This document shows positions 1 through 64,000 of a stretch of DNA of 64,000 nucleotides, piece by piece. The first letter of the stretch is position 1; every line of letters begins with the position of its first letter. The position numbers were made by a program, and so were the translations under genes. Source of the stretch: Patescibacteria group bacterium (lineage in GTDB: Bacteria; Patescibacteriota; Microgenomatia; UBA8517); contig JBGSJG010000001.1 in the NCBI GenBank assembly GCA_041742135.1, positions 67,151 to 131,150 of the forward strand, in the 5' to 3' direction. Below the pieces are notes generated by a model. The model was not told the origin of the DNA, made no database searches, and saw only the letters and a program-made list of their open reading frames with translations.

Positions 1-1119
1 TTTTTTAGCGCGGACATCTGGACTTCCGACGTTGTATGGCAAATTGTATGGAGAGTTTTCTTTTCGACTTTAGCGCTAAGCTTATTAACTATCTATGCCG
101 CCTCCAAAATGCCGCATGCGTTTGCTTCTCCCATAGATATCATCGCGTCGAAGACAAGATGGCTTCTTTCGCCGTTTGCAATATTAAGCATTACTCTTAG
201 TGTCATTTTGAGCCTATTTTTAATTATTCAGGTAAAATTTTTGGGGGTTAACACCCTAAACGACCTGACGGCTTTTGGAATCCCTACCTTTTCTGAATAC
301 GTACGGCGCGGTTTTTTTGAACTATTATTTGTCACATTTATTGTCTATGGAGTGTCGGGTGCGGGCCTAGTTCTTTATCGAAATAATAAAGCAAGCAAGA
401 TTCATTTGTATACTAATTCTTTGCTAGTGGTTTTAAATATTCTTTTGGCAGCCTCAGCCCAAAGAAGAGTTCAGCTTTACACTCTTGAGCACGGGCTTAC
501 TCACATGCGAATTTACGGGACGATGTTTTTGTGGATTATTGTTTTACTTCTCGTTACGCTCCTTGCAAGGTATATTATCAAAACTCAAAAACTTCATCTT
601 ATTGAACTTGTTGGAGGAAGCCTCATTGTCCTACTCTTTTCTGTGGCCAATACAGATTATATTTTGGCACACATATCTCCACCCACGGTTAACCGCGAAG
701 TGGATTATAACTACTTGGCCCGTCTTTCAGCAGACGAAGCAGCTACTTGGATAGACGTAATCGAAACGGCCCAAAAAGAAACATTGCCACTTTTGTCACG
801 CGAGGCCCTAACAAGCGAGGAAAAAATAAAAATTGTTCGCACTAGCTGGGCCGTAAATAATGTATATTCTTCAATCGGCAGATTATCTTCTAAATATGGC
901 CCAGAAAGTGAGTCTGATCTGTTTTCTGATTACAATTTTTCTCGATATAAAAAATATACGATTTTGGATTACAACATAAGTGAAGCCAAGGCTTATCAAC
1001 TGGTAAAGGAGCGAACTAACTTCTCAGAACTAAAAGAGTCAAGAAAAGCATTCGAAGACGCAGCTATGAGCCCACGCGTTTACGATTCATTGCCTCGGGA
1101 CATTTATCAGTTTAACTAA
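1..1119 (+). CDS. Polytopic membrane protein of unknown function, 5' partial. The frame is open from base 1, so the gene continues upstream of the window.
   Basis: The ORF track gives 109..1119. The same frame has no stop back to position 1. There are several N-terminal hydrophobic helices followed by a soluble C-terminal region. No family was recognised. Confidence 0.45.
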   Translation, partial: FFSADIWTSDVVWQIVWRVFFSTLALSLLTIYAASKMPHAFASPIDIIASKTRWLLSPFAILSITLSVILSLFLIIQVKFLGVNTLNDLTAFGIPTFSEYVRRGFFELLFVTFIVYGVSGAGLVLYRNNKASKIHLYTNSLLVVLNILLAASAQRRVQLYTLEHGLTHMRIYGTMFLWIIVLLLVTLLARYIIKTQKLHLIELVGGSLIVLLFSVANTDYILAHISPPTVNREVDYNYLARLSADEAATWIDVIETAQKETLPLLSREALTSEEKIKIVRTSWAVNNVYSSIGRLSSKYGPESESDLFSDYNFSRYKKYTILDYNISEAKAYQLVKERTNFSELKESRKAFEDAAMSPRVYDSLPRDIYQFN

Positions 1120-1123
1120 ACGC

Positions 1124-1603
1124 TTACCACCTGAAGTGAGAAAATGCTCGGTTGGCTTCTGCGATGCGCTCCATCTCTTCGCGCTTTTTAACAGCTCCGC
1201 CTTCATTTTTAACAGCTTCCATAATTTCAGCTGCGAGTTTTTCAGCAAATGTATGATACTGAGAATTAGACCTTCCTCGTGCAGCTTCAATTAACCAACG
1301 AATCGCCAAACTGTCTTGTCGTGGCCCTCGAACTGGAACAGGTACCTGATAAGCCGCACCACCGACACGGCGGGGGCGAACTTCCATTGATGGGCGAATT
1401 ATTCCTATTGCCTCGTGGAATACTTCTAGTGGCTCGCGACCAAGCTCTTTTTTGATAAGCTCAAAAGCTCCATAAACCTGAGATTGTGTTACAGATTTTT
1501 TGCCATCATACATGGCTCGATTTATAAGTTTTGAGACCAAAATATCTTTATAAACTGGATCTTTTTGAACTTTTCTTTTTCTTGCTGGTCCTCGTCTTGG
1601 CAT
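1124..1603 (-). CDS. rpsG: 30S ribosomal protein S7
   Basis: Translation MPRRGPARKRKVQKDPVYKD...YQVPVPV... is a typical S7. It sits immediately downstream of rpsL. Confidence 0.95.
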   Translation of the reverse strand: MPRRGPARKRKVQKDPVYKDILVSKLINRAMYDGKKSVTQSQVYGAFELIKKELGREPLEVFHEAIGIIRPSMEVRPRRVGGAAYQVPVPVRGPRQDSLAIRWLIEAARGRSNSQYHTFAEKLAAEIMEAVKNEGGAVKKREEMERIAEANRAFSHFRW

Positions 1604-1605
1604 AT

Positions 1606-2052
1606 TTAATTAGCTGCTGCAACTGGCGCTGCGGCTGCTCCTCCTCCTTCTCTTTTGGCTCCATAGCGCGATCTGGAAGTCTTTCTTCCTACCACGCCTT
1701 TAGTATCAAGCTTTCCACGAACAACTTGGTAACGAACTCCTGACAAATCTTTTACGCGCCCGGCACGAACCACAACAACCGAGTGCTCAGCCAAGTCATG
1801 GCCTTCTCCCGGGATATAAGCCGTAATTTCTTGTTTATTTGATAACCTGACACGAGCAACTTTGCGAAGTGCCGAATTAGGTTTTCTAGGAGTCATTGTG
1901 CGCACTGCCAAAACAACTCCGCGCTTAAAAGGAGATGAAATGGTTTTGAATTTTCTGTCTTTTGCACTAAACCAGCGCTTGAGAGCCGCGGCTCGCGCCT
2001 TCTTTTTGACGTCTTTTCTACCTTTTCTAACTAGTTGTGATGCTGTTGGCAT
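1606..2052 (-). CDS. rpsL: 30S ribosomal protein S12
   Basis: Translation [18 protein letters not shown]...[18 protein letters not shown]... is a canonical S12. It lies 3 bp downstream of rpoBC. Confidence 0.95.
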
Positions 2053-2054
2053 AA

Positions 2055-5000
2055 TTATATTCTCAAACTGGCTCGCTCAGCGTCTACTGGGATGAGTCGG
2101 CCGATTATAACATTTTCTTTGAGGCCTAGTAACTTGTCCTTTTTACCCATGAGAGCTGCGTTGGCCAAAATGTCCGTTGTTTGCTCAAAGCTGGCTGCTG
2201 ACAACCAACTGCTGGTATAAAGTGCACGGCGGGTAATACCCAAAACTGTCTGGCGCGCGCTCGCCGGCTCTCCACCCGCGGCAAGTACTGCTTCGTTGTC
2301 TTCTTCAAAAGTTGCCTTCTCAACTTGATCTCCAGGCAAAAGGGAAGAGTCACCCGCTGTTGTGATTTTGACTTCATCGCTCATCTTTCTGACCATGACC
2401 TCAAAATGGCGGTCGTTAATCGAAATTCCCTGTGATTCGTAAACAGTCTGCAGTTCACGGACCAAATATTCCTGAGCGGCTTTGAGTCCTCTGATTTGAA
2501 GGATTTCTTTAATATCCAAAAATCCACTTGCGAGCTGAGTTCCTGCGGGTATTAACTGGCCTTCTTCAACCAAAAGTTTGCTGGTTTTAGGAATCATATA
2601 TTCGCGCTCTTCGGCTGGCTTGGTTTCAGTACCGATAAGCTTTACGTTCCAACCATCTTCCAGCTCTTCAATTGCAATCTTGCCTGCAATATCAGAAAGT
2701 GGCGAGAGTGATTTTGGAATTCTAGCCTCAAAAAGCTCCTCGACACGAGGCAAACCTTGGGTAACGTCAACACCGATAACTCCTCCAGAATGCTTGGTTC
2801 TCATGGTCAACTGAGTGCCTGGCTCGCCGATTGACTGAGCTGCGACAACTCCAACTGGAACTCCAATTTCGACGTCTTTTTTGGTAGACAAATCCCAACC
2901 GTAACACTTGGTACAAACACCATACCTAGACTTACAAGTAAGCGGTGAGAAAATTGAAACTGACTCTATTTCGGGAACTTCCCCAATCGCTTTTGCCATT
3001 TTCTCTGTGATAATTTCGCCTTTTTTGGCCAAAACTTCTTTACCATTTACCACATCAGCCGCGGCATAACGGCCCATCAAACGATCAGAAAATGCCTTAG
3101 CTCGCTCAGCTCGATAGATGACCAAAGATTCCTCTGTCTTACAATCAACCTCGCGAACCAAAACGTCGTGGGAAACGTCAACCAAGCGGCGAGTCAAATA
3201 CCCCGCGTCTGCGGTCTTTAGAGCCGTATCGGTCAAACCCTTACGAGATCCACGTCCGCTGGCGACGTATTCGAATACCGAAAGTCCTTCGCGGAAGTTA
3301 CTCTTAACAGGCAATTCGACAATTTTTCCGAGAGGATCCGTCACAAGTCCTCGCATACCCGCCAACTGCTTGATCTGATCGCGCGATGTACGACCGACTT
3401 TTGCATCAATAACCATTCTGACTGGACCATTTGGATCCACAAGCTCCCAAGTGCTGTCGGCAATTTGCTCTGTTGTCTCAATCCAGATAGCTTGAACCAA
3501 GCGTTTCTTTTCTTCGTTTGTAATTAAGCCCTGAGCAAAATTTGTTTCGATGACCGCTGCGCGCTCGTTGGCGGCTTCGATCATTTTGTTCTTTTCAGGA
3601 TGAACCTGAGCGTCGGAAATACCGAAGGAAAGCCCAGAAAGTGTGCCTCCCACAAATCCAATGTCCTTAATGTCGTCAATAAGCTGGATAACACGGTCAT
3701 GCTCGACTCGGCTGAAAGATTCGTCGACCAAGCCTTTGATAAGCCCTGAGTCCACGTTTTGGTTCACATAAGTGAATCCCTCGGGCAAAATTTCATTAAA
3801 CAAAATGCGGCCGACTGTAGTGTCAATTACTTTGCTGCCAATCCTTACACTTATGGTCTGGCGAATTCTGATCTTGCCAACCTGATAAGCAATAATCGCC
3901 TCGCGAGGTCCATAAAAGACAGTGTTGTGTGCTGGGATCTTATCATCCAAGCTTGTAAAGTAATAAACTCCCAAGGCAATTTCTTTTGATGCAGGAGCGG
4001 TCATTGGAACACCGCTTGCGGGGGATAATAAATTGCGATCAGAAAGCATCAAATCACGGGCTTCTTCGATAGCTTTGGTGGAAAGTGGCAAATGAATAGC
4101 CATTTGATCTCCATCAAAGTCTGCATTGTAGCCCTTACAAACTGCTGGATGGATTCGAATTGCGCTTCCTTCAATCAAAACCGGATAGAAAGCTTGAATA
4201 CCAAGTTTATGTAAAGTAGGTGCACGATTAAGCAAAACCGGGTGATTTTTGGTAATTTCTTCCAAAATATCAAACACCTCCGGCGGTCGCCTCTCGAGCA
4301 TGTTCTTGGCGGACTTCACATTTGGCGCAATACCTCGAGTAATCATTTCGCGAAGCACAAATGGCTTGGCAATTTCAAGCATCATGTCTTTTGGAATACC
4401 ACACTGGTTAAGCTTAAGCTCTGGTCCAACAACGATGACTGAACGTCCGGAATAATCCACGCGCTTACCCAAAAGATTTTGGCGGAATCGGCCTTGTTTA
4501 CCCTTGAGCATGTCTGACAGTGAGCGAAGCGGCTGCCTGCCTCGGCCACGGCGAGTGGCTTTTCTTTGCGATGCGTCAATCAATGAGTCCACTGACTCCT
4601 GAAGCATGCGCTTTTCATTACGCAGAATAATCTCAGGAGCACCAAGATTAATTAAGTGCTTTAGACGATTGTTGCGATTTATTACTCGGCGATACAAATC
4701 ATTCAAATCGCTTGTAGCAAAGCGTCCACCCGAAAGCTGAACCATAGGTCGAAGGTCAGGTGGCAAAACTGGCAATACTTTGATTACCATCCAAGCTGGG
4801 CTGGTTTTGGCAAGGCGCATGCCATCAACAATCTTTAACCTCTTGGTAAGTTTTAGGTACCTTGCTCCTCGACCTTTAATTGTGTCGATTTCAGATCTAA
4901 CTGACTTGGCTTCCTCATCCAAATTAAGCTTCTCCAAGCCTTCCAAAAGTGCTTCGGCGCCCATTTTTACGGTTACGAAGTCGGAAACTCCATAATTTGC

Positions 5001-8000
5001 TAATTGATCATATTCTTCCTCAGTCAAAAAGCCGTGAGGCTTAACGTCTTTGACAATCGAGCTAAGCTTGCCAAAAAGCTCGTCTGTCTTTTCCCCCGTT
5101 GAGCGCTCTTCTTCGTTTAATGCGGTAATGCGCTTTCTGGTATCAAGCTCCACCTCAGACAAAGCCAAAGCTAACTGATCTTTGTCCTTAGTTCTATTTT
5201 TAACTTTCTCTTCCCTCTCTTTAGCATCAGTTAAAGTCAATTCTCTCTTCTCCTTGTAAGACTGCTTAGATTCGATCGATTTATCAGCACGGATCTTTTC
5301 AAGCGTCTTCATAGCATCTTTTCTGCCATCAACATCGACCGACATGACAAAATATCTTGCAAAATACACAACTTGCTCAACAGCACGAGGAGGCAAATCC
5401 AAAAGCAAAGAAATCTTGCTTGGAGCGCCTTTAAAGTACCAAACGTGTGCAACTGGAGCTGCTAAAGAAATGTGCCCCATTCGCTCGCGTCGTACTCGGG
5501 ATTCTGTGACTTCTACTCCACACTTGTCGCAAACTACGCCTTTATAGCGAATTCTCTTGTACTTTCCACAATAACATTCCCAATCCTTGGTAGGCCCGAA
5601 AATACGCTCATCAAAAAGACCGTCTTTTTCTGGCTTGAGAGTTCGATAATTAATCGTTTCAGGCTTTACCACTTCACCGCGTGACCATGCTCGAATGTCC
5701 TCAGGTGAGGCAAGTTTGATCTGAAGCGAAGTTACATCTTCCAAATTGCGAAGCTGCATCAAAGGATCCGTGTGCTTTTTGTTTGCATCCTGTTTCGAAG
5801 CTTGCTCGCCTTCTTGTACTTCTTCGCCTTCAATTACAGTCTCGGCTGCAGCGACACCTTCAATATTGATCGCCAAGCCCAAAGAATTAAGTTCACGAAT
5901 TAATACTTTAAAGCTTTCAGGAACTTTTGCTTCAGGAATAGGTTCGCCTTTCACAATTGCGCCGAATGCCTGAGCACGGCCGACGATATCGTCAGACTTG
6001 ATAGTCAACATTTCCTGAAGAGTATGGGATGCGCGATGAGCTTCAAGTGCCCAAACTTCCATCTCCCCAAGTCTCTGGCCTCCCATTTGGGCTTTTCCAC
6101 CCAAAGGCTGTTGCGTAACGAGAGAATATGGCCCGGTCGAACGAGCGTGAGTTTTATCCTCAATCATGTGCTTAAGCTTGAGGATATATCCAATTCCTAC
6201 AACGGTTTTTTCTTCAAAGGCCTGACCGGTCTTTCCATCATAGAGCTGGACCTTACCGTCACCTGGAAGACCAACGCTCTCGAGTTCTTTTGAAATAATA
6301 TCTTCAGGAATTTCGTCAAAAACTGGAAGCGCACCTTTTTGGCCTTTTTTGCTCAAGGCCCAACCCAAATGTGTTTCCAAAAGTTGTCCCAAATTCATAC
6401 GTGCCAAAACGGAAAGAGGAGAAATTATAAGATCCACCGGAGTACCATCTTCCAAGTAAGGCATGTCTTCAGTTGGCATGATCTTGGCGATAACACCTTT
6501 GTTTCCATGTCGACCTGCGAGTTTGTCTCCAACGCTGACTTTGCGAAGCTGAGCTACTTTAACAACAACGCTCTTCATAACGCCAGGCCCGAGCTCGTCG
6601 CCATGGTCTTTATCAAGTATTGTTACGTCAACTACAATTCCACCTTCACCATGAGGAACTCGAAGTGAAGTATCGCGAACTTCACGGGCTTTCTCTCCAA
6701 ATATTGCGCGAAGAAGTCGCTCTTCTGAGTTAAGCTCAGTTTCCCCTTTTGGAGCGATCTTGCCTACCAAAATATCATTCGGGCCAACTTCGCTTCCTAC
6801 AACCACAATTCCATCTTCGGCCAAGTTTGAAAGTTCCATTTCAGCAACATTAGGAATATCTCGAGTGAGCTCTTCAGGCCCGAGCTTGGTCTCAACCATG
6901 TCTGCTTGGTATTCCTTAATGTGAATTGAAGTCAAAAGATCATCTTTTACCAAGCGGTTAGAAACCAAAATAGCATCTTCAAAGCCGTACCCACCGTAGT
7001 TTGCATAAGCCACAACTAAGTTTTGACCCAAGGCAAGTTCCCCGCCTTCGCAAGCAGGTCCATCAGCCAAAAGATCGCCTTTTTTAACTTCCTGGCCACT
7101 AATAACTCTAGTCTTTTGATTATAAGAAGTGGATTGCGCAGTACGCTTAAACTTACTTAGTGTGTAGGTCGCCTTATCACCTTTTTCCGAAATCTCAACC
7201 AAATCTGTACTTGTTTGCTCAGTCGGCTTGGCGAGTTTAATCTCAATTTTGTCTGCATCTGAATAACTTACTACTCCGTCATAATCGCTTCTTATTACGC
7301 GTCCCATTGCGCCAGCAACCGTGGCCTCCATTCCAGTTCCCACAACTGGAGCACCCGGATTAACCAAAGGAACAGCTTGGCACTGCATGTTGCTACCCAT
7401 GAGTGCACGGTTACCTTCATCGTGTGACAAAAATGGAATCAAAGATGCGGAAGCACCAAAAACTTGTCTTGGTGAAATATCTACATAATCAAGAAGGGTT
7501 GCGCTTCCTTCCAAAAACTCTCCGCGAAGCCTATAAGGTACGCGATCAGCTGTAATAAACCCCTTCGCGTCCACCGGAACATTGCTATGACTGATGTGAG
7601 CCTCTTGATCGTCGTCTGCCGTCATGTAAACAATTTCATCAGTGACACGGACTGATGTTTTACCATTTTTCTCAATCTTCTCGACTTTTTTGTATGGAGT
7701 TTCCAAAAATCCATACTCATTTACTCGGGCATAAAGCGCAAGATATGTAACAAGTCCGATGTTTGGCCCCTCGGGAGATCTGACTGGATCGATTCGGCCG
7801 TACTGAGAAGAATTGATGTCGCGAATTGAAAAACTTGCGCGCTCACGATTAATTCCGCCGGGTCCCAAAACCGAAACACGCCTTAAGTTGTCAATTTCTG
7901 AAAGTGGATTAGTATCGTCAAGAATTGTAGAGAGCTGATTGGATCTAAAAAACTCATTAATAGCAGCAACCAATGGTCTGGCGTTAATCAAACTTTGAGG

Positions 8001-9083
8001 CATTGGCTTGTCATCTGGAGAAATTAAACTCATTTTCTCCTTCACCGAACGCTCAAGCCGGAGTAAACCAACGCGGAAAGCGTGGGTCGCAACTAATTCG
8101 CCAACTCTCCTAAGCCTACGATTAGAAAGATGGTCAATATCGTCAATGTGGCCTTCACCATTTTGAAGACCAATCAAATATTGAAGTGTGGCAACCACAT
8201 CTTCACGAGTCAAAATCCATGTTTCTTTCTGGTTGGCAAGTGTAAGCTTTAAGCGTTTGTTGATTTTGTACCTTCCTACGCGTCCGAGGTCGTATCTTCG
8301 TGCGTCAAAAAACAAACTGGTAAAAAGTGTCTCGGCATTGTCAATAACTGCCGGCTCCCCAGGACGAAGCTTTCTGTAAATCTCCAAAAGTGCCTCTTCA
8401 CGAGTAGCAGTGTTGTCTTTTTCGATCGTTTTGGCAATATACTTGTGGTTTTCATCACGATCGACCCCAGCGAAGACTTCCTCCATCTGCTTCTGGGAAA
8501 CTCCCAAAGCACGAAGGAGTGTTGCGGCGTTTACTTTTCGTCTCTTGTCGATTCTGGCCGAAATTACGTCGGCGCGAGAAATCTCAAATTCAAGCCATGA
8601 ACCATGTAAGGGGCGGACTTCAGCTGTGTGAAGAAGTCTTCCGGAAGAGCGATCCCGGCTCCCAGCAAAATAAATACCAGGAGAGCGCACAATTTGGTTA
8701 ATGACTGCTCGCTCGATGCCGTTTATGACAAATGTTCCAGAAGAAGTCATTTGTGGAATATTTCCAAAAAAGACTTCTTGGTCGACTGATTCTCCTGTGC
8801 GCTTGTTGATTAAAGTTGTATTAATCTTAAATGGTGCAGAAAAAGTTAGACCCTTTTCTAAAGCGAACTTCGGAGAATTTTTAGGAGCTTCTAGGGTATG
8901 TTCCCCTAAAATAAGCTGCCAATTTTTACCTGTAAAATCGTCAATTGGGGTAATTTGGGCAATTTCCTGAGAAATTCCCTCGGTTAAAAACCAATCCCAG
9001 CTGTCTCTTTGAACCAACGCAAGATCAAGTTTGGGGAGATCTTTTTCATCTTTTCCAAAGTTTCTTCGTTGTGCTTTAAGCAT
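2055..9083 (-). CDS. rpoBC: DNA-directed RNA polymerase beta-beta' fusion: a single 2342-aa ORF spanning rpoB and rpoC
   Basis: The N-terminal half carries rpoB motifs (…[21 protein letters not shown]…, …NMQCQAVPL…). A linker …[23 protein letters not shown]… has no stop. The C-terminal half starts with rpoC motifs (…[43 protein letters not shown]…[10 protein letters not shown]…). Confidence 0.9.
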
Positions 9084-9164
9084 GAGGTAATATTTGGCCT
9101 TTTGTACGCAAAAACTCGCCCCGTGAGAAGCGAGACTAGCCTACATTTAGTACGCCTATAGGGC

Positions 9165-9192
9165 AGTATATAAGAAAATAGCAATTTGTCAA
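9165..9192 (-). promoter_or_regulatory. Candidate sigma70-type promoter for rpoBC: -35 TTGACA, a 16-nt spacer and -10 TATACT, read on the minus strand
   Basis: Reverse complement of 9187..9192 is TTGACA and of 9165..9170 is TATACT. This lies in the 116-bp gap upstream of the rpoBC ATG, leaving a leader of about 75 nt. Confidence 0.45.
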
Positions 9193-9199
9193 CAGCTTC

Positions 9200-10123
9200 T
9201 TAACTGCGAGATTTAAGATGGTCAGGCAGGCAACCATTAAGAGCATCACCGGCATCCCGGACTGAAGGCTGTCCATTTTTAGATACTAAATAATAATGGT
9301 CGTTCATCTCTGGCGCATAGCCACCTGCCGTTATGCCTCCAAAAATTTCAAGCTCGCGCATAGCCTCAAGCGCAAAGAGAGAGCCTTTGTGGCTAGTGAC
9401 AACATTCCATATATCGACCCGTCGCGGGACAATGCCTTTGTGTCTAAGATATGTTAAGTTGGCCACAACTGAGGCGAACGTAGCTCCTGCTGGGTCTGGA
9501 ATTATCACGTCTGCTCCGTCAAGTTGCTTCATCTGCCGAGGCTCAAAATATGATATCCCGATACCGATATCTCCTGGCGTTTCTCCCTTGAGTGGTAACC
9601 TTTTTGTTTGAATTAAAACCTGATCTGTGTACGATACTCCAACCATTTCCCCGGCCACAAGTCCGGCTCTTACTAAACCCAAAACACGCGCGTCTTGGGG
9701 CCTAAAGCCAGATCTCTCAGCAATAGATCTGAAAATATGCTGATTATGACGGTAATACTCGCTACATGCTTTTGGATCCCCATAGAAATCCGTCGTAGCA
9801 ATGTCTGAGATACAAGCAACGGCCTCCTTAATAGTGGGATCGACAAACTCAAGAATAGATATACCTTCAGGTGGTGGGTTATTGAGACCCCATTGATCCT
9901 CTTCGCTAACTCTTGTGCTCTTCATTCCTTTGGCCACGAAAGTGCCACCAAAATTAACAACAACATCAAAGTCACGAGGGCCATGGTACGATTCTTCAAC
10001 TCTGTCAGAAACATCTAGCTTCTCACCATTTTGAGAGGTTTCAATTATTACTTTATGTTCACCCAATAAAACCTCTTCTTGATTTATCCCACTCGTATAA
10101 TGGTAGATATCTGGGTTTGCCAT
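9200..10123 (-). CDS. Uracil phosphoribosyltransferase-like protein with an N-terminal extension of about 110 aa
   Basis: The C-terminal half matches UPRTase signatures (…DVIIPDPAGATFASVVANL…, …PEMNDHYYLV…DAGD…). The ORF track start at 10189 overlaps the upstream gene by 56 nt. An internal Met (MANPDIYHY) at 10123 removes the overlap. Confidence 0.55.
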   Translation of the reverse strand: MANPDIYHYTSGINQEEVLLGEHKVIIETSQNGEKLDVSDRVEESYHGPRDFDVVVNFGGTFVAKGMKSTRVSEEDQWGLNNPPPEGISILEFVDPTIKEAVACISDIATTDFYGDPKACSEYYRHNQHIFRSIAERSGFRPQDARVLGLVRAGLVAGEMVGVSYTDQVLIQTKRLPLKGETPGDIGIGISYFEPRQMKQLDGADVIIPDPAGATFASVVANLTYLRHKGIVPRRVDIWNVVTSHKGSLFALEAMRELEIFGGITAGGYAPEMNDHYYLVSKNGQPSVRDAGDALNGCLPDHLKSRS

Positions 10124-10133
10124 GTTGTTAAAT

Positions 10134-11204
10134 TTATCCTTGACAGATCGTAAACGGCGGCCAATGGCCAAGACGGTTCCACCTATCAACTATTTCTCGT
10201 CTCTTTCTTCCGACCTCAGTATTGTCTTCCGGTACCAATCTGGTCCAGTCTTTTACATTTCCTACACCCAATCTGCCGTCTTCTGTACGCATGGCACCTT
10301 TTCCGTCAATGATAGGGAAAAGGCCTCCAACGTACATTTGGCCACCATTTTCAACACTGTTGGGTTTTGTGTTATTGTGGAACGCTTGCATTGCATATCT
10401 TGTCGCCGCCAAACCGATCGCATGGGGAGCTTTAAAGATCACACTATCACCATATCTTTCAGCCCAATTACGCAGTATTTGCATCGTCGCTCTCGCGGTG
10501 CTTCCCGTAGCAAAAGTATCATCAACCAGCAAGACTCTGCCGAATAGACTAGGAATATTACCTAAACGACCACCTATGTAAACCTTACCCTTTGGTGTAA
10601 CTATTCGCTTGGTTTCAATACATGCCCTCATGTATTCGTTAGGTGCTATTCCTGAGTCTTCCATGGCAAGCTCAACGACAGCTTGCGGAAAAAGTCCACC
10701 TCCCAGAGGGAAAACAAAAAGCATATCCCCCCTAGAAAAAATTTCAGGATCAGCTTTTTGTGCATCGCTTATAAATTCACTCGCAACATGCTTTAAGACT
10801 AAAGCCGCGTTCTCTTGATAAAGTGCCCGTTGTTCCGGATCACTACTATTCCCGTCGTTGGCAAGCTGCGTGAGTGTCGATAAACTCTGATTTATCTCTT
10901 GTGCAGCCTGCTCCTGCTCAGGCTTTTCTGCTATCTGAAGCACGGTTCCATGCTCAGTAGTCCTTCGATCGCCAAGACCCATATCCGCCTGACTCCCGAG
11001 CATTGCATCTGCCGAAGGAAAACGAAATCTGCAGTCATAATAACTTTCTTCTCCAACTAGTGGCGGCTCCTTTAAAACAATCCCCATTCTGCCAGGAACA
11101 CTATCAGATTTAACTATCTTATGATCTTTTTTTCTGATTAACCCCGCAATTCTTTCTATCATTTCAAAAAAAGAGCCTTTCGGCTCTATTTCCCTCCTTT
11201 CCAA
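10134..11204 (-). CDS. Type I phosphoribosyltransferase-domain protein with an N-terminal extension of about 170 aa; specificity unknown
   Basis: It carries the PRPP-binding motif VLLVDDTFATGSTA, typical of type I PRTases. The N-terminal region has no recognised family. Confidence 0.5.
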   Translation of the reverse strand: MERREIEPKGSFFEMIERIAGLIRKKDHKIVKSDSVPGRMGIVLKEPPLVGEESYYDCRFRFPSADAMLGSQADMGLGDRRTTEHGTVLQIAEKPEQEQAAQEINQSLSTLTQLANDGNSSDPEQRALYQENAALVLKHVASEFISDAQKADPEIFSRGDMLFVFPLGGGLFPQAVVELAMEDSGIAPNEYMRACIETKRIVTPKGKVYIGGRLGNIPSLFGRVLLVDDTFATGSTARATMQILRNWAERYGDSVIFKAPHAIGLAATRYAMQAFHNNTKPNSVENGGQMYVGGLFPIIDGKGAMRTEDGRLGVGNVKDWTRLVPEDNTEVGRKRREIVDRWNRLGHWPPFTICQG

Positions 11205-11308
11205 TGTTGCTTACGTTTACGCACTAGGAAAAACTTTAAACTTATCCCTGAGGTTCTTCAACGATATTGGTCACTTACTGAAGCCATTGATTGATATATA
11301 ATTATCTT

Positions 11309-12295
11309 TCATCGCAAGTACTTCGCCACATTTTGATTGTGCTCCGAGAGGGTCTTGGCGTAATGAATATTTCCTTCAGAGTCGTGAATATAAAACATAT
11401 AATCCGTTTCTGATGGGTTTATTGCAGCGTTTAGCGAAGTGAGCCCCGGGTTTGCAATCGGCGCAGGCGGAACGCCAGTAATTTGGTAAGTGTTAAACGG
11501 CGAGTCAATTTCCAAATCTGCCCGAAGTGGCGGGACCCACCAGTCACACTCAACTTTTGCCTTACACCTTATTGTCCCCAATGCATACTGGGCGGTCGCA
11601 TCGGCCTGAAGTGGCCAACCCATATCTATTCTATTTAATAAAATCCCAGCCACAACGGGTCGCTCGTCGGCAGTTAACGTCTCCCGCTCTATTATTGAAG
11701 CCAAAACAATGGCCTCATTTATGTCTAGGCCACTCTTTTGATTGTATTTAAACTGCGTATCAAAGTTCGCAGTCAATTTATTAATGACTGTTTGGGCAGA
11801 TGCGTCTTTGGGAAACAAATACGTGTCGGGGAAAAGGCGTCCTTCTAGATCCGTGCTAAGACTTAAAAATTCCTCAGTAAACTCGCTGGCGGCAGAGCCC
11901 GTTAGGCCAAAAGCATCGATAAAACGCGAGCTGTATTGTTCACGCCTTAAGCCTTCGGGGATTGTTACCCAGATTTCTCTGGGGCCCTTTTTAAGTAAGG
12001 ACATAAGATTCTCGATGTCCAAATTTGCGGGAATTTGAAATTCTCCCGGGGGGATATTCCCAGAGATGCCGTTTATTTGAGTGTAAACCTTAAATGCCAG
12101 GGCATTTTTGATTAAGCCCGCTTCGGCCAAGTCAGTGGCAATTTTAGTGGCGCTACTTCCACGAGTAATAATAAAGCGCTTCTCTGTTGGGTCACTTGAA
12201 GGAGCGGCCGTCTGCGACAAATACCAGAAAACGCTAAAAATACTGGTTAAAATAACCAACACTCCAAAAAATACAAATACTAGGTATTTTCGCAT
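11309..12295 (-). CDS. mltG: Endolytic murein transglycosylase MltG (YceG family)
   Basis: An N-terminal TM helix is followed by a YceG-like domain (…FNTYQITGVPPAPIANPG…). Confidence 0.8.
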   Translation of the reverse strand: MRKYLVFVFFGVLVILTSIFSVFWYLSQTAAPSSDPTEKRFIITRGSSATKIATDLAEAGLIKNALAFKVYTQINGISGNIPPGEFQIPANLDIENLMSLLKKGPREIWVTIPEGLRREQYSSRFIDAFGLTGSAASEFTEEFLSLSTDLEGRLFPDTYLFPKDASAQTVINKLTANFDTQFKYNQKSGLDINEAIVLASIIERETLTADERPVVAGILLNRIDMGWPLQADATAQYALGTIRCKAKVECDWWVPPLRADLEIDSPFNTYQITGVPPAPIANPGLTSLNAAINPSETDYMFYIHDSEGNIHYAKTLSEHNQNVAKYLR

Positions 12296-12312
12296 ATGAA
12301 GATTGTAACAGA

Positions 12313-12510
12313 TTATACTTCGCTAATTAGAGCGCGGCGGAAATGGCCTTTGGCGTCTTTAATATAAATGCGGCCACATTTTTTGCAAGTGATTTTCTTG
12401 CCCAACTTATGGCTTTCTTCTTTAGCCCCGATCAGAGGCTGACTACAACCCACACAGCGCCCTTGTGAAAGTAACCAAGCTTGGATAGGTGCTATAACGT
12501 TTTTGATCAT
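12313..12510 (-). CDS. Small zinc-ribbon protein (two CxxC pairs), unknown function
   Basis: Motifs CVGCSQ…CKKCGR. It is 65 aa long and lies between mltG and ruvX. Confidence 0.4.
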   Translation of the reverse strand: MIKNVIAPIQAWLLSQGRCVGCSQPLIGAKEESHKLGKKITCKKCGRIYIKDAKGHFRRALISEV

Positions 12511-12526
12511 GACTGATTATACCAGA

Positions 12527-12916
12527 CTAGGCTACTAAATTATCCAGGTAATTTTGAAGGATTAAAGTAGCTGAGAATGCGTCTTCCATTCTCCTTCTTT
12601 TTATTCGCTTCATGCCAGCTTCGATCGTCATCGCCTGAACATCCTTGGTTGTCAAGGTTTCGTCGGCGTAGACTACCGGCAAGCCAAGCTCTTTCTCGAG
12701 TAGCTCTCCAAATTCTTTTGAGGCCGCGCCTACTTCTCCATCCGAAAGGCCGATAACAATTTTTGAAATGTTATCTGTCAACACGATTCTTCCTATTTCG
12801 CGGGCCAAATCAATCGTCTTTTTGTACCTTATTACCCGAAGCGGAGCAGCCAGAGGACCAGCGGCATAGGCCAAGCCGACTTTACTTAATCCAAAATCAA
12901 TTCCTAGAGTATTCAT
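12527..12916 (-). CDS. ruvX: Putative pre-16S rRNA nuclease / Holliday-junction resolvase-like protein YqgF (RuvX)
   Basis: Translation MNTLGIDFGLSKVGLAYA…IVIGLSDGE…ILQNYLD matches the RuvX/YqgF fold signatures. Confidence 0.8.
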   Translation of the reverse strand: MNTLGIDFGLSKVGLAYAAGPLAAPLRVIRYKKTIDLAREIGRIVLTDNISKIVIGLSDGEVGAASKEFGELLEKELGLPVVYADETLTTKDVQAMTIEAGMKRIKRRRMEDAFSATLILQNYLDNLVA

Positions 12917-13568
12917 TACTGCTTAGTCTACCAGTGGGGTCAAGTCTTGCCCGTACTATGAGTCTTTTAGGGCGCAGCGGATGCCCGGGAGGAGTACAGG
13001 TGATAAGGGTAACATAAGAATCATCGAGGTTCTGAGCTAAGATCTCCAGATCTGTAGGTTTTACCTCAAAGACATCTTCAACCACAAATACGTAGGAAAT
13101 GCCATCGTAGCGGATTTCCAACTGGTCAGATTCTTTAATAGTAGGAAGGGTGGAAAAAATTGACATATAATCTTTGGGGTTAAAAAACTGCGGCAAAATC
13201 GAGTGGCCAAAGATAACAGCATTGCCGCGCTTACCTGGAAGAGCGGTTCCCGGATATTGGATTAGGGATTCACTTAAATCCTCCCCACCAATGGCTACAG
13301 TCGCGTCTTTGATGCCAAGTTTGGGAATAGTCAAATTGTAATAGCGAATTTTTGAGATATCAAAATCTTCAGAGTTTGTCGGAAACCACTGACTTGCCTT
13401 CGTATAGTCAATTTCCACTTCATCCTCTGGAACTGGTGAGAGGTACTCCCGAAATTGCGTTCCGTTGTCCAAAGAATATGTACTTATCGGCAAAACCACA
13501 TAGCCCAAAACCACAAGCCCCAATATAGCGCTAGTAAAACCAATAACTTTGCTGAAGCGTTTTTTCAT
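12897..13568 (-). CDS. Sortase family transpeptidase
   Basis: It has an N-terminal TM anchor, a His in …AVIFGHSI…, the TLxTC motif (TLITCTP) and a downstream Arg (…LIVRAR…). Confidence 0.8.
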   Translation of the reverse strand: MKKRFSKVIGFTSAILGLVVLGYVVLPISTYSLDNGTQFREYLSPVPEDEVEIDYTKASQWFPTNSEDFDISKIRYYNLTIPKLGIKDATVAIGGEDLSESLIQYPGTALPGKRGNAVIFGHSILPQFFNPKDYMSIFSTLPTIKESDQLEIRYDGISYVFVVEDVFEVKPTDLEILAQNLDDSYVTLITCTPPGHPLRPKRLIVRARLDPTGRLSSNEYSRN

Positions 13569-15718
13569 TGTTCGGCTAAAACTTCAATAGTCACATTTTT
13601 TGCAATGGTAGGGATTCTGTTAAGTATCCCGGGCAAAACTGGCTGAAGCGTAACAACTGCCCGTGAGTAGCCAGGGATTTGTGACAAGAAATCTTTAATG
13701 CTATCTGGCCGCTTGCCCAGCACTTCTTTTTTAATCGCATCTGTGTCTACTGAAGGCAGAAGATTGGCGCTTAGTGTGACATCAAACTCCCAAACTCCTG
13801 TATCGATCTCGTCAATTAAATCAAAATTTGCTGTGACCTGCTCACCTCGAAGGGCAAAACCCTCGGGGATTTGGTCTTTCAAAATAGTAAGGGACATTTG
13901 CTCAACTTGTTCTTTTGGTAAAACTAATCCGCGAGCTGACATGCTCATGGTGTAGCTTACACTGCCTGCTTCGTCCCCCGCTTTGCCACTTGATGACTCG
14001 TCAGTAATCTCGTAAGTTACGGACTCTGGAACAAATCGTGCACTTCCCGCCTCAGACGCGAGTCTCTCGCGTGCTTTGTCCTCAAGTTCGCTCTCCAAAT
14101 CTTCTTTTAATCCGCTTATATCAGAAGCTGAAATTGCTGTAATCTCGCGGCTTGATCCTCCGGAGAAGTCACTCTCTGCTACAGCGTCAACGTCGCTTTT
14201 TGGATAATTTCTCACAGAAAAAGTCTCGTCTTTTGCCAAATTGTACTGCCCACCAATATCCGCCGCAGTAGCCGCAACTGAGGCGCTGCCCGGGGTTGTA
14301 GGCGAGGAAGCTTTTGGAACATCAACCGCACTGTCTAGGGTAAATTTTAAATCATTTTGACCAGACAATGTGTCGCCGGCGTCAAAAGACAAGTCCTCCG
14401 CAGTTCCGTTTCTGATTGTCACAGACCCACGAGCAGGATCACCAACCGTTTTGACTCCCGTCGCAGAAGCAGTTTTTTCGGAAGTAACTTCGATTTGAAC
14501 AGACTCGGCAGGAAATTCAAAATTCTCGACATCTGCAGTTTCAATATCTTCAGAAAGTGTAATCACCTCAGAATCCTGCAAATTTTTTGGTGAAATGTGA
14601 ATCGTAATAGTAGCGCGTGGCAAATATATCCAAGCTGCTATAAGACCACCGAGTATCAAAACCAAGGCAACTGGAAGCAGTACTTTGAGTTTCTTGAGAT
14701 TAAGCCTTCTCTTTGCAAACGTAGGTGTCTCGGGAACGTGCGGCAGCTTTGGAGCTGCTGGCTTTTTTAACTTTTTAAAAATCCCCATAACTGGTGCGAG
14801 CGCCGTAAGCGGAGAAAAAGTGGGTTTTTTCTTCACCACGAGGGGATCTGGCAAATTCTCGGTATCACCCATGGTTGCCAGTGGTTCGCTGTGAACTTCC
14901 GAGATGTCGGCATCGACCACAAAACCTAAATCTTCAGGCGACAAATCTTCGGTGTGTTCAAAATTACTTTCTTCTGAATCGTCCCCTTCAACGCCTGTAA
15001 TTTCAGACAGCTCTGAAGCTCCAGCAATTGAAACTGCTTCAGCTTTTTCGCTAGAAGTTACAATGTCCACCTGGGGGGTGTGTAAAATCTTTAAGCTCTC
15101 AGACAAATCTTTCCAGTCTGTTTTGATAAGTTCCTGCTTAACTTCTTCAAGGCTAACTTCTTGACCATCATACAAAAGCCAGCGAGTAGGAATAGCTTCG
15201 CTTGATGGGAAGCGACTAAGGCCTTCTACAACGTCCTCGGTCAAAGAAACACTCCTGCCCACGCTCACCGTACCCACAATATTGCCGAGCCGAACTAAAG
15301 TTAAATCCAAGCTCCCCACCCCCACTCCAACGATTACTCCAGAAAGTGGGCTACCCTCACGAATTTTAACCCCATGAGCTATCGCTTCTGGCAAAACTAC
15401 AAACCCAGTTGGGGTCAGGGAAAGTTTTTGAGAAACCAACCTTATTTTTTCCAAATGGGCTTTTTTAATTTTGCCGTCTTCGACCCATGAGGCCGGGACA
15501 CCGTAAACGGTTTTGGAAGGCTCTTGGGCATTTTCTGGAAGCTCTGACACGACTTCGCTTAGCGCAGCATCAACCTTTTCAATCAAATCCTCATCTGTTT
15601 CCCATGTATTTGGAGTGCTTGTAGATAAAATTGCGACTTTGTCAGCCCGTACAGTCCATAAGGCAGCCTGAACCAACTCTTGTTCGATTACAATAGACCA
15701 GAAGTATTCTTCTTTCAT
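13565..15718 (-). CDS. Bitopic membrane protein. The N-terminal cytoplasmic domain, about 330 aa, resembles an FtsA/PilM actin fold. It has a single TM helix and a long acidic Ser/Thr-rich extracytoplasmic region.
   Basis: Segments …GVIVGVGVGSLDLTLVRLGNIVGTVSVGRSV… resemble the DxGGGTT region of FtsA/PilM. The TM helix is LKVLLPVALVLILGGLIAAWIYL. The assignment is tentative. Confidence 0.45.
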   Translation of the reverse strand: MKEEYFWSIVIEQELVQAALWTVRADKVAILSTSTPNTWETDEDLIEKVDAALSEVVSELPENAQEPSKTVYGVPASWVEDGKIKKAHLEKIRLVSQKLSLTPTGFVVLPEAIAHGVKIREGSPLSGVIVGVGVGSLDLTLVRLGNIVGTVSVGRSVSLTEDVVEGLSRFPSSEAIPTRWLLYDGQEVSLEEVKQELIKTDWKDLSESLKILHTPQVDIVTSSEKAEAVSIAGASELSEITGVEGDDSEESNFEHTEDLSPEDLGFVVDADISEVHSEPLATMGDTENLPDPLVVKKKPTFSPLTALAPVMGIFKKLKKPAAPKLPHVPETPTFAKRRLNLKKLKVLLPVALVLILGGLIAAWIYLPRATITIHISPKNLQDSEVITLSEDIETADVENFEFPAESVQIEVTSEKTASATGVKTVGDPARGSVTIRNGTAEDLSFDAGDTLSGQNDLKFTLDSAVDVPKASSPTTPGSASVAATAADIGGQYNLAKDETFSVRNYPKSDVDAVAESDFSGGSSREITAISASDISGLKEDLESELEDKARERLASEAGSARFVPESVTYEITDESSSGKAGDEAGSVSYTMSMSARGLVLPKEQVEQMSLTILKDQIPEGFALRGEQVTANFDLIDEIDTGVWEFDVTLSANLLPSVDTDAIKKEVLGKRPDSIKDFLSQIPGYSRAVVTLQPVLPGILNRIPTIAKNVTIEVLAEQ

Positions 15719-15731
15719 GGGCAGAGTTTAC

Positions 15732-17459
15732 TCACTCAATAATTGCGTAGATTCGTCTGACGCCAGCGGCGACAGACTCCTCCTTAGTAATCTTAACACG
15801 TCCGTGAATCTCAGACAGCTTTGCCACATGCGGCCCTCCACAAAACTCGACACTGAAGGGTAAATCGATTGAGCCTATAAAATACACGCTCACATTGTCA
15901 GGGTATTTTTTAGCAAATTCCATCTGGGCACCAAGCTTTTCGGCATCACTTTTGGGCATGATTTTTTTTGTAACCTCCAAATCCTCTGCAATTTTTTCAT
16001 TAACCAGCGCTTCCACTTTGCCAACTTCATCTTCGGTCAATTTTCGACTGAAATTAAAATCCATCCTCATGCGCTCGGCGTTAATGTTGCTTCCCTTTTG
16101 AGAGATTTTTGGGTCCACTGTTTTTTGAAGCGCAGCCAACACCAAATGATGGACAGTGTGAAGCCGGGTAACTTCAATGGAGTGATCAGCCAAACCACCC
16201 TTAAAAACTCCGGCCGAGCTTGTGCGTGACTTTTCTTGATGCTTCCCAAAGGCTTTTTTAAATTCATCAACATTTATTTTATGGCCGCGCTCCAGAGCCA
16301 ACTCCAAAGTGATTTCCAGAGGAAAGCCATAAGTCTGATACAAATCAAAAGCAATCTTGCCATCAACGTTCTCAAGCTTCTCGAATTCTTTAAGGCCTTG
16401 ATCCAAAGTTTTAATAAATTTCCCAACTTCCTCAATTATTACTTCACTATCGGTGAGTGCCATAAAATCATCCTTAGATACCTCACTCTTGAGGCTTTTA
16501 AGCTTAACGACAGCTCGCCTGATTAGCCTTCGCATTACGTAACTTTGAAGTTTATTGCCGGGAATCACGCCAGCATTCGAAAGCGCGTTAGCCGCTCGAA
16601 TATGATCTGCAATAATTCGCATAGCAGATTCCTCGCCCTCATATTTTTTGCTTGTCAGGTCCTCGATTTTTCCAATCAAACTGGCAAAAATGTCAATTTT
16701 AAAAATATCTGGGTCATTATTGGTTACTGCCACAAGCCTCTCGAGGCCTCCTCCAAAGTCCACGTTTTTTTGAGGCAATTCTGTAAGCTTCCCGTTTTTT
16801 TTGATGTATTGGATAAAGACTGAGTTGCCGATTTCCAAAAATCGCCCGCAATCGCAGTTTGGGTGGCAATGCTCGCCAAATCTTGGGTCGTGTTTCACAG
16901 AATCAAATTCAAAAAAGATCTCGGAATCTGGCCCACCAATTTCTCCCTCAGGCATGTTTTCCGGCACACCCGAGCGGCTCCACCAGTTTTTATCCACCCC
17001 ATACTCAAGAATGTGATCCGTGGGCACTCCGAGAGATTTCCAAATTTCATAAGATTCTTCGTCGCGAGGAACCGACTCATCGCCCTCAAAAATTGATACA
17101 TAAAGTTTTTCTTTTGGAAGGCCAAGCTCCTGAGTTAAAAACTCCCAGACCCAAGGCAGCTGCTCAGCTTTGAAATAATCCCCCAAGGACCAGTTCCCTA
17201 GCATTTCAAAAAAGGTGGTGTGGCGATTGTCGCCAACATCTTCGATATCACCAACCCGAATTGCAGGCTGGGAATCAGTAAGCCTTTTACCTTCTGGATG
17301 AACTTCACCCATAAGATAAGGCACCAAAGGCTGCATACCTGAACTCGTAAAAAGTGTGGTTGGGTCGTTTTCTAAAACCAAGGGAGCTGGTGGAATAATC
17401 TTGTGCCCACGCTTTTCAAAAAACTTTAGATATTTATCTCGAACTTCATCTGTGTTCAT
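15732..17459 (-). CDS. alaS: Alanine--tRNA ligase, a short form of 575 aa lacking the C-terminal C-Ala domain
   Basis: The N-terminus …YLKFFEKRGHKIIPPAPLVLENDPTTLFTSSGMQP… is the class II AlaRS catalytic core. The editing-domain HxxxH is present (…LHTVHHLVLAALQ…). Confidence 0.9.
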   Translation of the reverse strand: MNTDEVRDKYLKFFEKRGHKIIPPAPLVLENDPTTLFTSSGMQPLVPYLMGEVHPEGKRLTDSQPAIRVGDIEDVGDNRHTTFFEMLGNWSLGDYFKAEQLPWVWEFLTQELGLPKEKLYVSIFEGDESVPRDEESYEIWKSLGVPTDHILEYGVDKNWWSRSGVPENMPEGEIGGPDSEIFFEFDSVKHDPRFGEHCHPNCDCGRFLEIGNSVFIQYIKKNGKLTELPQKNVDFGGGLERLVAVTNNDPDIFKIDIFASLIGKIEDLTSKKYEGEESAMRIIADHIRAANALSNAGVIPGNKLQSYVMRRLIRRAVVKLKSLKSEVSKDDFMALTDSEVIIEEVGKFIKTLDQGLKEFEKLENVDGKIAFDLYQTYGFPLEITLELALERGHKINVDEFKKAFGKHQEKSRTSSAGVFKGGLADHSIEVTRLHTVHHLVLAALQKTVDPKISQKGSNINAERMRMDFNFSRKLTEDEVGKVEALVNEKIAEDLEVTKKIMPKSDAEKLGAQMEFAKKYPDNVSVYFIGSIDLPFSVEFCGGPHVAKLSEIHGRVKITKEESVAAGVRRIYAIIE

Positions 17460-17480
17460 GTAGGCTGATTATAACCTAAC

Positions 17481-17810
17481 TTGTGCTGTATCGCACGAAA
17501 TTTGACAAGAGAAAAACTAAGACTACAATACGGGCATATGGATGAAAGGTGTGAAGGTTGCCAGCACTACAGAGAAGCACTTGAACAGCTTGCCGCAAAG
17601 GAGAAAGAAAATGGAATTGCTACGCCTGCAATAGATGAAACCCTATTCCAATGCATCCCTACGTGGCCGGATGGCAAAATTGTCGCCGGAGTTATTCTTA
17701 CCCGTGGGTACAAAGAAAATCGCTTGGCCAACCCAAAGAACGTCAGCGTATTAGGGACGGTTGCTATTGGTACCCCACCAGTCAATTGCCCCCACACAAA
17801 TCCTTCATGA
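17481..17810 (+). CDS. Small Cys-containing hypothetical protein; the start is uncertain and could be the internal Met at about 17540
   Basis: The ORF lies in an otherwise gene-poor ~900-bp region. Its composition looks coding. No homology was recognised. Confidence 0.25.
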   Translation: MCCIARNLTREKLRLQYGHMDERCEGCQHYREALEQLAAKEKENGIATPAIDETLFQCIPTWPDGKIVAGVILTRGYKENRLANPKNVSVLGTVAIGTPPVNCPHTNPS

Positions 17811-18134
17811 CAAGCTTGATTCTTAGCGTAAACGTATTAAAATTGGTTTTATGAAAGATCGAGAAAAAGGCGATTTCGGACCAATCAATGGTATCTCCAT
17901 GGACAGGTATTCTGATCTCTGGCACGACACACAGAACCGATTATCACCAGCCGCGGTTGACAAATTAGACTTGCCCGAAGAAATTCCAGAAGATAAACTG
18001 CCAATGTACGAATCTCTATCCAACGCTACTCCTTGAATTAAAAAAATTAAACGAAAAGACACTTTCTTCCTCACAATTAGCTTCCCGGTAATATAAATTA
18101 CTTACAGATAATTTTATGACTATATAATTGGCCC

Positions 18135-18389
18135 ATGAGAGGCGAGAGAAGAAGTTATCCATTTGATGCATGTGCCAGATGTCCACGAGCACAAGCAGCT
18201 GTAAGAAGTTTGCGTGAAACCTTAGATACAAGGCAGCTTCCTGAACTCCAGGTTGATTGTGAAATAATATGTGCGACCACAGCGAGCGCTACTGCTAAAT
18301 GTTTAGGTGGCGAGCTTGGAGGCGATGTTGTCGCGCGAAGTACGGGTACTCCGAAAAGAGAGTGTCCTCAAGTTACAGGGTCGCTTTAA
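18135..18389 (+). CDS. Small Cys-containing hypothetical protein
   Basis: It is 84 aa with six Cys. It converges on the 18386..18634 gene. The call is weak. Confidence 0.2.
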   Translation: MRGERRSYPFDACARCPRAQAAVRSLRETLDTRQLPELQVDCEIICATTASATAKCLGGELGGDVVARSTGTPKRECPQVTGSL

Positions 18390-18634
18390 TTTGCAGAATT
18401 TTCTCCGTGGGTTTGCATCCCCTTTTTCTTTCTAAATAATTCCAAAACGCTTGTAAGCTTATCCGGTCTGATCAAGCCTCCTCCAATAATTGAATCTTCC
18501 AAAATTGAATTGATGCGCCTCATCATGCGGCGCAGATCCCGAATTACCATAAAAATCTGAGTCCCTATTACGATCAAAAGTATTGTTAATGCAATGACAA
18601 CAACCGTAAGTAGTGTTTGTACGTTTTCCATCAC
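18386..18634 (-). CDS. Small single-pass membrane protein translationally coupled to rodZ
   Basis: The hydrophobic helix is LLTVVVIALTILLIVIGTQIFMVI. It overlaps the 3' end of the rodZ-like gene by 4 nt. Confidence 0.4.
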   Translation of the reverse strand: MMENVQTLLTVVVIALTILLIVIGTQIFMVIRDLRRMMRRINSILEDSIIGGGLIRPDKLTSVLELFRKKKGMQTHGENSAN

Positions 18635-19260
18635 TGGGTAAATTGTGGATTAATATTACGTGTTTGGCGTGTTACTTTTCCAGCCCTAGAAGTTGCCGTA
18701 ACTTCAATCTTTTTTGAATCTAAGTTTATTTCTATAGTTGTACTAAAAGCTCCGTCTTCAGCCACTAAGGCTGGTTGTGAATTAACCACGACCGAGGTAT
18801 TTGGATCAGTTTTGCCTGAAACACGTACCTGGTCTTGCGTAATTAGGGCCGCTTCTGCCGGTGTGTCGATATTCAAACTTGGAGGACGAGTAAAAGCAAG
18901 ATATTGAGAAATCAAATATGCCGCGATCGCAATTACTACTAGTGCGGCCCCGGCAAAAAATACCAATTGAGGACTTAAGCGAAATTCACGAGGAATATCG
19001 GGCTTTGGAAGAACAGAAACGTTTTGAGGCGGATAGTCGCGACGAAGAAGTGCCGAGGCTTGGTCACGATCAGCACCTACTGCATCAGCTATGTTTTTAA
19101 CAAAACCAGAAACAACAGTAAACTCAGGTAGGCGAGCCCACTTCTCCTTTTCAATCGCTTCCAAAAACTCATGCCGGATTTTTGTTTCAGCAGAAACATC
19201 TTTAATGGTCAGGTTTTTAATTTTCCTTGCAGATCGCAAGTATGTCCCGATAGTTTTCAT
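18631..19260 (-). CDS. rodZ: RodZ-like cytoskeleton protein: N-terminal XRE-type helix-turn-helix, a TM helix and an extracytoplasmic C-terminal domain
   Basis: The helix-turn-helix is …LRSARKIKNLTIKDVSAETKIRHEFLEAIE… and the TM helix is VFFAGAALVVIAIAAYLI. The ORF track start at 19314 overlaps ftsK. The internal Met (MKTIGTY) at 19260 avoids the overlap. Confidence 0.55.
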   Translation of the reverse strand: MKTIGTYLRSARKIKNLTIKDVSAETKIRHEFLEAIEKEKWARLPEFTVVSGFVKNIADAVGADRDQASALLRRDYPPQNVSVLPKPDIPREFRLSPQLVFFAGAALVVIAIAAYLISQYLAFTRPPSLNIDTPAEAALITQDQVRVSGKTDPNTSVVVNSQPALVAEDGAFSTTIEINLDSKKIEVTATSRAGKVTRQTRNINPQFTQ

Positions 19261-19264
19261 GAGT

Positions 19265-21406
19265 TTAATTTTGGTTTTCCTCGGGAGAATCGGGTGGCGC
19301 TGCTCCAAATACATCAGCTGAGTTTTGGACTAAAACATCACGAGGCTTACTGCCATCAGCAGCGCTTACTACTCCTGCTGCCTCCAGCTGGTCCAAAATA
19401 CGAGCCGCGCGAGCATAACCGATCGAAAGCCTCCTCTGAAGAAGCGAGGCAGAAGCACGGTCATACTGGCAAACCACTTCGACTGCGCTTTTGAACAAAT
19501 CATCTGCATCGCCCTCTACTCCTGCCACTGCATTTCTGCCTTGTTTCTCCATAGTCGTAACTTCTTCGGTGTACTGGGGCATCACACCTTGTTGTTTTAT
19601 AAAATCAATCAAGGCCTTTGTGTCCGAATCTGTCACAAAAGCTCCTTGAATTCTCTTGGCGCGAGCCTGATCTGGCGCCAAATAAAGCATGTCACCTTTA
19701 CCCAAAAGCTTCTCGGCTCCCTGGCCATCCAAAATAACTCGGGAATCTACTTGAGAGCTTACTGCAAAGGCAATTCGACACGGAATGTTTGCCTTGATAA
19801 GGCCTGTGATGACATCAACTGAAGGCCGTTGTGTGGCCAAAACCATGTGAATTCCTGTAGCTCGGCTCATCTGGGCGATACGAGTAATAGCCTCCTCCAC
19901 CTCGACTGGGGCTGCAAGCATGACATCGGCCAGCTCATCAACCACAAAGATTATGTAAGGCAGAGCCTGAAAGCCTGACATTTGGTTATAGCCATCGATG
20001 TTTCGTACTCCAGCTTGGGCAAAAAGCTTGTAACGGCGATCCATTTCAGAAATTGTCCATCGAAGAGCAGAAATCACTTTATCAGGCTCTACAATCACGG
20101 GACTTAGTAAATGTGGGATGTCGTTATAGCCGGTGAGCTCGACGCGCTTAGGATCTACCAGAATAAACTTAACTTCCGAAGGCGAAGCGCGGAAAAGTAG
20201 CGATGCCATGAATACGTTTAGACAAATACTTTTGCCCGAACCTGTCTGGCCCGCGATCAAGACGTGAGGCATACGAGCAATGTCCGCGATTACCGGCTTA
20301 CCGGCCACGTCAAAACCCAAGGCAACTGCGAGTTTGGAAGGGTGGTTTTGCATCTCTTCAGATACAATCATTTTCTTGATTGGCACAAATTCAGGTGAAC
20401 GGTTGGGCAGTTCAATGCCCACCAAAGAGCGGCCCGGGATTGGAGCCTCGATACGAATTGTTCCTGTGGGAGCTGCCAAGGCCAAGGCCAAATCGCGCTC
20501 AAGCGCAGTGATTTTACTAAGCTTGGTGCCAAGAGCAACTTCTAGGGCATATTGGGTGACTGCCGGTCCTTGGTTTACTTCCACAACACGCGCTGTGATA
20601 CCAAAGCTCTCAAGTGTCTCTTCAATAGTGTGGGCATTATCGCGAATGTCTCCACGGTCCGCATGCCCAGCATCACGCGCGGTCAAAATATTGGCTGAAG
20701 GGTATTTCCAAGATTGATCGGCGCCAGGCATGTTACTTACAAGTTGTGCCGTCAGGGCTTCCTTTGGAGCTTCGGCTACTGGCCTTGCTCGCAGGTCACG
20801 CTTGGGCTCACCACTCGCGTCACCTCCAGTAACTTTAAGCTCCTTTTTGCCGGTAAAACTCCCAGGCCTTGCTTTCACTCCTTCGTCTCCCACCAATATC
20901 TTCCTAATTTGTCGCAAGGCTGCCGCGAGAAATTCTAAAACTTTATCAAATGAAGTGTTAAAGAGAACCACAAGCCCAACAACAGCTGCAGCAAGCAGTA
21001 AGATAAAAGCACCCACTGGTGTCACGAGAGCCACCACTCCTAGCCAAGCTTGGCGGCCAAAATAACCAGCACGAGTTAGAGCTGAAATGGAAACGAAAAA
21101 TAAAATTGTGCCTATCAAAACATTTGGCTGGCCCAAGGGGGTCTTAAGTTTACTCATAAGAAATCCCAAAGAAATAAGAATGAAAGGAAGGAGAATCGAG
21201 CTCCAGCCAAGATAATTTACCAAAGTATCATTGACGCCCACTAAAGCACTGCCTTGGCGGGAGAAAGAAACAAGAATAAGCCCAGCCAAAGCAAAAACTC
21301 CGATTTGAATAATTGAAAAAATTACTTCAGACTTAATGTTTAAAGCCGGTCCTTTTTTGTGCCTGCCACCTCGAGGCACAACCTTACTTTTTTTCTTCTT
21401 GGCCAT
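19265..21406 (-). CDS. ftsK: DNA translocase FtsK/SpoIIIE
   Basis: It has N-terminal TM helices, the Walker A motif GQTGSGKS and a C-terminal winged-helix gamma domain. Confidence 0.9.
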   Translation of the reverse strand: MAKKKKSKVVPRGGRHKKGPALNIKSEVIFSIIQIGVFALAGLILVSFSRQGSALVGVNDTLVNYLGWSSILLPFILISLGFLMSKLKTPLGQPNVLIGTILFFVSISALTRAGYFGRQAWLGVVALVTPVGAFILLLAAAVVGLVVLFNTSFDKVLEFLAAALRQIRKILVGDEGVKARPGSFTGKKELKVTGGDASGEPKRDLRARPVAEAPKEALTAQLVSNMPGADQSWKYPSANILTARDAGHADRGDIRDNAHTIEETLESFGITARVVEVNQGPAVTQYALEVALGTKLSKITALERDLALALAAPTGTIRIEAPIPGRSLVGIELPNRSPEFVPIKKMIVSEEMQNHPSKLAVALGFDVAGKPVIADIARMPHVLIAGQTGSGKSICLNVFMASLLFRASPSEVKFILVDPKRVELTGYNDIPHLLSPVIVEPDKVISALRWTISEMDRRYKLFAQAGVRNIDGYNQMSGFQALPYIIFVVDELADVMLAAPVEVEEAITRIAQMSRATGIHMVLATQRPSVDVITGLIKANIPCRIAFAVSSQVDSRVILDGQGAEKLLGKGDMLYLAPDQARAKRIQGAFVTDSDTKALIDFIKQQGVMPQYTEEVTTMEKQGRNAVAGVEGDADDLFKSAVEVVCQYDRASASLLQRRLSIGYARAARILDQLEAAGVVSAADGSKPRDVLVQNSADVFGAAPPDSPEENQN

Positions 21407-21455
21407 GTGAGTTCATTATATATACATGAAGCCACAAGGTAAACAAAGGGGAAGA

Positions 21456-22175
21456 TTAATCTGTAAATTCAAAGGTGGAGAGGATTTGATTAACTGAGTC
21501 GATAGATGCAGATTTATTAACCATAATCTCAAGTCCTCCAGAAATATAAGGAACATGGTAAATATCAAATTTCACTTGGGATGAAACGGAGGTATATTTG
21601 GTTGCTTCTTTCTGGCCAACTGATGCACTGCTACTTTTCCAATCTGAAGTTGGAGTTGGAGCAATCAACAGATTAAAATGCTGTATATCAATCACCCGAT
21701 CCACGTACTCTAAGTTACCAAGTGCATAAATCAAAATATTGTTGGTTTGTGAGTATACGGCTCCGCCCGCATCTGCATCATAACCTTGGATAACGAAATC
21801 AAGAGGGTAGCTAAAACTATAGTTATATGCCGTATTTGAATAACTCTTCCAATCGCTCATGCCGACTTCCTCTGAGGGTTCAAGACTTACTGATGATTCT
21901 TCCACCACAGCTTTTGCAGTTGGTGAAGGCTCTGTGATTTGCGGTTCGGTTTTGCTGGTCACTACAAGAACCAAAGCTACAATAATTAGCAGTAGGATTG
22001 CCACAATTCCCACAAGAACCATTGCAATCGTGTTTTTAGATTTTGGAGGTTCTGGGGTTGGTGGGACTATGGGTACTTCAGGAATTACTGGCTCGGCTAC
22101 TGGCAATTGTCCGGTTGGGGTAACTGGAACTACTGCTGGTGTAGTTTCTGGAGTTGGGTTTTGATCTGGGTTCAT
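21456..22175 (-). CDS. N-anchored bitopic protein, paralogue 1 of a tandem family. It has a Pro-rich cytoplasmic N-terminal tail, a TM helix, an extracytoplasmic domain and a conserved C-terminal ILSTFEFTD.
   Basis: Translation MNPDQNPTPETTPAVVPVTPTGQLPV…KSKNTIAMVLVGIVAILLLIIVALVLVV…SVNQILSTFEFTD. Confidence 0.7.
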   Translation of the reverse strand: MNPDQNPTPETTPAVVPVTPTGQLPVAEPVIPEVPIVPPTPEPPKSKNTIAMVLVGIVAILLLIIVALVLVVTSKTEPQITEPSPTAKAVVEESSVSLEPSEEVGMSDWKSYSNTAYNYSFSYPLDFVIQGYDADAGGAVYSQTNNILIYALGNLEYVDRVIDIQHFNLLIAPTPTSDWKSSSASVGQKEATKYTSVSSQVKFDIYHVPYISGGLEIMVNKSASIDSVNQILSTFEFTD

Positions 22176-22178
22176 GGT

Positions 22179-23231
22179 TTAATCAGTAAATTCAAAAGTG
22201 GAAAGAATTTGTGACGCAACTGAGTTACTGTTTGGTTCAGAATAATTAATAAAATAAAATACTGTCTTGTCACTATTTGCAAAAAATAGCACCGTTGTGC
22301 CCCCGTTGGTTATTGTCTGTGCATTAACTCCGTCAATTAAAGTTACCGACTCCACTGAATCGCCATTCTTAAATAAAGTGCTGTTAAACTCGCTCCACTC
22401 TTCGAATGTTGGCTTGTCTGGAATTTCCGAACCAACCACAGAGATCGCGATATAAGAATTTGGCTCAGCCGGGTCAGAAAAAACAAATATAGCACTTGTA
22501 TCCGTTTCAGCTTCTTCTCGGGTCACGCTCCAAGTGTCTGGGTGGTTTACCTCAAAACCGTAATCCGAATTTGAAAAAGCCAACCAATTGGATGGGGGTT
22601 CAAAGTTTTGTAAATTTTGTTGGACATCTTCGCCATTTTCAATCTCCGCTTCCGATTGTCTGTTGTCGACCAACTTATTGTCGCTGTCGTATGTGCTTAC
22701 AATCTTTTGCTTTAGATTTTCGACGTCGATATCAAAAGAAGGAGAGATGGCTTTTCCGTGTATGTCCTTTGCGTCTATTTCCCAAGCATCCCCTTCGCTC
22801 CCCGTGACAACTAAGTACTGATTATTATCTTTTTTATCCACCACCACCCCTACCCAATCCTGCTTCGTTTGCTCCGCACTGCCGGGGCCCACAAACAAAA
22901 CTACATCTCCAACCTTAGGTTGCCCAAAACGGTACGACAGTTTTTCGATCCACACCTGAGAGCTATCGGTAAGTAAAAGATTACTATCCTTTGCACTTAT
23001 GCGATATGGAGAAAGGACAAAGACATACAAAGTCATTCCCAAAGCAAGCAAAACCAAAACTGCACCAATAATCATGAATATTTTTCTTTTAGATTTTGGC
23101 TTTTCGGGAGTTGGGGAAATTTCAGGTTGAATTTCAGTCGTCGGAACGGCAACTGGTAATTGTCCGCCGGTTGGACTAACAGGAGCTACTGCTGGTGTAG
23201 TCTCTGGAGTTGGGTTTTGATCTTGGTTCAT
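22179..23231 (-). CDS. N-anchored bitopic protein, paralogue 2 (ILSTFEFTD family)
   Basis: It has the same MNQDQNPTPETTPAV… Pro-rich tail plus TM architecture and ends …SVASQILSTFEFTD. It is 3 bp from the neighbouring paralogue. Confidence 0.7.
   Translation of the reverse strand: MNQDQNPTPETTPAVAPVSPTGGQLPVAVPTTEIQPEISPTPEKPKSKRKIFMIIGAVLVLLALGMTLYVFVLSPYRISAKDSNLLLTDSSQVWIEKLSYRFGQPKVGDVVLFVGPGSAEQTKQDWVGVVVDKKDNNQYLVVTGSEGDAWEIDAKDIHGKAISPSFDIDVENLKQKIVSTYDSDNKLVDNRQSEAEIENGEDVQQNLQNFEPPSNWLAFSNSDYGFEVNHPDTWSVTREEAETDTSAIFVFSDPAEPNSYIAISVVGSEIPDKPTFEEWSEFNSTLFKNGDSVESVTLIDGVNAQTITNGGTTVLFFANSDKTVFYFINYSEPNSNSVASQILSTFEFTD
23066..23138. repeat. Exact 73-bp repeat, second copy at 24322..24394. 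It encodes the identical …EIQPEISPTPEKPKSKRKIFMIIGA… segment of paralogues 2 and 3.
   Basis: Base-by-base comparison in the window gives identical 73-mers. Flanking sequence diverges. Confidence 0.8.
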
Positions 23232-23234
23232 GGT

Positions 23235-24482
23235 TTAGTCAGTAAATTCAAAGGTGGAAAGGATTTGGTTTAGAAAATCATTGCTTTCCCCACCTGAAGT
23301 CTTAGTTAGCAAAAAGATCTGACTTCCTCCTCCTGGAATCACGACGTATGTCATTCCATTACTGCCTGAGTCGTCAGCGTTTACAACCAACGCATTTACC
23401 CCGTCAACACCAATCTCTTCGTAAGTAAGCTCGTATGTGCTCAAATCAAATTTCTCGGCTAACCATTCTCTGCGAGAACCACCTGAATAATCATCGTATA
23501 AAGTGATAGTAAAGCCAGCTCCACAGTAAGGCCCGCTACAATTTAAAAACGATGCTTTACTGCCTTTCTGTGTCGCTTCATCGTTTAACTGATAATAATC
23601 AGGGTACTTTACAGAAAAACCAGCCCCGTTGTCTTCGTATTTCAACCAGTCTTCGGTAATCTCAAATTTCGGCGCAGGCACAGGTGAGCTAGCCGCAGAA
23701 GCATTGGAGAATTCAAAAGTGGAGAGGATTTGATCAAATATTTCCATGTCTCTGTTTTTAATTTCTTCTACTTCTTGTGAACTTTTTCCTCCAACACCCC
23801 AAGAAATTATATATTTGGTATCCCCAACAACGGTCCATACCTCTTTTGAATAATTATTTGAAGGTTGATTTTCAATTGTGCGTTCATAAACCAAAGCGTC
23901 TTGCCCATCTAACTTTTGAACCGAAATCGAAGAATAAGCAAAATCTGGAAAATCTTTACCAGTCTGCTCTAATGCTTGACGTTTCTCCTCGAGTGACTTT
24001 CCTTCTGTATAATCTAAATCCTGAATATCAAACGCAATTACAGACCCCCTACCATCTTCCTGTTGATTTTCAGGAAAAGAATTTATTTGATAATAGGATT
24101 TACTAACACCTCTGCCGTACGACCAAACATGCCAATTCTTGGGAATAGACACAGTAAACAAGCCACCACCATTGTAAGTATTCCAATCACCCGTCTCGTC
24201 CTCCATGGTGGCCTCAGGGGTGTTCGTTGGCTCAACCACCCTCTGGTCTTCGGCCGGTTTTTGAATGACTGAAAATGTAAATATCCCCACCGCGCCTAAA
24301 ATCAGCAAAGTTAAGATCGCTCCAATAATCATGAATATTTTTCTTTTAGATTTTGGCTTTTCGGGAGTTGGGGAAATTTCAGGTTGAATTTCAGAGGTCG
24401 GAACTGCAACTGGTAATTGGCCTGTTGGAGTAACTGGAGCTACAGGTGGAACTTGCGAGACTGGGGCTTCTTCTGGATTCAT
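23235..24482 (-). CDS. N-anchored bitopic protein, paralogue 3 (ILSTFEFTD family), with an internally duplicated extracytoplasmic module
   Basis: It has two copies of the terminal motif (…EIFDQILSTFEFSNASAAS… and C-terminal …FLNQILSTFEFTD). The N-terminal tail and TM are nearly identical to paralogue 2. Confidence 0.7.
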   Translation of the reverse strand: MNPEEAPVSQVPPVAPVTPTGQLPVAVPTSEIQPEISPTPEKPKSKRKIFMIIGAILTLLILGAVGIFTFSVIQKPAEDQRVVEPTNTPEATMEDETGDWNTYNGGGLFTVSIPKNWHVWSYGRGVSKSYYQINSFPENQQEDGRGSVIAFDIQDLDYTEGKSLEEKRQALEQTGKDFPDFAYSSISVQKLDGQDALVYERTIENQPSNNYSKEVWTVVGDTKYIISWGVGGKSSQEVEEIKNRDMEIFDQILSTFEFSNASAASSPVPAPKFEITEDWLKYEDNGAGFSVKYPDYYQLNDEATQKGSKASFLNCSGPYCGAGFTITLYDDYSGGSRREWLAEKFDLSTYELTYEEIGVDGVNALVVNADDSGSNGMTYVVIPGGGSQIFLLTKTSGGESNDFLNQILSTFEFTD

Positions 24483-24494
24483 ATTGCCAGTGTC

Positions 24495-26147
24495 TCACAC
24501 TTCAATAACTACCGGCAAGATCATCGGTCTGCGGCCAATCTCATCAAAGAAGAAATGCTCTAGAGTGTCGACCACAATTTCTTTGAGCCTATGGGTATTT
24601 ATTCCTTGCCTATTCGCCTGCTCCATTACTCGGTCAACCCCTTTTTGGAGTACTGCTTTACTGTCTTTTTCAAAAACAAATCCGCGAGTGATAAGCTCGG
24701 GGTTTCCCGCGATTTTATTCGCGGCTTTATCAAATTGAATCAAGGCCACTACAAAGCCCTCTTGAGACAATATTTTTCGATCGCGAAGGACGATGTTGCC
24801 CACGTCTCCCACCCCAAGCCCGTCAACCAACACGTCACGAACAGGAATTCTCTTGCCTCTTTTGGCATTTCCATTTTCATAAATTATGGAATCCCCCGGC
24901 ATAAGCTCAAAGATAGAATTTGCAGGATTACCCAAGCCTTGAGCCAACAAGCTATAAGCACGCATGTGCCGTACTGTCCCTCCGATTGGAATAAAATACT
25001 TGGGCTTTATAAGTCCAAACAAGAATCTTATATCTTCCTGCGATCCGTGGCCTGAAACATGCAAATCTTCCTGAAGATCGTAATAATGAACATCCACGTT
25101 AAGTTCCAAGAGACGATCCACAATATAATCTACTTTCACTTTTGACCCAGGTGGTGCTGGGTCTGCCGAGAAAACAACGCTGTCCCCAGCCTCGATTTTA
25201 AGAAAACTATGAGATTCTTCAGCTACCCGGTGCAGCGCACTTCCCGCCTGGCCATAACAGCCGGAAATTATGTATAAGATTTTGTTTCTAGGTGCACGAG
25301 CGGCCGCATGCGCATTCATTTCAATGTTAGATCCATAGTTCAAATAGCCAAGCCTTCGGGCAATCTCAGCTTTAGCCTCCATCGAGCGACCGATAAAAGC
25401 CACTTTGCGGCCATTTTTCTCGGCTGCTCGGATCGCCTGTTGCATACGGCTAATGTTGCTTGAAATAGTCGTGAAGTACACACGGCCTGTAGCCTTTGAG
25501 ACCACCTGCTCAATGCGTTCCTCTAAAACACTTTCACTTTCAGTGTGCCCCGGGTTTGTGGAACCCAAAGCATCTGAGGCTAAGCCTAAAACGCCTTTAC
25601 TGGCCAGTGAAACCGCTTTAGCCACGTCAAAAGGCTTGCGATCCACAGAGCTCCAGTCAAATTTGTAATCTGGTACATGCATAAGGACTCCCTGTGGAGT
25701 TTCAATTGCAAGCCCAACAGCGTCGGGGACAGAGTGCGAAACACGGAAGATGTTTATATTAAAAACCCCAAGCTTTGTGGCAATTGCCCGATCAGGGTCC
25801 ATGACGTTAACGCGTACACCTTTTACACCATAATCGGCCAATTTATCTTCAATGAATGCAGCCGTGAGGCGTGTTGCGAAAATTGGAGCTTGGACTTCTT
25901 TGAGCAAAAATGGAAGCGCGCCCAGATGATCTTCGTGGCCGTGAGTAATTACAATTCCTCGAAGCTTGTTTTTGTTTTTAAGAATGTAGTCAAAATCGGG
26001 AATAACCAAGTCAACTCCGAGCATTTCGGGGTCGGGAAAACCCACTCCACAGTCCACTACAACCATGTCGTTGCCATATTCGTAGACGTAAAGATTTTCG
26101 GTTGCACCAGTTGTGCCCGAAAGGGCGATGAATTTTAGTTCAGCCAT
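24495..26147 (-). CDS. rnj: Ribonuclease J (metallo-beta-lactamase / beta-CASP)
   Basis: It has the HxHxDH motif (…ITHGHEDHLGALP…) and beta-CASP and C-terminal domains. Length is 550 aa. Confidence 0.9.
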   Translation of the reverse strand: MAELKFIALSGTTGATENLYVYEYGNDMVVVDCGVGFPDPEMLGVDLVIPDFDYILKNKNKLRGIVITHGHEDHLGALPFLLKEVQAPIFATRLTAAFIEDKLADYGVKGVRVNVMDPDRAIATKLGVFNINIFRVSHSVPDAVGLAIETPQGVLMHVPDYKFDWSSVDRKPFDVAKAVSLASKGVLGLASDALGSTNPGHTESESVLEERIEQVVSKATGRVYFTTISSNISRMQQAIRAAEKNGRKVAFIGRSMEAKAEIARRLGYLNYGSNIEMNAHAAARAPRNKILYIISGCYGQAGSALHRVAEESHSFLKIEAGDSVVFSADPAPPGSKVKVDYIVDRLLELNVDVHYYDLQEDLHVSGHGSQEDIRFLFGLIKPKYFIPIGGTVRHMRAYSLLAQGLGNPANSIFELMPGDSIIYENGNAKRGKRIPVRDVLVDGLGVGDVGNIVLRDRKILSQEGFVVALIQFDKAANKIAGNPELITRGFVFEKDSKAVLQKGVDRVMEQANRQGINTHRLKEIVVDTLEHFFFDEIGRRPMILPVVIEV

Positions 26148-26177
26148 AGGGTGATTATACCAGAAGTCGGCTGAAGA

Positions 26178-26813
26178 CTACGCTGCCAGAAGTTCAAATA
26201 CTTCAGAAACCTCCTCGAGTGAATTCAATTGGGATTCTAAACTCGCAATTTTCATTTGCACCTGTTCCACTTTTTCATCTTTGCCAGAATCACCATCTTG
26301 CGTTTGAAGCTCGGCTAGCGCTGCTTTTGCTTCGGCCAACTTTGCTTCAAGCTCAGCCTTAAGCCTTTGCTGCTCTTCTTTTTGCCTTTTAACTTCCTCG
26401 GCTCGCCTAGCCTGAAATTCCTGCTTTTCTCTTTGATAGACGGTTACTAAACCATCATCTGCATAAAACCTGTTCACATCATCTGGAGTTAACCAAGCCT
26501 CGGCTTGATCAGTCCCATTCATTGCTACAGCCAATAAATGCTCGTATCTTTGAGTATTTGTCCAGTCCTCTCTGTTGGTCCCCGAGACATCTTTGGGATC
26601 CTGTGTTTTCAATTCCAAAACGTCTGCTGGTTTCTCTAAATTAAGTTCAACAATGGCTCTTGCAGCCACCCCCTGAAGAAGCGCATCCACCCCTTTTTCA
26701 TAATCATGAAAGCCGAGTTCGGGTCGTTTAAGACCCACTCCGCGAAGATCCTCTTTGCCCAAATTAGGGACAAGCGAGTCAATATCGTTAGGTGTTTGCT
26801 CATTCATGCTCAT
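26178..26813 (-). CDS. Hypothetical protein with a C-terminal coiled coil
   Basis: The tail is charged and helical (…RRAEEVKRQKEEQQRLKAELEAKLAEAKAALAELQ…). No family was recognised. Confidence 0.45.
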   Translation of the reverse strand: MSMNEQTPNDIDSLVPNLGKEDLRGVGLKRPELGFHDYEKGVDALLQGVAARAIVELNLEKPADVLELKTQDPKDVSGTNREDWTNTQRYEHLLAVAMNGTDQAEAWLTPDDVNRFYADDGLVTVYQREKQEFQARRAEEVKRQKEEQQRLKAELEAKLAEAKAALAELQTQDGDSGKDEKVEQVQMKIASLESQLNSLEEVSEVFELLAA

Positions 26814-26822
26814 AATATACCT

Positions 26823-27875
26823 CTAAACATATTCAGAAGCAATAAATTCTTTGACGTTGCCTTCATTTATCACAAACTTTGTTCCTTTTCCCTCTACCAT
26901 TTGTTTGGCAACTTTTCGCACCAAGCCATAAATTGTCCTCTGAAGTGTACGAATTCCAGCATCAAAACCCAAAGGACGAACGAGCTTTGACCAGACTGCG
27001 TCTTCCACAACCACAGCATCCTGTGGAATATTTGCCTCTTTTAGCGCATGAGGCAGAATGTATTTTTTCCCGATGATCGTCTTTTCCTCGTCGTTGTATG
27101 AAGGCATGTTAATAGGCTCAAGCCTATCCATGACGGCTGTAGCTATGCCTTGAGTATTGTTTGCTGTAGCTATAAAAATAGCCTCAGATAGATCGAACGG
27201 ATAATCCAAATAGTGATCCACGAACGCTTTGTTTTGCTCGGGATCGAGTAGCTCCACCAAAACTCCCATAATGGAAGCGCGGCCTTCGTCTGTTACACGG
27301 TCAATTTCATCCAAAAGAATTACCGGGTTTCGGCTTTGAGCGCTACGCAAGGCTTTAATAACTTTTCCGGGCTCTGCCTCAGGATGCATACGGGACTGGC
27401 CACGCAGATCCAATGGGTCCCCCATGCCTCCAAAAGGAATACGAGCAAACTGCCTGCCCATAGCCTCAGCAATTGAAACTGCCATGGTAGTTTTTCCAGT
27501 TCCCACGAGGCCCACAAAACACATAATGGGCGCTCGAGCCATGCCCTCTTTGTTATTTTTATTAAGCTGCATCACAGCCATGTATTCCAAAATTCGGTCT
27601 TTAAGACCTGTTAAACCGTAATGGTTTTTTTCAAACACTTCGCGTGCACGACCCAAGTCCAAAATATCATCCGTGCGTTTGTTCCAAGGAAGGCTTACCA
27701 CCCATTCAATATATTTATTGACGCGGTCCACCTCAGGCAAAAAAGATTGAGAACCAGTAAGAAGTGCAAGCTGGTCAATACGGATTTTAATGTTCTCGTG
27801 AAGATCGGCAGGAATCTGCCCACTTGAGAGTTTCTTTTCCAAATCCACCAAAAGATCTTTGGGGTTATTATCCAT
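26823..27875 (-). CDS. Lon-family AAA+ ATPase module with no Lon N-domain and no S16 peptidase domain
   Basis: It matches the Lon ATPase core (…LPWNKRTDD…HYGLTGLKDRILEYMAV…, Walker A GLVGTGKTT, Walker B VILLDEID, sensor …ATANN…, …LLDPEQN…). The ORF ends where the protease domain would begin. Confidence 0.75.
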   Translation of the reverse strand: MDNNPKDLLVDLEKKLSSGQIPADLHENIKIRIDQLALLTGSQSFLPEVDRVNKYIEWVVSLPWNKRTDDILDLGRAREVFEKNHYGLTGLKDRILEYMAVMQLNKNNKEGMARAPIMCFVGLVGTGKTTMAVSIAEAMGRQFARIPFGGMGDPLDLRGQSRMHPEAEPGKVIKALRSAQSRNPVILLDEIDRVTDEGRASIMGVLVELLDPEQNKAFVDHYLDYPFDLSEAIFIATANNTQGIATAVMDRLEPINMPSYNDEEKTIIGKKYILPHALKEANIPQDAVVVEDAVWSKLVRPLGFDAGIRTLQRTIYGLVRKVAKQMVEGKGTKFVINEGNVKEFIASEYV

Positions 27876-27911
27876 AAATCAGTTTAACACGAAAAGAAAA
27901 ATTATCGGAGC

Positions 27912-30269
27912 TTACCTACTGAAGCGCTTTTTGTCACTTGATCCAGACACTAATCTGGAAGTCGGGAAATGAGGCCCAGAGGAACCGCGGTCACGTCGGT
28001 CTCCGCTTCGATCGTCTCGCCTACCCGTTCGGCTTCGCTCAGGGTTATAACCACCACGATCACTGCCACTTCTAAATCCACCTCGGCTGCCGCCCATTCG
28101 ACTACGCTCAGGGCTATAGCCTCCACGATCTCCACCACCCATTCGGCTTCGCTCAGGGTTATAACCTTCGCGAGGTTCGCGTGGTTTTTCCTTCGAAGCA
28201 TCCAAGATCATAGACAAATTGAGTCTGCCCATCTTGTCAATCTCTTTTACTCGAACGGTTACAGTGTCGCCTTCTTTTGCAATATCTGCTGGGTCTTTAA
28301 CAAATTCCTCAGCCATGTCTGAAACGTGGACCAAGCCCTCTTTACCCGGAAGAATTTCCACAAATACTCCAAAAGGCTGCATTCTTTTAACTAACCCTTC
28401 ATAAATTTCTCCGGGGATTACTTCTTTTACCATGCCGCTAACCCACTCAACTGCTTTGTCGACACTCTCTTCACTGGTTCCAGAAATGCTTACTGTTCCG
28501 TCATCCTCCACATCAACTGTGGCTCCTGTATCGGCCATAATCTTTTTGATCATCTTGCCCCCGGGGCCAATGATTTCGCCAATTTTCTCAACTGGGATTT
28601 TAACGGCTTTGATCTTTGGTGCATAAGTTGAAACATTAGTACGAGAAGCTTTAATAGTCTCAAGCATCGAAGCCAAAATAAACGCTCTTCCCTCTTTTGC
28701 CTGAGTAAGAGCCTCCGCCAACATCTCGGGTGTTAAATTTAGAGTTTTTACATCGAGCTGAAGTGCTGTAATTCCTTTTGATGTTCCGGCAACTTTAAAG
28801 TCCATGTCACCATTAAAGTCTTCAATTCCCATGATGTCGGACAAAATTGCATATTTTTTAGCAGATTCGACAACGAGCCCCATGGCAATTCCAGAAACTG
28901 GAGCTTTGATTGGTACTCCTGAGTCCATCAAAGCAAGTGTTGAGCCACAAGTGGAAGCCATAGAAGTTGAGCCATTTGAGCTCATAATTTCGCTGACCAA
29001 ACGAATGGCATAAGGAAATTCTTCAGCAGAAGGCAATACCGGCATCAAAGCGCGCTCTGCCAAGGCACCATGACCAATTTCGCGGCGGCTTGGAAAACCA
29101 ACTCTTCCAGCTTCACCAACAGAAAACGGCGGCATGATGTAGTGATGCATGTAGCGCTTTTCCTCTTCACCTTCAGCGGTTTCAATTAATTGACCCATGG
29201 AAGGAGTTCCCAAAGTGGCGACGGTCAAAGCCTGGGTAGATCCTCTTTGGAAAATTGCAGACCCGTGAGTTCGTGGCAAAACGCCAACACGGCTTGAAAG
29301 CGGACGGATTTCGGTGTGCTTCCTACCATCTGGTCGCTTACCAGCCAAAATCATTTCGCGAATGCGATCGTGAATAAGTCCATCAATAATGCCAAAAACC
29401 ATGGCCTTTTCTGTTTCTTCAACTTCGCCTTTAACTTCCTCAATTAAATCATCCAAAACGCTGTTCTTGCCTTCTTTAGTAGCCAAAGCAGCAACAACCT
29501 CGTCGATTTTCTTCTCAGAAAGTTTTGTTACTTTTTTCACAAGCTCGGCGTCTTCCGGAAGCTTTGGAGCTTCTTGTTTGTCAACTCCCCATTCGCTGGC
29601 AAATTCATTGATAAATTTAAGAACCGCCTTAGACTCTTTTTGAGCGAAATTAATTCCGCCAATTATTTCCTCTTCAGTAGCTTCATTTGCCCCCGCTTCG
29701 ATCATAACTACTGCGTCAGATGTTGAAGAAACTACCAATTCCATATTGGAAAATGAACTTTCTGTGTCTGTTGGATTAACGAAGTATGCTCCGTCTTTCA
29801 TGCCAACTCTCAAAGTAGCTACAGGTCCTTCCCAAGGAAGTCCTGAAGCGGCAACTGCAGCAGAAACTGCCAAAGGTGCGACGTCCACAGGCGAATTAAC
29901 CATATCAACGGACAAAAGCGTAATAATTATCTGAACTTCTTTTTTATAAGACTTCGGAAACAGAGGGCGAATGGAGCGATCAATCAAGCGGCCAGTTAAA
30001 ATTTCTTCATCTGTGGGGCGGCCTTCACGCTTAACCCATCGGCTGCCTTTAATGCGGCCTCCAGCGTAAAGTCTTTCTTGGTACTCAATTGAGAGAGGGA
30101 AATAATCCAATTCTTGTTTTAACGGAGCCGCAACTACTGTCGCCAAAACAACAGTTTCGCCGTAAGTGGCCAGTACCGCTGCATCTGCTTGGCCAGCAAG
30201 CTCTCCAATGGCTAGGGTTAAGTCGCGTCCACCGAGGCTTAATGTTTTTTCTACTTTTTTATTTACCAA
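27912..30269 (-). CDS. pnp: Polyribonucleotide nucleotidyltransferase (PNPase) with a C-terminal Arg/Gly-rich repeat extension
   Basis: It has two RNase PH-like domains, KH and S1 (…GRDLTLAIGELAGQADAAVLATYGETVV…). The tail …GGYNPERSRMGGGDRGGYSPERSRMGGSRGG…GGYNPERSRTG… is encoded by visible DNA repeats at about 27970–28200. Confidence 0.95.
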   Translation of the reverse strand: MVNKKVEKTLSLGGRDLTLAIGELAGQADAAVLATYGETVVLATVVAAPLKQELDYFPLSIEYQERLYAGGRIKGSRWVKREGRPTDEEILTGRLIDRSIRPLFPKSYKKEVQIIITLLSVDMVNSPVDVAPLAVSAAVAASGLPWEGPVATLRVGMKDGAYFVNPTDTESSFSNMELVVSSTSDAVVMIEAGANEATEEEIIGGINFAQKESKAVLKFINEFASEWGVDKQEAPKLPEDAELVKKVTKLSEKKIDEVVAALATKEGKNSVLDDLIEEVKGEVEETEKAMVFGIIDGLIHDRIREMILAGKRPDGRKHTEIRPLSSRVGVLPRTHGSAIFQRGSTQALTVATLGTPSMGQLIETAEGEEEKRYMHHYIMPPFSVGEAGRVGFPSRREIGHGALAERALMPVLPSAEEFPYAIRLVSEIMSSNGSTSMASTCGSTLALMDSGVPIKAPVSGIAMGLVVESAKKYAILSDIMGIEDFNGDMDFKVAGTSKGITALQLDVKTLNLTPEMLAEALTQAKEGRAFILASMLETIKASRTNVSTYAPKIKAVKIPVEKIGEIIGPGGKMIKKIMADTGATVDVEDDGTVSISGTSEESVDKAVEWVSGMVKEVIPGEIYEGLVKRMQPFGVFVEILPGKEGLVHVSDMAEEFVKDPADIAKEGDTVTVRVKEIDKMGRLNLSMILDASKEKPREPREGYNPERSRMGGGDRGGYSPERSRMGGSRGGFRSGSDRGGYNPERSRTGRRDDRSGDRRDRGSSGPHFPTSRLVSGSSDKKRFSR

Positions 30270-30270
30270 T

Positions 30271-30537
30271 TTATTTTAATTCTAATTTCTTTTTGAGGTC
30301 GCTGTAACGCGAAGCATCTCTTTTTTCCAAATATGTTAATAGTCTTCGTCTTTTAGCTACCATGCTCAAAAGACCACGTCTTGAGTGTACATCTTTGCCA
30401 TGAGCTTTCAAATGCTCAGTTAATTTTGTTATCTGAAAAGAAAGAAGTGCTATTTGAACTTCTGGAGAACCTGTGTCTCCCTTTTCGCGAGCAAAATCTG
30501 AAATAATCTTTTTCTTGTCGTCAGGATGTAGTGCCAT
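30271..30537 (-). CDS. rpsO: 30S ribosomal protein S15
   Basis: Translation [33 protein letters not shown]…[20 protein letters not shown]…. Confidence 0.95.
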
Positions 30538-30624
30538 ATGTCATCAAAAACAAAGTAGTCTATTTCAAGTACAACTGTGTTTCGATCTAGGGAATAATAT
30601 CACAGCTTCGCCCAAAGTGCAAAA

Positions 30625-31578
30625 TTAACTTACAGAAGTCCCTTTGTAGATCTTTGGATTTTTGAGCCAAGAGGTGGGTGGGTTGACCACTTCACCTTGT
30701 GGCACCTCGGAAGTCTCTTCTTCGGGATTTTGATCATCAAGCTTGGCGGCGCCTTTAACGGCACGTAGTGGCATAGGCATGGGAAGTGGCCCTGCCGGCA
30801 TTGGCTGGCCTGGCATCATAGGCATCCCGGGCATCATTTGTATACCTGCTGGCCTAAATTCTTCCTTTTTGGTGTATTTTCCACCCAAGGCCATCAGCTC
30901 GCCAGACAATTTAAAGGTGTTCGCGCCAACTTCTTTACTGTTAAAATTATTACTGCCTTCGTGAATACCGGACAAGAGATTTGAAGCAATATCTGCATTT
31001 ATGCTGCCTTCAAAAGCTTTTAAGTAATCTCCAATTACTTCACTAATTGAAGAAGCTGGTCTTGAAAGGGAAATTATATTACGACCTGCGGGTGCGTTCA
31101 TATCATTTATTCCAATATGAACAAGCTTGGCTTGAGCCAGCTCATCAGTCAAAAGTGGAGGGAAGCTCTCGGGACGATCTCCGCCAATTAAAATTACTGT
31201 ATCTGCGGAAACCCCTGAGTAACTGGCGTGTACCTGGTCCTTTTTGGGAGGCTCCATCTGGCTTTTGGGGATAACCGTAAGCTTAAACTGCTCATTTTCT
31301 ACGTCATAGTTGACGCGCTCAATGTTTTCGGCTGGATAATCCAAAAAGCTTAGTACCAAGTTTTTACTACCAATTTCGTCGCTTATGCGGTCTACTCCTA
31401 CCAAACGATTAAACAAAACTCTCATTTGAGTAGGGCAACTTATTACGGCATCTTTTTTAGATTCAAGCGCCAAATAAAGCGAAAGACCGGCTGCGACTTG
31501 GTCGAAATTTGGCTCCTTTGGAAGGAGTATCAAAAGAGAATTTGAGGCCTCGATAACTGATTTAAATGATTGTTCCAT
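30625..31578 (-). CDS. DHH/DHHA1-family (NrnA-like) protein with degenerate catalytic motifs and a Met/Pro-rich C-terminal tail
   Basis: It occupies the NrnA position of the nusA-infB…rpsO-pnp operon. The fold motifs are recognisable (…SGIHEGSNNF… like GIxxDT, …GGKYT… like GGGH). The metal-binding residues are replaced (PKEPNFDQ instead of HxxPDGD). The tail is …MMPGMPMMPGQPMPAGPLPMPMPL…. Confidence 0.5.
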   Translation of the reverse strand: MEQSFKSVIEASNSLLILLPKEPNFDQVAAGLSLYLALESKKDAVISCPTQMRVLFNRLVGVDRISDEIGSKNLVLSFLDYPAENIERVNYDVENEQFKLTVIPKSQMEPPKKDQVHASYSGVSADTVILIGGDRPESFPPLLTDELAQAKLVHIGINDMNAPAGRNIISLSRPASSISEVIGDYLKAFEGSINADIASNLLSGIHEGSNNFNSKEVGANTFKLSGELMALGGKYTKKEEFRPAGIQMMPGMPMMPGQPMPAGPLPMPMPLRAVKGAAKLDDQNPEEETSEVPQGEVVNPPTSWLKNPKIYKGTSVS

Positions 31579-31612
31579 AGATCCTTCGGCTGTGCTCAGG
31601 ATGACATTGCTG

Positions 31613-32992
31613 TCACTTAATTGCGTGAATTATATCACCTTTTTCAAAAGCCACCAGAGGAGACATAATAACACCGCATTCTTCCCCTGCTTTTGCCTCA
31701 GATAGCTCGTTTTTGCCACGCCTCATCGATACAACTTTGGCACGGCCCAATTCACGCTCACCTCGCATAAGCATAAGCTTGTCGGTTTTATTAATTCGAC
31801 CTTCCAAAATCTTGCATCCCGCGACCAATGTCTTATTAAAGGGAAATGTAGCCAATATTTCGGCCTTGCCTAAAATCACAGCCTGGCCAGCTTTCACTTT
31901 GTCTAAAGCGTACTGCATAAGCTCGTAAATGATTTTAAATTCAGAAATCTCGACGTCTTCAGTTTCGGCGAGTTTTCTAACCTGGGCCGGAACCTTCGCT
32001 TCAAATGTCAGGATAATTGCTCCGGATGTTTTAGCAAAAAAGACGTCTGACTCGGTTACCTCACCAATGGCCGAGGTTAAAACGACTATTTCTTTGCCCA
32101 AGGAAGCGAGTATCGCCTCGAGTGCCCCTGACGTTGCTGCCTTGAGCACCACTCCAAGCTGATCGTGGCCAACTTTCTGAGATTTTTTTGTGGACTGGCC
32201 TTGCGGCTTGGGATCACTTCCCGATATTAACTTTGCACCCACAGGTGGAGTCTCTGTAAAGCCCAAAATAGCTACAGGTTCACCTGGAGTTGCCTCACGA
32301 ACGTTTTCGCCACTCGTGCCAAAAAGCCCTTTAACACGGGTCGATGCAGTCTCGGCGGACACATCACTTGATACTTTTAGTGTCCCGTTTTTAATAACGA
32401 CAGACACCATCACTCCCCGTTTATCTTTGTTTGTTTCAATCACATAGGCCTCCAAAGGAGCATCAGCATCGCCGGCTACTCCATTTACTTCGGCCATTAA
32501 AGTGATAAGTTCCAAAAGTTCCTTAATTCCACGGCCTTCTTTTGCAGCTACTTCAACAGATGAAACAGCGCCTCCTCGGCCTTCAAAAAATATCTCTTCG
32601 GCCTCAAGCTGCCCGCGTGCGCGCTCAACATTGGCTGAGGGTAAATCAACTTTCGTAAAAACCACAATCATGGGGATTTTATTTTCTTTGATGTAGCCCA
32701 AGGCTTCTTTCGTTTGAGGCATCAGTCCGTCATCAGCTGCAACCACGAGTAAAACTATGTCGGCAACGCGCGCGCCACGAGCTCGCATCGACGAAAATGC
32801 CGCGTGCCCCGGAGTATCAACAAAAGTGATTGTGCCGCTATCGGTCACAACTTTAGAGGCGCCAATTCCTTGAGTAATACCGCCGGCTTCACGAGAAGCA
32901 ACGTTGGATTTTCGAATCGCGTCTAGAAGTGTAGTTTTGCCGTGATCAACATGGCCCAAAACTGTAACTATTGGTGGTCGTTTGTCGCTCAT
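31613..32992 (-). CDS. infB: Translation initiation factor IF-2, a short form that starts at the G domain
   Basis: Motifs [20 protein letters not shown] and TKVD. Length is 459 aa with no N-terminal extension. Confidence 0.9.
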
Positions 32993-33016
32993 AAATAAAA
33001 TTAATGATTGTCACGT

Positions 33017-34105
33017 TCATTCTTCAGCAACTGCGTCGGCAGCTTCTTCAGGCTTATCTTCAGATTTTTCTTCAGGTTTTTGGGACCCTTCGGCTTCCTC
33101 AGCTTCAATTCTAAAACCAGTGATTCTTCCGGCAAGTTTGATGTTCTGTCCGTCTCGGCCAATAACCAAAGAAAGCTGGTCGGCTGGAACTTTAACTACT
33201 GCTGTTAAATTTTTCTTATCAAGTGTGAGCTCGGTAATTTCAACAGGGGCAAAAGTTGCCTTTATAAGCTCGCTGGCATCCTCCGACCAAGGAATAATAT
33301 CTACTCGCTCTCCTCCAAGCTCAGTTGTAACTGCTTGAACTCGAACGCCTTTTTGGCCGACACAGCTTCCAACTGGGTCAACTCCAGGCTGGGTAGAAGA
33401 AACTGCAATTTTGGTGCGAATTCCGGGATCGCGAGCAATCGCTTTGATCTCAACTGATCCGGAAGAAATCTCCGGAACTTCTCGAGCAAAGATTTTTTTG
33501 ACAAACTCTGGGTCAGCTCGAGAAAGAATTATTTGTTTTTCGCGTGGGCCGTCTTCAATGGCTTTAAGTAAAAACGACAGGCGCTGAGCCAAATTCAAGT
33601 GTTCTGTCGGAACTCGCTCTTCGGCGGGCATGAGGCCTTCTGTTTTGCCCAAATCAACTCGAACGTTTGGCCCATCAAATCGTAGTACTGTGCCGGAAAC
33701 TAATGAGCCTACGCGGCCACCAAATTCCCCGAATACTACTCCCTTCTCTGCTTCTCGGATTTTTTGATGAATTACTTGCTTGGCAGTTTGTGCTGCGATT
33801 CTTCCAAACCCTGGAGGTGTAACATCCACTCGCTCGTCCAGCTTGGCTGGCTCAAGTTCTGTGCCGTCTTCGTCAACTTTTGCTCCGGGCCAAGCAAAAA
33901 TCTTGGCTTCGCCTGTAACATTGTCGATTTCTGCGTCGTAATCATTTGTATCAACTTCAACTCCCTGTTCGCGAGCATCTCTTTTGTATGCCGCAACATA
34001 GGCTTGTTTAATTGTTTCGAGGATTACTTCGGCATCAAGACCACGCTCCTGAGCGATTGCTTTGAGTGCCTGACTAAATTCTGTTCTTGGTCCTTGGTTT
34101 GCCAT
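33017..34105 (-). CDS. nusA: Transcription termination/antitermination factor NusA
   Basis: It has the N-terminal domain, S1 and KH (…MANQGPRTEF…AKIFAWPGAK…). The likely true start is the ATG at 34105 (MANQ), not the TTG-type start at 34144. The C-terminal tail is acidic. Confidence 0.9.
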   Translation of the reverse strand: MANQGPRTEFSQALKAIAQERGLDAEVILETIKQAYVAAYKRDAREQGVEVDTNDYDAEIDNVTGEAKIFAWPGAKVDEDGTELEPAKLDERVDVTPPGFGRIAAQTAKQVIHQKIREAEKGVVFGEFGGRVGSLVSGTVLRFDGPNVRVDLGKTEGLMPAEERVPTEHLNLAQRLSFLLKAIEDGPREKQIILSRADPEFVKKIFAREVPEISSGSVEIKAIARDPGIRTKIAVSSTQPGVDPVGSCVGQKGVRVQAVTTELGGERVDIIPWSEDASELIKATFAPVEITELTLDKKNLTAVVKVPADQLSLVIGRDGQNIKLAGRITGFRIEAEEAEGSQKPEEKSEDKPEEAADAVAEE

Positions 34106-34112
34106 GTTTTTT

Positions 34113-34138
34113 ACAAAAAAAGGTGGGTCAAGCCCACC
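34113..34138 (-). terminator. Rho-independent terminator-like hairpin between the upstream hypothetical gene and the nusA start
   Basis: On the minus strand GGTGGG-cttga-CCCACC is followed by TTTTTTT. The plus strand reads aaaaaaaGGTGGGtcaagCCCACC. Confidence 0.5.
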
Positions 34139-34202
34139 TATCAAGTAACTAATCTAGGGTATTTTAAGCTAATTGGGGTAGATAAGTCAAACTCAAAAGA
34201 AT

Positions 34203-34844
34203 TTAATCGGGGAGATTTTTTGCAACAACTGGTGCAACGCGTGCCTTTACTGTCCGGTTGTTACTATTACTGGCATCAATATCAGTTTCAACTTGGTAAT
34301 ATTCTTGGTTCAATCCGTCTCTCACGCGGACCACCGTCGAGTGGGTCTTTGCCGCGTAGTTTTTTTGGCCGCCCGCATCGTCAAGTGTAGGCAGCGACAG
34401 CATTGAAGAAATCGAATCGGGATCCATACGACCTGGGATCGGCGCTTTGATTTTATCCTCTTTGTTGGGTGCTTGAGACCAGACAAGTTCCTTCTCCTTT
34501 GGATCATAGACCAAAAGATCGACCGCAACTCCAGGCGTCTCGCTTGTTTTAACATAAGGCAAAACACCATACGATACGCCGCTGGCCTCCACAGTAAACG
34601 GCAAGTCAACTTCTTGCCCATCATGTGGTGACTTTGGCTGAAACAAAAAGGTTCGGTCCGTGTCGATTCCCCCAACCGACCCTCGCCTTGTTTGCGTTTT
34701 TTGGTCCAAATCAAGATAAACAGCAGGGCGAGCATCGACATAGGATTCGGATTTTAAAACTCCAAGTTGCGCAGGTACTGGACGTGACGTATCAAGGGAG
34801 AAGTTTGGGCGAGCAGGTGGTGTAATATCAAAGTCTTCTGGCAT
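34203..34844 (-). CDS. Hypothetical protein with charged, atypical composition
   Basis: The ORF is 213 aa with no recognised motifs. A terminator-like hairpin lies downstream. Confidence 0.45.
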   Translation of the reverse strand: MPEDFDITPPARPNFSLDTSRPVPAQLGVLKSESYVDARPAVYLDLDQKTQTRRGSVGGIDTDRTFLFQPKSPHDGQEVDLPFTVEASGVSYGVLPYVKTSETPGVAVDLLVYDPKEKELVWSQAPNKEDKIKAPIPGRMDPDSISSMLSLPTLDDAGGQKNYAAKTHSTVVRVRDGLNQEYYQVETDIDASNSNNRTVKARVAPVVAKNLPD

Positions 34845-34894
34845 AGCACCATTTTATGTTTAACGCAGTTGATAGTCAAACCTGATAGAATCAA

Positions 34895-35536
34895 TTGATG
34901 GCAGATACAGAAGAAGGCGCGGCCGCAGGCCCTTACATTGCTCCAGAGCGCAGAGCCGCTCCGGGGGTGATTTTAGTCGAGCCTCTCGTCATGAATGGCA
35001 CTTATTGCCTAGATTTAACTCCTAATAATAATCCCGAATTTTACGGTTTAGCAAAAAAAATGAGCGAGGATGCTGGCGCGAAAGCTGATCTTGCCCAAAC
35101 CGTGGCTTCAATAAACAAGTATTCTCCGCCCGGCGTACCTGCCGAAGAATATAAAAAGAAAGTCGACCCACTTCAGAAAGGTGCGATTGTTCCAATCGAC
35201 ACATTTTTCGAAGGCGACAGCAGCGTGCCCGCTTACTGTTACGAGAGGACTTTACTCACTCAGCTAGTATTAGCCCAAAAGGGGCACCAAACAATGAGAG
35301 TTAACCTCCGAAACACCCCTTCCGAAAACGCCCCTGGCTTAAATCACATGCTTCTAAAGGTCGTGGATGGACCATATATTGACACCAACGACATATCCAT
35401 TCGCGATGGCCAGAGAAATATTAGTGCCAGCATTGTCGGCCAAGAAGAGGAGCTAAGGAAAAAGTACGGTAGTTATGGGGAAATATCCATTACGCAAACG
35501 GGCGACCCAAACGTTTTTAGCCCTGTAAAACGTTGA
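34895..35536 (+). CDS. Hypothetical protein with a possible transglutaminase-like / papain-fold Cys-His-Asp core
   Basis: Segments …AYCYERTLLTQLVLAQKGHQTMRVNL…NHMLLKVVDGPYIDTND… resemble the Cys-helix, His and Asp arrangement of TGc-type cysteine peptidases. The assignment is tentative. Confidence 0.45.
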   Translation: MMADTEEGAAAGPYIAPERRAAPGVILVEPLVMNGTYCLDLTPNNNPEFYGLAKKMSEDAGAKADLAQTVASINKYSPPGVPAEEYKKKVDPLQKGAIVPIDTFFEGDSSVPAYCYERTLLTQLVLAQKGHQTMRVNLRNTPSENAPGLNHMLLKVVDGPYIDTNDISIRDGQRNISASIVGQEEELRKKYGSYGEISITQTGDPNVFSPVKR

Positions 35537-35543
35537 AAAATTG

Positions 35544-36437
35544 TTACTGAGACTCTGCCTTGTCTAACTTCTCAGCCCAATAAGAATAGGCTGCCGCCCG
35601 TAACCGCACAGGACCCTCGCCACTACCTCTACCTAGCATATATGCAACTGTCTCCCCAACAGTGCGTGCTTCTGGAATTGGCAATCCATGTTTTGTGATT
35701 ATTCTGTCTGAAGAATCTCCAATTTTTGGCCCAATGAAATATCTATCTCTCATCTCAAACACTGCCTCTTGAACCTGTTGCTCTGTAACAGAGTCTCCCG
35801 CAATCTCCCGCCATGAGCCATACTTAACCGGCGTGAGCACGTCCATAGGGCTTGAAGCATTGTTTTGATAAAATTTCTCCAAATTTCGACCAACATCACT
35901 AGTGTTGGCATCTGCTAGCAAACCAGCTTCCTGGGACCTTACAATCCTCGCCGCCGATACTGGCTGGGTAGAGATAGATATCCTCATTCTCTTTTCTTCC
36001 GGAATGTCAGTTATCATTGCCCCTAGCTTTGCGACAGGAAAGCTCATTTGAACTCTCATTTCAGACACAATTGCGTCAGTTTTTATCACACTTCTGGGGT
36101 TAGTACCGAGAGTGGAACCCAGAACCAAACCGCTCTCTAAAACAGGTTGGCCGAAATACTCCTGATTTGTTGGAGCATATAAATCAGCTTGGGGGGCGCG
36201 AATTTTGTCATCCGCTTTCCCTGTAACAAGAAGGTGCACTGCCGTGTTATCTTCAAAACGAAGCTCGAGAACGTTAGGCGCTTCTATCAGATTTAAATCA
36301 ACCAGTTTGCCTTGTTCATTGATTGCTTCAATTGGACCAATAGCTTTGGCCTTTTGGCGAAGTTCGCCTGGATCCGAGACTTGGCCACCAGACACATTAC
36401 GGCCTTCAAGTATTTGGTGAGCTGGTTCTTCTGGCAT
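35544..36437 (-). CDS. Hypothetical protein
   Basis: The ORF is 297 aa and lies between dnaJ-like and the TGc-like gene. No family was recognised. Confidence 0.45.
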   Translation of the reverse strand: MPEEPAHQILEGRNVSGGQVSDPGELRQKAKAIGPIEAINEQGKLVDLNLIEAPNVLELRFEDNTAVHLLVTGKADDKIRAPQADLYAPTNQEYFGQPVLESGLVLGSTLGTNPRSVIKTDAIVSEMRVQMSFPVAKLGAMITDIPEEKRMRISISTQPVSAARIVRSQEAGLLADANTSDVGRNLEKFYQNNASSPMDVLTPVKYGSWREIAGDSVTEQQVQEAVFEMRDRYFIGPKIGDSSDRIITKHGLPIPEARTVGETVAYMLGRGSGEGPVRLRAAAYSYWAEKLDKAESQ

Positions 36438-36444
36438 GTGTTTA

Positions 36445-37320
36445 CTATAACCCTTCTTTTCTCAATTCTTCTATTAACTTCTTCTGATCCCGATTAAGCT
36501 TGGCTGGAGTGCTTACTGCAATGCGAACGTATTCATCCCCACGCCCCGCGCCTCGCAGGTGTTTGACTCCGCGTTCACGAAGCCTCATCATACTGCCGGC
36601 TTGGGTTCCCGGCCTAATTTTAATCTTCACCTCATCGTCCACAGTCGGAACGTCTATTTCGCCTCCAAGTACAGCCATTGAGTAGGGAATTTCCACTTTT
36701 ACATAAATATCTGCCCCATCTCGCTCGAAAATATTATGAGGGCGAACATTTACAGACAGTACAAAATCTTCAAACTGAATGCGTGTCCCATCGTCAACAC
36801 CCGCTGGGATTTTGATCGTTCGTTTTTTATTATTTATGGATACTTGCTTTTCTGACCCGTGAACCGCATCCATAAAATCTACGTCGATACCGTATCTGGG
36901 GATCTGGCGAGCTTGGCGAAAACCACCTCCGCCGCCAAAGAATTGTTCAAAAATTTCGAAGGGGTCTCCAAAATCAAATCCCGCAGCCCCTGGCCCACCA
37001 CTGGAATATGAGTAAGTAAACGGCCGCTGGCCTCCACCGAAAGGGTTCCCTCCTGCAAATGGGTTGGCTCCAGCTCCTCCACCGGGCGCAAAAGCTTGAT
37101 GGCCAAATTGGTCATACGCCTGGCGTTTGCCAGAATCAGAGAGAACTTGGTAAGCTTCGTTTATTTCTTTGAAGCGCTTTTCGGCCGCTTCTTTGTTGTC
37201 TTTGTGCTTGTCCGGGTGCCACTCGACAGCTTGTTTTCTGTAAGCTTTTTTAATGTCTTCTGCCGAAGCGGTCTTATTGACCCCTAAAATATCGTAATAA
37301 TCTGCTTTTGCGGCTGCCAT
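36445..37320 (-). CDS. dnaJ: DnaJ-family co-chaperone without the Cys-rich zinc-finger domain (type II / CbpA-like)
   Basis: It has a J domain with HPD (…[14 protein letters not shown]…), a Gly-rich linker and C-terminal substrate-binding domains. No CxxCxGxG repeats are present. Confidence 0.8.
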
Positions 37321-37362
37321 GTGAGCAATATTGTATCAGGTGAAGGAAAAATTGTTAATCAG

Positions 37363-37584
37363 TTATCTCTTTAGAGTGCTAATATTAGCTTGAATATATA
37401 CATCCAAAGCATCAGCAACAAGACCTGCACGGGAGGCTTCGCCACTCGTTTCCCTCGAATGTCGTTCAAGACGATGTTTCGCACTTCTTAGCTCTCCCAC
37501 AGAAAACACGGACACATCTTGGGCGTCACCGCCATTTCCGAATTTTATCAGGGACGCATATAAGTCGTTTACTCTTTCCGTCAT
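37363..37584 (-). CDS. Small hypothetical protein
   Basis: A 73-aa ORF between dnaJ-like and the next hypothetical gene. Confidence 0.3.
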   Translation of the reverse strand: MTERVNDLYASLIKFGNGGDAQDVSVFSVGELRSAKHRLERHSRETSGEASRAGLVADALDVYIQANISTLKR

Positions 37585-37644
37585 AGTTGTGGGATTTTAT
37601 ATCCTTATGGGGATTTTATCAAGCAGTTGTATTTGCCGACTGCA

Positions 37645-38310
37645 TTAATTACGAGAAAATTTTTCAGCTAATCGTGCCGCTACACCCTTTTGTCGCCTTC
37701 CGCCTTCTCTCTGGTTATCAAATTTTCTGGCCTCAGCGAAATTCGGGCTTCCGGTCTTGCCGTCATCCCTTCGCCATGCGGCGTACTCGCCCAGAAATGC
37801 ACCCAAGTCCTCTCCTGGATGTTCCCGAATCTCCAATTTTCTAAATTTAGGGTCCCTAGCTTCACTGAGATTTCCAGGGAACTGCTTACCGACTTTTACA
37901 TAATCACCCAATACTTCAAAAAAGGTCGGGGCTTCTGCGCCTTTGCCAACTTTTCTATCCCAAACATCTTCATAGTCTGCGGCCAAGCTCCGAACCCTTT
38001 GCTCCCTTTCAGGCCGAGAGAGCCCTGGCTTATACTCATTTTTCGGATCAGTCAAAGATGCAAGCGTGCCCATTTTCCCCAAGAACTCCCTTTGGCGGCT
38101 CTCCAATGAACGTTGCTCCGAGACTGTCATATCTGTCTCACCCAACCCCTCGTAATAGTCGGCCATTTTACGATCTAGTTCACCAAGTTTTTCGGGATCT
38201 TCGTGAACCTGGCCATGAGACGTATCGATAAGATCGTTTATCCGTCTTTCGGCCACTAAAACCTTGAAGGAATCTGCGTTTATTTCAGGAAAGCTATTGC
38301 CTTCTGGCAT
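37645..38310 (-). CDS. Hypothetical, highly charged protein
   Basis: A 221-aa ORF immediately upstream of dnaK. No family was recognised. Confidence 0.45.
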   Translation of the reverse strand: MPEGNSFPEINADSFKVLVAERRINDLIDTSHGQVHEDPEKLGELDRKMADYYEGLGETDMTVSEQRSLESRQREFLGKMGTLASLTDPKNEYKPGLSRPEREQRVRSLAADYEDVWDRKVGKGAEAPTFFEVLGDYVKVGKQFPGNLSEARDPKFRKLEIREHPGEDLGAFLGEYAAWRRDDGKTGSPNFAEARKFDNQREGGRRQKGVAARLAEKFSRN

Positions 38311-38315
38311 AATAT

Positions 38316-40244
38316 TTATTCTACAACTTCGCCTTCTTCAACCCCTTCGGCTGGCTCAGGGCCTTTGGCTTTCCCATCGGCTTTTGGCTCTTCATTCTTA
38401 TCTTCCCCTTCGACTCCCTCAGGTCGCTCAGGGCTTTCAGTCTTCTGTGCTGCTTTATACATTGCTTCTCCCACTTTCTGCAGCTCTTCTGAAAGTTCTT
38501 TTGTAGCCGCTTCGATTTTCTCGCGGTCTTCACCGTCTTTAACTTCTTTCACCGCTTTTATTTTCTCTTCAACTTTTTCAACGATATCTTTAGGAGCTTT
38601 GTCTCCAGCATCTTTTATGGCTTTTTCAGCGGCATTAACAATCGACTCGGCCGTGTTTTTGGCATCAATTAGGGCTTTTTTCTTTTCATCTTCTACTTTA
38701 TTCTTCTCGGCCTCTTCCTTCATCTTCTCTACTTCTTCGTCGGTTAAGCCAACTGCACCGGTAATAGTAATGTCTTGGGTCTTACTTGTAGCCTTATCTT
38801 TGGCTGTAACTTTGAGTAAGCCATTCGAATCCATGTCAAAAGTTACTTCAATTTGAGGAACCCCTCTTGGGGCCGGAGGAATACCGTCAAGAGTAAATGT
38901 TCCAAGTTGTTTATTGTCGCGGCTCATCGGTCGCTCGCCTTGGGTAATTACAATTTGCACCTGAGTTTGATTATCTCCAGCTGTTGAAAACACTTCGGTT
39001 TTGCTGGCTGGAATGGTTGTATTTCGTGGAATCATTGGGGTTGCAACCTGGCCCATGGTCTCAATAGCCAAAGTCAAAGGAGTTACATCGAGTAGTAAAA
39101 TGTCTTTTACTTCCCCGCCCAAAACTCCACCTTGAATAGCAGCTCCGATGGCAACAACTTCATCAGGATTAACTGACTTGTTGGGCTCTTTGCCAAAAAA
39201 TGCCTTTACAGTTTCGACAACTTTTGGCATGCGGGTCATGCCTCCTACCAAGATTATTTCATCAATATCTTTCGGCTCGACCTTTGCGTCTTTAAGAGCA
39301 GCCTTTACAGGCTCCATGGTTGCGTCGATGAGGTCGCCCACCAAACTTTCAAGCTTGGCTCGGGTGAGTTTCATCGTCAAATGCATCGGCTGGCTGTCTT
39401 TTTGAGTTATATAAGGCTGGTTAATTTCAACCTCAGAAGCGGCCGAAAGCTCAATCTTGGCTTTTTCAGCTGCATCACGCACGCGCTGGAGCGCCTGATT
39501 GTCTTGCCTTAGATCCACCCCATTGTCCTTTTTGAATTCCTCAGCAATGTAGTCAACAATCTTTTCATCAAAGTCGTCCCCTCCCAAGTGAGTGTCACCG
39601 TTTGTGGATTTAACTTCAAATACCCCATCCCCAAGTTCCAAAATGGAAATATCAAAAGTTCCGCCGCCCAAATCATAAACTGCGATTTTTTCGGCCTTTT
39701 TCTTGTCCAAACCGTAAGCCAAAGCTGCGGCGGTTGGTTCGTTAATAATTCTCTCAACTTTAAGCCCAGCAATTTCTCCAGCCTGTTTTGTGGCTTGCCT
39801 CTGGGCGTCGTCAAAATAAGCGGGGACTGTAATGACAGCCGACTCCACTTTTTCGCCAAGGTAGGCTTCAGCGTCTTTTTTAAGCTTTGCCAAAACTTTT
39901 GAAGAAATTTCCTGTGGAGTATATTTCTTGCCTTCCACTTCCACCTCAGCCATGTCGGCCTTGCCAGAAACGACGTCATAGCCCACCATCTTTTTGGTGC
40001 GAGTTACTTCCGAGTCACTTGCGCGGCGACCCATGAGGCGCTTTACCGAGTAAATTGAATTTTTAGGATTTAGAATCATTTGCCTCTTGGCAACATCTCC
40101 GACGAGATTTTTAACGGGCTCAACTACTGAAGGCGTAATGTTGCGACCTGTATCCGCCGCTGGAATAACTTTGGGGGATCCCCCCTCCATCACAGCGACT
40201 ACTGAATTTGTTGTTCCTAAATCTATACCAATTATTTTTGACAT
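38316..40244 (-). CDS. dnaK: Molecular chaperone DnaK (Hsp70)
   Basis: Translation [18 protein letters not shown]…DLGGGTFD…[11 protein letters not shown]…. Confidence 0.95.
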
Positions 40245-40545
40245 AATTTTAAACTAGCACTAATATACTGCGAGTGCCAAACAGTTGTCAAGAGTTATTT
40301 TCTTCAATGGCATTATAGCCACCCCAAGTACCTTGATCGTCATTTTCTCCAGCAAGCCTCGCCCAGCCTTTAATTCCTGCCAGCATGTCATCGTTATTCC
40401 CAGGTGGGACACGATGGTCGTCACGGTTAGGATTGTTTCTTCTTCTTTTCTCAATCTCAGTCTGTTTTCGCGCCTCCGTTGCAATAGCTTTGCCAGCACT
40501 TTTGCTAACACTTTCTATAGCGTCAACTTCTTTGCCATAAAAACC

Positions 40546-40797
40546 TTAAAGAATCTCTCTTCCCTGTTCATATTCTGGCCAAGCTTGGTATCTCCACCTT
40601 TCAGGCACAAGAACTGTAGGTGTGCCAAATGGACTTTCTACGATTGCTATATTGGGAGCGACCAGTTCCCAGACAAATCTTTCAGCTGCTACCTTCATTG
40701 AATCATCAATAACTCTACGGCTTCTCTTAGTAGCTGCCTCGACAGCATCCACAACATCTTGTGGTGTAATGTTTAGTCCATGTTCAAATTCAGTCAT
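40546..40797 (-). CDS. Small hypothetical protein inserted between grpE and dnaK
   Basis: The ORF is 83 aa. It overlaps the grpE stop by 8 nt, which suggests co-transcription. Confidence 0.4.
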   Translation of the reverse strand: MTEFEHGLNITPQDVVDAVEAATKRSRRVIDDSMKVAAERFVWELVAPNIAIVESPFGTPTVLVPERWRYQAWPEYEQGREIL

Positions 40798-41248
40798 TTG
40801 CTACCTTTCTAACCACAACCTTTGCAGGCCGCACAATTTGCTCTCCCTGCTTCCAGCCTACCAAACTTACCTTCTCTATAGTATTATCCAAATCCTGCCC
40901 GGCTGTTTCAAGCACTTCGATCGCCTCCATGGTTAATTCATTAAAAATTTCATCTGATTTTGGCTCGATTTTCTCAAAGCCATCATCATATAAGACCTGC
41001 TCAAATTCTTTTATGACAATCGAAAGCCCACCATCTTTGAGGTGCTCTTGGGCCCCGTAAAGCATGTCTAAAATTGGCAAAAGCCTTTTGATAACCCTCT
41101 GGCTGGATATGAAATAAAGCTCCGAAGTCATCTTCTCAGTTCGCTTTTGCAAATTGTCATAATCAGCCAATGCACGAACCAATTGGCTTTTAAGAAGCTC
41201 GACTTCTGGATTAACTTGCGTGGGTTTGGATGCTTTGGTCTTAGGCAT
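40790..41248 (-). CDS. grpE: Nucleotide exchange factor GrpE
   Basis: Translation …LLKSQLVRALADYDNLQKRTEK…IEKVSLVGWKQGEQIVRPAKVVV… has the GrpE architecture. Length is 152 aa. Confidence 0.85.
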   Translation of the reverse strand: MPKTKASKPTQVNPEVELLKSQLVRALADYDNLQKRTEKMTSELYFISSQRVIKRLLPILDMLYGAQEHLKDGGLSIVIKEFEQVLYDDGFEKIEPKSDEIFNELTMEAIEVLETAGQDLDNTIEKVSLVGWKQGEQIVRPAKVVVRKVAND

Positions 41249-41972
41249 TGGTTAATTGGCGAATAAGATCCCCATAATAACGAACTGTAGGGATAACTCT
41301 AGGATAATTCAAACCAAAAGGACCTACAACCCCGATTGCACCTTCTTGGTTGCCAATTCGAAAACGGCTTGCAACCATACCAATAGGCTCAAAGAAGTCC
41401 CAACCCAATTCCTCGCCAAACAAAACCTCAATCGGAGAAGCTCCGGTGAGCCTGCCAAACAGAAGCTCGCGCAGGCTTCGCTCGCCATCAAGAACGCCAA
41501 ACAAGCTTTGGCAAACCTGGAAGTTATAAAATTCCGGGCTGTTAAACAAATTAGCATGCCCCGCAACCCAATGATCGCCGTTATCTAAGGCCGAGACGGC
41601 CAAATACTGAGTTTGATCGGCCAAAGAATCAGTGGCGTCACGCATAAAACGGTCGATGTTGTCACGACTGTCCCACACTTCCTCTTTTGCATGAACTTCA
41701 TCGGTCACGCTAAGCCTTTTTTCATCCATAAGCTGGTTAATATAAAACTTCATAGCTTTAGGAGTTGGCACACGGCCTGCAGAAGTGTGAGGCTGTTTTA
41801 GGTACCCCTTAATAGTCAACAGCGCCATTTCGTTTCTAATAGTTGCAGGAGAAACACCAAGGCTATATTTGTTTTCCAGAGAAACCGAGCCCACAGGCTC
41901 AGCTGTCGTGATATATTCATCAATAATGGCCTTGAGTAAATGAGTCTGTCGAGACGACAAAGTATCTTCCAT
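41241..41972 (-). CDS. hrcA: Heat-inducible transcription repressor HrcA, a short form of 243 aa
   Basis: The N-terminal winged helix-turn-helix is …RQTHLLKAIIDEYITTAEPVGSVSLENKYSLGVSPATIRNEMALL…. It is positioned upstream of grpE-dnaK. Confidence 0.8.
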   Translation of the reverse strand: MEDTLSSRQTHLLKAIIDEYITTAEPVGSVSLENKYSLGVSPATIRNEMALLTIKGYLKQPHTSAGRVPTPKAMKFYINQLMDEKRLSVTDEVHAKEEVWDSRDNIDRFMRDATDSLADQTQYLAVSALDNGDHWVAGHANLFNSPEFYNFQVCQSLFGVLDGERSLRELLFGRLTGASPIEVLFGEELGWDFFEPIGMVASRFRIGNQEGAIGVVGPFGLNYPRVIPTVRYYGDLIRQLTNA

Positions 41973-42005
41973 TTAGCAGAATGCTAACACGAGTGATAAG
42001 AAGTG

Positions 42006-42884
42006 TCAATCAATTTTAAGAGTAGCCCCGAGACGTGAATAAACGTTTTGGGTTACCACAGGCAAATTTACACTCGTCACACCCGTAACCACTGCATGTA
42101 CGCTTGCGTAGGCTTCGTATTCATCATAAGTTTTTCCCAAAAATGAATATGTAGCTGCCATACCAACTCCATTACAGAAAGCCTCCTGATACGGTCCGAG
42201 CTCACCATTCGGGAATAACGCCAAACGGTTCGGATCTGTATTAAATTGCCCCTGACAAATTTCTGTAAAAACTGAATTAACTAATAGAACCGAGGCCTGC
42301 TCGCGGGGACTTACGGCCGAAAAGCCGTACTCACGGGCATAAGTATCGCGGCCCCCGTCTTGCTGGAAACGCCGCAATGCCTCGCCTAATATTCCACCAA
42401 AATCGATAACTGTGCGGTGCGCGCTTTCGGGCATTATCCATGTAGTCGCATTATTATTCCAGTCGTATCTTCGTGCGTCCGGCATGTGATCAAGAACTAA
42501 AATTTCTTGCCCATTGGGCTCGGGATCGGTTCTTATCCAGCTTTGCCACCCTTGATTTTCCGGAAGACCGGTGGAGGCGTTTCTGGCTTCTTCCAAAAAC
42601 TCAAAGTACTCAGGACTCACGTTGATTTCTGGTAGGCGCGTATCTGATGGCCTTAGAATTTCTACCGCGGCTCCGTTAGGGTGAGTAAATATAGTCTCGC
42701 GAGTCGTGCCTTGAGTTAGAAATTCCCAATCCTGATAAGGTTTTAGCTCTTGGTCCTCTGCGTCGACTGTCGGGCTTCCCGCTGGAGGGGTATTTTCTAT
42801 TGAAGGACTACAAGACGTAGGCAAACCGACTGCAAAACTTAGCGCAACAGCCGTTGCATATCTGCGAAGTCGATCCTTGTTCAT
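42006..42884 (-). CDS. Secreted protein or lipoprotein of unknown function
   Basis: It has an N-terminal signal sequence with a lipobox-like …AVGLPTSCS…. The overall composition is atypical. Confidence 0.5.
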   Translation of the reverse strand: MNKDRLRRYATAVALSFAVGLPTSCSPSIENTPPAGSPTVDAEDQELKPYQDWEFLTQGTTRETIFTHPNGAAVEILRPSDTRLPEINVSPEYFEFLEEARNASTGLPENQGWQSWIRTDPEPNGQEILVLDHMPDARRYDWNNNATTWIMPESAHRTVIDFGGILGEALRRFQQDGGRDTYAREYGFSAVSPREQASVLLVNSVFTEICQGQFNTDPNRLALFPNGELGPYQEAFCNGVGMAATYSFLGKTYDEYEAYASVHAVVTGVTSVNLPVVTQNVYSRLGATLKID

Positions 42885-44172
42885 GGGAGATATTATACTC
42901 TCTTTCTAAATATCGTTTCAAATCAGCGCTGGCCTTTACTGAAAGCTCTTCTAGCGGGCTATTGTAACCATCTTCAACTGCTCTCCAATGCAAAAGATGA
43001 AAGTCAGTCCCTCTCTCGTCGTCTTCACGGATCCACTCATCCTCTGTGTCATACTCATAAGCAAAGGAATCGTCTGGGTGATAACCTGCGACTCTATCCA
43101 GCAGGTCTCTTGTGACACCCAAGTCCGAGAGTTGATCGTCGCCAATCTGATCTGCCCACTGCCTGATAAATCTTTCGCCCGTCGTCGAAACTAAAGGCCG
43201 AAGTTCCTTATGCTCATTCCCCAAATTCCGATATCCTTCATACCCATCAGTCCTTTCTATTTCTTCAGTAAGAGCTTTTAAGTGTGCCAGTTGCCTTATT
43301 TCCAACGCGAAATCGCGACATGATTCTCGAAATGCTCGCCCTGCCTCTGTGTCTTCCATGTCGCTGCGATCACCCCGAAGGCGCTCAAATTCTCCTAGGC
43401 CCATTTCGGAAAGATTTAAGCCATGCACTCTACCACGCCGATCTTCTTCTGCTCGACGAAGCGAAACACTTCTTTCTACAAACTCTGGCTCGCTTTTCCG
43501 TGTTACCTGCACTACCGTCTTCCTGATTTGTTTTTCAACATCCTCATCACTTATACCAGTTAGATCAGTCATGAAATTGTTCAACCTTTTGACCTCACTA
43601 GGATCTGCTTTTAGTAGAGATTTTGGAGAGATGTACCTCAGATCAAACTCCCTTCCTTCCTGAGGGTCTAATTTGCACCCCTCATCCTTGAGACGATGGA
43701 CAGTATTTTGAAAAGCCTCACGGTCGGTGTACGTTGCCATATAATTGCTAGATTTATCCTTGTACTCACCTCTGAGAAAACTAGCCATAGACTGAGCGGC
43801 ATTAACAATTCTTTGTCTTCCAACTTTTTGCATTAAAGCCTTTACAGCCTTAGGACCTTCAAGATGAGCTTCGACAAATCTAAGGTAGTTGGCGCCACCT
43901 CCTAATCTACTTTTTCTTTCTGCTTCATCTGCCTCAATCTCTACCACATCAACACCCAATCGCGGAGATTCACCATGAAGAATTAGTTGAGCTTCTATAA
44001 AACCTTCAGCTTGTACATGACGATTATCATTAGATCCTAGGCAGTCCATTATCTCACTAGCCTTTGCCTGACGCCCTTGCCTCTCAGTTCTCACAATATT
44101 CCCAAGATTATCATTCGCAAGACGATACTCAGCCAATTCCTGCTCAGTTGTCATGGGTGAATCCTCAGTCAT
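42808..44172 (-). CDS. Hypothetical highly charged protein with a C-terminal Cys cluster (CNGCCAKFC)
   Basis: The ORF is 454 aa. Its 3' end overlaps the start of 42006..42884 by 77 nt in a different frame. No family was recognised. Confidence 0.45.
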   Translation of the reverse strand: MTEDSPMTTEQELAEYRLANDNLGNIVRTERQGRQAKASEIMDCLGSNDNRHVQAEGFIEAQLILHGESPRLGVDVVEIEADEAERKSRLGGGANYLRFVEAHLEGPKAVKALMQKVGRQRIVNAAQSMASFLRGEYKDKSSNYMATYTDREAFQNTVHRLKDEGCKLDPQEGREFDLRYISPKSLLKADPSEVKRLNNFMTDLTGISDEDVEKQIRKTVVQVTRKSEPEFVERSVSLRRAEEDRRGRVHGLNLSEMGLGEFERLRGDRSDMEDTEAGRAFRESCRDFALEIRQLAHLKALTEEIERTDGYEGYRNLGNEHKELRPLVSTTGERFIRQWADQIGDDQLSDLGVTRDLLDRVAGYHPDDSFAYEYDTEDEWIREDDERGTDFHLLHWRAVEDGYNSPLEELSVKASADLKRYLEREYNISHEQGSTSQICNGCCAKFCSRFAYVL

Positions 44173-44319
44173 AAATTAATTATAAATTGGCAAGGTTTAC
44201 TTAGCAAATTATTTTGCCCTATCAAGATCTAGTACTAGTCGGCGTGAATGACGGAGGCAAACCAATCATCACACTCTTGGAGGAAAATTCACCGCAGGAT
44301 GATATTTTAGAGGTACTTT

Positions 44320-46005
44320 CTAAACCCCAGTCTGAGTAATTGCCTCTTCCTCTTTTCTGGGTATCCCAAAACCTTTTTTCTTGACCAGTGCAATAAAGTC
44401 ATTTAGCTCCGCAGAGCGAAGGAGAAAACTTACTAGTAAATACGTAAGGCCTCCGATGACTGCCGTCACGCCAGTTAAAAACATAAGATTAAATGTATAG
44501 CGAGTGTCTATCACAAAATGCTCAAAGTTTAGCCCTTGAATATTGCCCACAAAAGACAGCTCCTTTACCCACACTGAGCGGTCAAAAAATCTAATTATCA
44601 CAAACATCACACTTCCTGAAACAAACGAAGCTATGAAAGATTTGATTATGGGAACAATCGCAAAGAGAGTTCCACCGTTTAGCTCACGACTTAAGATGTA
44701 ATACATAGTGACTGCTTGGAAAATAATTCCGATGGTATATGCCGCCGCCAGTGACCAAGTGGGAAGATTCAGAAAAACGATAAAAATTACGCTCAGAATA
44801 GTACTTATAACAACACCCACTATGGACATTTTGACTGGTGTTGTGGTGTTGTGGCGTGCATAAAAAGCTCGAGACAAAAGAGCGGCAGCTGATTGAAAAG
44901 GAATACTCACGGCAAAAACCGATAAAACCAAACCCGTCTGAACAGTCGCTTCCCAGTCAAAGCGATCAGTTCCAAACAAAAGTCTCACAATGGGAATTCG
45001 AAGAACGATAAGAGTCGCTGCGACGGGAGTGACCAAAAAACTGATCTGATACAGGGTTTTTAGAAATGCTTTTTTAAACGCGTGGCGATCTTCGTCGATA
45101 TTTGAAAGCGTCGGTAAAGCCGCCTTGGCCAGAGAAACTCCAAACAGCGTTACCGGCATAATTCGGACTGCATCAGCCAAACTGTAATAAGTAAGGGCTG
45201 CAGAAGCAATCAAAGACGTAAAAAACAAGTCAGTAACACGGGTGATTTGTAAAAACCCAAGCTCGAGAACTCTCGGAGCTGCAAGTCGTGCGATTTTTTT
45301 AACTTCATCGGTCAGCTTTAGCGACCACATGAACCTAAAGCCAAGCCTCCGGGCTGTTGGAAACTGGACAGCAAAGTGTAAAAACGCCCCAAACACAGCG
45401 CCCAAGGCCGGCGCCATAAGGCCCAGATCATCCGCAAAGATTATCGTAAACACAATAATCCCGACGTTGTAGAAAATTGGCGCCATTGCTGAGACAAAAA
45501 AGTGCCTCAAAGATTCCAAGATGCCAGTTAAGACATAACTTACGATGAAAAAGCCCTGAGCAATTAAAAGTACGCGAGCCAAAGAAGCAATTGTCTGATG
45601 CTCGGCATCTGTATATCCCGGAGCAAAAATTGAGTATATCGGAGCGGCAAAGACGGCAAAAACGCAAGCAAAAACAATAAATCCCACAAGTGCAAGGTTT
45701 ATTATCCGCGCAGCCGTCTCGAAAGCAATATGCTTATCCTTTGCGTGAACCTTTGTAAAAACAGGAATAAAAGCCGAGGAAAAAATACCAAAAGCCAAAA
45801 GCTGAAACACCAAGTCGGGAAGCCTGAAGGATGCAAAGAAAAGCGAAAGTTCTTCCGGATCAAAAAAGTGCAAAAACAAGCGCTGGCGGACCAAACCCAA
45901 AACAGAGCTAAACATAACCATCGCCATAATCACAAAGGCTGCAGCCAAAATTGAATTTTGGGGACCGTTTAGAAAGTTTTTACCAGAGAGTAACAAGCGC
46001 TTCAT
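44320..46005 (-). CDS. murJ: Lipid II flippase MurJ (MviN)
   Basis: It is polytopic, about 14 TM helices over 561 aa, with the MurJ-like N-terminus …LGLVRQRLFLHFFDPEELSLFFASFRLPDLVFQLLAFGIFSSAFIPVF…. Confidence 0.8.
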   Translation of the reverse strand: MKRLLLSGKNFLNGPQNSILAAAFVIMAMVMFSSVLGLVRQRLFLHFFDPEELSLFFASFRLPDLVFQLLAFGIFSSAFIPVFTKVHAKDKHIAFETAARIINLALVGFIVFACVFAVFAAPIYSIFAPGYTDAEHQTIASLARVLLIAQGFFIVSYVLTGILESLRHFFVSAMAPIFYNVGIIVFTIIFADDLGLMAPALGAVFGAFLHFAVQFPTARRLGFRFMWSLKLTDEVKKIARLAAPRVLELGFLQITRVTDLFFTSLIASAALTYYSLADAVRIMPVTLFGVSLAKAALPTLSNIDEDRHAFKKAFLKTLYQISFLVTPVAATLIVLRIPIVRLLFGTDRFDWEATVQTGLVLSVFAVSIPFQSAAALLSRAFYARHNTTTPVKMSIVGVVISTILSVIFIVFLNLPTWSLAAAYTIGIIFQAVTMYYILSRELNGGTLFAIVPIIKSFIASFVSGSVMFVIIRFFDRSVWVKELSFVGNIQGLNFEHFVIDTRYTFNLMFLTGVTAVIGGLTYLLVSFLLRSAELNDFIALVKKKGFGIPRKEEEAITQTGV

Positions 46006-46008
46006 TGT

Positions 46009-46037
46009 TTGATATTTTAACTCACTTCAAGTATACT
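46009..46037 (+). promoter_or_regulatory. Candidate sigma70-type promoter for rpsT: TTGATA, a 17-nt spacer and TATACT
   Basis: -35 is at 46009..46014 and -10 at 46032..46037. It lies in the divergent gap between murJ and rpsT, with the ATG at 46055. Confidence 0.4.
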
Positions 46038-46054
46038 CGTAAGAAGCTAAATTT

Positions 46055-46282
46055 ATGCCAGTAACAAAAACAGCCAAAAGAGCACTTAGAGGATCGCGCC
46101 GAAAGGAAGCCAAAAACTCGATGATTAAAAAGAGTTTAGAGATAGCGCTTCGCATGGCCCGAAGAACCAAAAAAGAAGCAGACGTCAAAAAAGCAGTTTC
46201 TTTGGCTGATATGGCATCTAAAAAAGACGTAATCCACAAGAACCGAGCCTCGCGAATTAAAAGCTCCCTCTCCAAAATCTAG
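46055..46282 (+). CDS. rpsT: 30S ribosomal protein S20
   Basis: Translation MPVTKTAKRALRGSRRKEAKNSMIKKS…NRASRIKSSLSKI has an S20-like basic helical profile. Confidence 0.8.
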   Translation: MPVTKTAKRALRGSRRKEAKNSMIKKSLEIALRMARRTKKEADVKKAVSLADMASKKDVIHKNRASRIKSSLSKI

Positions 46283-46320
46283 CTTCCACCACCCTCTCAT
46301 CTTTGCTATAGTGAATTAAC

Positions 46321-46869
46321 ATGGCGCGTGCGAAAGCCAGTATTAATTTGTTGCCTAGAGAAGATTTCGAAAGAACTATTCTTGGCCGCATCATGAAGTG
46401 GGCCTTAACCTCATTTCGTTTCATTGTAATTGCCGTCGAGTTTGTGGTGATTGCAGGTTTTATGCTCCGTTTTTGGCTCGATGTTCAAATCAGCGACTTG
46501 GACGATGAGATTAACCAAAAAGCCGCCCTTGTGTCTTCACGTTCAAGTTTTGAACAAGAATTCCGAAGCACCCAAGACAAACTTGCCGTACACAAACAAT
46601 TGACCGACAAAGCAAACCAACCAAGCGTTTACTTTGAAGAGGTGTCTCGCAATCTTCCTAGTGACACACAGCTTATTTCTTTTGCAAAAAGTGCTGATTC
46701 GCTGGAGATTATTGGTGCAACTTTAAACGAAGCTTCGATCACGGGATTTGTCAAAAATCTTGAGACCAATCCTCGTTTTACTTCCGTAAACTTGTCCTCA
46801 ATATCTACTCGCGACGACAGCCCTTTAGTTGAGTTTGTACTAAAAATATCGACAATAAATACAATTTAA
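46321..46869 (+). CDS. pilN: Type IV pilus assembly protein PilN
   Basis: It has the N-terminal INLLP motif followed by a TM helix (…KASINLLPREDFERT…FIVIAVEFVVIAGF…). Confidence 0.65.
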   Translation: MARAKASINLLPREDFERTILGRIMKWALTSFRFIVIAVEFVVIAGFMLRFWLDVQISDLDDEINQKAALVSSRSSFEQEFRSTQDKLAVHKQLTDKANQPSVYFEEVSRNLPSDTQLISFAKSADSLEIIGATLNEASITGFVKNLETNPRFTSVNLSSISTRDDSPLVEFVLKISTINTI

Positions 46870-46870
46870 T

Positions 46871-47551
46871 ATGGCAAATCGTTGGCAAGAAAATTATCAG
46901 CTTTATAAAAGATATCTGCGAAGCTTGGCTGCAATGTACCAAAAGCGCCAAGATGTACATCTGTTTGTCGAACTTTTACTTTCACTGTCGGTGATTGCCA
47001 TTTTTGGAGCATTTGCAATCAAGCCTACTTTAGTAACAATTTCCGACCTAAACAACCAAATTGCAGGAAAGAAAGAAACGGTTGCCCAGCTTGACGCCAA
47101 GATCCAAGCTCTCTCGGAAGCCCAAAACGTGTACCAGGAAAATTTGAGCGCAATTTTGCTTCTTAATAGTTCAGTCCCTCAAAATCCTGAGCCAGAAAAA
47201 TTTATTAGACAGGTCGAAGGCTTGGCCAAGCGCAATTCCGTATTAATTTCCAGTCTTGATACCTCAAATTTGAAATTAACCTCGCATGAAATACTCACAG
47301 AAGAAGTGGACCAGTCACCCAGCGCCGAGGGTGCAGCTGTCGATTATTTTCCTGCCGCCGCCGCAAGTTTTGAGCTTGAAACAAATTTCAACGGCGTTTA
47401 CGATCAATTAATCGCCTTTTTGCGTGAATTCGAAAATCTTCGAAGGCCGATGTATATCGACACTATAACTTTTCGTTCTTCCTCTGAAGAGCTAAGCCGC
47501 GAAATTGCTTTATCTATCATGGGCAGGCTGTCTTATCTACCAAATGAGTAA
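46871..47551 (+). CDS. PilO-like type IV pilus assembly protein
   Basis: It has a short cytoplasmic N-terminus, a TM helix, a coiled coil (…QIAGKKETVAQLDAKIQALSEAQ…) and a C-terminal domain. It is translationally coupled to pilN with a 1-nt gap. Confidence 0.5.
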   Translation: MANRWQENYQLYKRYLRSLAAMYQKRQDVHLFVELLLSLSVIAIFGAFAIKPTLVTISDLNNQIAGKKETVAQLDAKIQALSEAQNVYQENLSAILLLNSSVPQNPEPEKFIRQVEGLAKRNSVLISSLDTSNLKLTSHEILTEEVDQSPSAEGAAVDYFPAAAASFELETNFNGVYDQLIAFLREFENLRRPMYIDTITFRSSSEELSREIALSIMGRLSYLPNE

Positions 47552-47918
47552 AAGAGAAAAAACACCACCAGTTGTAATTTTTGCAATTTTGTCAGTGATT
47601 ACTGTTTTTGTTTGGGTAGGTTTTGAAACCTACAGAGCATTCACCAAAGACCCAACACCAACTGTGCCTTTAGAAGTAACCCGCGCTTTAGACCCAACTC
47701 TTGATGAAGAGCAACTGGCAGATGTGGTCAGACGGATCAATCTGACAGAAGACGAAATCGGAGACACCACACTAGTGCAACCAGAAACTCCAGAACCAAC
47801 TGAAACGCCAGCACTAACCCAGACAGAAGAACCAGTTGAAACAACTGAGACCGCACTTGAATCAGGTGGTGATGAACAAGCTATACTGGAAGAACTAGAT
47901 CAACTATTGGAAGAATAA
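47544..47918 (+). CDS. Small N-anchored protein with an acidic Thr/Glu-rich C-terminus
   Basis: The start is taken at the internal ATG (MSKREK). The TM helix is VVIFAILSVITVFVWVGF. The tail is …TETPALTQTEEPVETTETALESGGDEQ…. Confidence 0.45.
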   Translation: MSKREKTPPVVIFAILSVITVFVWVGFETYRAFTKDPTPTVPLEVTRALDPTLDEEQLADVVRRINLTEDEIGDTTLVQPETPEPTETPALTQTEEPVETTETALESGGDEQAILEELDQLLEE

Positions 47919-47919
47919 C

Positions 47920-49344
47920 ATGCAAAACAAATTGAAAATTCCGTCACTTCTTGGGGTGTTTGTCTTAGTTCTTGGACTTGCCGTGGGAGTTGCCCTCATA
48001 GGCCAAAGACAGATATTTCGCCTTGGAGCATCCGCAGACTCAGCTCCACAGGATGTCAGGATTTCCAATGTTACCGACTCTTCTTTTACGGTTTCTTGGT
48101 ACAGTACTAAACCAACTGTTGGATATATCAGTTGGGGTAGCACAACAGCTTTAGGGCAAAGCTCTGAGGTGTCTGGCCTTGATACTAAAACCGTTCACTC
48201 TGTCACTGTAGACGAACTTTCGGCGAGTACAAATTACTACTTTGTAATCAACTCCGGCGGTGTTGAGTTTGATAATAATGGCATAGCCTGGTCGGTTGCC
48301 ACAGGGCCTACTTTGTCTGTAAACGCGACAGCGCTTTTGGCATCAGGAACAATTCGTGCAGCAGACGGCTCCCCGGCAAGCGACGTGTTGGTCTATATAA
48401 ACGGGGGCGGATTAGCTCAAGTTTCTGGCGTAACCTCACAAAATGGTACCTGGACAATACCGCTGTCATCTGCCCGAAGCAGAACACTTTCTGCGTATGC
48501 AAACTTAACAGCCAACGACATCCTTGACGTGTACGTACAAGCAGGAGGTTTAGGAGTAGCTACCGCGCAAGTTCTGGTCTCTCAAACAAATCCTACTCCC
48601 GAAATAGTTTTAGGGCAGTCGTACGATTTTAGAAATGACCAGACAATAGACTCAGGAGGCTTACCAGAAGCAGATTTATCTTTGCCTGAAAACGAAGAAG
48701 AATTGGGGCCCGGTGGGCTTGATCTTTCAAGCCAAGAGACCGGGTCTTCATCGGAACGTCCTGTAACTATCGAAAGCATTGATGAGGCAGAAGAAATTGT
48801 TTATACCGACACACCAGAGTTTTTTGGCGAAGGCCCCGCTGGGTCTGTCATCACGATTACTGTTGAGTCGGATCCTGTTACTGATGAGGTGAGGGTCACT
48901 AACGGAGGTGAGTGGAGTTGGAGCCCACCCACTTCACTTCCAGATGGCGAACACACTATAACCATAAGCTGGATTGATGCTTCTGGATTTTTAAGAAAAA
49001 TTACTCGTTCGTTTGTTGTTGCAGCAGCAGAGGATGAACCCGGGTTTGAATCCACTCCGTCTGGGGCTACGTCTACCCCCAAGCCAACAGCGTCACCGAC
49101 GCCCACGCCCACAGCTACACCAAAAGCAACTAAGTCACCCACGCCCTCCCCAACACCGACTGCAACGATTAAGCCAACTGTAACCCCGAGCGCCACTCCC
49201 GCCCCGACACGCATAAGCATTCCTTCAACAGAATCTGGAGTGCCAGAAGCAGGTGTCGCAACCCCCACTCTTCTTTTGGCATTTGTTGGACTAGCTCTAT
49301 TTATCTCTGGTATATTTATTAGTAGAAAATCATTTAACTCATGA
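47920..49344 (+). CDS. Cell-surface protein with an N-terminal signal or anchor, an FN3-like domain, a Pro/Thr-rich stalk, a C-terminal VPEAG motif, a hydrophobic helix and an RK tail (sortase-substrate-like)
   Basis: The FN3-like domain is …VRISNVTDSSFTVSWYS…. The stalk is …PTPTPTATPKATKSPTPSPTPTATIKPTVTPSATPAPT…. The C-terminus is …SGVPEAGVATPTLLLAFVGLALFISGIFISRKSFNS. Confidence 0.6.
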   Translation: MQNKLKIPSLLGVFVLVLGLAVGVALIGQRQIFRLGASADSAPQDVRISNVTDSSFTVSWYSTKPTVGYISWGSTTALGQSSEVSGLDTKTVHSVTVDELSASTNYYFVINSGGVEFDNNGIAWSVATGPTLSVNATALLASGTIRAADGSPASDVLVYINGGGLAQVSGVTSQNGTWTIPLSSARSRTLSAYANLTANDILDVYVQAGGLGVATAQVLVSQTNPTPEIVLGQSYDFRNDQTIDSGGLPEADLSLPENEEELGPGGLDLSSQETGSSSERPVTIESIDEAEEIVYTDTPEFFGEGPAGSVITITVESDPVTDEVRVTNGGEWSWSPPTSLPDGEHTITISWIDASGFLRKITRSFVVAAAEDEPGFESTPSGATSTPKPTASPTPTPTATPKATKSPTPSPTPTATIKPTVTPSATPAPTRISIPSTESGVPEAGVATPTLLLAFVGLALFISGIFISRKSFNS

Positions 49345-50171
49345 ACCCACCTGCTCAAAATTTTGATCCGCCTGTAGCTTTCCCTCAAGTTGAGTCTTTT
49401 CCAAATCCTGACATGGGGACACTGCCACCAGCCCCTACAGCCGTAACTCCAACAGATGTACCTCCAACCATCATTACTTCAACAGCTGATTCAGGGTCTC
49501 CCAAAAAGAAATTTCCTAAACAGATCGCAGCAGTACTGGGCATAGTTGTGTTGCTACTTGGTGTTGTTGCTGGAGTCGTCTTAGTCCGCAGTCAACAATT
49601 AAATAATGCTTCTGCTTGGGAGTGCTCACTGTATACTTTTGGTTTGGGCCAAGACGGCTCAGTCACGGTTCAAAATGGTTCAAGTACCAATCAACCTCAG
49701 CAAGAAGCTCAAGTCTATATAAACGACATATTAATCGAGAGATTCACAGTTCCCGCTCTTAACGCTGGAGCAGGAACAACACTGGGAAGCGTTAGTGTAC
49801 CGCAAGACGAGCCTTATACTTGGAAAATTCAAGGAACACTTGATTGCCAAAACGTTGGAAGCGTAGGTGGAAACTCTGACTCGGCAATTTGTTTAAATGT
49901 TGTGGCCTACGACACACAGTGGAACGTATTAAGCGCATCTGAGCTTTCAGAACTTAACGAAGGTGATACAGTGAGATTTGCAGTTTCCGGCACTGCTACA
50001 ACGGGAACCATCGACAGTGCTAGGTTTAGAATTAATAGCGGCACCCCAGTTGAAACAACAGAAAAAAAGCCGGGTAGCGAAGAGTTTTTTGTGGAGTACG
50101 AAATTCCTGCAAGCACCCAAAGCTTTAGCATTAGTGCCCAGTTGCATCACAATACGGCTGGTTGGTTTTAA
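49341..50171 (+). CDS. N-anchored bitopic protein with a Pro-rich cytoplasmic tail and a C-terminal GWF domain
   Basis: Translation MNPPAQNFDPPVAFPQ…KKKFPKQIAAVLGIVVLLLGVVAGVVLV… The C-terminal ~95 aa (…VVAYDTQWNVLSASELSEL…LHHNTAGWF) are paralogous to the C-terminus of 51127..52299. Confidence 0.6.
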   Translation: MNPPAQNFDPPVAFPQVESFPNPDMGTLPPAPTAVTPTDVPPTIITSTADSGSPKKKFPKQIAAVLGIVVLLLGVVAGVVLVRSQQLNNASAWECSLYTFGLGQDGSVTVQNGSSTNQPQQEAQVYINDILIERFTVPALNAGAGTTLGSVSVPQDEPYTWKIQGTLDCQNVGSVGGNSDSAICLNVVAYDTQWNVLSASELSELNEGDTVRFAVSGTATTGTIDSARFRINSGTPVETTEKKPGSEEFFVEYEIPASTQSFSISAQLHHNTAGWF

Positions 50172-50176
50172 GACAT

Positions 50177-51124
50177 ATGAACAATACTTTTTTACATAAA
50201 AATTTAACAACCATAATAGTCGTTGCTGCCACTGTCCTTCTAGGTGGGGTTGCGGTATTTACCGGGCTTAGGCTTTTTCAGCTTAGAAACGAGCCAGTAG
50301 CTCCAAATGCTCCCCAAAGCGAGCCTCAAGCGGCAAACGAAGGCGTCATTTTGACCATTCCTTTGGAAACTGTAAAAAGAGGCCCCGGACAGCATCTCTT
50401 GGCAACTCAAGATGTATCCCAGTATAGCGGCCTTGTTTGCGAAGTGACTGCAACTGCCCAAAACCAAGGAAGCGTACACCCAGACAACGACTTGGTAGTA
50501 GCATCGGGGGGCGGTAGCGTTGTTGTTCCGGATGTAGAAAGAGAGGCAGGCGGTGTCTTTTCAGCAAGTGGAACTCTGACTTTGGGAAGCACTGTTACCG
50601 TAACTCTTGAAATGGGTCCCGATGAGGTTTTTTCAGCAGGAATTGACGTCTCACTTGATTGTATAGTCCCCACACCAACCCCGACACCGCAAATTGTTAC
50701 GCAGTCCTGTACTGATTTAGCTTTTGCGCTTTCTACTCCAACCTCCACGGCTGCAGCGACGCCTACTGCAACCCCAACGAGCACGCCTACAGCTACACCA
50801 ACTGCCACATCAACTCCAAACATGACACCTGAGTATCCTTGCAACAGTAAATGTACACTGGATAGCCAGTGTCAAAAGACAGACTCAAACTATGTTTGCC
50901 ATGACGAAGCAGGGCAAACAACTTGCAGGCACCGCGCATACACAAGCCAAGAAAACTGTCAGCCGCCAACAAGTACACCAACAAGTACCGCAACCACAAC
51001 TGCACGCGCCACTGCAACAGCAACACCCGCTGCCTTGCCACAAGCAGGAGTTGGAACTCCAACAATTGTGGGTATTGGTGCAGGCATATTGTTACTACTG
51101 GGTGCTTTAGCTCTCGCTCTCTAA
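50177..51124 (+). CDS. Surface protein with an N-terminal anchor or signal, a Cys-rich module, a Thr/Pro/Ala-rich stalk and a C-terminal LPQAG motif plus hydrophobic helix
   Basis: The ATG is at 50177; the ORF track starts at a TTG at 50162. The N-terminus is …GGVAVFTGLRLFQLRNEPVAPNAPQSEPQ…. The Cys-rich module is …TPNMTPEYPCNSKCTLDSQCQKTDSNYVCHDEAGQTTCRHR…. The C-terminus is …AALPQAGVGTPTIVGIGAGILLLLGALALAL. Confidence 0.6.
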   Translation: MNNTFLHKNLTTIIVVAATVLLGGVAVFTGLRLFQLRNEPVAPNAPQSEPQAANEGVILTIPLETVKRGPGQHLLATQDVSQYSGLVCEVTATAQNQGSVHPDNDLVVASGGGSVVVPDVEREAGGVFSASGTLTLGSTVTVTLEMGPDEVFSAGIDVSLDCIVPTPTPTPQIVTQSCTDLAFALSTPTSTAAATPTATPTSTPTATPTATSTPNMTPEYPCNSKCTLDSQCQKTDSNYVCHDEAGQTTCRHRAYTSQENCQPPTSTPTSTATTTARATATATPAALPQAGVGTPTIVGIGAGILLLLGALALAL

Positions 51125-51126
51125 AT

Positions 51127-52299
51127 ATGTTCGATCAAGGACCGCAAGCTTCTCAAACACAAACTATCACTACGGCTCCTCAGGGTGGGAATAAAAAAAG
51201 GTGGATTATACCCGTTATTGTTCTTGCAATAACGCTGCTTGGAGTGGGAGCTGGGGTGTTTCTGACGCAACAAGGAAAAGACATTGTCCCAAGTGGCGCC
51301 ACAGGTATATGCCAACACGACGAGTGTAGCCCCAATGACGCCCCCACCTGTCAAACAAATGGTGCTGGCAATACTGGCTATCAGTGCACATGCACAGCTA
51401 TACTTCAGCCGGATCTGAGGGATTGTATCTACGGAGTTTATGTGTGGAGCTGTGGAAATTACAATCCGAGTGCTTGCCAACCAGCCTCTGCCACAAACCC
51501 ACCCGGGCAGGAATGTTCTCCTGGGCAAGTGGACACGGGCAGCTGTGGAGGCTCTTGTGCCAGTAACCAAAGACCCATAAAGGTTTGCCAAAGCAATGGC
51601 ACATGGGGCCTGACGCAATGTACCAGCGATTCAAGTTGTACTACTCAAGCCACCAATCCGCCAGGGGCTACTAATCCTCCAGCTGGAGGATGTACTGGTG
51701 GAGGAAACACACCGATGACTTGTACTGGCCCTGGAACTTTTGAAGTTCAAACCTGTAATTGTCCCAACAATTCTGGTACTAGCTACCCCGGATGTATTTG
51801 TAATGACAACTGCAGTACCCAAAACGTAACCCTAGCTTCCGGGCAATCTCAAACATTTAATGTTTCGGCCCCCGTTTGTGGAGCCGCACAAGTTGACGTT
51901 AATAACTACGGAGGAGCATGTGCGGGATCCGGCGCAGTATGTACCGCACCACCAGATGCCACAACAAGCTCTTCAGCGTCACCGACAGCTACACCTACAG
52001 ACCAAATTTCAGCCCGCTGTATAAACATAATGGCATACGACACAAACTGGAGCGCTCTTTCGGCTGAGGAACTTTCTGAAATTGGCCCCGGCGACACCAT
52101 CAGATTTGTGGTTGCTGGCAACACATCAAGTGGATCGTTTACCAAGGCAAGGTTTACTATAAATGGAGTCCTTCGCCAAGAGGTGTCTCAAAAGCGGCCA
52201 GGGACAGAAGAGTTTTATGATGAATACACAATTCCGGCAGACGCAACCGGACTTACCGTTGATGCTCAAATTTATCACACTGTTTTGGGTTGGTTTTAA
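51127..52299 (+). CDS. Cys-rich surface protein with an N-terminal anchor and a C-terminal GWF domain
   Basis: The start is taken at the ATG at 51127 (MFDQGPQ…), directly after the stop of the upstream gene. It has more than 30 Cys in repeated CxxC/CxC contexts. The C-terminus …MAYDTNWSALSAEELSEI…IYHTVLGWF is paralogous to 49341..50171. Confidence 0.55.
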   Translation: MFDQGPQASQTQTITTAPQGGNKKRWIIPVIVLAITLLGVGAGVFLTQQGKDIVPSGATGICQHDECSPNDAPTCQTNGAGNTGYQCTCTAILQPDLRDCIYGVYVWSCGNYNPSACQPASATNPPGQECSPGQVDTGSCGGSCASNQRPIKVCQSNGTWGLTQCTSDSSCTTQATNPPGATNPPAGGCTGGGNTPMTCTGPGTFEVQTCNCPNNSGTSYPGCICNDNCSTQNVTLASGQSQTFNVSAPVCGAAQVDVNNYGGACAGSGAVCTAPPDATTSSSASPTATPTDQISARCINIMAYDTNWSALSAEELSEIGPGDTIRFVVAGNTSSGSFTKARFTINGVLRQEVSQKRPGTEEFYDEYTIPADATGLTVDAQIYHTVLGWF

Positions 52300-52304
52300 T
52301 TAAT

Positions 52305-53534
52305 ATGAATCTTAAAAAAGACTGGATAAAAATCGTTTTGATATTAGCCACCATCGTCTTGGGTGGAGTCGCTATGTTCATTGCTCTCAGGCTTTACAAC
52401 CAAAGAGATCAAGCAGTTGCACCCAATGCTCCACAAAGTAATCCAGCAGCCCAGGAAACAGGTGCGTGCCAAACTTGGACTTTAACTTTCGCCTCCCCCA
52501 CGAGTTCCGCCACGTCTAGCTCAACAGCATCTTCCACAGCCAGTTCAACTCCTACCCCGTCCCCGATTGATTGTGTAGAGGGAGAATTTACCGAGACCTT
52601 TGCCAGCTCAAACCTGAATCAATACAACACAGGAGGATCAGGCTCAGCGAGTGTCAGTTCGGGGCAGCTCAACATGACTGTGCAGGTACGCGACGACAAC
52701 ACGGGGAGCTGGGATCCAAGATACTATATCGAGGCAGAAAGACCTATAAGTGGAGCTTTTGACACATCACTTATCGTCAAGAGTCTTTCCGGGCCTAATG
52801 ACTATCAAGGATCGGTACGACTCAACATAGACGATACCGGAGAAACAGGTGCCGCTCCTACGCAAGCTGTAGTCATTGCTGTCGAGAAGGGCCAAGGCAC
52901 TGCACGAGACGTTGAATTTCATACAAACACGAGTTACGCAGCTGGTAATTTTGTACGCAGAAGCATTCCTGCCACAGGCGATGTCACTTTGAAAATCGAA
53001 AGAACCACAAGCGGAGCGGTAATTGGCTATTATGATGTTGGGGCAGGATTTGTAAAACTAGGCGAATATACGGGCATTACCAAACCAATGTACGTACGCC
53101 CCGCTCTCAGATCAGACGACGTTCACAATCGAAACACCCAAGCAACCGCTCAGGTTACAGGCAGCATCGACAACTGGCTTGTAAGCTGTATAACACCCAC
53201 AACAACCGCAACGAGCACTGCGACCTCTACTGCTACTTCTACTTCAACCTCAACATCTACACCAAACATGACGCCTGAATATCCTTGCAATAGTGCTTGC
53301 ACAAGCAACAGCCAATGCCAAAAAACTGATTCCAAATATATCTGCTATAGCCAGACGGGCAGTTGCCGACACTCGGACTACCCAGCGCAATCCAATTGTC
53401 TGCCCCCTGGAGTTACAGGAACACCAAACCCAACACTGCCTCCTGTTCCCCAGTCTGGCGTGAACTTGCCAACTGTTCTTGGAATTGGGCTTGGAGCTCT
53501 TCTAATCCTTGGGGCTTTGGGACTGCTGCTTTAA
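52305..53534 (+). CDS. Surface protein paralogous to 50177..51124, with an N-terminal anchor, a Ser/Thr-rich linker, a beta-rich domain, a Cys-rich module and a C-terminal VPQSG motif plus hydrophobic helix
   Basis: The N-terminus is …GGVAMFIALRLYNQRDQAVAPNAPQSNPAAQ…. The Cys-rich module is …TPNMTPEYPCNSACTSNSQCQKTDSKYICYS…. The C-terminus is …LPPVPQSGVNLPTVLGIGLGALLILGALGLLL. The ATG is at 52305; the ORF track starts at a TTG at 52290. Confidence 0.6.
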   Translation: MNLKKDWIKIVLILATIVLGGVAMFIALRLYNQRDQAVAPNAPQSNPAAQETGACQTWTLTFASPTSSATSSSTASSTASSTPTPSPIDCVEGEFTETFASSNLNQYNTGGSGSASVSSGQLNMTVQVRDDNTGSWDPRYYIEAERPISGAFDTSLIVKSLSGPNDYQGSVRLNIDDTGETGAAPTQAVVIAVEKGQGTARDVEFHTNTSYAAGNFVRRSIPATGDVTLKIERTTSGAVIGYYDVGAGFVKLGEYTGITKPMYVRPALRSDDVHNRNTQATAQVTGSIDNWLVSCITPTTTATSTATSTATSTSTSTSTPNMTPEYPCNSACTSNSQCQKTDSKYICYSQTGSCRHSDYPAQSNCLPPGVTGTPNPTLPPVPQSGVNLPTVLGIGLGALLILGALGLLL

Positions 53535-53535
53535 G

Positions 53536-55971
53536 TTATCTCCACGAGGAAATCCAATAATAACTTTTATCCCACCACTCGGGAACAAAAATCGCGCTCC
53601 AGTGTGGATAAAAATAAACAAATGCCAAAAATATTACCAGCGATGGAAGAAGAAGCCACTTTATTCTTTTTAAGAGACTCGCCAAAATGATTGCCATGAA
53701 GGGCACGGAAGGCAAATAGTGATACAAAAACATAATTCTGGGGCTAATCGCCCAAGGGGTAAAAAGAACCAAGTAGGAAAACACCAAGACTAAATAAACC
53801 ACCAATCGTTTTTTAATGGCCACAAATAGCGAAAGCACGACCGACAGCCCTCCTAGCCAGAAGAAAAATGGATTGCCGTGTGCATAGATGTTAGCGACAA
53901 TTCCATCTTTGTAATTTTGATAAAGGTACACGGGGCGCAGTGTCAAAGGCCAGCTCCACCAGGCTGATGTATAAGGGTGAGTGGCGTTTAGGCCCGAGTG
54001 ATACCACCACATTTGTTTTTGCATTCCCCAAAACGTTTCAAGGTTATGCCCAAAGGTGAACATCGGCAAGTAACTTGCCAAGTAAATCACCGGAGGAATA
54101 AGCAAATACCAAAGCAAACTGAGCTTGATTTTGGGTCTTAGTAAAACAAACGACAGCGCAAAGACAGGCAACATCCACATCGTGCTCCACTTAGTTGCAG
54201 CCGCGAAACCTAAAAATATTGCGCTTATCAAATCGCGCTTTGCCAAAAAGTAATAATAAGAAATCAAGGCAAAAGCGACAAAATAAACATCCGCAGTGCC
54301 AATGCGCGACATGGTTAAAACAAGCCCATCAAGAGCGATAAACAAAGCGGCAAAAATAGCAATGTCGCGGCTAGCAAATAATTTTTTGGCAATTTTATAA
54401 ACCATCAAAACTATTGCGACTCCCAATAGTGCCCCTGGAAGCCTCCACGCAAACGAATGTACACCCAGAACGCCCATACTTGCCGCCATAATTTCTTTCG
54501 CCAACGGCGGATGTGTCCACTCGTATGCAAAGCCCTCGGGGTGAGCACTACTCCAGTGCCAAGGCTTTGGGTCTCCCACAAGCATCTGGCGCGCCGTAAA
54601 CGCATGATAAATCTCATCAAAATAATCCTGTGGGGGAAAATCCAGGCGGACCAAGCGAATAACTAGTGAAAAAAGCAAAATTCCAAAGAGCAATCGCTTT
54701 TCCCATTTAGAGTTTATTCTGTCATCTATTTCTTCTCTCTTAAGACTTTTAAAAAAATTTCTAATGCTTGCAAGTAAAAACTTTGAAGAGGGAACTAGAG
54801 TTTGGCGAATCAGATAAACAAACAAAACAAGATTGATCGCGATTACGATTTTAACAATTATGTCGGGCAGAACTTCTGCAAAATCGTCGGTTATCCACTT
54901 GTAGGAATAAAACATATTCAAAACATAAGTTATCGAAAGCCCGATATAAACGATCCATAAATTCGGCGTTATTGCCGCGGCGATGGCAAGCGGAGCCAAA
55001 GCCGGAAGCATGTGCCTCTCGTGCATACTGGTGAAAAACAAAAAATTAGTTAAAAGAAGGATTGCCAAAGCGTGATAGGGTTTAGCGGTGGTAAGTTTAT
55101 TTTTGAAAACCGCAATTAAACTCACAAAACCCAAGGCTAGAACTCCAAAATTCTTAGCGCTTACAATTCCAGGCAAATCCTTCTGCCAAAAGCCACTTAG
55201 GCCCCAAAAGTTAAATGCGTTGACGCTCGTGTAAGGGTATTGCCCGAGTGTTGCCTCAAATCGGCTGTAAATGAAAGACAAGAGATTAGTAGAACCCGAA
55301 AAAGGATAAAACAACAAAATGATTGTTAGTGCAAAAACGCTTCCGAAGCCAACCATACGGGTAAACTTCCACTTCTTGTAAATCATAAGAGCCACAAGTA
55401 CCGGCAACATCATTAAAGCTTGGGGTTTCACCAGCACTCCCCAACCCAAAATTGCCGCCGAGAGTGGCCACACATTAAATGACAAAATTGCCAGTAGCGT
55501 ACTTAGGCTTGTCAACACATCAACTTGTCCCCAAAAAGTAGAATTGGCCAACACAGCCGGGTTAAGTAAGTATGCGGCTGAAGCCAAAATTGCAGTTTTC
55601 GGACGTGATTTTAAAACGTGATAAATAACGTAACCAACCCCAAGGTCAGCCAGTATCGCGGGCAGCTTAAACAAGACTACAGTATCCAGAAGGTTCGTTT
55701 CTTGGATTCTGGCCAATAATGCCAACACATAAATATATCCGGGGAGGTAATCACTCCAAGCCGCGTAAAACTGGCCAAAGCCAAGACTTGCCGCACGCTC
55801 GGCCCACGCAATAAACGTATTTTGATCAAGACTCAGGGTTCCGAAAGAGGCCAAGCTAAAACGTACTACAAAGCTTCCTAAAAGTAGAAGTACAATGGGG
55901 GACATGAGAAAGTTTTTGATCATTCTTTTTTTATCAACACTTTTTATATATTTCATAAGCTCTCCGGGCAC
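53536..55971 (-). CDS. Large polytopic GT-C-type glycosyltransferase-like membrane protein (PMT/ArnT-like), possibly two tandem modules
   Basis: It is 811 aa with more than 20 predicted TM helices. The second half has a DE-containing first-loop motif (…RLDFPPQDYFDEIYHAFTARQM…) typical of GT39/GT83 families. The first half has a similar topology (…LDQNTFIAWAERAASLGFGQFY…). Confidence 0.6.
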   Translation of the reverse strand: MPGELMKYIKSVDKKRMIKNFLMSPIVLLLLGSFVVRFSLASFGTLSLDQNTFIAWAERAASLGFGQFYAAWSDYLPGYIYVLALLARIQETNLLDTVVLFKLPAILADLGVGYVIYHVLKSRPKTAILASAAYLLNPAVLANSTFWGQVDVLTSLSTLLAILSFNVWPLSAAILGWGVLVKPQALMMLPVLVALMIYKKWKFTRMVGFGSVFALTIILLFYPFSGSTNLLSFIYSRFEATLGQYPYTSVNAFNFWGLSGFWQKDLPGIVSAKNFGVLALGFVSLIAVFKNKLTTAKPYHALAILLLTNFLFFTSMHERHMLPALAPLAIAAAITPNLWIVYIGLSITYVLNMFYSYKWITDDFAEVLPDIIVKIVIAINLVLFVYLIRQTLVPSSKFLLASIRNFFKSLKREEIDDRINSKWEKRLLFGILLFSLVIRLVRLDFPPQDYFDEIYHAFTARQMLVGDPKPWHWSSAHPEGFAYEWTHPPLAKEIMAASMGVLGVHSFAWRLPGALLGVAIVLMVYKIAKKLFASRDIAIFAALFIALDGLVLTMSRIGTADVYFVAFALISYYYFLAKRDLISAIFLGFAAATKWSTMWMLPVFALSFVLLRPKIKLSLLWYLLIPPVIYLASYLPMFTFGHNLETFWGMQKQMWWYHSGLNATHPYTSAWWSWPLTLRPVYLYQNYKDGIVANIYAHGNPFFFWLGGLSVVLSLFVAIKKRLVVYLVLVFSYLVLFTPWAISPRIMFLYHYLPSVPFMAIILASLLKRIKWLLLPSLVIFLAFVYFYPHWSAIFVPEWWDKSYYWISSWR

Positions 55972-57034
55972 AACCCCGTATGACTATTTTACCCGACTTG
56001 CTGATGCAATGCTTCATGGGCGAATCCACCTAACAACTAGCTCTCCATGGCTAAACGAATTGATCCCAATCAGTGGCTTGTATTATGTTGCTTACCCGCC
56101 AATGCCGGCGTTTCTTTCATTGCCATTTGTGGCAATCTTTAAAAGCCTTTGGCAGCAGCAGTTTCTGGCTCACATCCTTGGAGCAGGCATTGTATGCGTA
56201 AATGCTGCTCTGGCATTTAGCATTCGCAAAAACAGAACTATCGCTCTTTGGGTAGGTCTTTTGGCTGGCTTTGGAACAGTCATTTGGTTTTTAAGCTCGG
56301 TTGGGTCTTCTTGGTATCTGGGCCAGCTTTCGGCAGCATTTTTTCTTTCGTTGGCACTTTACGAGTCGTTCGCCAAAAAACGTCCAATTCTTGTGGGCTT
56401 GTTACTTGGTGCGGCATATTTATCTCGTATCCATACGATTTTGTCGGTTGTATTTTTTATACATCTTTTTCGGGCAGAATTTAAAAAGATTTTTCTGTTT
56501 CTTTTGGGCATACTTCCTGCACTCGCCATAAACGCACTTTATAATTTTGCTCGCTTTGGAGTTTTGTGGGACAAAGGTTATGTCCTTATTCCCGGAGTTC
56601 TTGAGGAGCCTTGGTACAAACTTGGAATAATTCATCCAAGTTATATTGTTCGGCATTTAAAAGTAATCTTCTTGTCTCTTCCAGTTTTTCAAGAAAAGTT
56701 CCCCTTCATTCTTCCCTCTTGGGGAGGGCTTGCTATCTGGGTTACGTCCCCTGCTTTGTTTGTGGCTATATTGGCGCCTTTTAATAAACCTGTTATAAAA
56801 ATGGCCGTACTTTCCGGAGGATTAATCGCAGCCCCAATACTTATGCACGGAACTACTGGTTTCGCTCAATTTGGCTATAGATTCTTAGTTGATCTCATTC
56901 CCTTCATTTTTTTACTTATCATGCATGCCCTGCCGGAAAAGCTTAAATGGTGGCACTGGGCACTTTTATTTTTTAGTATTCTAGTTAATGCGTGGGGAGT
57001 GATCGTGATTAACAAACTCGGTTTAGCAGGATAG
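55895..57034 (+). CDS. Polytopic membrane protein, a possible second GT-C-like glycosyltransferase, transcribed divergently from 53536..55971
   Basis: It is 379 aa with about 11 TM helices (…GLYYVAYPPMPAFLSLPFVAIF…). The annotated 5' ends of the two divergent genes overlap by 77 nt, so the true starts are probably internal. Confidence 0.5.
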   Translation: MGDMRKFLIILFLSTLFIYFISSPGTTPYDYFTRLADAMLHGRIHLTTSSPWLNELIPISGLYYVAYPPMPAFLSLPFVAIFKSLWQQQFLAHILGAGIVCVNAALAFSIRKNRTIALWVGLLAGFGTVIWFLSSVGSSWYLGQLSAAFFLSLALYESFAKKRPILVGLLLGAAYLSRIHTILSVVFFIHLFRAEFKKIFLFLLGILPALAINALYNFARFGVLWDKGYVLIPGVLEEPWYKLGIIHPSYIVRHLKVIFLSLPVFQEKFPFILPSWGGLAIWVTSPALFVAILAPFNKPVIKMAVLSGGLIAAPILMHGTTGFAQFGYRFLVDLIPFIFLLIMHALPEKLKWWHWALLFFSILVNAWGVIVINKLGLAG

Positions 57035-57037
57035 CAA

Positions 57038-58105
57038 TTGCTAAGGCGCACCTTCTGTCCTAAAATACTTTCCACGATGGCCAGTAACGCTGAACGTCCA
57101 GTGTGCGAGTATGGAGATGTAATCATTCGCGATTTTAAGCTTGAGGGCATGGTCGCGGCAGATCACAAGAGGGTCAATGTTATTATGCCAAGCGATTCCT
57201 CCGGAGTCGTTCATGCGGAGTCTATTACAAAAATAGTACGAGACCACCTAGATTACAGGGAGAACTCATCGGCAAGAATAGACCAAGCTAGACACGAAGC
57301 TAGGCTGAGGCCAGAAATAGGCCGTGAGTACTTAGAAATGTGTGCTGCGACAGAAGCATACTGGAGCAGCCCAGAACCTGCTCCTGTTCTTTTACTCCCT
57401 TGCATCGCTTTAAGTGCGGATACGGTAGGCTTGACGGAAATCGAATCTGACACTGAAGGGGTACTTGCCGACTTGGCTGGCCAAAGGCGTAACGTCTTGA
57501 TGGCAATGCTGATGGTTCGCAGTGTGACCGCTCAAACAGGCGCACTTTTAGGAGGAGACTTCGCGGCAGACGTGCCATTAACAGACCTGGAAGAACAGCA
57601 TACGGCCTTAGGTGAAGCAATCGAAAGTGCTATTCGCGACTTAAAGAACAGTATCCCAAACCGGCAGGCGTTAGACGTGGTGACAAGCGAAATAAACGCA
57701 TCCGTAGCCGGAGCAAAATTTATACACGGTATATCTCCGTTTGACACCACTCAAATAATTGAACTGGGGCAGGGAAATCTAAATTTGGCACGGCCTACGC
57801 CAAGCGACATTTCGCTCGCAGCCAGCATTGATAGATTGGCTATCCCCTCAAATACTAACCTGCGCTCTTTGGTTATACTGACTGCATCTGAAGCTGCACT
57901 CCAGCTTGCATATAATATCGATAGTACCCCACCTCCAAACATCGCCAAAATTTCTTCTGCAGTTAAAGCCATTAACGTCCTTCTGCCAGCGAACCCAGAA
58001 TCTTCGAACACAAAGGAGATCTTAGAAGCAATGCCGGGTCAGTTTCCTATGGTTGAGCGGTTTGCTTCCACTTGTTTTTCCAAAAAAAGAGGCCTTTTTG
58101 GATAG
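57038..58105 (+). CDS. Hypothetical Ala-rich protein of atypical composition
   Basis: The ORF is 355 aa with no recognised motifs. It looks visibly more GC-rich than its neighbours by eye. Confidence 0.4.
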   Translation: MLRRTFCPKILSTMASNAERPVCEYGDVIIRDFKLEGMVAADHKRVNVIMPSDSSGVVHAESITKIVRDHLDYRENSSARIDQARHEARLRPEIGREYLEMCAATEAYWSSPEPAPVLLLPCIALSADTVGLTEIESDTEGVLADLAGQRRNVLMAMLMVRSVTAQTGALLGGDFAADVPLTDLEEQHTALGEAIESAIRDLKNSIPNRQALDVVTSEINASVAGAKFIHGISPFDTTQIIELGQGNLNLARPTPSDISLAASIDRLAIPSNTNLRSLVILTASEAALQLAYNIDSTPPPNIAKISSAVKAINVLLPANPESSNTKEILEAMPGQFPMVERFASTCFSKKRGLFG

Positions 58106-58134
58106 TCTTCATCTTGACTTGAATATAGTATATA

Positions 58135-58602
58135 ATGACTAAAGTGGACAATCAGAATCCTCAAAATAACCCTCCTCAGGGCGAAACGCCCAAGCCCACT
58201 GGCCCTAAAATTTTAATAGTCGAAGACGACACAACTCTTTCAAAGATGTATGCAATGAAGTTTCAAAGTGAAGGCTTTGAAGTACTAATCGCCAACGACG
58301 GGGCTCGCGGATTGGCACTTGCCGCAGAGGCCAACCCTGCTCTTATACTTCTGGACATGATGCTTCCAAAATACTCGGGCATTGAATTTTTAGAGCAACT
58401 GCAACAGCATTCTCAGCCCATAAAGATTCCGATTATTGCTTTGTCTAATTTAACTGAAAAGCAAGAAGCGGATCGTGCGCTTCAGCTTGGAGTCAAAGAA
58501 TATTTAGCTAAAGCAATGAATACTCCGGAGGATGTGGTGAAAAAAGTAAAGCAGTATCTAGGTATGGCTCAGTCTCCTACTACCCCTTCTACCCAAGCGT
58601 GA
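58135..58602 (+). CDS. Stand-alone response-regulator receiver (REC, CheY-like) domain protein
   Basis: Motifs …KILIVEDDTTLSKMY…ALILLDMMLPKYSG…YLAKAM… cover the acidic pocket, the phospho-acceptor Asp and the conserved Lys. Length is 155 aa with no output domain. Confidence 0.75.
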   Translation: MTKVDNQNPQNNPPQGETPKPTGPKILIVEDDTTLSKMYAMKFQSEGFEVLIANDGARGLALAAEANPALILLDMMLPKYSGIEFLEQLQQHSQPIKIPIIALSNLTEKQEADRALQLGVKEYLAKAMNTPEDVVKKVKQYLGMAQSPTTPSTQA

Positions 58603-59633
58603 ACTTCTTCCCAGTTGCCACTTCTGGGGACAAATACATAAAGGCCTTTGTAATCCGTTGAGTAAGGAGGATTAAAAAGAAGTTCTTCAGGAATTACTTG
58701 GGAAACCATGTTTCCACGCGCATCAACCAACATACGAACCACCTGTGAAAGCTCTTGGTCAGACAAATCAGTTTCCGTAATCTCTTTAAATGTTTTCCAA
58801 AGAGTAAGTAGCTTTGTTGGCGAGAGCAAAACTTGAGGCGTCACAACAGTGTCTTTGATAGCTACGATTATTTTTTGCTGTCGGGCCGCACGAGCCAAGT
58901 CGTTGCCTTCAGTCGGATCCGTAGAATGCCGAGACCTGGCAAACTTTAAAGCGGTTTGCCCGTCCATTAGCTGTACTCCCGCATCAAAAGCCACAGTTTC
59001 GTATCGACACAAAAATTCAGGATCTCCCCCGCAATCGTCGTCCTCGCGGCCGACAATTGGAAAGCGCGCATCAACAAATGCTCGCTCTACATTAACTTTC
59101 ACCCCTCCCAAAACGTCAACCACTTTTACAAAGCCTTCAAAATTAATTCCTAACGCGTAGTGAATTGGAAGTCCGGTAACTTCTTCGACTACAGATTTTG
59201 CTAAAATTATTCCCCCGCCTGACGCCTTTTTGTTTCCAATTAAATATGCGCCATTTATCTTGTCGTCCAAATTAACGACCCAAATGTCGCGCGGAATAGA
59301 TATTAAAGAAACTTTGCCGTCTTGTCGGTTTATCGAAGCTACGATCATCGTGTCCGTAACAAACGGATTTTTTTCTCCATCCCCTGCAATTCCCAAAAGA
59401 AGAATATTGGTTTTGTTGTCTGTTTGTTCCACCAAACCAGCTTGTGGCAATAAAAATACCCGAGCCATGGATAAATAGTTCCCAAGTGCTGTTGGAGCCA
59501 AAATGCTTTTAAGTAAAACAAACATGCCCCATAGAACCAATATCACACTAGCAAGTAGTGTTAAACGCACAAACCATAAGTGGCGCGACAAGAGTCGTCT
59601 TTTTATTTTCCCCAAGGTACCTCGTAGCTTCAT
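58569..59633 (-). CDS. LytR-CpsA-Psr (LCP) family cell-envelope phosphotransferase
   Basis: It has an N-terminal TM helix followed by the LCP core (…NILLLGIAGDGEKNPFVTDTMIVASINRQDGKVSLISIPRDIWV…). Confidence 0.8.
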   Translation of the reverse strand: MKLRGTLGKIKRRLLSRHLWFVRLTLLASVILVLWGMFVLLKSILAPTALGNYLSMARVFLLPQAGLVEQTDNKTNILLLGIAGDGEKNPFVTDTMIVASINRQDGKVSLISIPRDIWVVNLDDKINGAYLIGNKKASGGGIILAKSVVEEVTGLPIHYALGINFEGFVKVVDVLGGVKVNVERAFVDARFPIVGREDDDCGGDPEFLCRYETVAFDAGVQLMDGQTALKFARSRHSTDPTEGNDLARAARQQKIIVAIKDTVVTPQVLLSPTKLLTLWKTFKEITETDLSDQELSQVVRMLVDARGNMVSQVIPEELLFNPPYSTDYKGLYVFVPRSGNWEEVHAWVEGVVGD

Positions 59634-59650
59634 GCTAGAATATTATACCA

Positions 59651-61495
59651 ATGAATTCGCTCTCTGACCTAAATCCCGACCAACTTCGCGCGGTAACCAG
59701 TACCGCAAGTAAGCTTCTTGTCTTGGCCGGAGCTGGATCTGGTAAAACACGAGTCTTAACCCATCGGGCCGCGTGGTTTATCGGTGAGCAAAAAATTCGT
59801 TCTTCAAATATTTTGCTTCTCACTTTTACAAATAAAGCAGCTAATGAAATGAAAGAGCGGATTTTTGAGCTTTTAGGGGATGTGCCTTCATATTCCGGAA
59901 CGTTCCACAGCTTTTGTGTAAAACTACTTCGAATTGATGGTGAAAAGATAGGGATCTCAAAAGACTTCGTAATTTATGATGAAGAAGACCGCAAAGACGT
60001 TGTTCGCGATATTTTGGTGGACAAAAACCTTTCTACCGATACTCACAATCCGGCCGCATTGGCTGCGGCCATTAGCGATCTTAAAAACAACATGATTTCA
60101 GCCGTTGAGTACGGGGGAATGGCACAAGGAGAGAGCCAGGAGAAAATATTCTCCATCTACACAGCTTATGAAAAATACCTAAAAGACGCCAGTGCTTTAG
60201 ATTTTGATGATCTTTTGACTCGCGCAGTTGATTTACTTTCAAGCGATGCTCCGACACTCGCAAGCTGGCAAGCTCGCATTACGCATACTTTGGTAGACGA
60301 ATGGCAAGACACCAACAAAGTGCAATATACGCTGGCAAAACTTCTAACCGGTAAAGACGGAAGCTTGACTGCTGTAGGGGATGCTTCCCAGTCAATTTAT
60401 TCTTGGCGAGGAGCTGACTATCGAAATATTAACTATCTTAAAAGAGACTATCCAGACATTGAAGTAATTAACCTTGAGCAAAATTATCGCTCAACGGCAA
60501 CAATACTCGACGCCGCAAACGCAATAATCCAAAAAAATACGTCTCACCCAATCCTTTCATTGTGGACCGATAACCCCAAAGGTGAGCGGATCAAGCTCTA
60601 CAAGGCGGTAGATGGAACCGAAGAAGCAAAATATGTGGTTTCGAAAATTTCTGAGCTTGTACGTACTGGCTACAGTTTTTCTGACATTGCGATTTTGTAT
60701 AGAACCAATGCCCAATCGCGCGTTCTTGAAGAGGCCATGCTTCACGGAGGGTTTCCCTATGTTCTAATCGGCGGCACCAGATTTTACGATAGAACTGAGG
60801 TTAAAGACATAATTGCTTATCTTAGGCTAATCGCCAACCCCCGCGACAGCGTTTCCACAAAACGCGCCTTAAAAATTGGCAAAAAAAGATATGAACAATT
60901 TATGGAGCTCAAAGATGAAATTGGTAATTTTAACGACAAAACAACTATTTCTCTGCTCGACGCGGTTTTACAAAAGACAAACTACACCAAAAAATACGAG
61001 CGAGAAACAGAGGAAAATTTAGCAAAATTGGAAAACATCAAAGAGCTTCGCTCGGTCGCAACAGAATTTCCCAATCTGACAGAATTTCTGGAGCAAGTTG
61101 CTCTTGTGGAAGCTGAGCAGCAAGCAATTGGCACACTTAACTACGCCAAAGCCGATCCATCAGCCAAAATTACACTAATGACACTTCATGCGGCCAAAGG
61201 CTTGGAGTTCCCGGTTGTGTTTATTGTAGGCATGGAAGAGGGGCTTTTCCCCCACTCGCGGTCTTTGTGGGACAGTGAACAACTTGAAGAAGAACGCAGA
61301 CTTGCCTATGTGGGCGTCACTCGAGCTAAAGATCTGTTGTACCTAACTTACGCAGATAGGCGTTTATATTTTGGGCAAAGAAGCGCCAATCCGCCATCAA
61401 GATTTTTAATAGACATACCGGAGGCGATCTTGGATTCATCAGAAAAATTGTCCCAACCCAAACGCGAATATGTATTCGATGATGTAAATTGGTAA
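59651..61495 (+). CDS. UvrD/PcrA-family superfamily-1 DNA helicase, a short form
   Basis: Walker A is …LVLAGAGSGKTRVLTHR… and motif II is …TLVDEWQDTN…. A later motif is …YRSTATILDAAN…. Length is 614 aa. Confidence 0.85.
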   Translation: MNSLSDLNPDQLRAVTSTASKLLVLAGAGSGKTRVLTHRAAWFIGEQKIRSSNILLLTFTNKAANEMKERIFELLGDVPSYSGTFHSFCVKLLRIDGEKIGISKDFVIYDEEDRKDVVRDILVDKNLSTDTHNPAALAAAISDLKNNMISAVEYGGMAQGESQEKIFSIYTAYEKYLKDASALDFDDLLTRAVDLLSSDAPTLASWQARITHTLVDEWQDTNKVQYTLAKLLTGKDGSLTAVGDASQSIYSWRGADYRNINYLKRDYPDIEVINLEQNYRSTATILDAANAIIQKNTSHPILSLWTDNPKGERIKLYKAVDGTEEAKYVVSKISELVRTGYSFSDIAILYRTNAQSRVLEEAMLHGGFPYVLIGGTRFYDRTEVKDIIAYLRLIANPRDSVSTKRALKIGKKRYEQFMELKDEIGNFNDKTTISLLDAVLQKTNYTKKYERETEENLAKLENIKELRSVATEFPNLTEFLEQVALVEAEQQAIGTLNYAKADPSAKITLMTLHAAKGLEFPVVFIVGMEEGLFPHSRSLWDSEQLEEERRLAYVGVTRAKDLLYLTYADRRLYFGQRSANPPSRFLIDIPEAILDSSEKLSQPKREYVFDDVNW

Positions 61496-61496
61496 T

Positions 61497-62414
61497 ATGA
61501 CTACTCATCCACTCCAAAGCCAACCTTGGGCAGACTTCAGACGAGCTTGGGGTAATGAAGTTGTTAAAACTGATTTTGGGTATCTCACACTCCACCTCAT
61601 TCCCCTTCTGAATAAAAAAATTGGCATGTTCATTAAGGGACCAATCCCCACTAAAGCAATGCTTAACGAACTTAAACAAATTGCTCGTGAGCACAATTTA
61701 ATTTTCATAAAACTTGAACCCAATGTTAGAAAATCAGAAAAGCTAGTTTCTTTAATGAACGAAAACGGGGCCGTGCCAGGCAAAACTTTATTTACACCAA
61801 CCACTTTTTGGATTGATTTAACAAAGTCCGAAGAGGAACTACTTAAAAGCTTTCATCAAAAGACTCGTTACAATATTAAGTATGCTCAAAAAAAGGGCGT
61901 GGAAGTAGTGGAGGACAACTCCGATAAAGCTTTCAGCAGCTACATCAAGCTGATGCGCGAAACCGTGCAACGACAGGGCTTTTATGCACATTCTGCTCGC
62001 TACCACAGGCTTATGTGGGAACACCTAAGAAAAACCGATGTTGCCCACTTGTTGATTGCAAAAAAAGGTAAAAAAATTCTTACCTCTTGGATACTTTTTA
62101 AATCCAATGACGCACTTTATTACCCGTATGGTGCAAGTAGCAATAAAAATCAAAACCTTCAGGCCAACTCTCTTATGATGTGGGAAGCCATAAAATTTGG
62201 CAAAAAGCACGGGCTTAAATACTTTGATTTATGGGGGAGAGAAGAAGGTAAGGGATTCACTAAATTTAAAGAGGGCTTTAACCCAGAAGTTGTAGAATTT
62301 TTGGGTACTTGGGATTTGGTTACCTCACCACTATACTGGCCTTATCGTGTTGCAGAAGCTTTAAGATGGCGACTATTGAAACTCAAAGCAAGGTTTTCAA
62401 AACCAACATTTTAG
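61497..62414 (+). CDS. FemAB-family aminoacyl-tRNA-dependent peptidoglycan peptidyltransferase-like protein
   Basis: The length and composition are consistent with a FemABX-like GNAT-type fold (…FWIDLTKSEEELLKSFHQKTRYNIKYAQKKGVEV…YYPYGASS…). The start is 1 nt after the uvrD-like stop. Confidence 0.6.
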   Translation: MTTHPLQSQPWADFRRAWGNEVVKTDFGYLTLHLIPLLNKKIGMFIKGPIPTKAMLNELKQIAREHNLIFIKLEPNVRKSEKLVSLMNENGAVPGKTLFTPTTFWIDLTKSEEELLKSFHQKTRYNIKYAQKKGVEVVEDNSDKAFSSYIKLMRETVQRQGFYAHSARYHRLMWEHLRKTDVAHLLIAKKGKKILTSWILFKSNDALYYPYGASSNKNQNLQANSLMMWEAIKFGKKHGLKYFDLWGREEGKGFTKFKEGFNPEVVEFLGTWDLVTSPLYWPYRVAEALRWRLLKLKARFSKPTF

Positions 62415-63238
62415 CTACTCGGTGAAAACCTGAAGCTTTCATCAAACCTAAATACCACCATCTTTAAAGTGTCGGTTTCATTGGGCTGATTCGCCCAGTA
62501 CCACCGAAGTACGAATTCTGGATCCCGCGCCATCAACTTGTCACTACCAAATTTGCAGACATACGGAGCCTGCGATGTATCGACATTTTGGAAGCTTTCG
62601 TGATAAACCCCAGTGTGAATTACACTGCCGTCTTGGTCGATAAGAGCAAGGAGATCACCCTCCCGAACTTCGGCGAGAGGAGTAAAGCTATCGTCATTGT
62701 AATTTCCTGTGTCAAACACTGGTACTCCAAACATGTCCAGAAAGCTCCTCATTTCTGGGTTATCCACCCAAATGTTAGACTCTGCGCCCAGTTCACCAAT
62801 ACCTGTAACCTGCTCCAAAGCAAAAGAATGACAATTGAAGTTTGGGTTTAAATCATCGTTTATGACAATTTCAAACTCTGTAGGCTGATAACCAGAATCC
62901 AAGATCGGCAAATCTTTCCGAATTATTGGTATGTCCAGATTTCGCTCTTCTCCGGAAACTAGTCGAGTCTCAAGCCGAAGAAAATTTTCTTCTAGAGAAT
63001 ACTCGCATTCAGAATAGGGTGGTGGATGTATTTCTTGCTGAGCTGTTTTAGCATTGTCTATCGACTGTGCCAAATTTACTGCTGCATCGCCAACTGGGCC
63101 TGCAGTCACTAGGGCTCCAACAGCTGAAACAGCACCTCTTAAAAAATCTCTTCTCGACATTGCAGCATTAGGTTTACTTATGTCTGGATTATCTTCAGCC
63201 ATACAATCAATTATACTTGCACTATGGACATTCGCCAA
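62411..63238 (-). CDS. Secreted protein with a twin-arginine (Tat) signal peptide and a conserved Cys/His pair, a possible cysteine peptidase or amidase
   Basis: The Tat signal is …MSRRDFLRGAVSAVGALVTAGPVG…. The probable true start is the Met at 63160. Candidate catalytic residues are …NFNCHSFALEQ… and …VIHTGVYHE…. Confidence 0.5.
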   Translation of the reverse strand: MANVHSASIIDCMAEDNPDISKPNAAMSRRDFLRGAVSAVGALVTAGPVGDAAVNLAQSIDNAKTAQQEIHPPPYSECEYSLEENFLRLETRLVSGEERNLDIPIIRKDLPILDSGYQPTEFEIVINDDLNPNFNCHSFALEQVTGIGELGAESNIWVDNPEMRSFLDMFGVPVFDTGNYNDDSFTPLAEVREGDLLALIDQDGSVIHTGVYHESFQNVDTSQAPYVCKFGSDKLMARDPEFVLRWYWANQPNETDTLKMVVFRFDESFRFSPSS

Positions 63239-63268
63239 AGCCGTGAATATGCTAGCAAAGAAATAATT

Positions 63269-63784
63269 TTAACCCACAAAATAAAAAGTAATGGTCCAAA
63301 TCGAAGCAAATACCGTGTACCACAATTCGCCTATGCCGATACGTTTTGTTCTAATAAAATAACCGAGTCCGAAAATTCCAGCCAACAAGAGTAAAAACAA
63401 AATCCAACCTCCATATGTGACGCTGGTAGCATGGAAGAACAAAGCGAGCCATGTCAAAAGGACATAAAGATGCACCAATACGTTGTGTATTTTTGGGTGA
63501 TTTATTAAAGTGAATATCAAAATCAACATCGAAAATATATTTCCAATAATAAAAATAAACAAAACTGACTGGTTGATAAAACTGACATTAAAAGTAAAGT
63601 GGATAATTTGGAACAAAGGAAAGGATATTACTCCAACAAAATAAAGCCGCCTATAGCTGGGGTAATTTATTAATTTACTATACCCGAACTTATTTAAATC
63701 AATTTTAGCTATAATTGTAGGTATTACCAGAAAAGCCCATACGCACAAAACAGAAATGAAGCCCGACAAAATTATTATACTCAC
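63269..63784 (-). CDS. Polytopic membrane protein, hypothetical
   Basis: It is 171 aa with 5–6 hydrophobic helices. No family was recognised. Confidence 0.4.
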   Translation of the reverse strand: MSIIILSGFISVLCVWAFLVIPTIIAKIDLNKFGYSKLINYPSYRRLYFVGVISFPLFQIIHFTFNVSFINQSVLFIFIIGNIFSMLILIFTLINHPKIHNVLVHLYVLLTWLALFFHATSVTYGGWILFLLLLAGIFGLGYFIRTKRIGIGELWYTVFASIWTITFYFVG

Positions 63785-64000
63785 ACTAAATTTTAAAACA
63801 TATGAGAGACCTAAGACAGACTGAAAAATACGCTAACTATCTAAAAAGAATTGGCTGGATTGTCGAGGAACATCACGGCGTTTTTTATTTCATCAAAAAG
63901 GTTTTCTTCTTCTCTATCATTAAAATCCAAAGGCCAATAAAAATCGATTTAGAATTTATTAGAAAAATGGCCAAAAAATATCGCGCGTTTCAGATTTTTA

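Follow-up and report, generated by a model that had tools for sequence, protein, structure and literature searches.

A natural rpoB-rpoC fusion in a Woesebacteria-type bacterium and its uncultivated relatives

The literature names natural fusion of the RNA polymerase beta and beta' subunits only in Helicobacteraceae and Wolbachia, as a rare genomic event. In the Helicobacter/Wolinella type (NF007172, PRK09603), a single ORF encodes beta and then beta', with a linker between the beta C-terminus and the beta' N-terminus. This fusion is fixed across the whole clade, and in sister taxa rpoB and rpoC abut or overlap; Zakharova 1999 (as cited in PMC1557499) carries a title that refers to both fused and overlapping genes. 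Helicobacter pylori synthesizes its fused protein as a single polypeptide (as cited in PMC1557499 and PMC9696931). The Wolbachia/Anaplasmataceae type (NF011417, PRK14844; also Ca. Mesenet, P0202) has the same architecture and belongs to a reduced-genome lineage. An engineered Escherichia coli beta::beta' fusion (Severinov et al. 1997), in which the beta C-terminus is tethered to the beta' N-terminus, assembles into an active enzyme (as cited in PMC1750930 and bioRxiv 10.1101/2021.11.05.467461), and tethering is thus compatible with functional assembly. Subunit break points are also evolutionarily movable in the split large subunits (cyanobacterial and plastid rpoC1 and rpoC2; archaeal B'/B'' and A'/A''), which go the opposite way: one subunit is divided there, whereas a fusion joins two.

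The window, meaning the whole stretch of 64,000 nucleotides that was analysed, derives from a Woesebacteria-type CPR bacterium. The ORF listing gives rpoB and rpoC as a single ORF with an ATG start (Table 1). The preliminary description had reported one uninterrupted frame of 2342 aa without a stop or frame change at the junction, and both points are borne out. Its junction string is present exactly as quoted, the sole stop in the translation is the terminal one, and the two alternative frames across positions 5600-6000 are stop-rich. A 2342-codon open frame cannot be due to chance.

Pfam places Rpb2 domains 1, 2, 3, 45, 6, and 7 within aa 69-1074 of the fused protein and Rpb1 domains 1, 2, 3, and 5 within aa 1115-2258. 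The NCBIfam RpoB model NF001616 scores 1388.3 bits (cut-off 896) over aa 5-1075, covering profile positions 2-1095 of 1096. The RpoC model TIGR02386 scores 1502.1 bits (cut-off 963.5) over aa 1120-2333, covering positions 2-1138 of 1147. Intact motifs include GGQRLGEME at 1001 and RHGNKG at 858 in beta, and the catalytic NADFDGD at 1653 and the N-terminal Cys4 zinc motif at 1170 in beta'. By score, coverage, Rpb2 set, and active-site motifs, the protein is a member of RpoB (NF001616/TIGR02013); by score, coverage, and catalytic and zinc motifs, it is equally a member of RpoC (TIGR02386). With one ORF, beta first, and an unbroken junction, the gene has the architecture of a natural rpoB-rpoC fusion.

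Table 1. Features of the rpoBC region, in window coordinates.
Feature	Position	Strand	Details
Fused rpoBC ORF	2055..9083	-	2342 aa + stop TAA at 2057..2055
Beta (RpoB) module, aa 1-1075	5859..9083	-	NF001616 aa 5-1075; Pfam Rpb2 domains 1-7
Beta' (RpoC) module, aa 1105-2342 + stop	2055..5771	-	TIGR02386 aa 1120-2333, Rpb1 domains, NADFDGD, zinc motif
Linker, aa 1076-1104	5772..5858	-	Acidic, lysine-rich; both length and sequence are hypervariable within the clade
Codon ACG (T1105), where the ancestral rpoC start ATG probably stood	5769..5771	-	Homology to unfused beta' starts
Sigma-70-type promoter TTGACA-16-TATACT upstream of rpoBC	9165..9192	-	11/12 positions; best match in 1000-12400
Conserved leader	9084..9158	-	5' TAGGCGTAC element + hairpin, then GC hairpin with T-run (9134..9115), then ATG
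rpsL (S12)	1606..2052	-	2 nt past rpoBC stop
rpsG (S7)	1124..1603	-	2 nt past rpsL

The window protein shares the layout of the described types and differs from them in origin. It is ~550 aa shorter than Helicobacter/Wolinella RpoBC (2342 vs about 2890 aa), and its linker sequence is unrelated. It reaches 2069 bits with the Helicobacter-type fused model NF007172 (cut-off 5372) and 1947 bits with the Wolbachia-type model NF011417 (cut-off 4632). Because both fusion cut-offs are missed, the Woesebacteria fusion is independent of the Helicobacter and Wolbachia types. The window clade nests among unfused Woesebacteria, away from Helicobacter, and belongs to a different phylum from Wolbachia. The engineered E. 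coli protein is artificial and has no evolutionary history. A PDB sequence search with the junction returned separate beta' chains and no fused chain among the 60 matches listed. Since the H. pylori fused protein is one polypeptide and the engineered E. coli fusion is active, the product of the window gene is predicted by analogy to be one functional polypeptide, a prediction that loss of the internal start codon supports indirectly.

Fused relatives were collected from four independent sources (NCBI, JGI, ENA, and Logan). NCBI holds an identical 2342-aa protein. In all, there are at least 63 distinct full-length fused clusters including that of the window, and the other 62 measure 2308-2366 aa with 70-85% identity. 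When a 321-aa junction query was used first to find homologues, most hits were short proteins spanning the junction and encoded on long contigs. Several, among them P0004 and P0010, have Arg/Pro/Ala-rich stretches that look out of frame, and the short proteins were not counted as evidence of fusion. Fused relatives are deposited merely as beta' or beta subunit; the UniRef label on one is "Multifunctional fusion protein".

The fused clade is monophyletic in 100/100 bootstraps of distance-based neighbor-joining (NJ) trees, not maximum-likelihood ones, and is nested among unfused Woesebacteria, three of which (L002, L003, and L004) form its sister group. The preliminary description had proposed aligning the junction against relatives, and this alignment shows the fusion to be common to the whole set of at least 63 clusters, while in the nearest outgroups the homologous position holds a stop and the start of a separate rpoC. 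The fusion is thus inherited and maintained in relatives and is not a one-off. It is genuine but not unprecedented, as more than 60 related uncultivated Woesebacteria-type clusters share it. A literature search found no published description of an rpoBC fusion in CPR, Woesebacteria, or Patescibacteria.

The linker of the window protein is ~30 residues long and contains 19% E and 12% K. In the fused-clade alignment, the majority-residue fraction is 0.34 in the linker vs 0.92 and 0.87 in the flanks, and aligned linker length ranges from about 6 to 57 residues with the frame kept in all. The former spacer, together with the acidic tail at the C-terminus of beta, probably gave rise to the linker. 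AF2 modeled the isolated junction fragment poorly (pLDDT 61.5, pTM 0.40), with the linker as a coil at low pLDDT, a hint that it may be a disordered tether. By homology, the ancestral beta' start corresponds to T1105, three residues upstream of the junction mark in the preliminary description. The beta' N-terminus of unfused relatives reads MEPL, MEQL, or MDPL and aligns with x-DPL of the fused proteins, in which Met is retained at the old start in only 1 of 63.

Unfused relatives indicate how the fusion may have arisen. A stop lies between rpoB and rpoC in all 79 other GTDB loci retrieved, a scan that was biased: its 80 loci all have the two genes in a shared frame, and a single fused species is among them. 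Because of this bias, an unbiased metagenome sample was drawn with an rpoB-only DNA pattern. Among 91 non-redundant unfused relatives, the rpoB-rpoC spacer has a median of 9 nt and is ≤15 nt in 63, 20 of them in frame. In a comparison asking whether the fused clade has lost a Shine-Dalgarno site for rpoC that unfused relatives carry, a 4-mer core occurs in 45 of 91 vs 5 of 11, and Glu codons yield such 4-mers anyway. These tiny, often in-frame spacers, the alignment of MEPL/MEQL/MDPL with x-DPL, and the ACG in place of ATG make stop-codon loss followed by start-codon decay the likely origin of the fusion. The ancestor of a single large subclade of Woesebacteria would have had rpoB and rpoC a few bases apart in the same frame, and would have lost the rpoB stop codon. 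The acidic tail of beta and the tiny spacer would then have become a flexible linker into the beta' N-terminus. Translation from the rpoB start to the rpoC stop would yield one tethered beta-beta' polypeptide, which would join alpha2 (and omega, if present) in a normal core RNA polymerase. With separate initiation of beta' no longer needed, its start codon could decay, from ATG to ACG in the window. A genuine inherited fusion with this history, producing one tethered functional polypeptide, is given a probability of roughly 0.86. The preliminary description had called the fusion notable for this genome background. It is a true fusion, but rpoB and rpoC usually abut or overlap in Woesebacteria-type CPR bacteria, and fusion is therefore an easy mutational step.

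The fused ORF might still yield two polypeptides, either by internal initiation near the old rpoC start (e.g., at M1109) or by cleavage in the acidic linker. An ATG (M1109) does lie 4 codons past the position of the ancestral start, the mRNA of the linker is rich in A, and a few fused relatives, such as P0137 (KMDPL), have Met at the old start. The absence of a Shine-Dalgarno site is uninformative because such sites are rarely used in this genome. Against this reading, neither Met is conserved, with Met at the ancestral position in 1 of 63 and a Met after DPL found in only a minority of fused proteins. The hypervariable linker of the fused-clade proteins shows no conserved cleavage motif, and the H. 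pylori fusion of homologous type, in the citing papers named above, is a single chain. Separate products are improbable.

The preferred reading of one inherited, tethered polypeptide also has to be weighed against an assembly or sequencing artefact, in which a missed stop or indel joins two genes in this contig only. The source of the window is a MAG-type contig, and such artefacts exist: the related contig L204 is fused only via an A6-to-A7 change in a homopolymer overlapping the ATGA stop/start found in L099 and L100, its sister sequences. More than 60 independently assembled relatives nevertheless have the same architecture with widely differing linkers, and the internal Met has been lost across the clade. 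The fused relative P0141 is identical on 12 contigs, and the five places shown come from different samples (two NCBI MAGs, two JGI metagenomes, and one ENA assembly). In these unrelated samples its gene order is constantly YceG-rpoBC-rpsL-rpsG. For the clade, an artefact is effectively refuted, and for the window it is very improbable.

That the fusion represents a redundant or decaying copy, with functional separate rpoB and rpoC elsewhere in a genome of which the data cover 64 kb, is just as improbable, given that the catalytic motifs are all intact, both modules score far above curated equivalog cut-offs, the junction flanks are ~90% conserved in a clade diverged to 70% identity, and the gene keeps its canonical position ahead of rpsL and rpsG.

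The preliminary description had also stated that such fusions are established in only a few lineages. This stands for the literature but not for the sequence databases, which hold fused RpoBC in several CPR lineages and others. Besides Ca. Mesenet, which goes with the Wolbachia/Anaplasmataceae type, the examples are P0184-186, P0187-193, and P0257 within CPR and Mycoplasma wenyonii (AFN65042.1), Ca. Magnetobacterium casensis, an Anaerolineaceae MAG, and a Firmicutes MAG outside it. All but Ca. Mesenet are known only from databases, as full-length proteins (2200-2800 aa) with both Rpb2 and Rpb1 domain sets. In NJ trees they lie on separate branches, each with unfused sisters, and each is therefore read as an independent event. 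At least four CPR fusions are seen.

Fusion may also be reversed. The fused clade includes the unfused L152 and L170, and L152 pairs as sister with the fused L141 in 100/100 bootstraps; the unfused L167 also falls inside it in a weaker short-segment tree without bootstrap. At least one lineage within the fused clade thus appears to have a re-split gene. A tentative, rather doubtful extension is that the CPR rpoB-rpoC boundary is an evolutionary toggle, repeatedly fused and re-split, with the fused state selected because it spares separate beta' initiation and sets 1:1 stoichiometry. Where genomes are compact and poor in Shine-Dalgarno sites, and the two genes are 0-15 nt apart or overlap at ATGA, single mutations would fuse them repeatedly.

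The known occurrences in Helicobacteraceae and Wolbachia are now joined by an independent fusion in a large uncultivated Woesebacteria clade. It is retained across most of that clade, for which it is a clean synapomorphy, and fusion recurs in other CPR lineages. The relatives document a probable mutational route from a tiny in-frame spacer through stop loss to start-codon decay. Fused, unfused, and apparently re-split sister lineages offer a natural set for weighing the costs of tethering two catalytic subunits against its benefits. Annotation and phylogenomic pipelines built around separate RpoB and RpoC markers will mislabel fused genes.

Several candidate features of the window were set aside. 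The TAGGCGTAC element of the leader was rejected as a regulon motif because the window contains it exactly once and shows no enrichment, and an Rfam scan of the window and leader gave no match. A strand switch near 46 kb was considered as a replication origin and rejected; dnaA is absent there, and the flanks are MurJ and a PilN-like gene. The promoter arrangement upstream of rpoBC is the same in fused and unfused relatives.

[quoted passage not shown] Both alternative frames are stop-rich in the junction region. The product carries six RpoB-type Pfam domains (Rpb2_1, 2, 3, 45, 6, and 7) followed by four RpoC-type domains (Rpb1_1, 2, 3, and 5). The NCBIfam RpoB equivalog NF001616 scores 1388 bits against a cut-off of 896, and the RpoC equivalog TIGR02386 scores 1502 bits against 963.5. 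Four motifs are intact: GGQRLGEME and RHGNKG in beta, and the catalytic NADFDGD and the zinc motif in beta'. The preliminary description of a single fused rpoB-rpoC ORF is correct as stated; the junction string quoted there is exact in the translation, and domains and motifs bear it out.

Coordinates of rpoBC, its parts, and other features of the window
Feature	Window position	Strand	Residues or length
rpoBC ORF	2055..9083	minus	2342 codons
RpoB-type Pfam domains			69-1074
NF001616 match			5-1075
RpoC-type Pfam domains			1115-2258
TIGR02386 match			1120-2333
Ancestral-Met position (ACG)	5771..5769	minus	T1105
Enlarged Rpb1_1 stretch	~4884-5336	minus	~1250-1400
Conserved region upstream of rpoBC	9084-9192	minus	
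ORF between YceG and rpoBC	9200-10189	minus	329 aa
ORF between YceG and rpoBC	10134-11204	minus	356 aa
Genes with a shared terminal peptide	21456-24482	minus	
Starts with near-identical upstream sequence	22175, 23231	minus	
Gene starts searched for Shine-Dalgarno-like 4-mers	1603 to 46005	minus	27 starts
Examples of starts with a TATAAT-like hexamer	12295, 17459, 26147, 37320, 42884, 44172		

The Rpb1_1 domain of the window's beta' spans 423 residues versus a 312-position profile. The extra ~110 aa form a Lys/Glu-rich, lineage-specific segment inserted after the zinc motif and before the conserved PPDLRP stretch; an AF2 fragment model predicts it as one very long helix. Pfam Rpb1_4 (PF05000) is not detected in the fused clade (63 fused sequences including the window's) and is detected in more distant fused proteins.

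The origin of the junction can be read from unfused relatives. Among 91 non-redundant unfused relatives, the spacer between the rpoB stop and the rpoC start has a median of 9 nt. It is 15 nt or shorter in 63 of the 91, ATGA-type overlaps included, and 20 of these 63 are in frame. In unfused relatives, beta has a long acidic C-terminal tail (e.g., GPMEVEEVVI before the stop), and beta' starts with MEPL (28), MEQL (18), or MDPL (3). Fused proteins have an acidic linker followed by x-DPL. Met is kept at the ancestral position in 1 of 63 fused proteins, and Thr is the commonest residue there; the window's Thr codon is a single transition from ATG. Glu (19%) and Lys (12%) are overrepresented in the linker, which ranges in aligned length from ~6 to 57 residues and has a majority-residue fraction of 0.34 versus 0.92 and 0.87 in its flanks. 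In the simplest history, an ancestor with a tiny in-frame spacer would have lost the rpoB stop codon, the acidic beta tail would have been taken over as a tether, and the rpoC start codon, by then redundant, would have decayed.

The fused gene would be read from one start. We infer that beta and beta' stay tethered in one chain and that this chain assembles into core RNA polymerase, because the fused genes of H. pylori are reported to give a single polypeptide (as cited in PMC1557499 and PMC9696931) and an engineered beta-beta' fusion in E. coli assembles into a functional enzyme (as cited in PMC1750930 and bioRxiv 10.1101/2021.11.05.467461). Two polypeptides could instead arise from the fused ORF, by internal initiation at M1109 or by proteolytic cleavage in the linker. 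This is improbable, and neither route is backed by conservation. The decay of the start codon is the best sequence-level evidence against separate beta' initiation now. The AF2 model of residues 951-1330 is poor (mean pLDDT 61.5, pTM 0.40) and predicts the linker as a low-confidence coil, with nothing more to be read from it.

The identical 2342-aa protein is present on an NCBI record (P0121). Another 62 clusters at 90% identity, each of a distinct full-length fused protein (2308-2366 aa, 70-85% identical), are found in assemblies from NCBI, JGI, ENA, and Logan, on contigs that reach 0.94 Mb. Among these, P0141 has identical copies on 12 contigs. The five places listed come from different samples (two NCBI MAG assemblies, two JGI metagenomes, and one ENA assembly), and the order is always YceG-rpoBC-rpsL-rpsG. 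Linkers differ in length and sequence, yet the reading frame is kept in all fused proteins. These findings rule out an assembly or indel artefact for the clade and make one very unlikely for this contig.

The fusion is restricted to part of Woesebacteria. In a neighbor-joining tree of fused proteins and concatenated RpoB and RpoC from unfused loci (2248 well-occupied columns), the 63 fused sequences form one clade (100/100 bootstraps) that groups with the unfused Woesebacteria loci L002, L003, and L004 (100/100). Because the protein search ranks fused proteins first, a fusion-blind sample was also drawn from metagenome contigs with a degenerate DNA pattern encoding PESFKVL[IVM]RELNSL, a C-terminal peptide of rpoB. 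Together with genome loci L001-L005, this gave 125 loci: 108 unfused, 13 fused, and 4 undeterminable. All sampled fused loci fall inside the fused clade except L204. Given the single fused clade and the mostly unfused sample, the fusion is a synapomorphy that marks a single large subclade and does not extend to the whole of Woesebacteria.

Several unfused loci are nested among the fused ones. L152 is sister to the fused L141 in 100/100 bootstraps (1437 columns), and the fused clade is monophyletic in 100/100 with L152 and in 0/100 without it. L152 and L170 share a junction with a stop inside the linker (DEKLN, stop, N, MATQNMKQTDVV). L167 differs in sequence there (EKKL, stop, a 4-nt spacer, MAEYKQNDVV); its placement inside the fused clade comes only from a 736-column alignment, shorter and analysed without bootstrap. 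All three have a new stop and a new ATG within the former linker, which indicates secondary fission of the fused gene, at least once. L204, a single contig, is fused within an unfused group and sister to L100 (100/100 bootstraps). Its fusion is due solely to one extra A (A6 to A7) in a homopolymer run overlapping the ATGA stop/start seen in L099 and L100; this may be an independent frameshift fusion, or else a sequencing error in the homopolymer.

Against the Helicobacter-type fused RpoBC equivalog, the window protein scores 2069 (cut-off 5372), and against the Wolbachia-type 1947 (cut-off 4632). As both scores fall short and the clade nests among unfused Woesebacteria, the fusion is regarded as an event independent of both types. 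Fusions of rpoB and rpoC are commoner in databases than in the literature. Database examples are P0184-P0193, P0257, P0262, P0403, P0194, P0201, and P0202. Other CPR lineages have fused genes beside unfused sisters: P0184/185/186 group with the unfused L005 (98%), P0187-193 form a clade (100%), and P0257 groups with the unfused L020 (98%). Full-length fused RpoBC is also found in Mycoplasma wenyonii (AFN65042.1), an Anaerolineaceae MAG, Ca. Magnetobacterium casensis, a Firmicutes MAG, and Ca. Mesenet. Among the best 150 representatives at 50% identity, at least 17 are longer than 2000 aa, and one Woesebacteria relative is labeled "Multifunctional fusion protein" in UniRef. The earlier statement that fusions are established in few lineages thus holds for the literature, where the searches found no description of a CPR rpoBC fusion, and fails for the databases.

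The fusion is real, and the preliminary interpretation of it holds. The architecture was already known; this is an independent occurrence of it, whose mutational origin is clear and which is fixed across a sizeable clade of uncultivated bacteria. It is not new in kind, and sequences have been publicly available from the time of the GW2011 MAGs. Its value is as a phylogenetic marker, as a case of repeated fusion and re-splitting in CPR, and as a source of natural comparison sets.

The window comes from a candidate phyla radiation bacterium of the Woesebacteria type: the nearest genome loci belong to MAGs of Candidatus Woesebacteria and Microgenomates, and a fused relative is on record as Candidatus Woesebacteria bacterium GW2011 (KKQ95928.1, KKS97410.1). 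Downstream of rpoBC are rpsL and then rpsG, each after a 2-nt spacer, and further upstream are YceG, RuvX, and a sortase. The window also encodes FtsK, RNase J, PNPase, a short IF-2, NusA, DnaK/DnaJ/GrpE/HrcA, MurJ, and a PilN-like protein, and many of its proteins have no family match. No tRNA genes were found in the window, and no Rfam family matched it at the gathering threshold.

The region upstream of rpoB or rpoBC is conserved across fused and unfused Woesebacteria, and is also present in L002-L004, L081, L117, L146, L171, L182, and L197. It contains a near-consensus promoter (TTGACA-16/17-TATAAT). In 55 of 77 loci, an invariant AGGCGTA(C) begins 5-7 nt past the -10 hexamer, where the transcript is expected to start. 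A 5'-terminal hairpin (GGCGUAC/GUACGCU) comes next, and then a GC-rich hairpin and T-run with lineage-specific stem sequences. A hairpin and T-run occur in 37 of 44 leaders versus 3.1 +/- 1.6 in shuffles; in several leaders, the one counted is the 5'-terminal hairpin itself. No Rfam family matches the leader, which looks like a candidate attenuator-type or autoregulatory leader of the polymerase gene.

Shine-Dalgarno-like 4-mers lie within 20 nt upstream of only 2 of the 27 minus-strand gene starts, and many starts in the window have a TATAAT-like hexamer ~5-12 nt 5' of the ATG. This suggests that leaderless mRNAs are widespread.

The two adjacent ORFs between YceG and rpoBC have no Pfam match and contain phosphoribosyltransferase-like motifs (LLVDDTFATGSTA; IIPDPAGATFAS). 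At the related locus L081, rpoBC directly follows YceG, so the pair looks like a lineage-specific insertion of ~2 kb. Elsewhere, two gene starts are preceded by the near-identical sequence CTTTCCAC[T/C]TTTGAATTTACTGA[T/C]TAAACC, directly before the ATG, and the neighboring genes therefore end in one shared peptide, which suggests tandem paralogues. One of these genes weakly matches signal-peptidase S26, and one has weak PsbP-like similarity.

Follow-up and report, generated by a model that had tools for sequence, protein, structure and literature searches.

The window, a 64,000-nt stretch of a contig from a Patescibacteria group bacterium, holds three neighboring minus-strand genes, here called A, B and C, whose features are collected in Table 1. 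The open reading frames and the junction sequences agree with the original prediction of a 3-bp separation, as the A/B and B/C junctions both read TAA-ACC-ATG and thus leave 3-nt spacers. Each protein starts with a Pro-rich N-terminus of about 45-48 residues; next come a basic patch, which reads KPKSKRK in B and C and KSK in A, and a single hydrophobic helix. This is the arrangement that had been predicted, apart from the proposed MNP(D/E) start, which does not extend to B (MNQDQ). Likewise, all three proteins do end in the predicted constant sequence QILSTFEFTD. A further copy lies inside C (DQILSTFEFSNASAAS at aa 250-265), so that the six reading frames of the whole 64 kb yield four ILSTFEF matches in total, namely the three protein ends and the interior of C.

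Table 1. Features of the A-B-C array (coordinates in the window; aa, residues of the encoded protein)
Feature	Residues	Coordinates	Strand	Basis or remark
Gene A		21456-22175	-	ORF, 239 aa
A Pro-rich N-terminal tail	1-48			
A TM helix	49-73	21957-22031	-	AF2 model; followed by a linker
A PsbP-like module	107-239	21459-21857	-	module HMM without tail, 3.9e-15
A tail QILSTFEFTD	230-239	21459-21488	-	end of C-terminal helix and final short strand
Gene B		22179-23231	-	ORF, 350 aa
B TM helix	48-73	23013-23090	-	AF2 model; preceded by Pro-rich tail
B degenerate signal-peptidase-I-like (S26) segment	55-127	22851-23069	-	Pfam Peptidase_S26
B acidic linker			-	between S26-like segment and module
B PsbP-like module	214-350	22182-22592	-	module HMM, 8.8e-23
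B tail		22182-22211	-	
Gene C		23235-24482	-	ORF, 415 aa
C TM helix	49-73	24264-24338	-	preceded by Pro-rich tail
C module 1, PsbP-like	98-260	23703-24191	-	module HMM; linker, then module 2
C internal tail QILSTFEFSN	251-260	23703-23732	-	end of module 1
C module 2, PsbP-like	277-415	23238-23654	-	module HMM
C terminal tail QILSTFEFTD		23238-23267	-	end of module 2
73-nt tract in B		23065-23137		identical to 24322-24394 in C
73-nt partner copy in C		24322-24394		identical to 23065-23137
101-nt junction repeat		22111-22211		B tail, stop, ACC, start and first codons of A
Junction repeat partner		23167-23267		C tail, stop, ACC, start of B

Together the proteins hold four ectodomain modules, each closed by QILSTFEF. 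A profile search finds two of them in C (6.4e-16 and 3.1e-24), in keeping with the second motif copy reported there. Protein identity among the four is only 20-27%, with QILSTFEF invariant in all. The relatives of C (homologues P0002, P0003 and P0004) share 38-50% identity per module, and those in other organisms are orthologues of one module or the other, P0002 and P0004 of module 1 and P0003 of module 2. We hypothesize that C was born by internal module duplication or by fusion.

The AF2 model of A has a mean pLDDT of 79 and consists of the helix at 49-73, nine strands between 110 and 220, a helix at 225-233 and a short strand at 236-237. Its module is modeled confidently, and the last two 10-residue blocks reach a pLDDT of 93. 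The best PDB matches found by Foldseek are BT_1490, CyanoP (2lnj), PsbP (1v2b, 2xb3, 2vu4) and PsbP-like subunits of NDH-PSI, at probabilities of 0.97-1.0 and TM-scores to the target of 0.44-0.50. PsbP and CyanoP are extrinsic, non-enzymatic proteins that bind membrane complexes outside the cytoplasm. A shares the alpha/beta sandwich of PsbP, CyanoP and PsbP-like proteins (PF01789; also 7wff_f), although sequence identity is only about 7-15%, and those proteins are soluble or lipid-anchored whereas the window proteins are held by an N-terminal TM helix. BT_1490, a structural-genomics protein of Bacteroides thetaiotaomicron (PDB 3hlz), is the best match by E-value (3.5e-4, probability 1.0), but at 12% identity and a TM-score of only about 0.3 it contributes nothing on mechanism. 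DcrB (DUF1795; PDB 6e8a), from the wider Mog1/PsbP-like superfamily, has a Mog1/PsbP-type domain tethered on the external side of the cytoplasmic membrane, where it serves as a non-enzymatic envelope adaptor. Its structural match to A is weak (probability 0.13-0.18) and the likeness is one of analogy; it differs in having a lipoprotein anchor instead of a TM helix and in lacking the ILSTFKF signature. Searched by sequence against PDB chains, the module profile gave no significant match, and against NCBIfam the three proteins drew nothing but sub-threshold noise, FliL-like TM matches for example. No photosynthesis genes occur among the annotated ORFs of the window.

The family to which the modules belong is PsbP_2 (PF18933), whose domain is the same as theirs. 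Among the homologues, 59 of 91 match this model at E <= 0.01 (best 1e-10), and 7 of 10 that were re-scanned surpass its gathering score of 27 bits; scores include 42.3 bits for P0036, 41.0 for P0054, 36.8 for P0028, 34.5 for P0042 and 31.2 for P0002. The PsbP model PF01789 is touched by 4 of 91, weakly, and one homologue cluster carries the UniRef name 'PsbP C-termi...'. None of the window proteins reaches the gathering score alone, A scoring 12.9 bits, B 17.2 and C 26.2 (aa 62-240 on profile positions 4-174). Because they fall below the threshold while their homologues lie above it, they are divergent relatives that Pfam would not call. They depart from the PF18933 domain in a long Pro-rich cytoplasmic tail, and additionally in the S26-like segment of B and the two modules of C.

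The wider family is very large. The module profile, built without the tail, matches 25,552 cluster representatives (clusters at 50% identity), 3,595 of them at E <= 1e-10; the closest relatives of the window proteins come from Microgenomates-type Patescibacteria. Many family proteins hold two to six modules. In 26 of 80 GTDB loci there are at least two genes with the motif, with arrays of up to five genes and up to three motifs per protein. Genomes of Patescibacteria thus commonly carry tandem arrays and multi-module proteins, and A, B and C are unexceptional, if divergent, representatives of this very large group of PsbP-like proteins with a membrane anchor. This bears out the tandem, N-terminally anchored paralogue family of the original prediction. 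A full-text literature search found no paper mentioning the ILSTFKF/ILSTFEF signature, and a search for PsbP-like or PF18933 proteins in Patescibacteria or CPR found nothing relevant.

The constant tail had not been recognized as any described sorting signal or domain. A reading as an undescribed motif or sorting signal is not supported, as the tail is the C-terminal end of a known, common domain, an outcome that the original prediction had named as refuting it: the last position of the PF18933 profile (184 of 184) falls on the last F of ILSTF[KE]F in P0042, P0074, P0054 and P0002, whose full-length matches stop at residues 207, 251, 195 and 221, respectively. We read QILSTF[E/K]F as the closing stretch of the last helix of the module together with a short terminal strand, a part of the fold that marks where each module ends, and not a sorting signal. 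The predicted structures place the tail within the domain, as helix and short strand (pLDDT about 93 in A), and from this secondary structure and confidence its residues would be buried. Among the near-complete modules of the best 148 of the 25,552 representatives, the strict motif follows within 45 residues after 168 of 288 and a relaxed motif after 261 of 288. It also trails interior modules where a protein has several, with internal copies in C, P0007, P0106-P0117 and many loci. Since the motif follows most modules, internal ones included, a C-terminal sorting signal is unlikely.

Such a signal, read by dedicated Patescibacteria machinery for sorting, attachment or processing and targeting or anchoring the proteins at the surface, would resemble the LPXTG/sortase and PEP-CTERM/exosortase signals in being a short conserved motif at the C-termini of envelope proteins. 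It would account for the extreme conservation of the motif, polar residues included, and for the fact that most single-module chains stop exactly two residues past FKF. A sortase gene also lies in the window (12897-13568), about 8 kb away, and a sortase is found near family members at 7 of 80 related loci. However, known signals of this kind have a TM helix and basic tail that are missing here; the terminal motif is followed by two residues only (TD, TK, TN and so on), with no hydrophobic helix, basic tail or LPXTG-like motif after it, and in some family proteins 35-390 residues trail it. The sortase linkage is limited to a handful of related loci whose housekeeping synteny is conserved, and the motif sits inside a folded Pfam domain that recurs within proteins of two to six modules. 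We therefore regard a sorting function as very improbable.

The near-invariance of Q, S and T and the frequent chain end exactly two residues past the motif (60 of 148 and about 75 of 105) nevertheless go beyond obvious structural need. QILSTF[K/E]FT-x-COOH might conceivably be a docking site common to thousands of PsbP-like ectodomains that otherwise look unrelated, recognized by one conserved partner such as a pilus, a processing enzyme or a component of the wall or S-layer, which we consider a long shot. If it were true, the tandem arrays would amount to a Patescibacteria-wide modular surface display, in which the constant ends recombine and so reshuffle the variable faces that contact the host or partner.

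Recombination has left clear traces in the array. The 73-nt tract in B, which runs from the last part of the cytoplasmic tail through the basic patch into the TM helix, is identical to its partner in C, and the probability of such an exact run arising by chance is about 2e-8 given 74% identity across the 229 alignable nucleotides of B and C. The repeat had been predicted correctly in its extent and exactness, with the first copy placed one base off at 23066-23138. The 5' end of B is a mosaic, A-like over codons 1-13 and C-like over codons ~30-55. The A/B and B/C junction repeats are 91% identical, matching the near-identity of stop/start sequences noted before, and the rnj/C junction is unrelated to them. 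Arrays in other genomes also contain exact 5' tracts, of 123 nt (L011), 67 nt (L076) and 56 nt (L033). Recombination or gene conversion between B and C is thus real and the tract is recent, as had been proposed. We hypothesize that the array arose by tandem duplication and that its near-identical cytoplasmic tail and TM segments derive from recent recombination or gene conversion among neighbors. The divergence of the ectodomains is close to saturation.

Exact and near-exact nucleotide repeats invite the thought that the tail and 5' regions are kept constant by gene conversion or some nucleotide-level function alone, or that the genes are decaying pseudogene fragments. All four window tails share the E variant of the motif, a rare form seen in about 2% of the motifs elsewhere, and rare variants cluster above chance, with 17 same-variant pairs within proteins and loci against 5.2 +/- 2.2 expected. 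Yet the four tail copies vary at synonymous sites (ATC/ATT, CTC/CTT, ACC/ACT, GAT/GAC), which indicates that purifying selection at the protein level preserves the tail and led us to reject conservation by gene conversion only. The same peptide is moreover conserved over thousands of distant proteins and many Patescibacteria lineages. The pseudogene idea, which the original prediction had named as a case against itself, was rejected too, as the three ORFs are intact and their modules match the family profile end to end. We find either version scarcely credible.

The extra segment of B recalls signal peptidase I in that an N-terminal TM anchor is followed by an S26-like stretch scoring above the Pfam cut-off (PF10502; 31.2 bits against 22.9). 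The match covers profile positions 5-74 of 168, and positions 75-168, the C-terminal half of the catalytic domain, are unmatched in B. Staphylococcus aureus SpsB aligns with the segment over about 100 residues. Where signal peptidase I has its SM.PT box, B reads DSNLL and the context is lost. In the HMMER alignment the Lys of VKR in SpsB falls on the K of QTKQ in B, and its nucleophile Ser falls on an Asp, with a Ser one residue further in a region modeled at low confidence, so that the assignment of the Ser/Lys catalytic dyad of boxes B and D hinges on a one-residue shift. The B protein sequence has no box resembling GDN...S.DSR, which we take to be the box E consensus of signal peptidase I. 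Confidence is lower in this part of the model (pLDDT 40-55, against 65-95 in the module), which has no deep alignment behind it; a homologue search found no relatives of whole B beyond its neighbors A and C, and no close homologues of the segment. The segment is probably not an active peptidase. No bona fide signal peptidase I was found elsewhere in the 64-kb window.

We propose that the N-terminus of each protein would be cytoplasmic, with one module (A, B) or two (C) displayed outside the cytoplasmic membrane. This location is suggested because basic residues precede the TM helix in A, B and C, and because Kazal or Cys-rich, disulfide-rich domains stand beside the module in relatives. Upstream of C, across a 12-nt gap, lies the RNase J gene rnj. 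No promoter-like or terminator-like site was seen at the rnj/C or intra-array junctions, a promoter-like site appearing only past A, upstream of ftsK; A, B and C are probably co-transcribed with rnj. Across the 80 loci no neighbor family recurs in more than 9. Those that do recur (the housekeeping genes rpoB/rpoC, PNPase, PBP-like, DprA-like and YceG/MltG-like, and a sortase with an adjacent gene of ~700 aa) do so in a few related genomes, which we take as synteny and not functional linkage. Purely by analogy with PsbP and CyanoP, which act outside the cytoplasm, the modules would most likely have a non-enzymatic role at the cell envelope, as binding or scaffold domains. Taken as a whole, we hold with good confidence that the array encodes tandem single-pass PsbP-like paralogues, whose tail belongs to the fold and is not a sorting signal, and whose modules would serve such a binding or scaffold role.

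The array could also be a diversifying surface family in contact with a host or partner, its constant 5' and 3' ends serving as homology arms for the exchange of ectodomain cassettes. Such a diversifying surface or host-interaction family, suggested in the original prediction, would fit the data, in that ectodomains only 20-27% identical lie between constant ends, recombination tracts occur in the 5' anchor in the window and in other genomes, with shorter exact matches in the tail, and the family, besides its very large size, frequently forms tandem arrays. A published study also describes cultivated Patescibacteria as living as episymbionts (PMC12206443). We nonetheless consider it unlikely, as there is no sign of recent whole-ectodomain swaps, the modules having diverged anciently with their own orthologues elsewhere, no phase-variation signals or silent cassettes were seen, and the array stands in a housekeeping operon context.

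For the window itself the consequence is of small weight: the three genes can take the annotation of PsbP-like proteins with a membrane anchor (PF18933 type), and their tail is explained. The wider family, with over 25,000 clusters (50% identity), is among the large uncharacterized protein families of Patescibacteria. Its signature, W..Y.N..YGF...YP ... QILSTFKF, provides a sequence handle that delimits the modules for work on the CPR envelope and episymbiotic surface.

The genes A, B and C are intact open reading frames that carry the sequence TAA-ACC-ATG at both the A/B and the B/C junction, and all three proteins terminate in QILSTFEFTD, as the original prediction of three adjacent genes with a shared end had stated. 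Their predicted N-terminal architecture is likewise present in all three: about 45-48 Pro-rich residues lead into a basic patch and then a single hydrophobic helix (aa 49-73 of A and 48-73 of B in the predicted models). However, the MNP(D/E) start assigned to the family does not apply to B, whose protein opens MNQDQ. The internal motif copy proposed for the third gene exists as QILSTFEFSN at aa 251-260 of C, and scanning all six frames of the 64-kb window locates the motif at these four places only. Four modules can be delimited, each with a W..Y/F...(G)F...P hairpin motif at its start and QILSTFEF at its end; they are 20-27% identical between these conserved ends, and a module HMM found no fifth copy in the window.

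Features of the array and its surroundings in the window
Feature	Position	Strand	Remarks
Gene A	21456-22175	minus	239 aa
Gene B	22179-23231	minus	350 aa
Gene C	23235-24482	minus	415 aa
Module of A	aa 107-239		
Module of B	aa 214-350		
C module 1	aa 98-260		
C module 2	aa 277-415		
S26-like (signal-peptidase-I-like) segment of B	22851-23069	minus	aa 55-127, between TM helix and module
PNPase	27912-30269		co-directional housekeeping block
Lon-like AAA+ protein	26823-27875		co-directional housekeeping block
Acidic protein	26178-26813	minus	211 aa; Glu/Lys/Gln-rich C-terminal half; between Lon-like AAA+ and RNase J genes; no Pfam match
RNase J	24495-26147		followed by C, B, A
FtsK	19265-21406		after A
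RodZ-like HTH gene	18631-19314		downstream of ftsK
AlaRS	further downstream		same block
717-aa gene	13565-15718	minus	no Pfam match
Sortase	12897-13568	minus	overlaps end of 717-aa gene
Giant ORF	2055-9083	minus	2,342 aa; same co-directional block

Several lines of evidence identify the ectodomain. Pfam scores against PsbP_2 (PF18933) are all below the cut-off of 27 bits (26.2 for C, 17.2 for B and 12.9 for A). A word-indexed module profile search, whose hit list is biased to motif-containing sequences, retrieved over 100 proteins, about 180-290 aa in length; every named one is from Patescibacteria (Microgenomates-group, Parcubacteria-group, Doudnabacteria and Saccharibacteria), and one cluster bears the UniRef name ‘PsbP C-termi...’. 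Among 91 aligned homologues, 59 match PF18933 at E <= 0.01 (best 1e-10), and 7 of 10 that were re-scanned exceed its gathering score. An AlphaFold2 model of A, built on the homologue alignment, has a mean pLDDT of 79, rising to about 90 across most of the module; there, nine strands (110-220) precede a helix (225-233, SVNQILST), and residues 236-237 form a short strand. Its best PDB matches in Foldseek are BT_1490 (3hlz), CyanoP (2lnj, 2xb3), plant PsbP (1v2b, 2vu4) and NDH-PSI PsbP-like subunits, with probabilities of 0.97-1.0 and TM-scores to target of 0.44-0.50; query-normalised scores are low because the whole model of A, disordered N-terminus and TM helix included, served as query. The Pfam, homologue and Foldseek matches therefore show the ectodomain to be a PsbP-like alpha/beta sandwich. 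Pfam already contains this domain and automatic annotation catches it; A, B and C add new, divergent members.

The conserved tail had been taken for an undescribed motif, but it matches a known common domain, the result that the original prediction had set as its own refutation: PF18933 matches that reach position 184/184 end on the last F of ILSTF[KE]F (residue 207 of homologue P0042, 251 of P0074, 195 of P0054 and 221 of P0002). Both models fold the tail into the module as a helix followed by a short strand (pLDDT about 93 in A). Because the word-indexed hit list favours motif-bearing sequences, the conservation argument uses a profile with the tail cut off (A4), run against 1.84 billion cluster representatives. 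At E <= 1e-3 its yield was 25,552 proteins, of which 3,595 remain at a limit of E <= 1e-10, and the top-scoring ones hold 2-6 modules. Of the 288 near-complete modules in the 148 best-scoring proteins, 168 have the strict motif [ILVM][ILVM][SA]TF.F within the next 45 aa and 261 have a relaxed form, for which we estimate a chance level of about 5%. Many of these copies are internal, with a short linker and then the W..Y start of the next module behind them, and nothing similar to a TM-plus-basic sorting tail lies downstream of the motif, which together argue against a C-terminal sorting signal. The Pfam end point, the models, the tail-less profile and the internal copies thus establish the tail as the end of the PsbP-like domain. 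Since its polar residues are near-invariant and the chain nearly always stops exactly two residues past it, there is a slim chance that it doubles as a common docking site.

Recombination has left traces at the 5′ ends. When the three 5′ regions are aligned, identity between A and B is 89-97% for the stretch that runs from the upstream tail to codon ~13, B and C show 100% identity at codons ~30-55, and all three diverge beyond the TM helix; the 5′ end of B is thus a mosaic. The reported exact 73-nt repeat exists, although its first copy lies one base away from where it had been placed (23065-23137, partner 24322-24394), and such a run has a probability of ~2e-8 at 74% background identity. This tract and the mosaic support the ongoing concerted evolution originally proposed, as far as the 5′ segments are concerned. 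Codon use, however, varies synonymously among the four tails (Ile ATC/ATT, Leu CTC/CTT, Thr ACC/ACT, Asp GAT/GAC), so what is conserved there is the protein sequence. A similar pattern is seen in the arrays of other genomes, which contain long exact matches in the 5′ anchor region (123 nt at locus L011, 67 nt at L076, 56 nt at L033 and 44 nt at L039) and shorter ones, 20-37 nt, on the tails. At the sixth residue of the motif, rare variants are clustered by protein and by locus (17 same-variant pairs versus 5.2 +/- 2.2 in shuffles), and the rare E occupies this position in 4/4 window copies, a pattern consistent with inheritance along lineages, to which some concerted evolution may have added.

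A GTDB scan of one genome per species with the pattern QILSTF[KE]F[TL] gave 534 matches, from which 80 loci were kept. The titles of most refer to Patescibacteria lineages, and no well-characterised non-CPR organism is named in any of them; the remainder have vague or probably wrong titles. At least two same-strand motif genes occur at 26 of the 80, in arrays of up to five, and it is common for a protein to have two or three motifs at a spacing of ~150 aa. Triplication with internal module duplication, as in the window, is the normal look of the family. Many motif-gene records (L001, L006, L011, L012, L027, L077 and others) are titled ‘uncultured Gammaproteobacteria’ or ‘Pseudomonadales’. At least some of these titles are probably wrong, because L077 shares the window's gene order Lon-RNase J-FtsK-RodZ-AlaRS and its proteins are 37-52% identical to the window's.

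Gene B alone carries an S26-like segment, which scores 31.2 bits against Pfam Peptidase_S26 (cut-off 22.9) and covers only profile positions 5-74 of 168. Aligned with S. aureus SpsB, it places Asp opposite the nucleophile Ser, with a Ser one residue later, and has DSNLL in place of the SM.PT box; the general-base Lys may be retained, and the segment lacks the C-terminal half of the catalytic domain. A whole-protein search with B found no homologues besides its two neighbours, no homologue of the S26-like plus PsbP-like fusion turned up among 5.8 billion proteins, and the model is unreliable over the segment (pLDDT 40-55). We take the segment to be a degenerate, lineage-specific insertion that is probably inactive.

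A gap of 12 nt separates the start of gene C from the stop codon of the gene before it. No promoter- or terminator-like site was found at the rnj/C, C/B or B/A junctions, so the array is likely co-transcribed with rnj; the 49-nt gap ahead of ftsK contains a TTTACC-17-TATAAT site. Family genes occur at varying points of a conserved PNPase-Lon-RNase J-FtsK block (L041, L077, L044, L005, L007, L016, L076): between PNPase and Lon, between Lon and RNase J, or before RNase J elsewhere, and between RNase J and FtsK in the window. Clustering of all neighbours found no recurrent partner gene in more than 9 of the 80 loci, and gene context yields no functional lead. At L077 a family member stands in place of the window's 211-aa protein. 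The ftsK and RodZ-like ORFs overlap by 50 nt as listed (19265-19314), and the true HTH gene start may lie further downstream. The sortase and its ~700-aa neighbour recur near family members (L015, L017, L020, L065, L073), often accompanied by a YceG/MltG-like gene and rpoB/rpoC, apparently a case of synteny conserved within a single Microgenomates clade.

Some relatives (P0020, P0014, P0011, P0052) carry a Kazal-type inhibitor domain between TM helix and module or a 40-70 aa Cys-rich extension past the tail, and the type IV pilin N-terminal methylation motif scores 17 bits in P0044, a weak match below the cut-off of 21.2. Because basic residues precede the TM helix and relatives bear Kazal or Cys-rich extracytoplasmic domains beside the module, we propose that A, B and C adopt an N-in/C-out topology. 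PsbP and CyanoP have non-enzymatic binding or scaffold roles, and by analogy the modules may play such a role at the envelope. This function is a guess, held with much less confidence than the structural and evolutionary account of architecture, fold, family and recombination, of which we are fairly sure. Our literature search found no paper with the motif and none on PsbP-like proteins in Patescibacteria; the PsbP-like family of these bacteria as a whole is uncharacterised, yet it does not represent a novel type.

Follow-up and report, generated by a model that had tools for sequence, protein, structure and literature searches.

Lon is among the most conserved ATP-dependent proteases, and to our knowledge every described Lon carries its ATPase and its peptidase fused in one chain. 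LonB combines a membrane anchor inserted in the AAA+ module with a protease domain, and LonC combines degenerate Walker motifs with a protease domain; in LonC and Lon-like-Ms, the ATPase is dead or degenerate and the protease is active. For the related ATPases ClpX and HslU, a separate peptidase, ClpP and HslV, respectively, docks on the ATPase ring. Mitochondrial Lon (Pim1/LONP1) has a chaperone activity that is independent of proteolysis.

Analysis of the 64-kb window (the whole stretch of DNA that was analysed) confirmed that one of its genes, here called lonAAA, is a Lon-type AAA+ module encoded alone, with the ATPase site intact. The gene and the region encoding the N-terminal part of its product are as follows.

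26823..27875, minus strand: lonAAA, a stand-alone LonA-type AAA+ ATPase of 350 aa (CDS from ATG to TAG, stop codon included)
27555..27875, minus strand: end of the LonA long helix and three-helix bundle, residues 1-107, aligned to E. coli Lon from 244 to about 350

In the product, Pfam detected AAA (residues 118-254, E 1.4e-17) and Lon_lid (residues 279-332, E 4.4e-08) and nothing else; in particular, LON_substr_bdg (PF02190) and Lon_C (PF05362) gave no Pfam match. The match to the NCBIfam model TIGR00763, 'endopeptidase La', was confined to model positions 251-571 of 795 (322 bits, E 7.8e-96), and that to PRK10787 was confined to positions 244-580 of 784 (244 bits). Both scores are below the curated equivalog cut-offs of 608 and 891 bits, respectively. 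When the window was searched with E. coli Lon by tblastn, residues 244-580 aligned to 27875-26838 with 36% identity, and nothing else aligned. The C-terminus of the product lies 4 residues past the position aligned to E. coli Lon 580, and in M. taiwanensis LonA (MtaLonA) the linker to the protease domain comprises residues 584-589 (PMC8503904). A first, sequence-only reading of this DNA had proposed that the protein aligns with the Lon ATPase core only and that the reading frame stops where the protease domain would start. Both proposals agree with these results, the end of the protein falling at the protease-domain linker.

The solved structures that best match the product are all LonA (top match 3m6a, E 1.7e-71). 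An AF2 model calculated with 27 family sequences had a mean pLDDT of 83.5 and, when superimposed on LonA chains (human, yeast, Yersinia, Thermus, Meiothermus, and E. coli), gave query-normalised TM scores of 0.76-0.87 over about 340-350 columns. Within residues 1-107, the model contains helices at residues 5-18, 23-37, 45-61, 74-84, and 89-107, and the three-helix-bundle region carries the LonA-type motif Y55-I-E-W58...L-P63-W64. The domain and structure matches, together with the model, indicate that the lonAAA product is made up of the last part of the long helix, followed by the three-helix bundle and by both AAA+ subdomains, large and small.

Compared with LonA (E. coli Lon, B. subtilis LonA 3m6a, M. 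taiwanensis LonA, and human LONP1), to which it is 34-37% identical over 350 aa, the protein retains the three-helix bundle, the AAA+ alpha/beta subdomain, the LDPEQN hairpin base loop, the Lon-type lid, and all of the ATPase motifs. In contrast, the N-terminal globular domain, the S16 Ser-Lys peptidase domain, an equivalog-level score, and the LonA pore-loop residues are all lacking: pore-loop 1 has H-P-E-A-E instead of Y-[IV]-G-[AS]-[ML], and pore-loop 2 has Gly instead of Trp/Phe. Assignment to LonB or LonC was rejected because no protease domain is present, the Walker motifs are intact, and the best matches are all LonA. LonC and Lon-like-Ms on the one side and lonAAA on the other have each given up one enzymatic half, and lonAAA is the opposite case, in which the ATPase was kept and the protease is gone.

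The missing domains are not concealed in the surrounding sequence. The E. coli Lon protease domain (residues 585-784), compared by tblastn with all frames of the 64-kb window, gave nothing credible, and its best match (E 0.1) was far off at 1793-2041. A frameshifted S16 domain just downstream had been named at the outset as a sign of a pseudogene or a sequencing error; no remnant of one was seen in any frame of 26178-26822. The E. coli Lon N-domain (residues 1-240/310) was likewise not found by tblastn in any frame of the window, and an N-domain cannot be hidden upstream because the gap to the stop codon of pnp is only 36 bp.

The protease-less form is conserved well beyond this locus. Each of the 120 top database homologues has a length of 331-373 aa, contains AAA and Lon_lid only, and is 65-100% identical to the lonAAA product; those with a name are Woesebacteria or Microgenomates. 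In a scan of one genome per species, at least 594 GTDB species had a relative of lonAAA, and the best 80 of these comprise Woesebacteria, Microgenomates, Shapirobacteria, and 'Patescibacteria group' MAGs, including complete chromosomes of 0.80-0.98 Mb. Conservation of the truncated form in relatives, which the sequence-only reading had suggested as a check, was thus borne out, with the same length and domains. Overall, the protease-less form of 340-400 aa occurs in Woesebacteria, Shapirobacteria, and other Microgenomates, and also in Dojkabacteria. Among representatives clustered at 50% identity, Dojkabacteria and other Patescibacteria contributed further protease-less forms that are 40-59% identical, many of which are extended at the N- or C-terminus by long stretches of low complexity. 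With the most distant form (P0156) as the query, 120 more proteins of 342-507 aa were retrieved; none of them has Lon_C, and Dojkabacteria are among the names.

When the AAA+ modules were placed in a neighbour-joining tree, 38 of 40 bootstraps united the protease-less proteins in one clade within Lon. The dN/dS ratio was 0.08 for a close pair of loci (L008 and L003); between the window and L007, whose proteins are 87% identical, dN was 0.10 and dS was saturated. The family is therefore old, of single origin, and under purifying selection. A full-length Lon of CPR bacteria was rejected as the ancestor, as the nearest named full-length representatives belong to Deltaproteobacteria/Myxococcales and Veillonellaceae.

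The ATPase motifs of the lonAAA product were located as follows.

27489..27512, minus strand: Walker A, G122-LVGTGKT129, invariant in the family
27300..27320, minus strand: Walker B, I186-LLDEID192, from the alignment to LonA and the family table
27231..27248, minus strand: pre-sensor-1 beta-hairpin's base loop, L210-D-P-E-Q-N215, aligned to D444-P445-E446 of MtaLonA
27156..27158, minus strand: sensor-1 Asn240, from the family alignment
27123..27125, minus strand: Arg finger Arg251, equivalent to MtaLonA Arg484, invariant in the family
26949..26951, minus strand: sensor-2 Arg309, equivalent to MtaLonA Arg541, in the Lon_lid subdomain, from the family alignment

The GKT of Walker A, the DE of Walker B, the sensor-1 Asn, the Arg finger, and the sensor-2 Arg are kept in essentially all full-length members of the clade. 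Walker A, Walker B, sensor-1, and LLDPEQN had already been described as intact, and Arg251 and R309 can now be added to them. In LonA, the Arg finger and the LDPEQN base loop act in trans, on the ATP of the neighbouring subunit (PMC8503904). The retention of Arg251 and of the base loop therefore implies an oligomeric ring, and from the invariance of the trans-acting Arg251 we infer that the lonAAA protein would form a hexameric ring that hydrolyses ATP.

In contrast to the ATPase site, both pore loops differ from those of LonA.

27366..27392, minus strand: pore-loop 1, R162-M-H-P-E-A-E-P-G170, from the residue-by-residue alignment to 3m6a and MtaLonA 8k3y
27276..27293, minus strand: pore-loop 2, T195-D-E-G-R-A200, with Gly198 at the position of MtaLonA Trp431

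Pore-loop 1 of LonA reads R-T-Y-[IV]-G-[AS]-[ML]-P-G, whereas in lonAAA the Tyr is replaced by His164, the Ile/Val by Pro165, the Gly by Glu166, and the Met by Glu168. In the family alignment, H164, P165, E166, A167, and E168 are each conserved in at least 90% of the sequences. The alignment to MtaLonA is free of gaps and places His164 at Tyr397 and Gly198 at Trp431; in other LonA proteins, the pore-loop-2 position is occupied by Phe, Leu, or Met. Tyr397 in pore-loop 1 and Trp431 in pore-loop 2 of MtaLonA contact the substrate, and both are needed for degradation (PMC8503904). Of the features of the substrate-threading AAA+ unfoldases in the HslU/ClpX/Lon/RuvB branch, the pre-sensor-1 hairpin is present in lonAAA, and the aromatic-hydrophobic-Gly pore loop is replaced by H-P-E.

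The residue at the Tyr position was tallied for 294 proteins, which were grouped into those with fewer than 60 aa after the AAA+ module and those with a C-terminal domain. The short proteins have H (117), F (7), Y (11), or assorted other residues, and at least 6 of the 11 that have Y are pieces of ordinary Lon truncated by the contig. Where a C-terminal domain is present, the residue is Y (140), W (12), or F (9). In addition, the net charge at the tip of pore-loop 1 is about -2 in the protease-less clade, as compared to 0 in canonical Lon, and the loop of the clade has the signature [DE]-A-E-P-G. The split at the Tyr position and the charge at the tip indicate that losing the protease is linked to a pore that has been rebuilt and is acidic. 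This loss of the aromatic paddle is not absolute: about 30% of the 50%-identity clade representatives have an aromatic residue at or beside the Tyr position (for example, FPDAE and YPEAE), and in this minority some gripping ability may survive. With both substrate-gripping pore loops rebuilt and two acidic residues added, a generic Lon-like unfoldase is doubtful, which weakens the suggestion in the sequence-only reading that the protein could act as an unfoldase.

The explanation that we prefer, with confidence about evenly divided for and against it, is that the lonAAA protein would be a non-degradative, ATP-hydrolysing ring derived from Lon, with an acidic pore, that acts as a chaperone or remodeller, probably of basic, disordered client segments. 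A LonA descendant would have shed the N-terminal substrate-recognition domain and the S16 chamber, and kept the three-helix bundle, the AAA+ module, and the lid. The protein would hydrolyse ATP, on the assumption that a ring forms without the protease domain. Threading into a chamber would not occur because no chamber exists and, with the Tyr-Ile/Val paddle also gone, ordinary polypeptides would not be threaded and degraded. The pore is predicted to be lined by His-Pro-Glu-Ala-Glu, each subunit contributing about two negative charges at the tip, and would engage basic, disordered segments of clients such as ribosomal or nucleic-acid-binding proteins, which would be released intact; the charge alone suggests that the clients may be basic. 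Pim1/LONP1 is a precedent for a Lon AAA+ ring that does not cut, although it is a full-length protease with normal pore loops. A wider proposal, in which the Lon of Microgenomates and Dojkabacteria became a new kind of non-degradative AAA+ machine whose acidic pore would pull specifically on basic, nucleic-acid-binding or ribosomal proteins, allowing quality control without Lon proteolysis, is speculative and on balance unlikely.

The gene order around lonAAA bears both on the preferred reading and on the alternatives to it. The immediate neighbours in the window are as follows.

27912..30269, minus strand: pnp, PNPase of 785 aa with an RGG-rich C-terminal tail, 36 bp upstream of lonAAA
26178..26813, minus strand: orphan coiled-coil ORF of 211 aa, 9 bp downstream of lonAAA in the same reading frame
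24495..26147, minus strand: rnj, RNase J of 550 aa, the next gene after the coiled-coil ORF

On the minus strand, the order leading to lonAAA is hrcA-grpE-dnaK-x-dnaJ-...-nusA-infB-(317-aa ORF)-rpsO-pnp-lonAAA, and it continues from lonAAA as (211-aa coiled-coil ORF)-rnj-(three paralogous secreted proteins)-ftsK-...-alaS. The position between pnp and the RNase J gene, reported in the sequence-only reading, is therefore correct, with rnj lying past the coiled-coil ORF. The description of that ORF as an unrelated coiled-coil protein also stands: it belongs to no Pfam family, its C-terminal half is coiled-coil-like, and it has no similarity to S16. It was rejected as a conserved partner of lonAAA because it is lineage-specific, with no homologues in the related loci. 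It fills the slot that in most relatives is held by a family-4 uracil-DNA glycosylase (UDG), and is unrelated to the UDG and to the metallophosphoesterase-like ORFs described below. The possibility that it is a diverged form of the gene of about 205 aa in this slot was rejected; the latter encodes the family-4 UDG (hmmsearch E 0.07). Membership of lonAAA in a defence system was also rejected, since PADLOC gave weak generic AAA matches only (DolB, E 2.7e-07).

The block infB-X-rpsO-pnp-lonAAA-...-rnj is almost universal in the loci of 80 Woesebacteria/Microgenomates species, and the order pnp-lonAAA...rnj is also kept at 55% identity and in Dojkabacteria. In most of 85 related loci, pnp lies directly upstream of lonAAA; the gap is of tens of bases in nearly all of the 80 species. 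The interval between lonAAA and rnj contains the family-4 UDG gene of about 205 aa in 63 loci, and also a metallophosphoesterase-like ORF of about 155 aa in 30 loci. At the rearranged locus L091, only the pair lonAAA-udg was kept; the stop codon of the first overlaps the start codon of the second, and dnaJ lies next to the pair. For the distant clade, 83 loci were compared (80 from a metagenome scan and L089-L091). In these, 20 of the 56 loci that are informative have pnp directly upstream, and the gene directly downstream is udg in 21 and rnj in 11 of 65. About 25 distant-clade loci have none of pnp, udg, and rnj as neighbours, and in 16 of these, which are metagenomic, lonAAA is divergent from groES-groEL at a distance of 105-340 bp, with a conserved promoter-like motif of its own and without CIRCE.

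These data modify the 'RNA-turnover neighbourhood' of the sequence-only reading: the conserved gene order is real, but a UDG gene is often inserted and groES-groEL takes the place of these neighbours in another lineage, so that the order does not point specifically to RNA turnover. Proteostasis genes recur in the context of lonAAA, namely groES-groEL in the 16 loci, dnaJ in L091, and, in the window and in L002 and L003, the hrcA-grpE-dnaK-dnaJ genes, downstream of which lonAAA lies on the same strand. The chaperone-gene neighbourhoods could, however, reflect inherited gene order without functional meaning. HrcA/CIRCE control of lonAAA was rejected: CIRCE-like sites lie upstream of dnaK and hrcA only, and a search allowing up to 4 mismatches gave only weak 4-mismatch matches near lonAAA in the window and in the groES-lonAAA spacers. 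The gene order thus gives two weak hints, one toward nucleic-acid enzymes and the other toward chaperones, and, since the main block is housekeeping synteny that was inherited, neither settles the matter.

If the first hint is followed, the lonAAA protein would be an accessory ATPase of nucleic-acid metabolism that works with PNPase and RNase J in a degradosome-like manner, or with UDG; it could, for example, strip proteins off RNA or DNA, or assemble and disassemble nuclease complexes. This role is possible but unlikely. The short gap between pnp and lonAAA with rnj downstream in nearly all of the 80 species, the persistence of this order at greater distances, the adjacency of lonAAA and udg even after the rearrangement in L091, and the recurrence of pnp, udg, and rnj in the distant clade all favour it. 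In addition, the short spacers that separate pnp from lonAAA, lonAAA from the coiled-coil ORF, and the latter from rnj in the window contain no promoter- or terminator-like site, and the basic RGG tail of the window's PNPase could bind the acidic pore. However, the block lies within a long, slowly rearranging housekeeping cluster (the dnaK operon, nusA, infB, rpsO, pnp, ftsK, and alaS), and therefore the linkage of pnp, lonAAA, and rnj may be inherited rather than functional. The approximately 25 distant-clade loci that lack these neighbours, 16 of them with groES-groEL instead, and the absence of a UDG gene from the 64-kb window also argue against this role. Furthermore, lonAAA is still adjacent to pnp where the PNPase is of the Shapirobacteria type and has no RGG tail, and a strict co-occurrence of the tail with lonAAA was thus rejected. 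In the wider proposal of an acidic-pore machine made above, the RGG tail of the neighbouring PNPase would be a possible client.

A second alternative, which we consider distinctly unlikely, is that the protein serves as an ATP-dependent switch or scaffold, a 'pseudo-translocase' whose acidic loop is used for binding or regulation only. This would be consistent with the variation at the Tyr position in the clade (H, F, R, S, N, Q, and E), next to which the flanking [DE]-A-E-P-G is fixed, and with Glu213 of the trans-acting base loop, which is variable among relatives (S/G/T/R/K/Q). On the other hand, the Arg finger, sensor-2, and Walker B are kept in every lineage, which points to genuine ATP turnover by a ring, and the pore loop itself is conserved, which argues that the pore is still used.

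A third alternative is that lonAAA encodes the ATPase half of a split protease, with an S16 domain or another self-compartmentalising peptidase encoded elsewhere and docking onto the ring. The ATPase machinery is fully conserved, and the related ATPases ClpX and HslU work in this way; like them, lonAAA is a separate ATPase polypeptide without a fused peptidase and has the pre-sensor-1 hairpin. In contrast, ClpX and HslU have an aromatic-hydrophobic-Gly pore loop and often a dedicated peptidase gene next door, and the lonAAA loci show neither. Gene fission would normally leave both halves adjacent, whereas no S16 domain or N-domain, remnants included, was present within 10 kb of lonAAA in the 85 related loci or within 6 kb in the 83 further loci. 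A frameshifted or separate S16 or N-domain remnant was therefore rejected for the window and for both sets of loci. Nor was any peptidase gene a recurrent adjacent neighbour in the window and about 170 related loci. Such a protein would also have to feed its partner through pore loops that lack the Tyr-Ile/Val and Trp/Phe contacts, and no split LonA was found in the literature. We thus regard the split-protease explanation as quite improbable.

The remaining explanation, which would make lonAAA a pseudogene, a paralogue in decay beside a full-length lon, or an artefact of assembly or of a frameshift, has nothing more than the missing domains in its favour and is almost certainly wrong, being refuted by the same length and ends in hundreds of independent assemblies, the dN/dS of 0.08, the lack of lost-domain remnants in any frame, the invariant catalytic motifs, and the clean gaps of 9-36 bp to the neighbouring genes.

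Full-text literature searches yielded no account of a Lon that lacks its protease, nor of Lon in CPR/Patescibacteria. In a large group of minimal-genome bacteria, the Lon motor alone is kept as lonAAA, under strong selection and with its substrate-gripping residues rebuilt. The clade is a natural experiment on the Lon ring without proteolysis, it bears on protein quality control in CPR bacteria, and its defined signature ([DE]-A-E-P-G in pore-loop 1 and Gly in pore-loop 2) is open to mutagenesis. In the databases, relatives of lonAAA are labelled 'AAA family ATPase', 'ATP-dependent Lon protease', or 'Lon protease'; for protease-less proteins, 'Lon protease' annotations are misleading.

The stop codon of lonAAA (the stand-alone LonA-type AAA+ ATPase, which lacks the N-domain and the S16 peptidase) is a TAG, and it lies in the same frame as the start of the downstream 211-aa coiled-coil ORF, with three codons between them (window 26813–26825, minus strand). 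A hypothetical read-through of this TAG would give a lonAAA/coiled-coil fusion of approximately 565 aa. The coiled-coil ORF was absent from the relatives whose loci were compared.

On the upstream side, the following features were seen.

27912–28200, minus strand: Arg/Gly-rich repeat tail of PNPase (C-terminal ~100 aa)
30625–31578, minus strand: 317-aa ORF with no Pfam family, following infB in the slot ahead of rpsO
31613–32992, minus strand: infB, encoding a short IF2 of 459 aa in which the long N-terminal region is missing

The PNPase tail consists of GYNPERSRMGGG... repeats in the window and of RGG/FGGGR repeats in relatives, and is closed by the conserved motif SGPHFPTSRL..KK.F.R. The tail was also observed in the related loci L006, L041, L054, L057, L061, L062, L068, and L073; it is present in most Woesebacteria, whereas the Shapirobacteria-type loci lack it. 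The 317-aa ORF between infB and rpsO is kept in nearly all related loci, and in L091 the gene occupying this slot carries a DHH domain.

CIRCE-like inverted repeats, with 3–4 mismatches to TTAGCACTC-N9-GAGTGCTAA, were located at two places in the window.

40254–40280 and 41973–41999: CIRCE-like inverted repeats immediately upstream of dnaK and hrcA

No such repeat was found close to lonAAA in the window. Among the related loci, a promoter-like motif, TTGTCAAG-N13-15-GTCTGCTAAT, is conserved 20–60 bp upstream of lonAAA where the gene is divergent from groES-groEL (L095, L106, L110, L122, L148, L149, and L152, among others). Since the motif lies directly ahead of the lonAAA start codon, its position suggests that the leader in these loci is very short or absent.

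Many of the GTDB representative MAGs that carry the lonAAA gene block of the CPR type are titled "uncultured Gammaproteobacteria bacterium" (L009, L013–L015, L021–L023, and many others), and one is titled "Alphaproteobacteria". Judged from their gene content and the 60–69% identity to Woesebacteria proteins, these proteobacterial titles look like mislabels.

Other architectures were seen outside the window, among the 50%-identity representative proteins matching lonAAA. In P0121, P0122, P0126, P0132, and P0136, the Lon-type AAA+ module (AAA and Lon_lid) is repeated in tandem, giving two or three copies ahead of a single Lon_C domain, and P0121 carries the name Candidatus Dependentiae. P0146, an Elusimicrobia protein of 3865 aa, has two stretches that match the lonAAA query. 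Within the protease-less clade, many of the more distant proteins have low-complexity N- or C-terminal extensions of 100–350 aa, rich in Q/P or S/T/N, where Lon has its N or P domain (P0128, P0139, P0141, P0148, P0170, and P0183).

Two further features of the window are as follows.

2055–9083, minus strand: rpoB-rpoC fusion, a single ORF of 2342 aa with Rpb2 and Rpb1 domains
21456–24482, minus strand: three neighbouring paralogous ORFs of 239, 350, and 415 aa

In the fusion ORF, RNA polymerase beta (Rpb2) spans residues ~69–1074 and is followed by beta-prime (Rpb1) at ~1115–2258. The three paralogues, for which the PsbP_2 match is weak, each begin with a Pro-rich N-terminus, have a single predicted membrane helix, and finish at the C-terminus with QILSTFEFTD, a motif that occurs twice in the 415-aa protein.

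Follow-up and report, generated by a model that had tools for sequence, protein, structure and literature searches.

Gene content of the locus

The window, that is the whole 64-kb stretch of DNA analysed, is assigned on its sequence to the genome of an uncultured Candidatus Woesebacteria (Microgenomates, CPR), its HrcA being 83% identical to that of L001, a Woesebacteria MAG. Between murJ and nusA it carries hrcA, grpE, dnaK and dnaJ interleaved with eight orphan reading frames, here called h1 to h8. The original prediction placed all eight correctly, although it spoke of "about nine", and its naming of the chaperone genes agrees with Pfam and NCBIfam models. The features are:

33017..34144, minus strand: nusA, right-hand backbone gene, 65-69% identity to relatives (tblastn)
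34203..34844, minus strand: h1, orphan of 213 aa, starts ATGCCAGAAG, coding score 0.258
34895..35536, plus strand: h2, orphan divergent from h1, coding score 0.199
35544..36437, minus strand: h3, orphan of 297 aa, starts ATGCCAGAAG, coding score 0.241
36445..37320, minus strand: dnaJ, 291 aa, Pfam DnaJ and DnaJ_C only
37356..37382, minus strand: marginal CIRCE-like site upstream of the dnaJ promoter, 14.0 bits
37363..37584, minus strand: h4, orphan of 73 aa, coding score 0.108, the lowest of the eight
37645..38310, minus strand: h5, orphan of 221 aa, starts ATGCCAGAAG, coding score 0.247
38316..40244, minus strand: dnaK, 75-90% identity to relatives
40254..40291, minus strand: putative dnaK promoter, TTGACA-18-TATATT, with embedded CIRCE at 40254-40280, 24.3 bits
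40293..40797, minus strand: h6, 168-codon reading frame with one in-frame TAA at 40546-40548
40790..41248, minus strand: grpE, NCBIfam GrpE models, 40-55% identity to relatives
41241..41972, minus strand: hrcA, 243 aa, Pfam HrcA
41973..42009, minus strand: putative hrcA promoter, TTGACA-17-TAGCAT, with embedded CIRCE at 41973-41999, 25.4 bits
42006..42884, minus strand: h7, orphan of 292 aa, coding score 0.138
42808..44172, minus strand: h8, orphan of 454 aa, coding score 0.139
44320..46005, minus strand: murJ, left-hand backbone gene, 50-73% identity to relatives

The only orphan on the plus strand is h2, which most likely starts at the ATG at 34898, whilst h3 and h5 begin 7 and 5 nt downstream of the stop codons of dnaJ and dnaK respectively; the 77-nt overlap of h8 and h7 is real. 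The true start of nusA is likely the ATG at 34105, with a promoter-like site (34190-34161) and a hairpin followed by a T-run (34139-34121) upstream. The N-terminus of h7, as read from the sequence, is a hydrophobic signal-peptide-like segment ending ...GLPTSC and the protein is probably exported or lipid-anchored; the other seven are predicted to be soluble, acidic, cytoplasmic-looking proteins, and the functions of the orphans are presumably accessory. The start ATGCCAGAAG is identical in three of them, h1, h3 and h5.

Synteny comparison with about 110 related CPR loci brings out a conserved backbone of murJ, hrcA-grpE-dnaK-dnaJ and nusA-infB, and the gene order of the window recurs across Microgenomates. 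In some Woesebacteria, for example L003 and L007, the backbone is compact and the chaperone genes form a canonical single operon, all four adjacent and in this order behind one CIRCE promoter; those of the window do not, as 546 bp separate grpE from dnaK and 996 bp dnaK from dnaJ, the order being kept.

Coding signal and composition of the orphans

The eight orphans are genuine protein-coding genes and not chance ORFs. A codon-usage log-likelihood test, run leave-one-out on 42 reference genes, gave each of them between +0.11 and +0.30 bits/codon in the annotated frame (reference genes 0.247 ± 0.089) and negative values in all five alternative frames, and GC1 exceeds GC2 as it does in native genes.

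By eye these genes had been thought more GC-rich than the housekeeping genes, compositionally atypical and highly charged, and on calculation none of this holds. For GC the orphans have 0.465 and the reference genes 0.446 ± 0.024 (Mann-Whitney p = 0.06), for GC3 the values are 0.392 and 0.396 (p = 0.89), and codon usage falls within the reference range, so that the GC and codon profiles show a native composition; for the region as a whole GC is 0.460, against 0.445 in the remainder of the window. The charged fraction is 0.274 compared with 0.261 in soluble reference genes (p = 0.81), and only h5 (0.36) and h8 (0.34) slightly exceed the top reference gene (0.33).

Homologues of the orphans

That the orphans match nothing familiar has been confirmed: no Pfam or NCBIfam model matches any of the eight, nor do PHROGs, PADLOC or PDB sequences, and phages, plasmids and the viral contigs of IMG/VR gave no match. 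JGI metagenomes queried with h5 yielded no homologue, and a word-index search of 5.8 billion proteins showed no homologue of the orphans among the matches listed. For h1 to h7 that search used a prefilter with concatenated queries and the best 8000 candidates, which distant homologues may escape; an exhaustive HMMER search of 1.84 billion proteins was run with h8 only. It returned h8 itself (P0001) and one other protein, P0002 (E 1.2e-9), to which h8 aligns over its full length with 25% of residues identical (pairwise E 4e-16). The two make up an unnamed family that has no match among Pfam models or solved structures.

When all eight orphans were compared by tblastn with 155 related loci (1.8 Mb), nothing was found beyond L081 and L082. 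The matches of h7 and h8 in L081 are identical DNA of the same organism, in effect the window's own sequence, and that in L082 is the distant homologue of h8, whose genomic surroundings are unrelated. Genes for CHAP, PP2C and a ClpB-like AAA+ ATPase lie nearby, the ClpB-like one at a distance of two genes from P0002, which also adjoins two tRNA-like sequences (identified by eye); no hrcA or dnaK genes were called on its 10-kb contig, where starts have the same promoter-at-ATG architecture as in the window. No homologue outside a narrow lineage has been found for any orphan, for h1 to h7 within the reach of the word-index, family-library and local tblastn searches.

The same junctions in related genomes

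With a junction counted as opened where the gap is at least 300 bp, three are often opened in relatives, namely murJ/hrcA (19/39), dnaK/dnaJ (17/41) and dnaJ/nusA (13/20), whereas hrcA/grpE (3 of 79) and grpE/dnaK (5 of 74) are seldom opened and nusA/infB never (0 of 17). The cargo of relatives includes an NHL-repeat protein, a PMT_2 glycosyltransferase, a trypsin-like protease, HicB, a UvrA-like ATPase and further orphans. Among Woesebacteria-like relatives the junction ORFs show no relationship among themselves or with those of the window, and murJ directly abuts hrcA (gap 22-170 bp) in nine of ten loci; in Woesebacteria other than the compact ones the same junctions are filled by unrelated cargo, none of it resembling h1 to h8. 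More distant Microgenomates, by contrast, have conserved genes in common in the murJ/hrcA gap. Where the window has its inserts, the junctions of its closest relatives are compact or hold unrelated genes, and synteny supports reading the eight orphans, absent from relatives at the same positions, as lineage-specific insertions. The nearest available relative, L001, is related at genus or family level only (GrpE 55%, MurJ 73% identity), and its contig stops within dnaK, so that the dnaK/dnaJ/nusA junctions are not comparable at short range.

Operators and promoters

All promoter and operator calls in the window are matches to consensus. A clade-specific CIRCE weight matrix built from 30 relatives, for which shuffled sequence reaches 15.9 bits, found strong sites only before hrcA and dnaK and the marginal one upstream of dnaJ; there is no other in the 64 kb, and none before h1, h2, h4, h7 or h8. 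The hrcA promoter with its CIRCE shares 89-92% identity with its counterparts in L001 and L003, and the corresponding dnaK segment 80-85% with the promoter-operator that relatives have before hrcA. The dnaJ gene (59-67% identity to relatives) has its own promoter-like site at 37358-37330, and the CIRCE-like site there, with a perfect left arm, TTAGCACTC, and a degenerate right arm, overlaps the 3' end of h4. CIRCE precedes hrcA in 71 of 77 relatives. Before dnaJ it reaches at least 16 bits in none of 24 compact loci as against 4 of 17 split ones, and counting mismatches brings in more relatives; L004, L008, L010, L015 and L027, with an insert between dnaK and dnaJ, have a CIRCE before dnaJ, and L006 and L019, also examined in detail, do not.

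The class I heat-shock operon hrcA-grpE-dnaK-dnaJ under HrcA/CIRCE control is the type known from Bacillus subtilis. The window shares with it the gene order, with the repressor gene first, and a CIRCE inverted repeat resembling TTAGCACTC-N9-GAGTGCTAA within a sigma-70-type promoter before hrcA. It differs in that the operon is split, with a second strong CIRCE-promoter before dnaK and a dnaJ that has its own promoter and only a marginal CIRCE, and in that unrelated orphans follow grpE, dnaK and dnaJ; furthermore its DnaJ has the J domain and C-terminal domain and lacks the zinc-finger domain, and its HrcA is short.

Five of the orphans have promoter-like sites of their own that abut the ATG and contain no CIRCE: TTGACT-17-TAAAAT ending 6 nt upstream of the ATG of h1, an extended -10 (TGaTAGAAT) 6 nt before that of h2, TTGATA-17-TAAAAT ending 9 nt upstream for h4, TTGAAA-18-TATAAT for h7, located within the 3' end of h8, and TTGCTA-17-TATAAT ending 6 nt upstream for h8. 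Hexamers resembling a -10 also abut the ATGs of h5 and h3. This arrangement is usual in the window, where a -10 element abuts the start of 25 of 44 genes compared with 8% of random positions, and Shine-Dalgarno-like motifs precede 5 of 44, compared with 12% at random.

The interrupted frame behind grpE

The segment 40546-40797 had been proposed as a gene coupled to grpE; the coupling stands, as 8 nt at the stop codon of grpE are shared with h6 (ATGACTGA), but the segment is the first half of the 168-codon frame and not a full ORF. Each half gives a coding signal (0.295 and 0.355 bits/codon), the frame runs out within the -35 box that precedes dnaK, and no other orphan is coupled to a chaperone gene. 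At the same junction L001 has an unrelated 190-aa ORF, likewise coupled to grpE. No similarity was found between the two, either as proteins (Smith-Waterman z < 2.5 against shuffles) or as DNA (score 20 against 21.9 ± 2.8 in shuffles).

Origin and regulation of the orphans

It would seem probable that eight lineage-specific orphan genes have entered an ancestral backbone at four of its junctions, as part of the plasticity typical of CPR genomes, and the region looks like one of ordinary accessory-gene turnover and not like a special stress or foreign-DNA island. ORFan genes and the turnover of accessory genes at operon boundaries are general in CPR/Patescibacteria genomes, and the eight proteins are, like these, lineage-specific orphans at variable junctions: small-to-medium hydrophilic proteins with native codon usage and no detectable homologues, set between conserved transcription units where the cargo of relatives differs. 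What is unusual is their density, eight in 10 kb, and the insert in the rarely opened grpE/dnaK junction with a new dnaK operator alongside. The orphans, presumably dispensable and gained in this lineage, are written in the codon dialect of the host and would be expressed in its usual way, without a Shine-Dalgarno sequence and from a -10 hexamer lying 5-10 nt ahead of the ATG. Heat-shock control would remain functional despite these inserts, since each separated chaperone unit has an HrcA operator of its own: a strong CIRCE-promoter ahead of a putative hrcA-grpE unit, another strong one ahead of dnaK and a degenerate site ahead of dnaJ. The orphans themselves could have arisen by old ameliorated transfer, by de novo birth or by divergence beyond recognition.

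The original prediction offered two readings of these uncharacterised genes in a conserved chaperone backbone, horizontally acquired cargo and stress co-regulation, of which the first is unsupported in its usual sense and the second mostly so. Recent acquisition of a mobile element, prophage remnant or defence island is unlikely. Patchy presence among relatives, with the orphans absent from all of them at the same positions and the occupied junctions varying between lineages, is indeed what genomic islands show, and the tRNA-like neighbours of P0002 recall that tRNA genes are a classic insertion site. Islands are, however, single blocks that deviate in composition, whereas here there are four separate small inserts that cannot be told apart from native genes by codon usage, GC or GC3 and whose promoters are of native type. 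Furthermore the window has no tRNA target, no direct or inverted repeats above chance flank the inserts, integrase, transposase and recombinase are absent, Rfam gives nothing, and the searches described above found no homologues in other taxa, phages or plasmids. Transfer long ago from a CPR donor of similar kind, with full amelioration since, is possible.

It is quite unlikely that the orphans belong functionally to the HrcA regulon as accessory proteins (co-chaperones, substrates or effectors) that stress induces together with DnaK, DnaJ and GrpE. Their physical interleaving with the regulon, the overlap of h6 with grpE and the close spacing of h5 and h3 behind dnaK and dnaJ would suit such a role, and the ClpB-like gene near the sole h8 homologue faintly suggests a connection with protein quality control. 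Against this, none of the orphans is kept beside chaperones in any of the 155 related loci, where compact operons are common, and the cargo at the junctions of relatives (glycosyltransferase, protease, HicB, UvrA-like) is functionally unrelated. Since h1, h2, h4, h7 and h8 have putative promoters of their own that lack a CIRCE they would stand outside the HrcA regulon. Heat-shock induction would be followed by h6 alone through its coupling to grpE, though this frame is broken by a stop codon; h5 and h3 could possibly be co-induced by read-through from dnaK and dnaJ.

A third reading involves no insertion: the orphans would be fast-evolved positional orthologues of the junction genes of relatives, h6 for example corresponding to the 190-aa ORF of L001, which is similar in size (190 against 168 codons) and occupies the same rare junction behind grpE. 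Between the two genomes even GrpE shares no more than 55% identity, many junction ORFs of relatives are likewise orphans, and very fast divergence of positional orthologues is conceivable. We nevertheless regard it as very unlikely overall, as h6 and the L001 ORF retain no residual similarity in protein or DNA, several relatives leave no space for any gene at these junctions, and the contents of junctions differ in number, size and strand. That the orphans are no genes at all, being chance frames in non-coding spacers or decayed pseudogenes, is hardly credible: homologues are lacking, h6 has its in-frame stop, h4 is short with the weakest coding score, and the single-sequence AF2 models of h3 (pLDDT 34.5, unusable) and h7 (36.7) have the very low confidence to be expected because no alignment was used, but the frame-specific coding signal and the GC1/GC2 pattern hold for the set, open frames of 213-454 codons are unexpected by chance at 45% GC, and h8 has a full-length homologue.

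One further proposal is a long shot. As the normal expression signal here is apparently Shine-Dalgarno-free and consists of a -10 hexamer lying 5-10 nt ahead of an ATG, the junctions could act as cradles in which new ORFs, born de novo or captured, gain expression with almost no extra requirement, and the eight orphans would be young genes. The extra CIRCE-promoter of dnaK would then compensate for such births and make them tolerable to an essential regulon. The shared start ATGCCAGAAG, which accessory-gene turnover does not itself explain, might be a start module used repeatedly, or else a sequence preferred in leaderless initiation or in re-initiation.

Conservation and probable gene turnover at the chaperone locus

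The backbone murJ-hrcA-grpE-dnaK-dnaJ-nusA-infB-...-pnp is conserved across the related CPR loci, and in the window it is interspersed with eight ORFs of no known family (h1 to h8), which lie between and around nusA, dnaJ, dnaK, grpE, hrcA and murJ and are all present at exactly the coordinates of the original prediction:

34203-34844, minus strand: h1, ORF confirmed
34895-35536, plus strand: h2, ORF confirmed
35544-36437, minus strand: h3, ORF confirmed
37363-37584, minus strand: h4, ORF confirmed
37645-38310, minus strand: h5, ORF confirmed
40546-40797, minus strand: h6, ORF confirmed
42006-42884, minus strand: h7, ORF confirmed
42808-44172, minus strand: h8, ORF confirmed

By codon score these are genuine genes; with a model trained on 42 other genes of the window the scores of the eight in their annotated frames range from +0.11 to +0.30 bits per codon, compared with 0.247 +/- 0.089 for the reference genes scored leave-one-out, and all five alternative frames are negative. 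The reality of h8 is also backed by a full-length, though distant, homologue.

The HrcA of L001, a Candidatus Woesebacteria MAG, is the best match to that of the window, at 83% identity, followed by the HrcA of other Woesebacteria and Microgenomates at 40-66%. When h1-h8 were compared by tblastn with 155 related loci (1.8 Mb) no match was found beside chaperone genes, the sole matches being an identical contig from the same organism and the distant h8 homologue, which sits in another context. The view that the orphans are insertions relative to relatives therefore stands, as the junctions of relatives are either compact or differently filled: the backbone is fully compact in two loci (L003 and L007), and the gap between murJ and hrcA is only 22-170 bp in nine of ten Woesebacteria-like loci. 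How often each junction is open differs along the backbone:

Loci whose gap is 300 bp or more, by backbone junction
murJ to hrcA: 19/39
hrcA to grpE: 3/79
grpE to dnaK: 5/74
dnaK to dnaJ: 17/41
dnaJ to nusA: 13/20
nusA to infB: 0/17

The gaps of relatives are filled by an NHL-repeat protein, a PMT_2 glycosyltransferase, a trypsin-like protease, a HicB antitoxin and a UvrA-like ATPase, as well as by several ORFs without any family; in Woesebacteria-like relatives the gap ORFs are mutually unrelated, and more distant Microgenomates have conserved genes between murJ and hrcA in common with one another. The closest relative, L001, carries a 190-aa ORF at the rarely opened grpE-dnaK junction that resembles h6 neither as protein nor as DNA. 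The orphans are best read as lineage-specific genes and a case of the usual CPR accessory-gene turnover at the transcription-unit boundaries of a conserved backbone. Reading the region in this way, and not as a foreign or stress-effector island, clears a tempting misreading.

Searches for relatives of the orphan proteins

The ORFs had been described as uncharacterised and this is borne out, with zero significant matches in Pfam, NCBIfam, PHROGs or PADLOC; a PHROG excisionase hit for h6 (E 0.019) and a PADLOC PDC-S37 hit for h8 (E 0.005) were dismissed as noise. Word-index searches with three concatenated queries, a design that reduces sensitivity for the seven ORFs other than h8, returned h8 itself and nothing for those seven. 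An exact look-up gave no record of the 454-aa h8 or of DnaK; in Logan, a contig identical to the window carries h8 in a 448-aa version, and an identical contig is present in SRR28170474. Metagenome scans gave no match to h5, and for GrpE none nearer than a relative at 56%. Searches of the PDB by sequence or profile (h3, h5, h7 and a profile of h8 with its homologue) were empty, single-sequence AlphaFold2 gave unusable models for h3 (pLDDT 34.5) and h7 (36.7), and no paralogy was found among the orphans or with the L001 junction ORF. The literature searched for CPR leaderless expression and for orphans of Woesebacteria yielded nothing directly relevant. The phenomenon is already known, the proteins are new, and there is no sign of a new kind of system; what is gained is eight well-supported orphan proteins that enlarge the big pool of unexplained genes in CPR.

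Composition and the question of foreign origin

The original prediction that the orphans are atypical in composition does not survive computation. Their GC is 0.465 against 0.446 +/- 0.024 for the reference genes (p = 0.06), GC3 is 0.392 against 0.396 (p = 0.89), and charged residues make up 0.274 against 0.261 in soluble reference genes (p = 0.81), all within the native range. The region as a whole has a GC of 0.460 compared with 0.445 in the rest of the window, and the neighbouring nusA, infB and dnaJ lie at 0.467-0.478. The orphan proteins are hydrophilic and acidic (pI 4.7-6.7), with marked charge limited to h5 and h8.

A mobile or foreign origin, such as the horizontally acquired cargo of the original prediction, has no support: in addition to native composition, no flanking repeats above chance occur at the orphan gaps, a tRNA and Rfam search of the window found nothing, Pfam revealed no mobility domains, and no orphan matches the phage, plasmid and IMG/VR collections. 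There are moreover four separate insertion sites, not a single block. An old, ameliorated transfer from a similar donor may nevertheless be their source.

Operators and the HrcA regulon

A weight matrix for CIRCE, the operator of the HrcA repressor, was built from 30 hrcA-upstream operators of relatives and scanned across the whole 64 kb:

41973-41999: before hrcA, strong (25.4 bits), inside a good -35/-10 promoter
40254-40280: before dnaK, strong (24.3 bits), inside a good -35/-10 promoter
37356-37382: before the dnaJ promoter, marginal (14.0 bits, where shuffled sequence reaches 15.9)

Over 40-47 nt the dnaK promoter-operator (40255-40301) matches that of hrcA in several relatives (L024, L026, L005 and L019) at 80-85% identity, as if the canonical hrcA control module had been copied to a position before dnaK. 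Across the four gaps it is, with the hrcA promoter, essentially the only DNA that resembles that of relatives, one further match being borderline (34 nt, E 0.007).

Compact operons of relatives carry just one CIRCE, ahead of hrcA (71/77 loci). At a threshold of at least 16 bits a CIRCE precedes dnaJ in none of 24 compact loci compared with 4 of 17 split ones, more split loci qualifying when judged by mismatch count, and the extra operators therefore tend to hold the regulon together when the operon opens. This is a trend and not a rule; the stronger proposal, that every split junction acquires a CIRCE, is only partly true, given the dnaJ count and that for dnaK (1/5 split, 2/69 compact). By way of separate CIRCE-promoters the HrcA regulon would stay functional, and the window would then provide an example of one left intact in a split operon. 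Two features of the proteins themselves are common to Microgenomates relatives: DnaJ (36445-37320, minus strand; 291 aa) combines a J domain with a C-terminal domain and lacks the CXXCXGXG zinc finger, and HrcA (41241-41972, minus strand) is only 243 aa.

No CIRCE accompanies h1, h2, h4, h7 or h8, which tells largely against the suggestion that the orphans are co-regulated under stress, and most are best read as lying outside the HrcA regulon. What is left of that suggestion concerns h6, coupled to grpE, and two genes close behind chaperones: h5 begins 5 nt after the dnaK stop codon and h3 7 nt after that of dnaJ, so that both could be co-induced by read-through, and both are also preceded by -10-like hexamers.

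Expression signals

The ATG of h8, h7, h4, h1, hrcA and dnaJ follows a promoter-like -35/-10 pair at a distance of 6-9 nt, and in front of h2 there is a -10 of the extended type. Of the 44 genes of the window, 25 carry a TANNNT hexamer whose end lies 5-10 nt upstream of the start codon, compared with 8% of random positions, and only 5 a Shine-Dalgarno-like tetramer, compared with 12%; the orphans are therefore probably expressed by the signal that is usual in this host and appears to be leaderless. Judged from these gene starts, most genes in this organism appear to be expressed from leaderless transcripts without a Shine-Dalgarno sequence, and the window documents such promoter-at-ATG starts.

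Ahead of nusA (34105-34190, minus strand) there is a promoter-like site at 34190-34161 and then, directly before the ATG, a hairpin rich in G+C that has a T-run (34139-34121); the hairpin could terminate h1 or serve the nusA-infB unit as an attenuator in its leader.

Individual orphan proteins

The N-terminus of h7 has a hydrophobic segment whose final residues are GLPTSC and, from a direct reading of the sequence, the protein is probably exported or lipid-anchored; the remaining seven look soluble.

When 1.84 billion representatives were searched exhaustively by HMMER with h8, the only matches were h8 and a protein of 509 aa, P0002 (E 1.2e-9; full-length identity 25%), and on this similarity h8 belongs to a two-member family. 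P0002 lies on a 10-kb contig (L082, 1-10383) directly after two sequences that, read by eye only, resemble tRNAs. Genes of the CHAP/NlpC-P60, PP2C-like and ClpB-like AAA+ types are located upstream of P0002, and its promoter adjoins its ATG. With two family members only, a tie to protein quality control is weakly hinted at.

The h6 gene overlaps the grpE stop region by 8 nt and its frame is translationally coupled to grpE. That frame spans 40293-40797 (minus strand), with a single in-frame TAA at 40546-40548 followed by 84 codons that score highest of the region as coding sequence and terminate inside the dnaK -35 box. Accordingly h6 may be a broken gene (a recent pseudogene), the product of a sequencing or assembly error, or subject to read-through.

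Three orphans open with the same 10-mer, ATGCCAGAAG (Met-Pro-Glu):

34835-34844, minus strand: start of h1
36428-36437, minus strand: start of h3
38301-38310, minus strand: start of h5

The 10-mer has no further copy in the window, whichever strand is read (~0.1 occurrences expected), and neither the proteins nor the upstream DNA of the three have other similarity.

Other features of the window

A single ORF of 2342 aa (2055-9083, minus strand) is a fused rpoB-rpoC gene, with Rpb2 (beta) domains at residues 1-1074 followed by Rpb1 (beta') domains at residues 1115-2258. At 21456-24482 (minus strand) three genes in tandem encode proteins of 239, 350 and 415 aa whose N-termini, rich in proline and threonine, are almost the same (MNP[DE]..P...); MNPDQNPTPETTPAV and almost identical upstream DNA are common to the first two, and the middle one has a weak signal-peptidase S26 match. 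Finally, a gene set at 46321-53534 (plus strand) that is kept beside murJ in relatives comprises a PilN-domain gene (46321-46869) followed by large Ig-like/fibronectin-domain surface proteins, includes paralogous genes (49341-50171, 50923-52299 and 52290-53534), and may form a cluster for a type IV pilus or a surface appendage.
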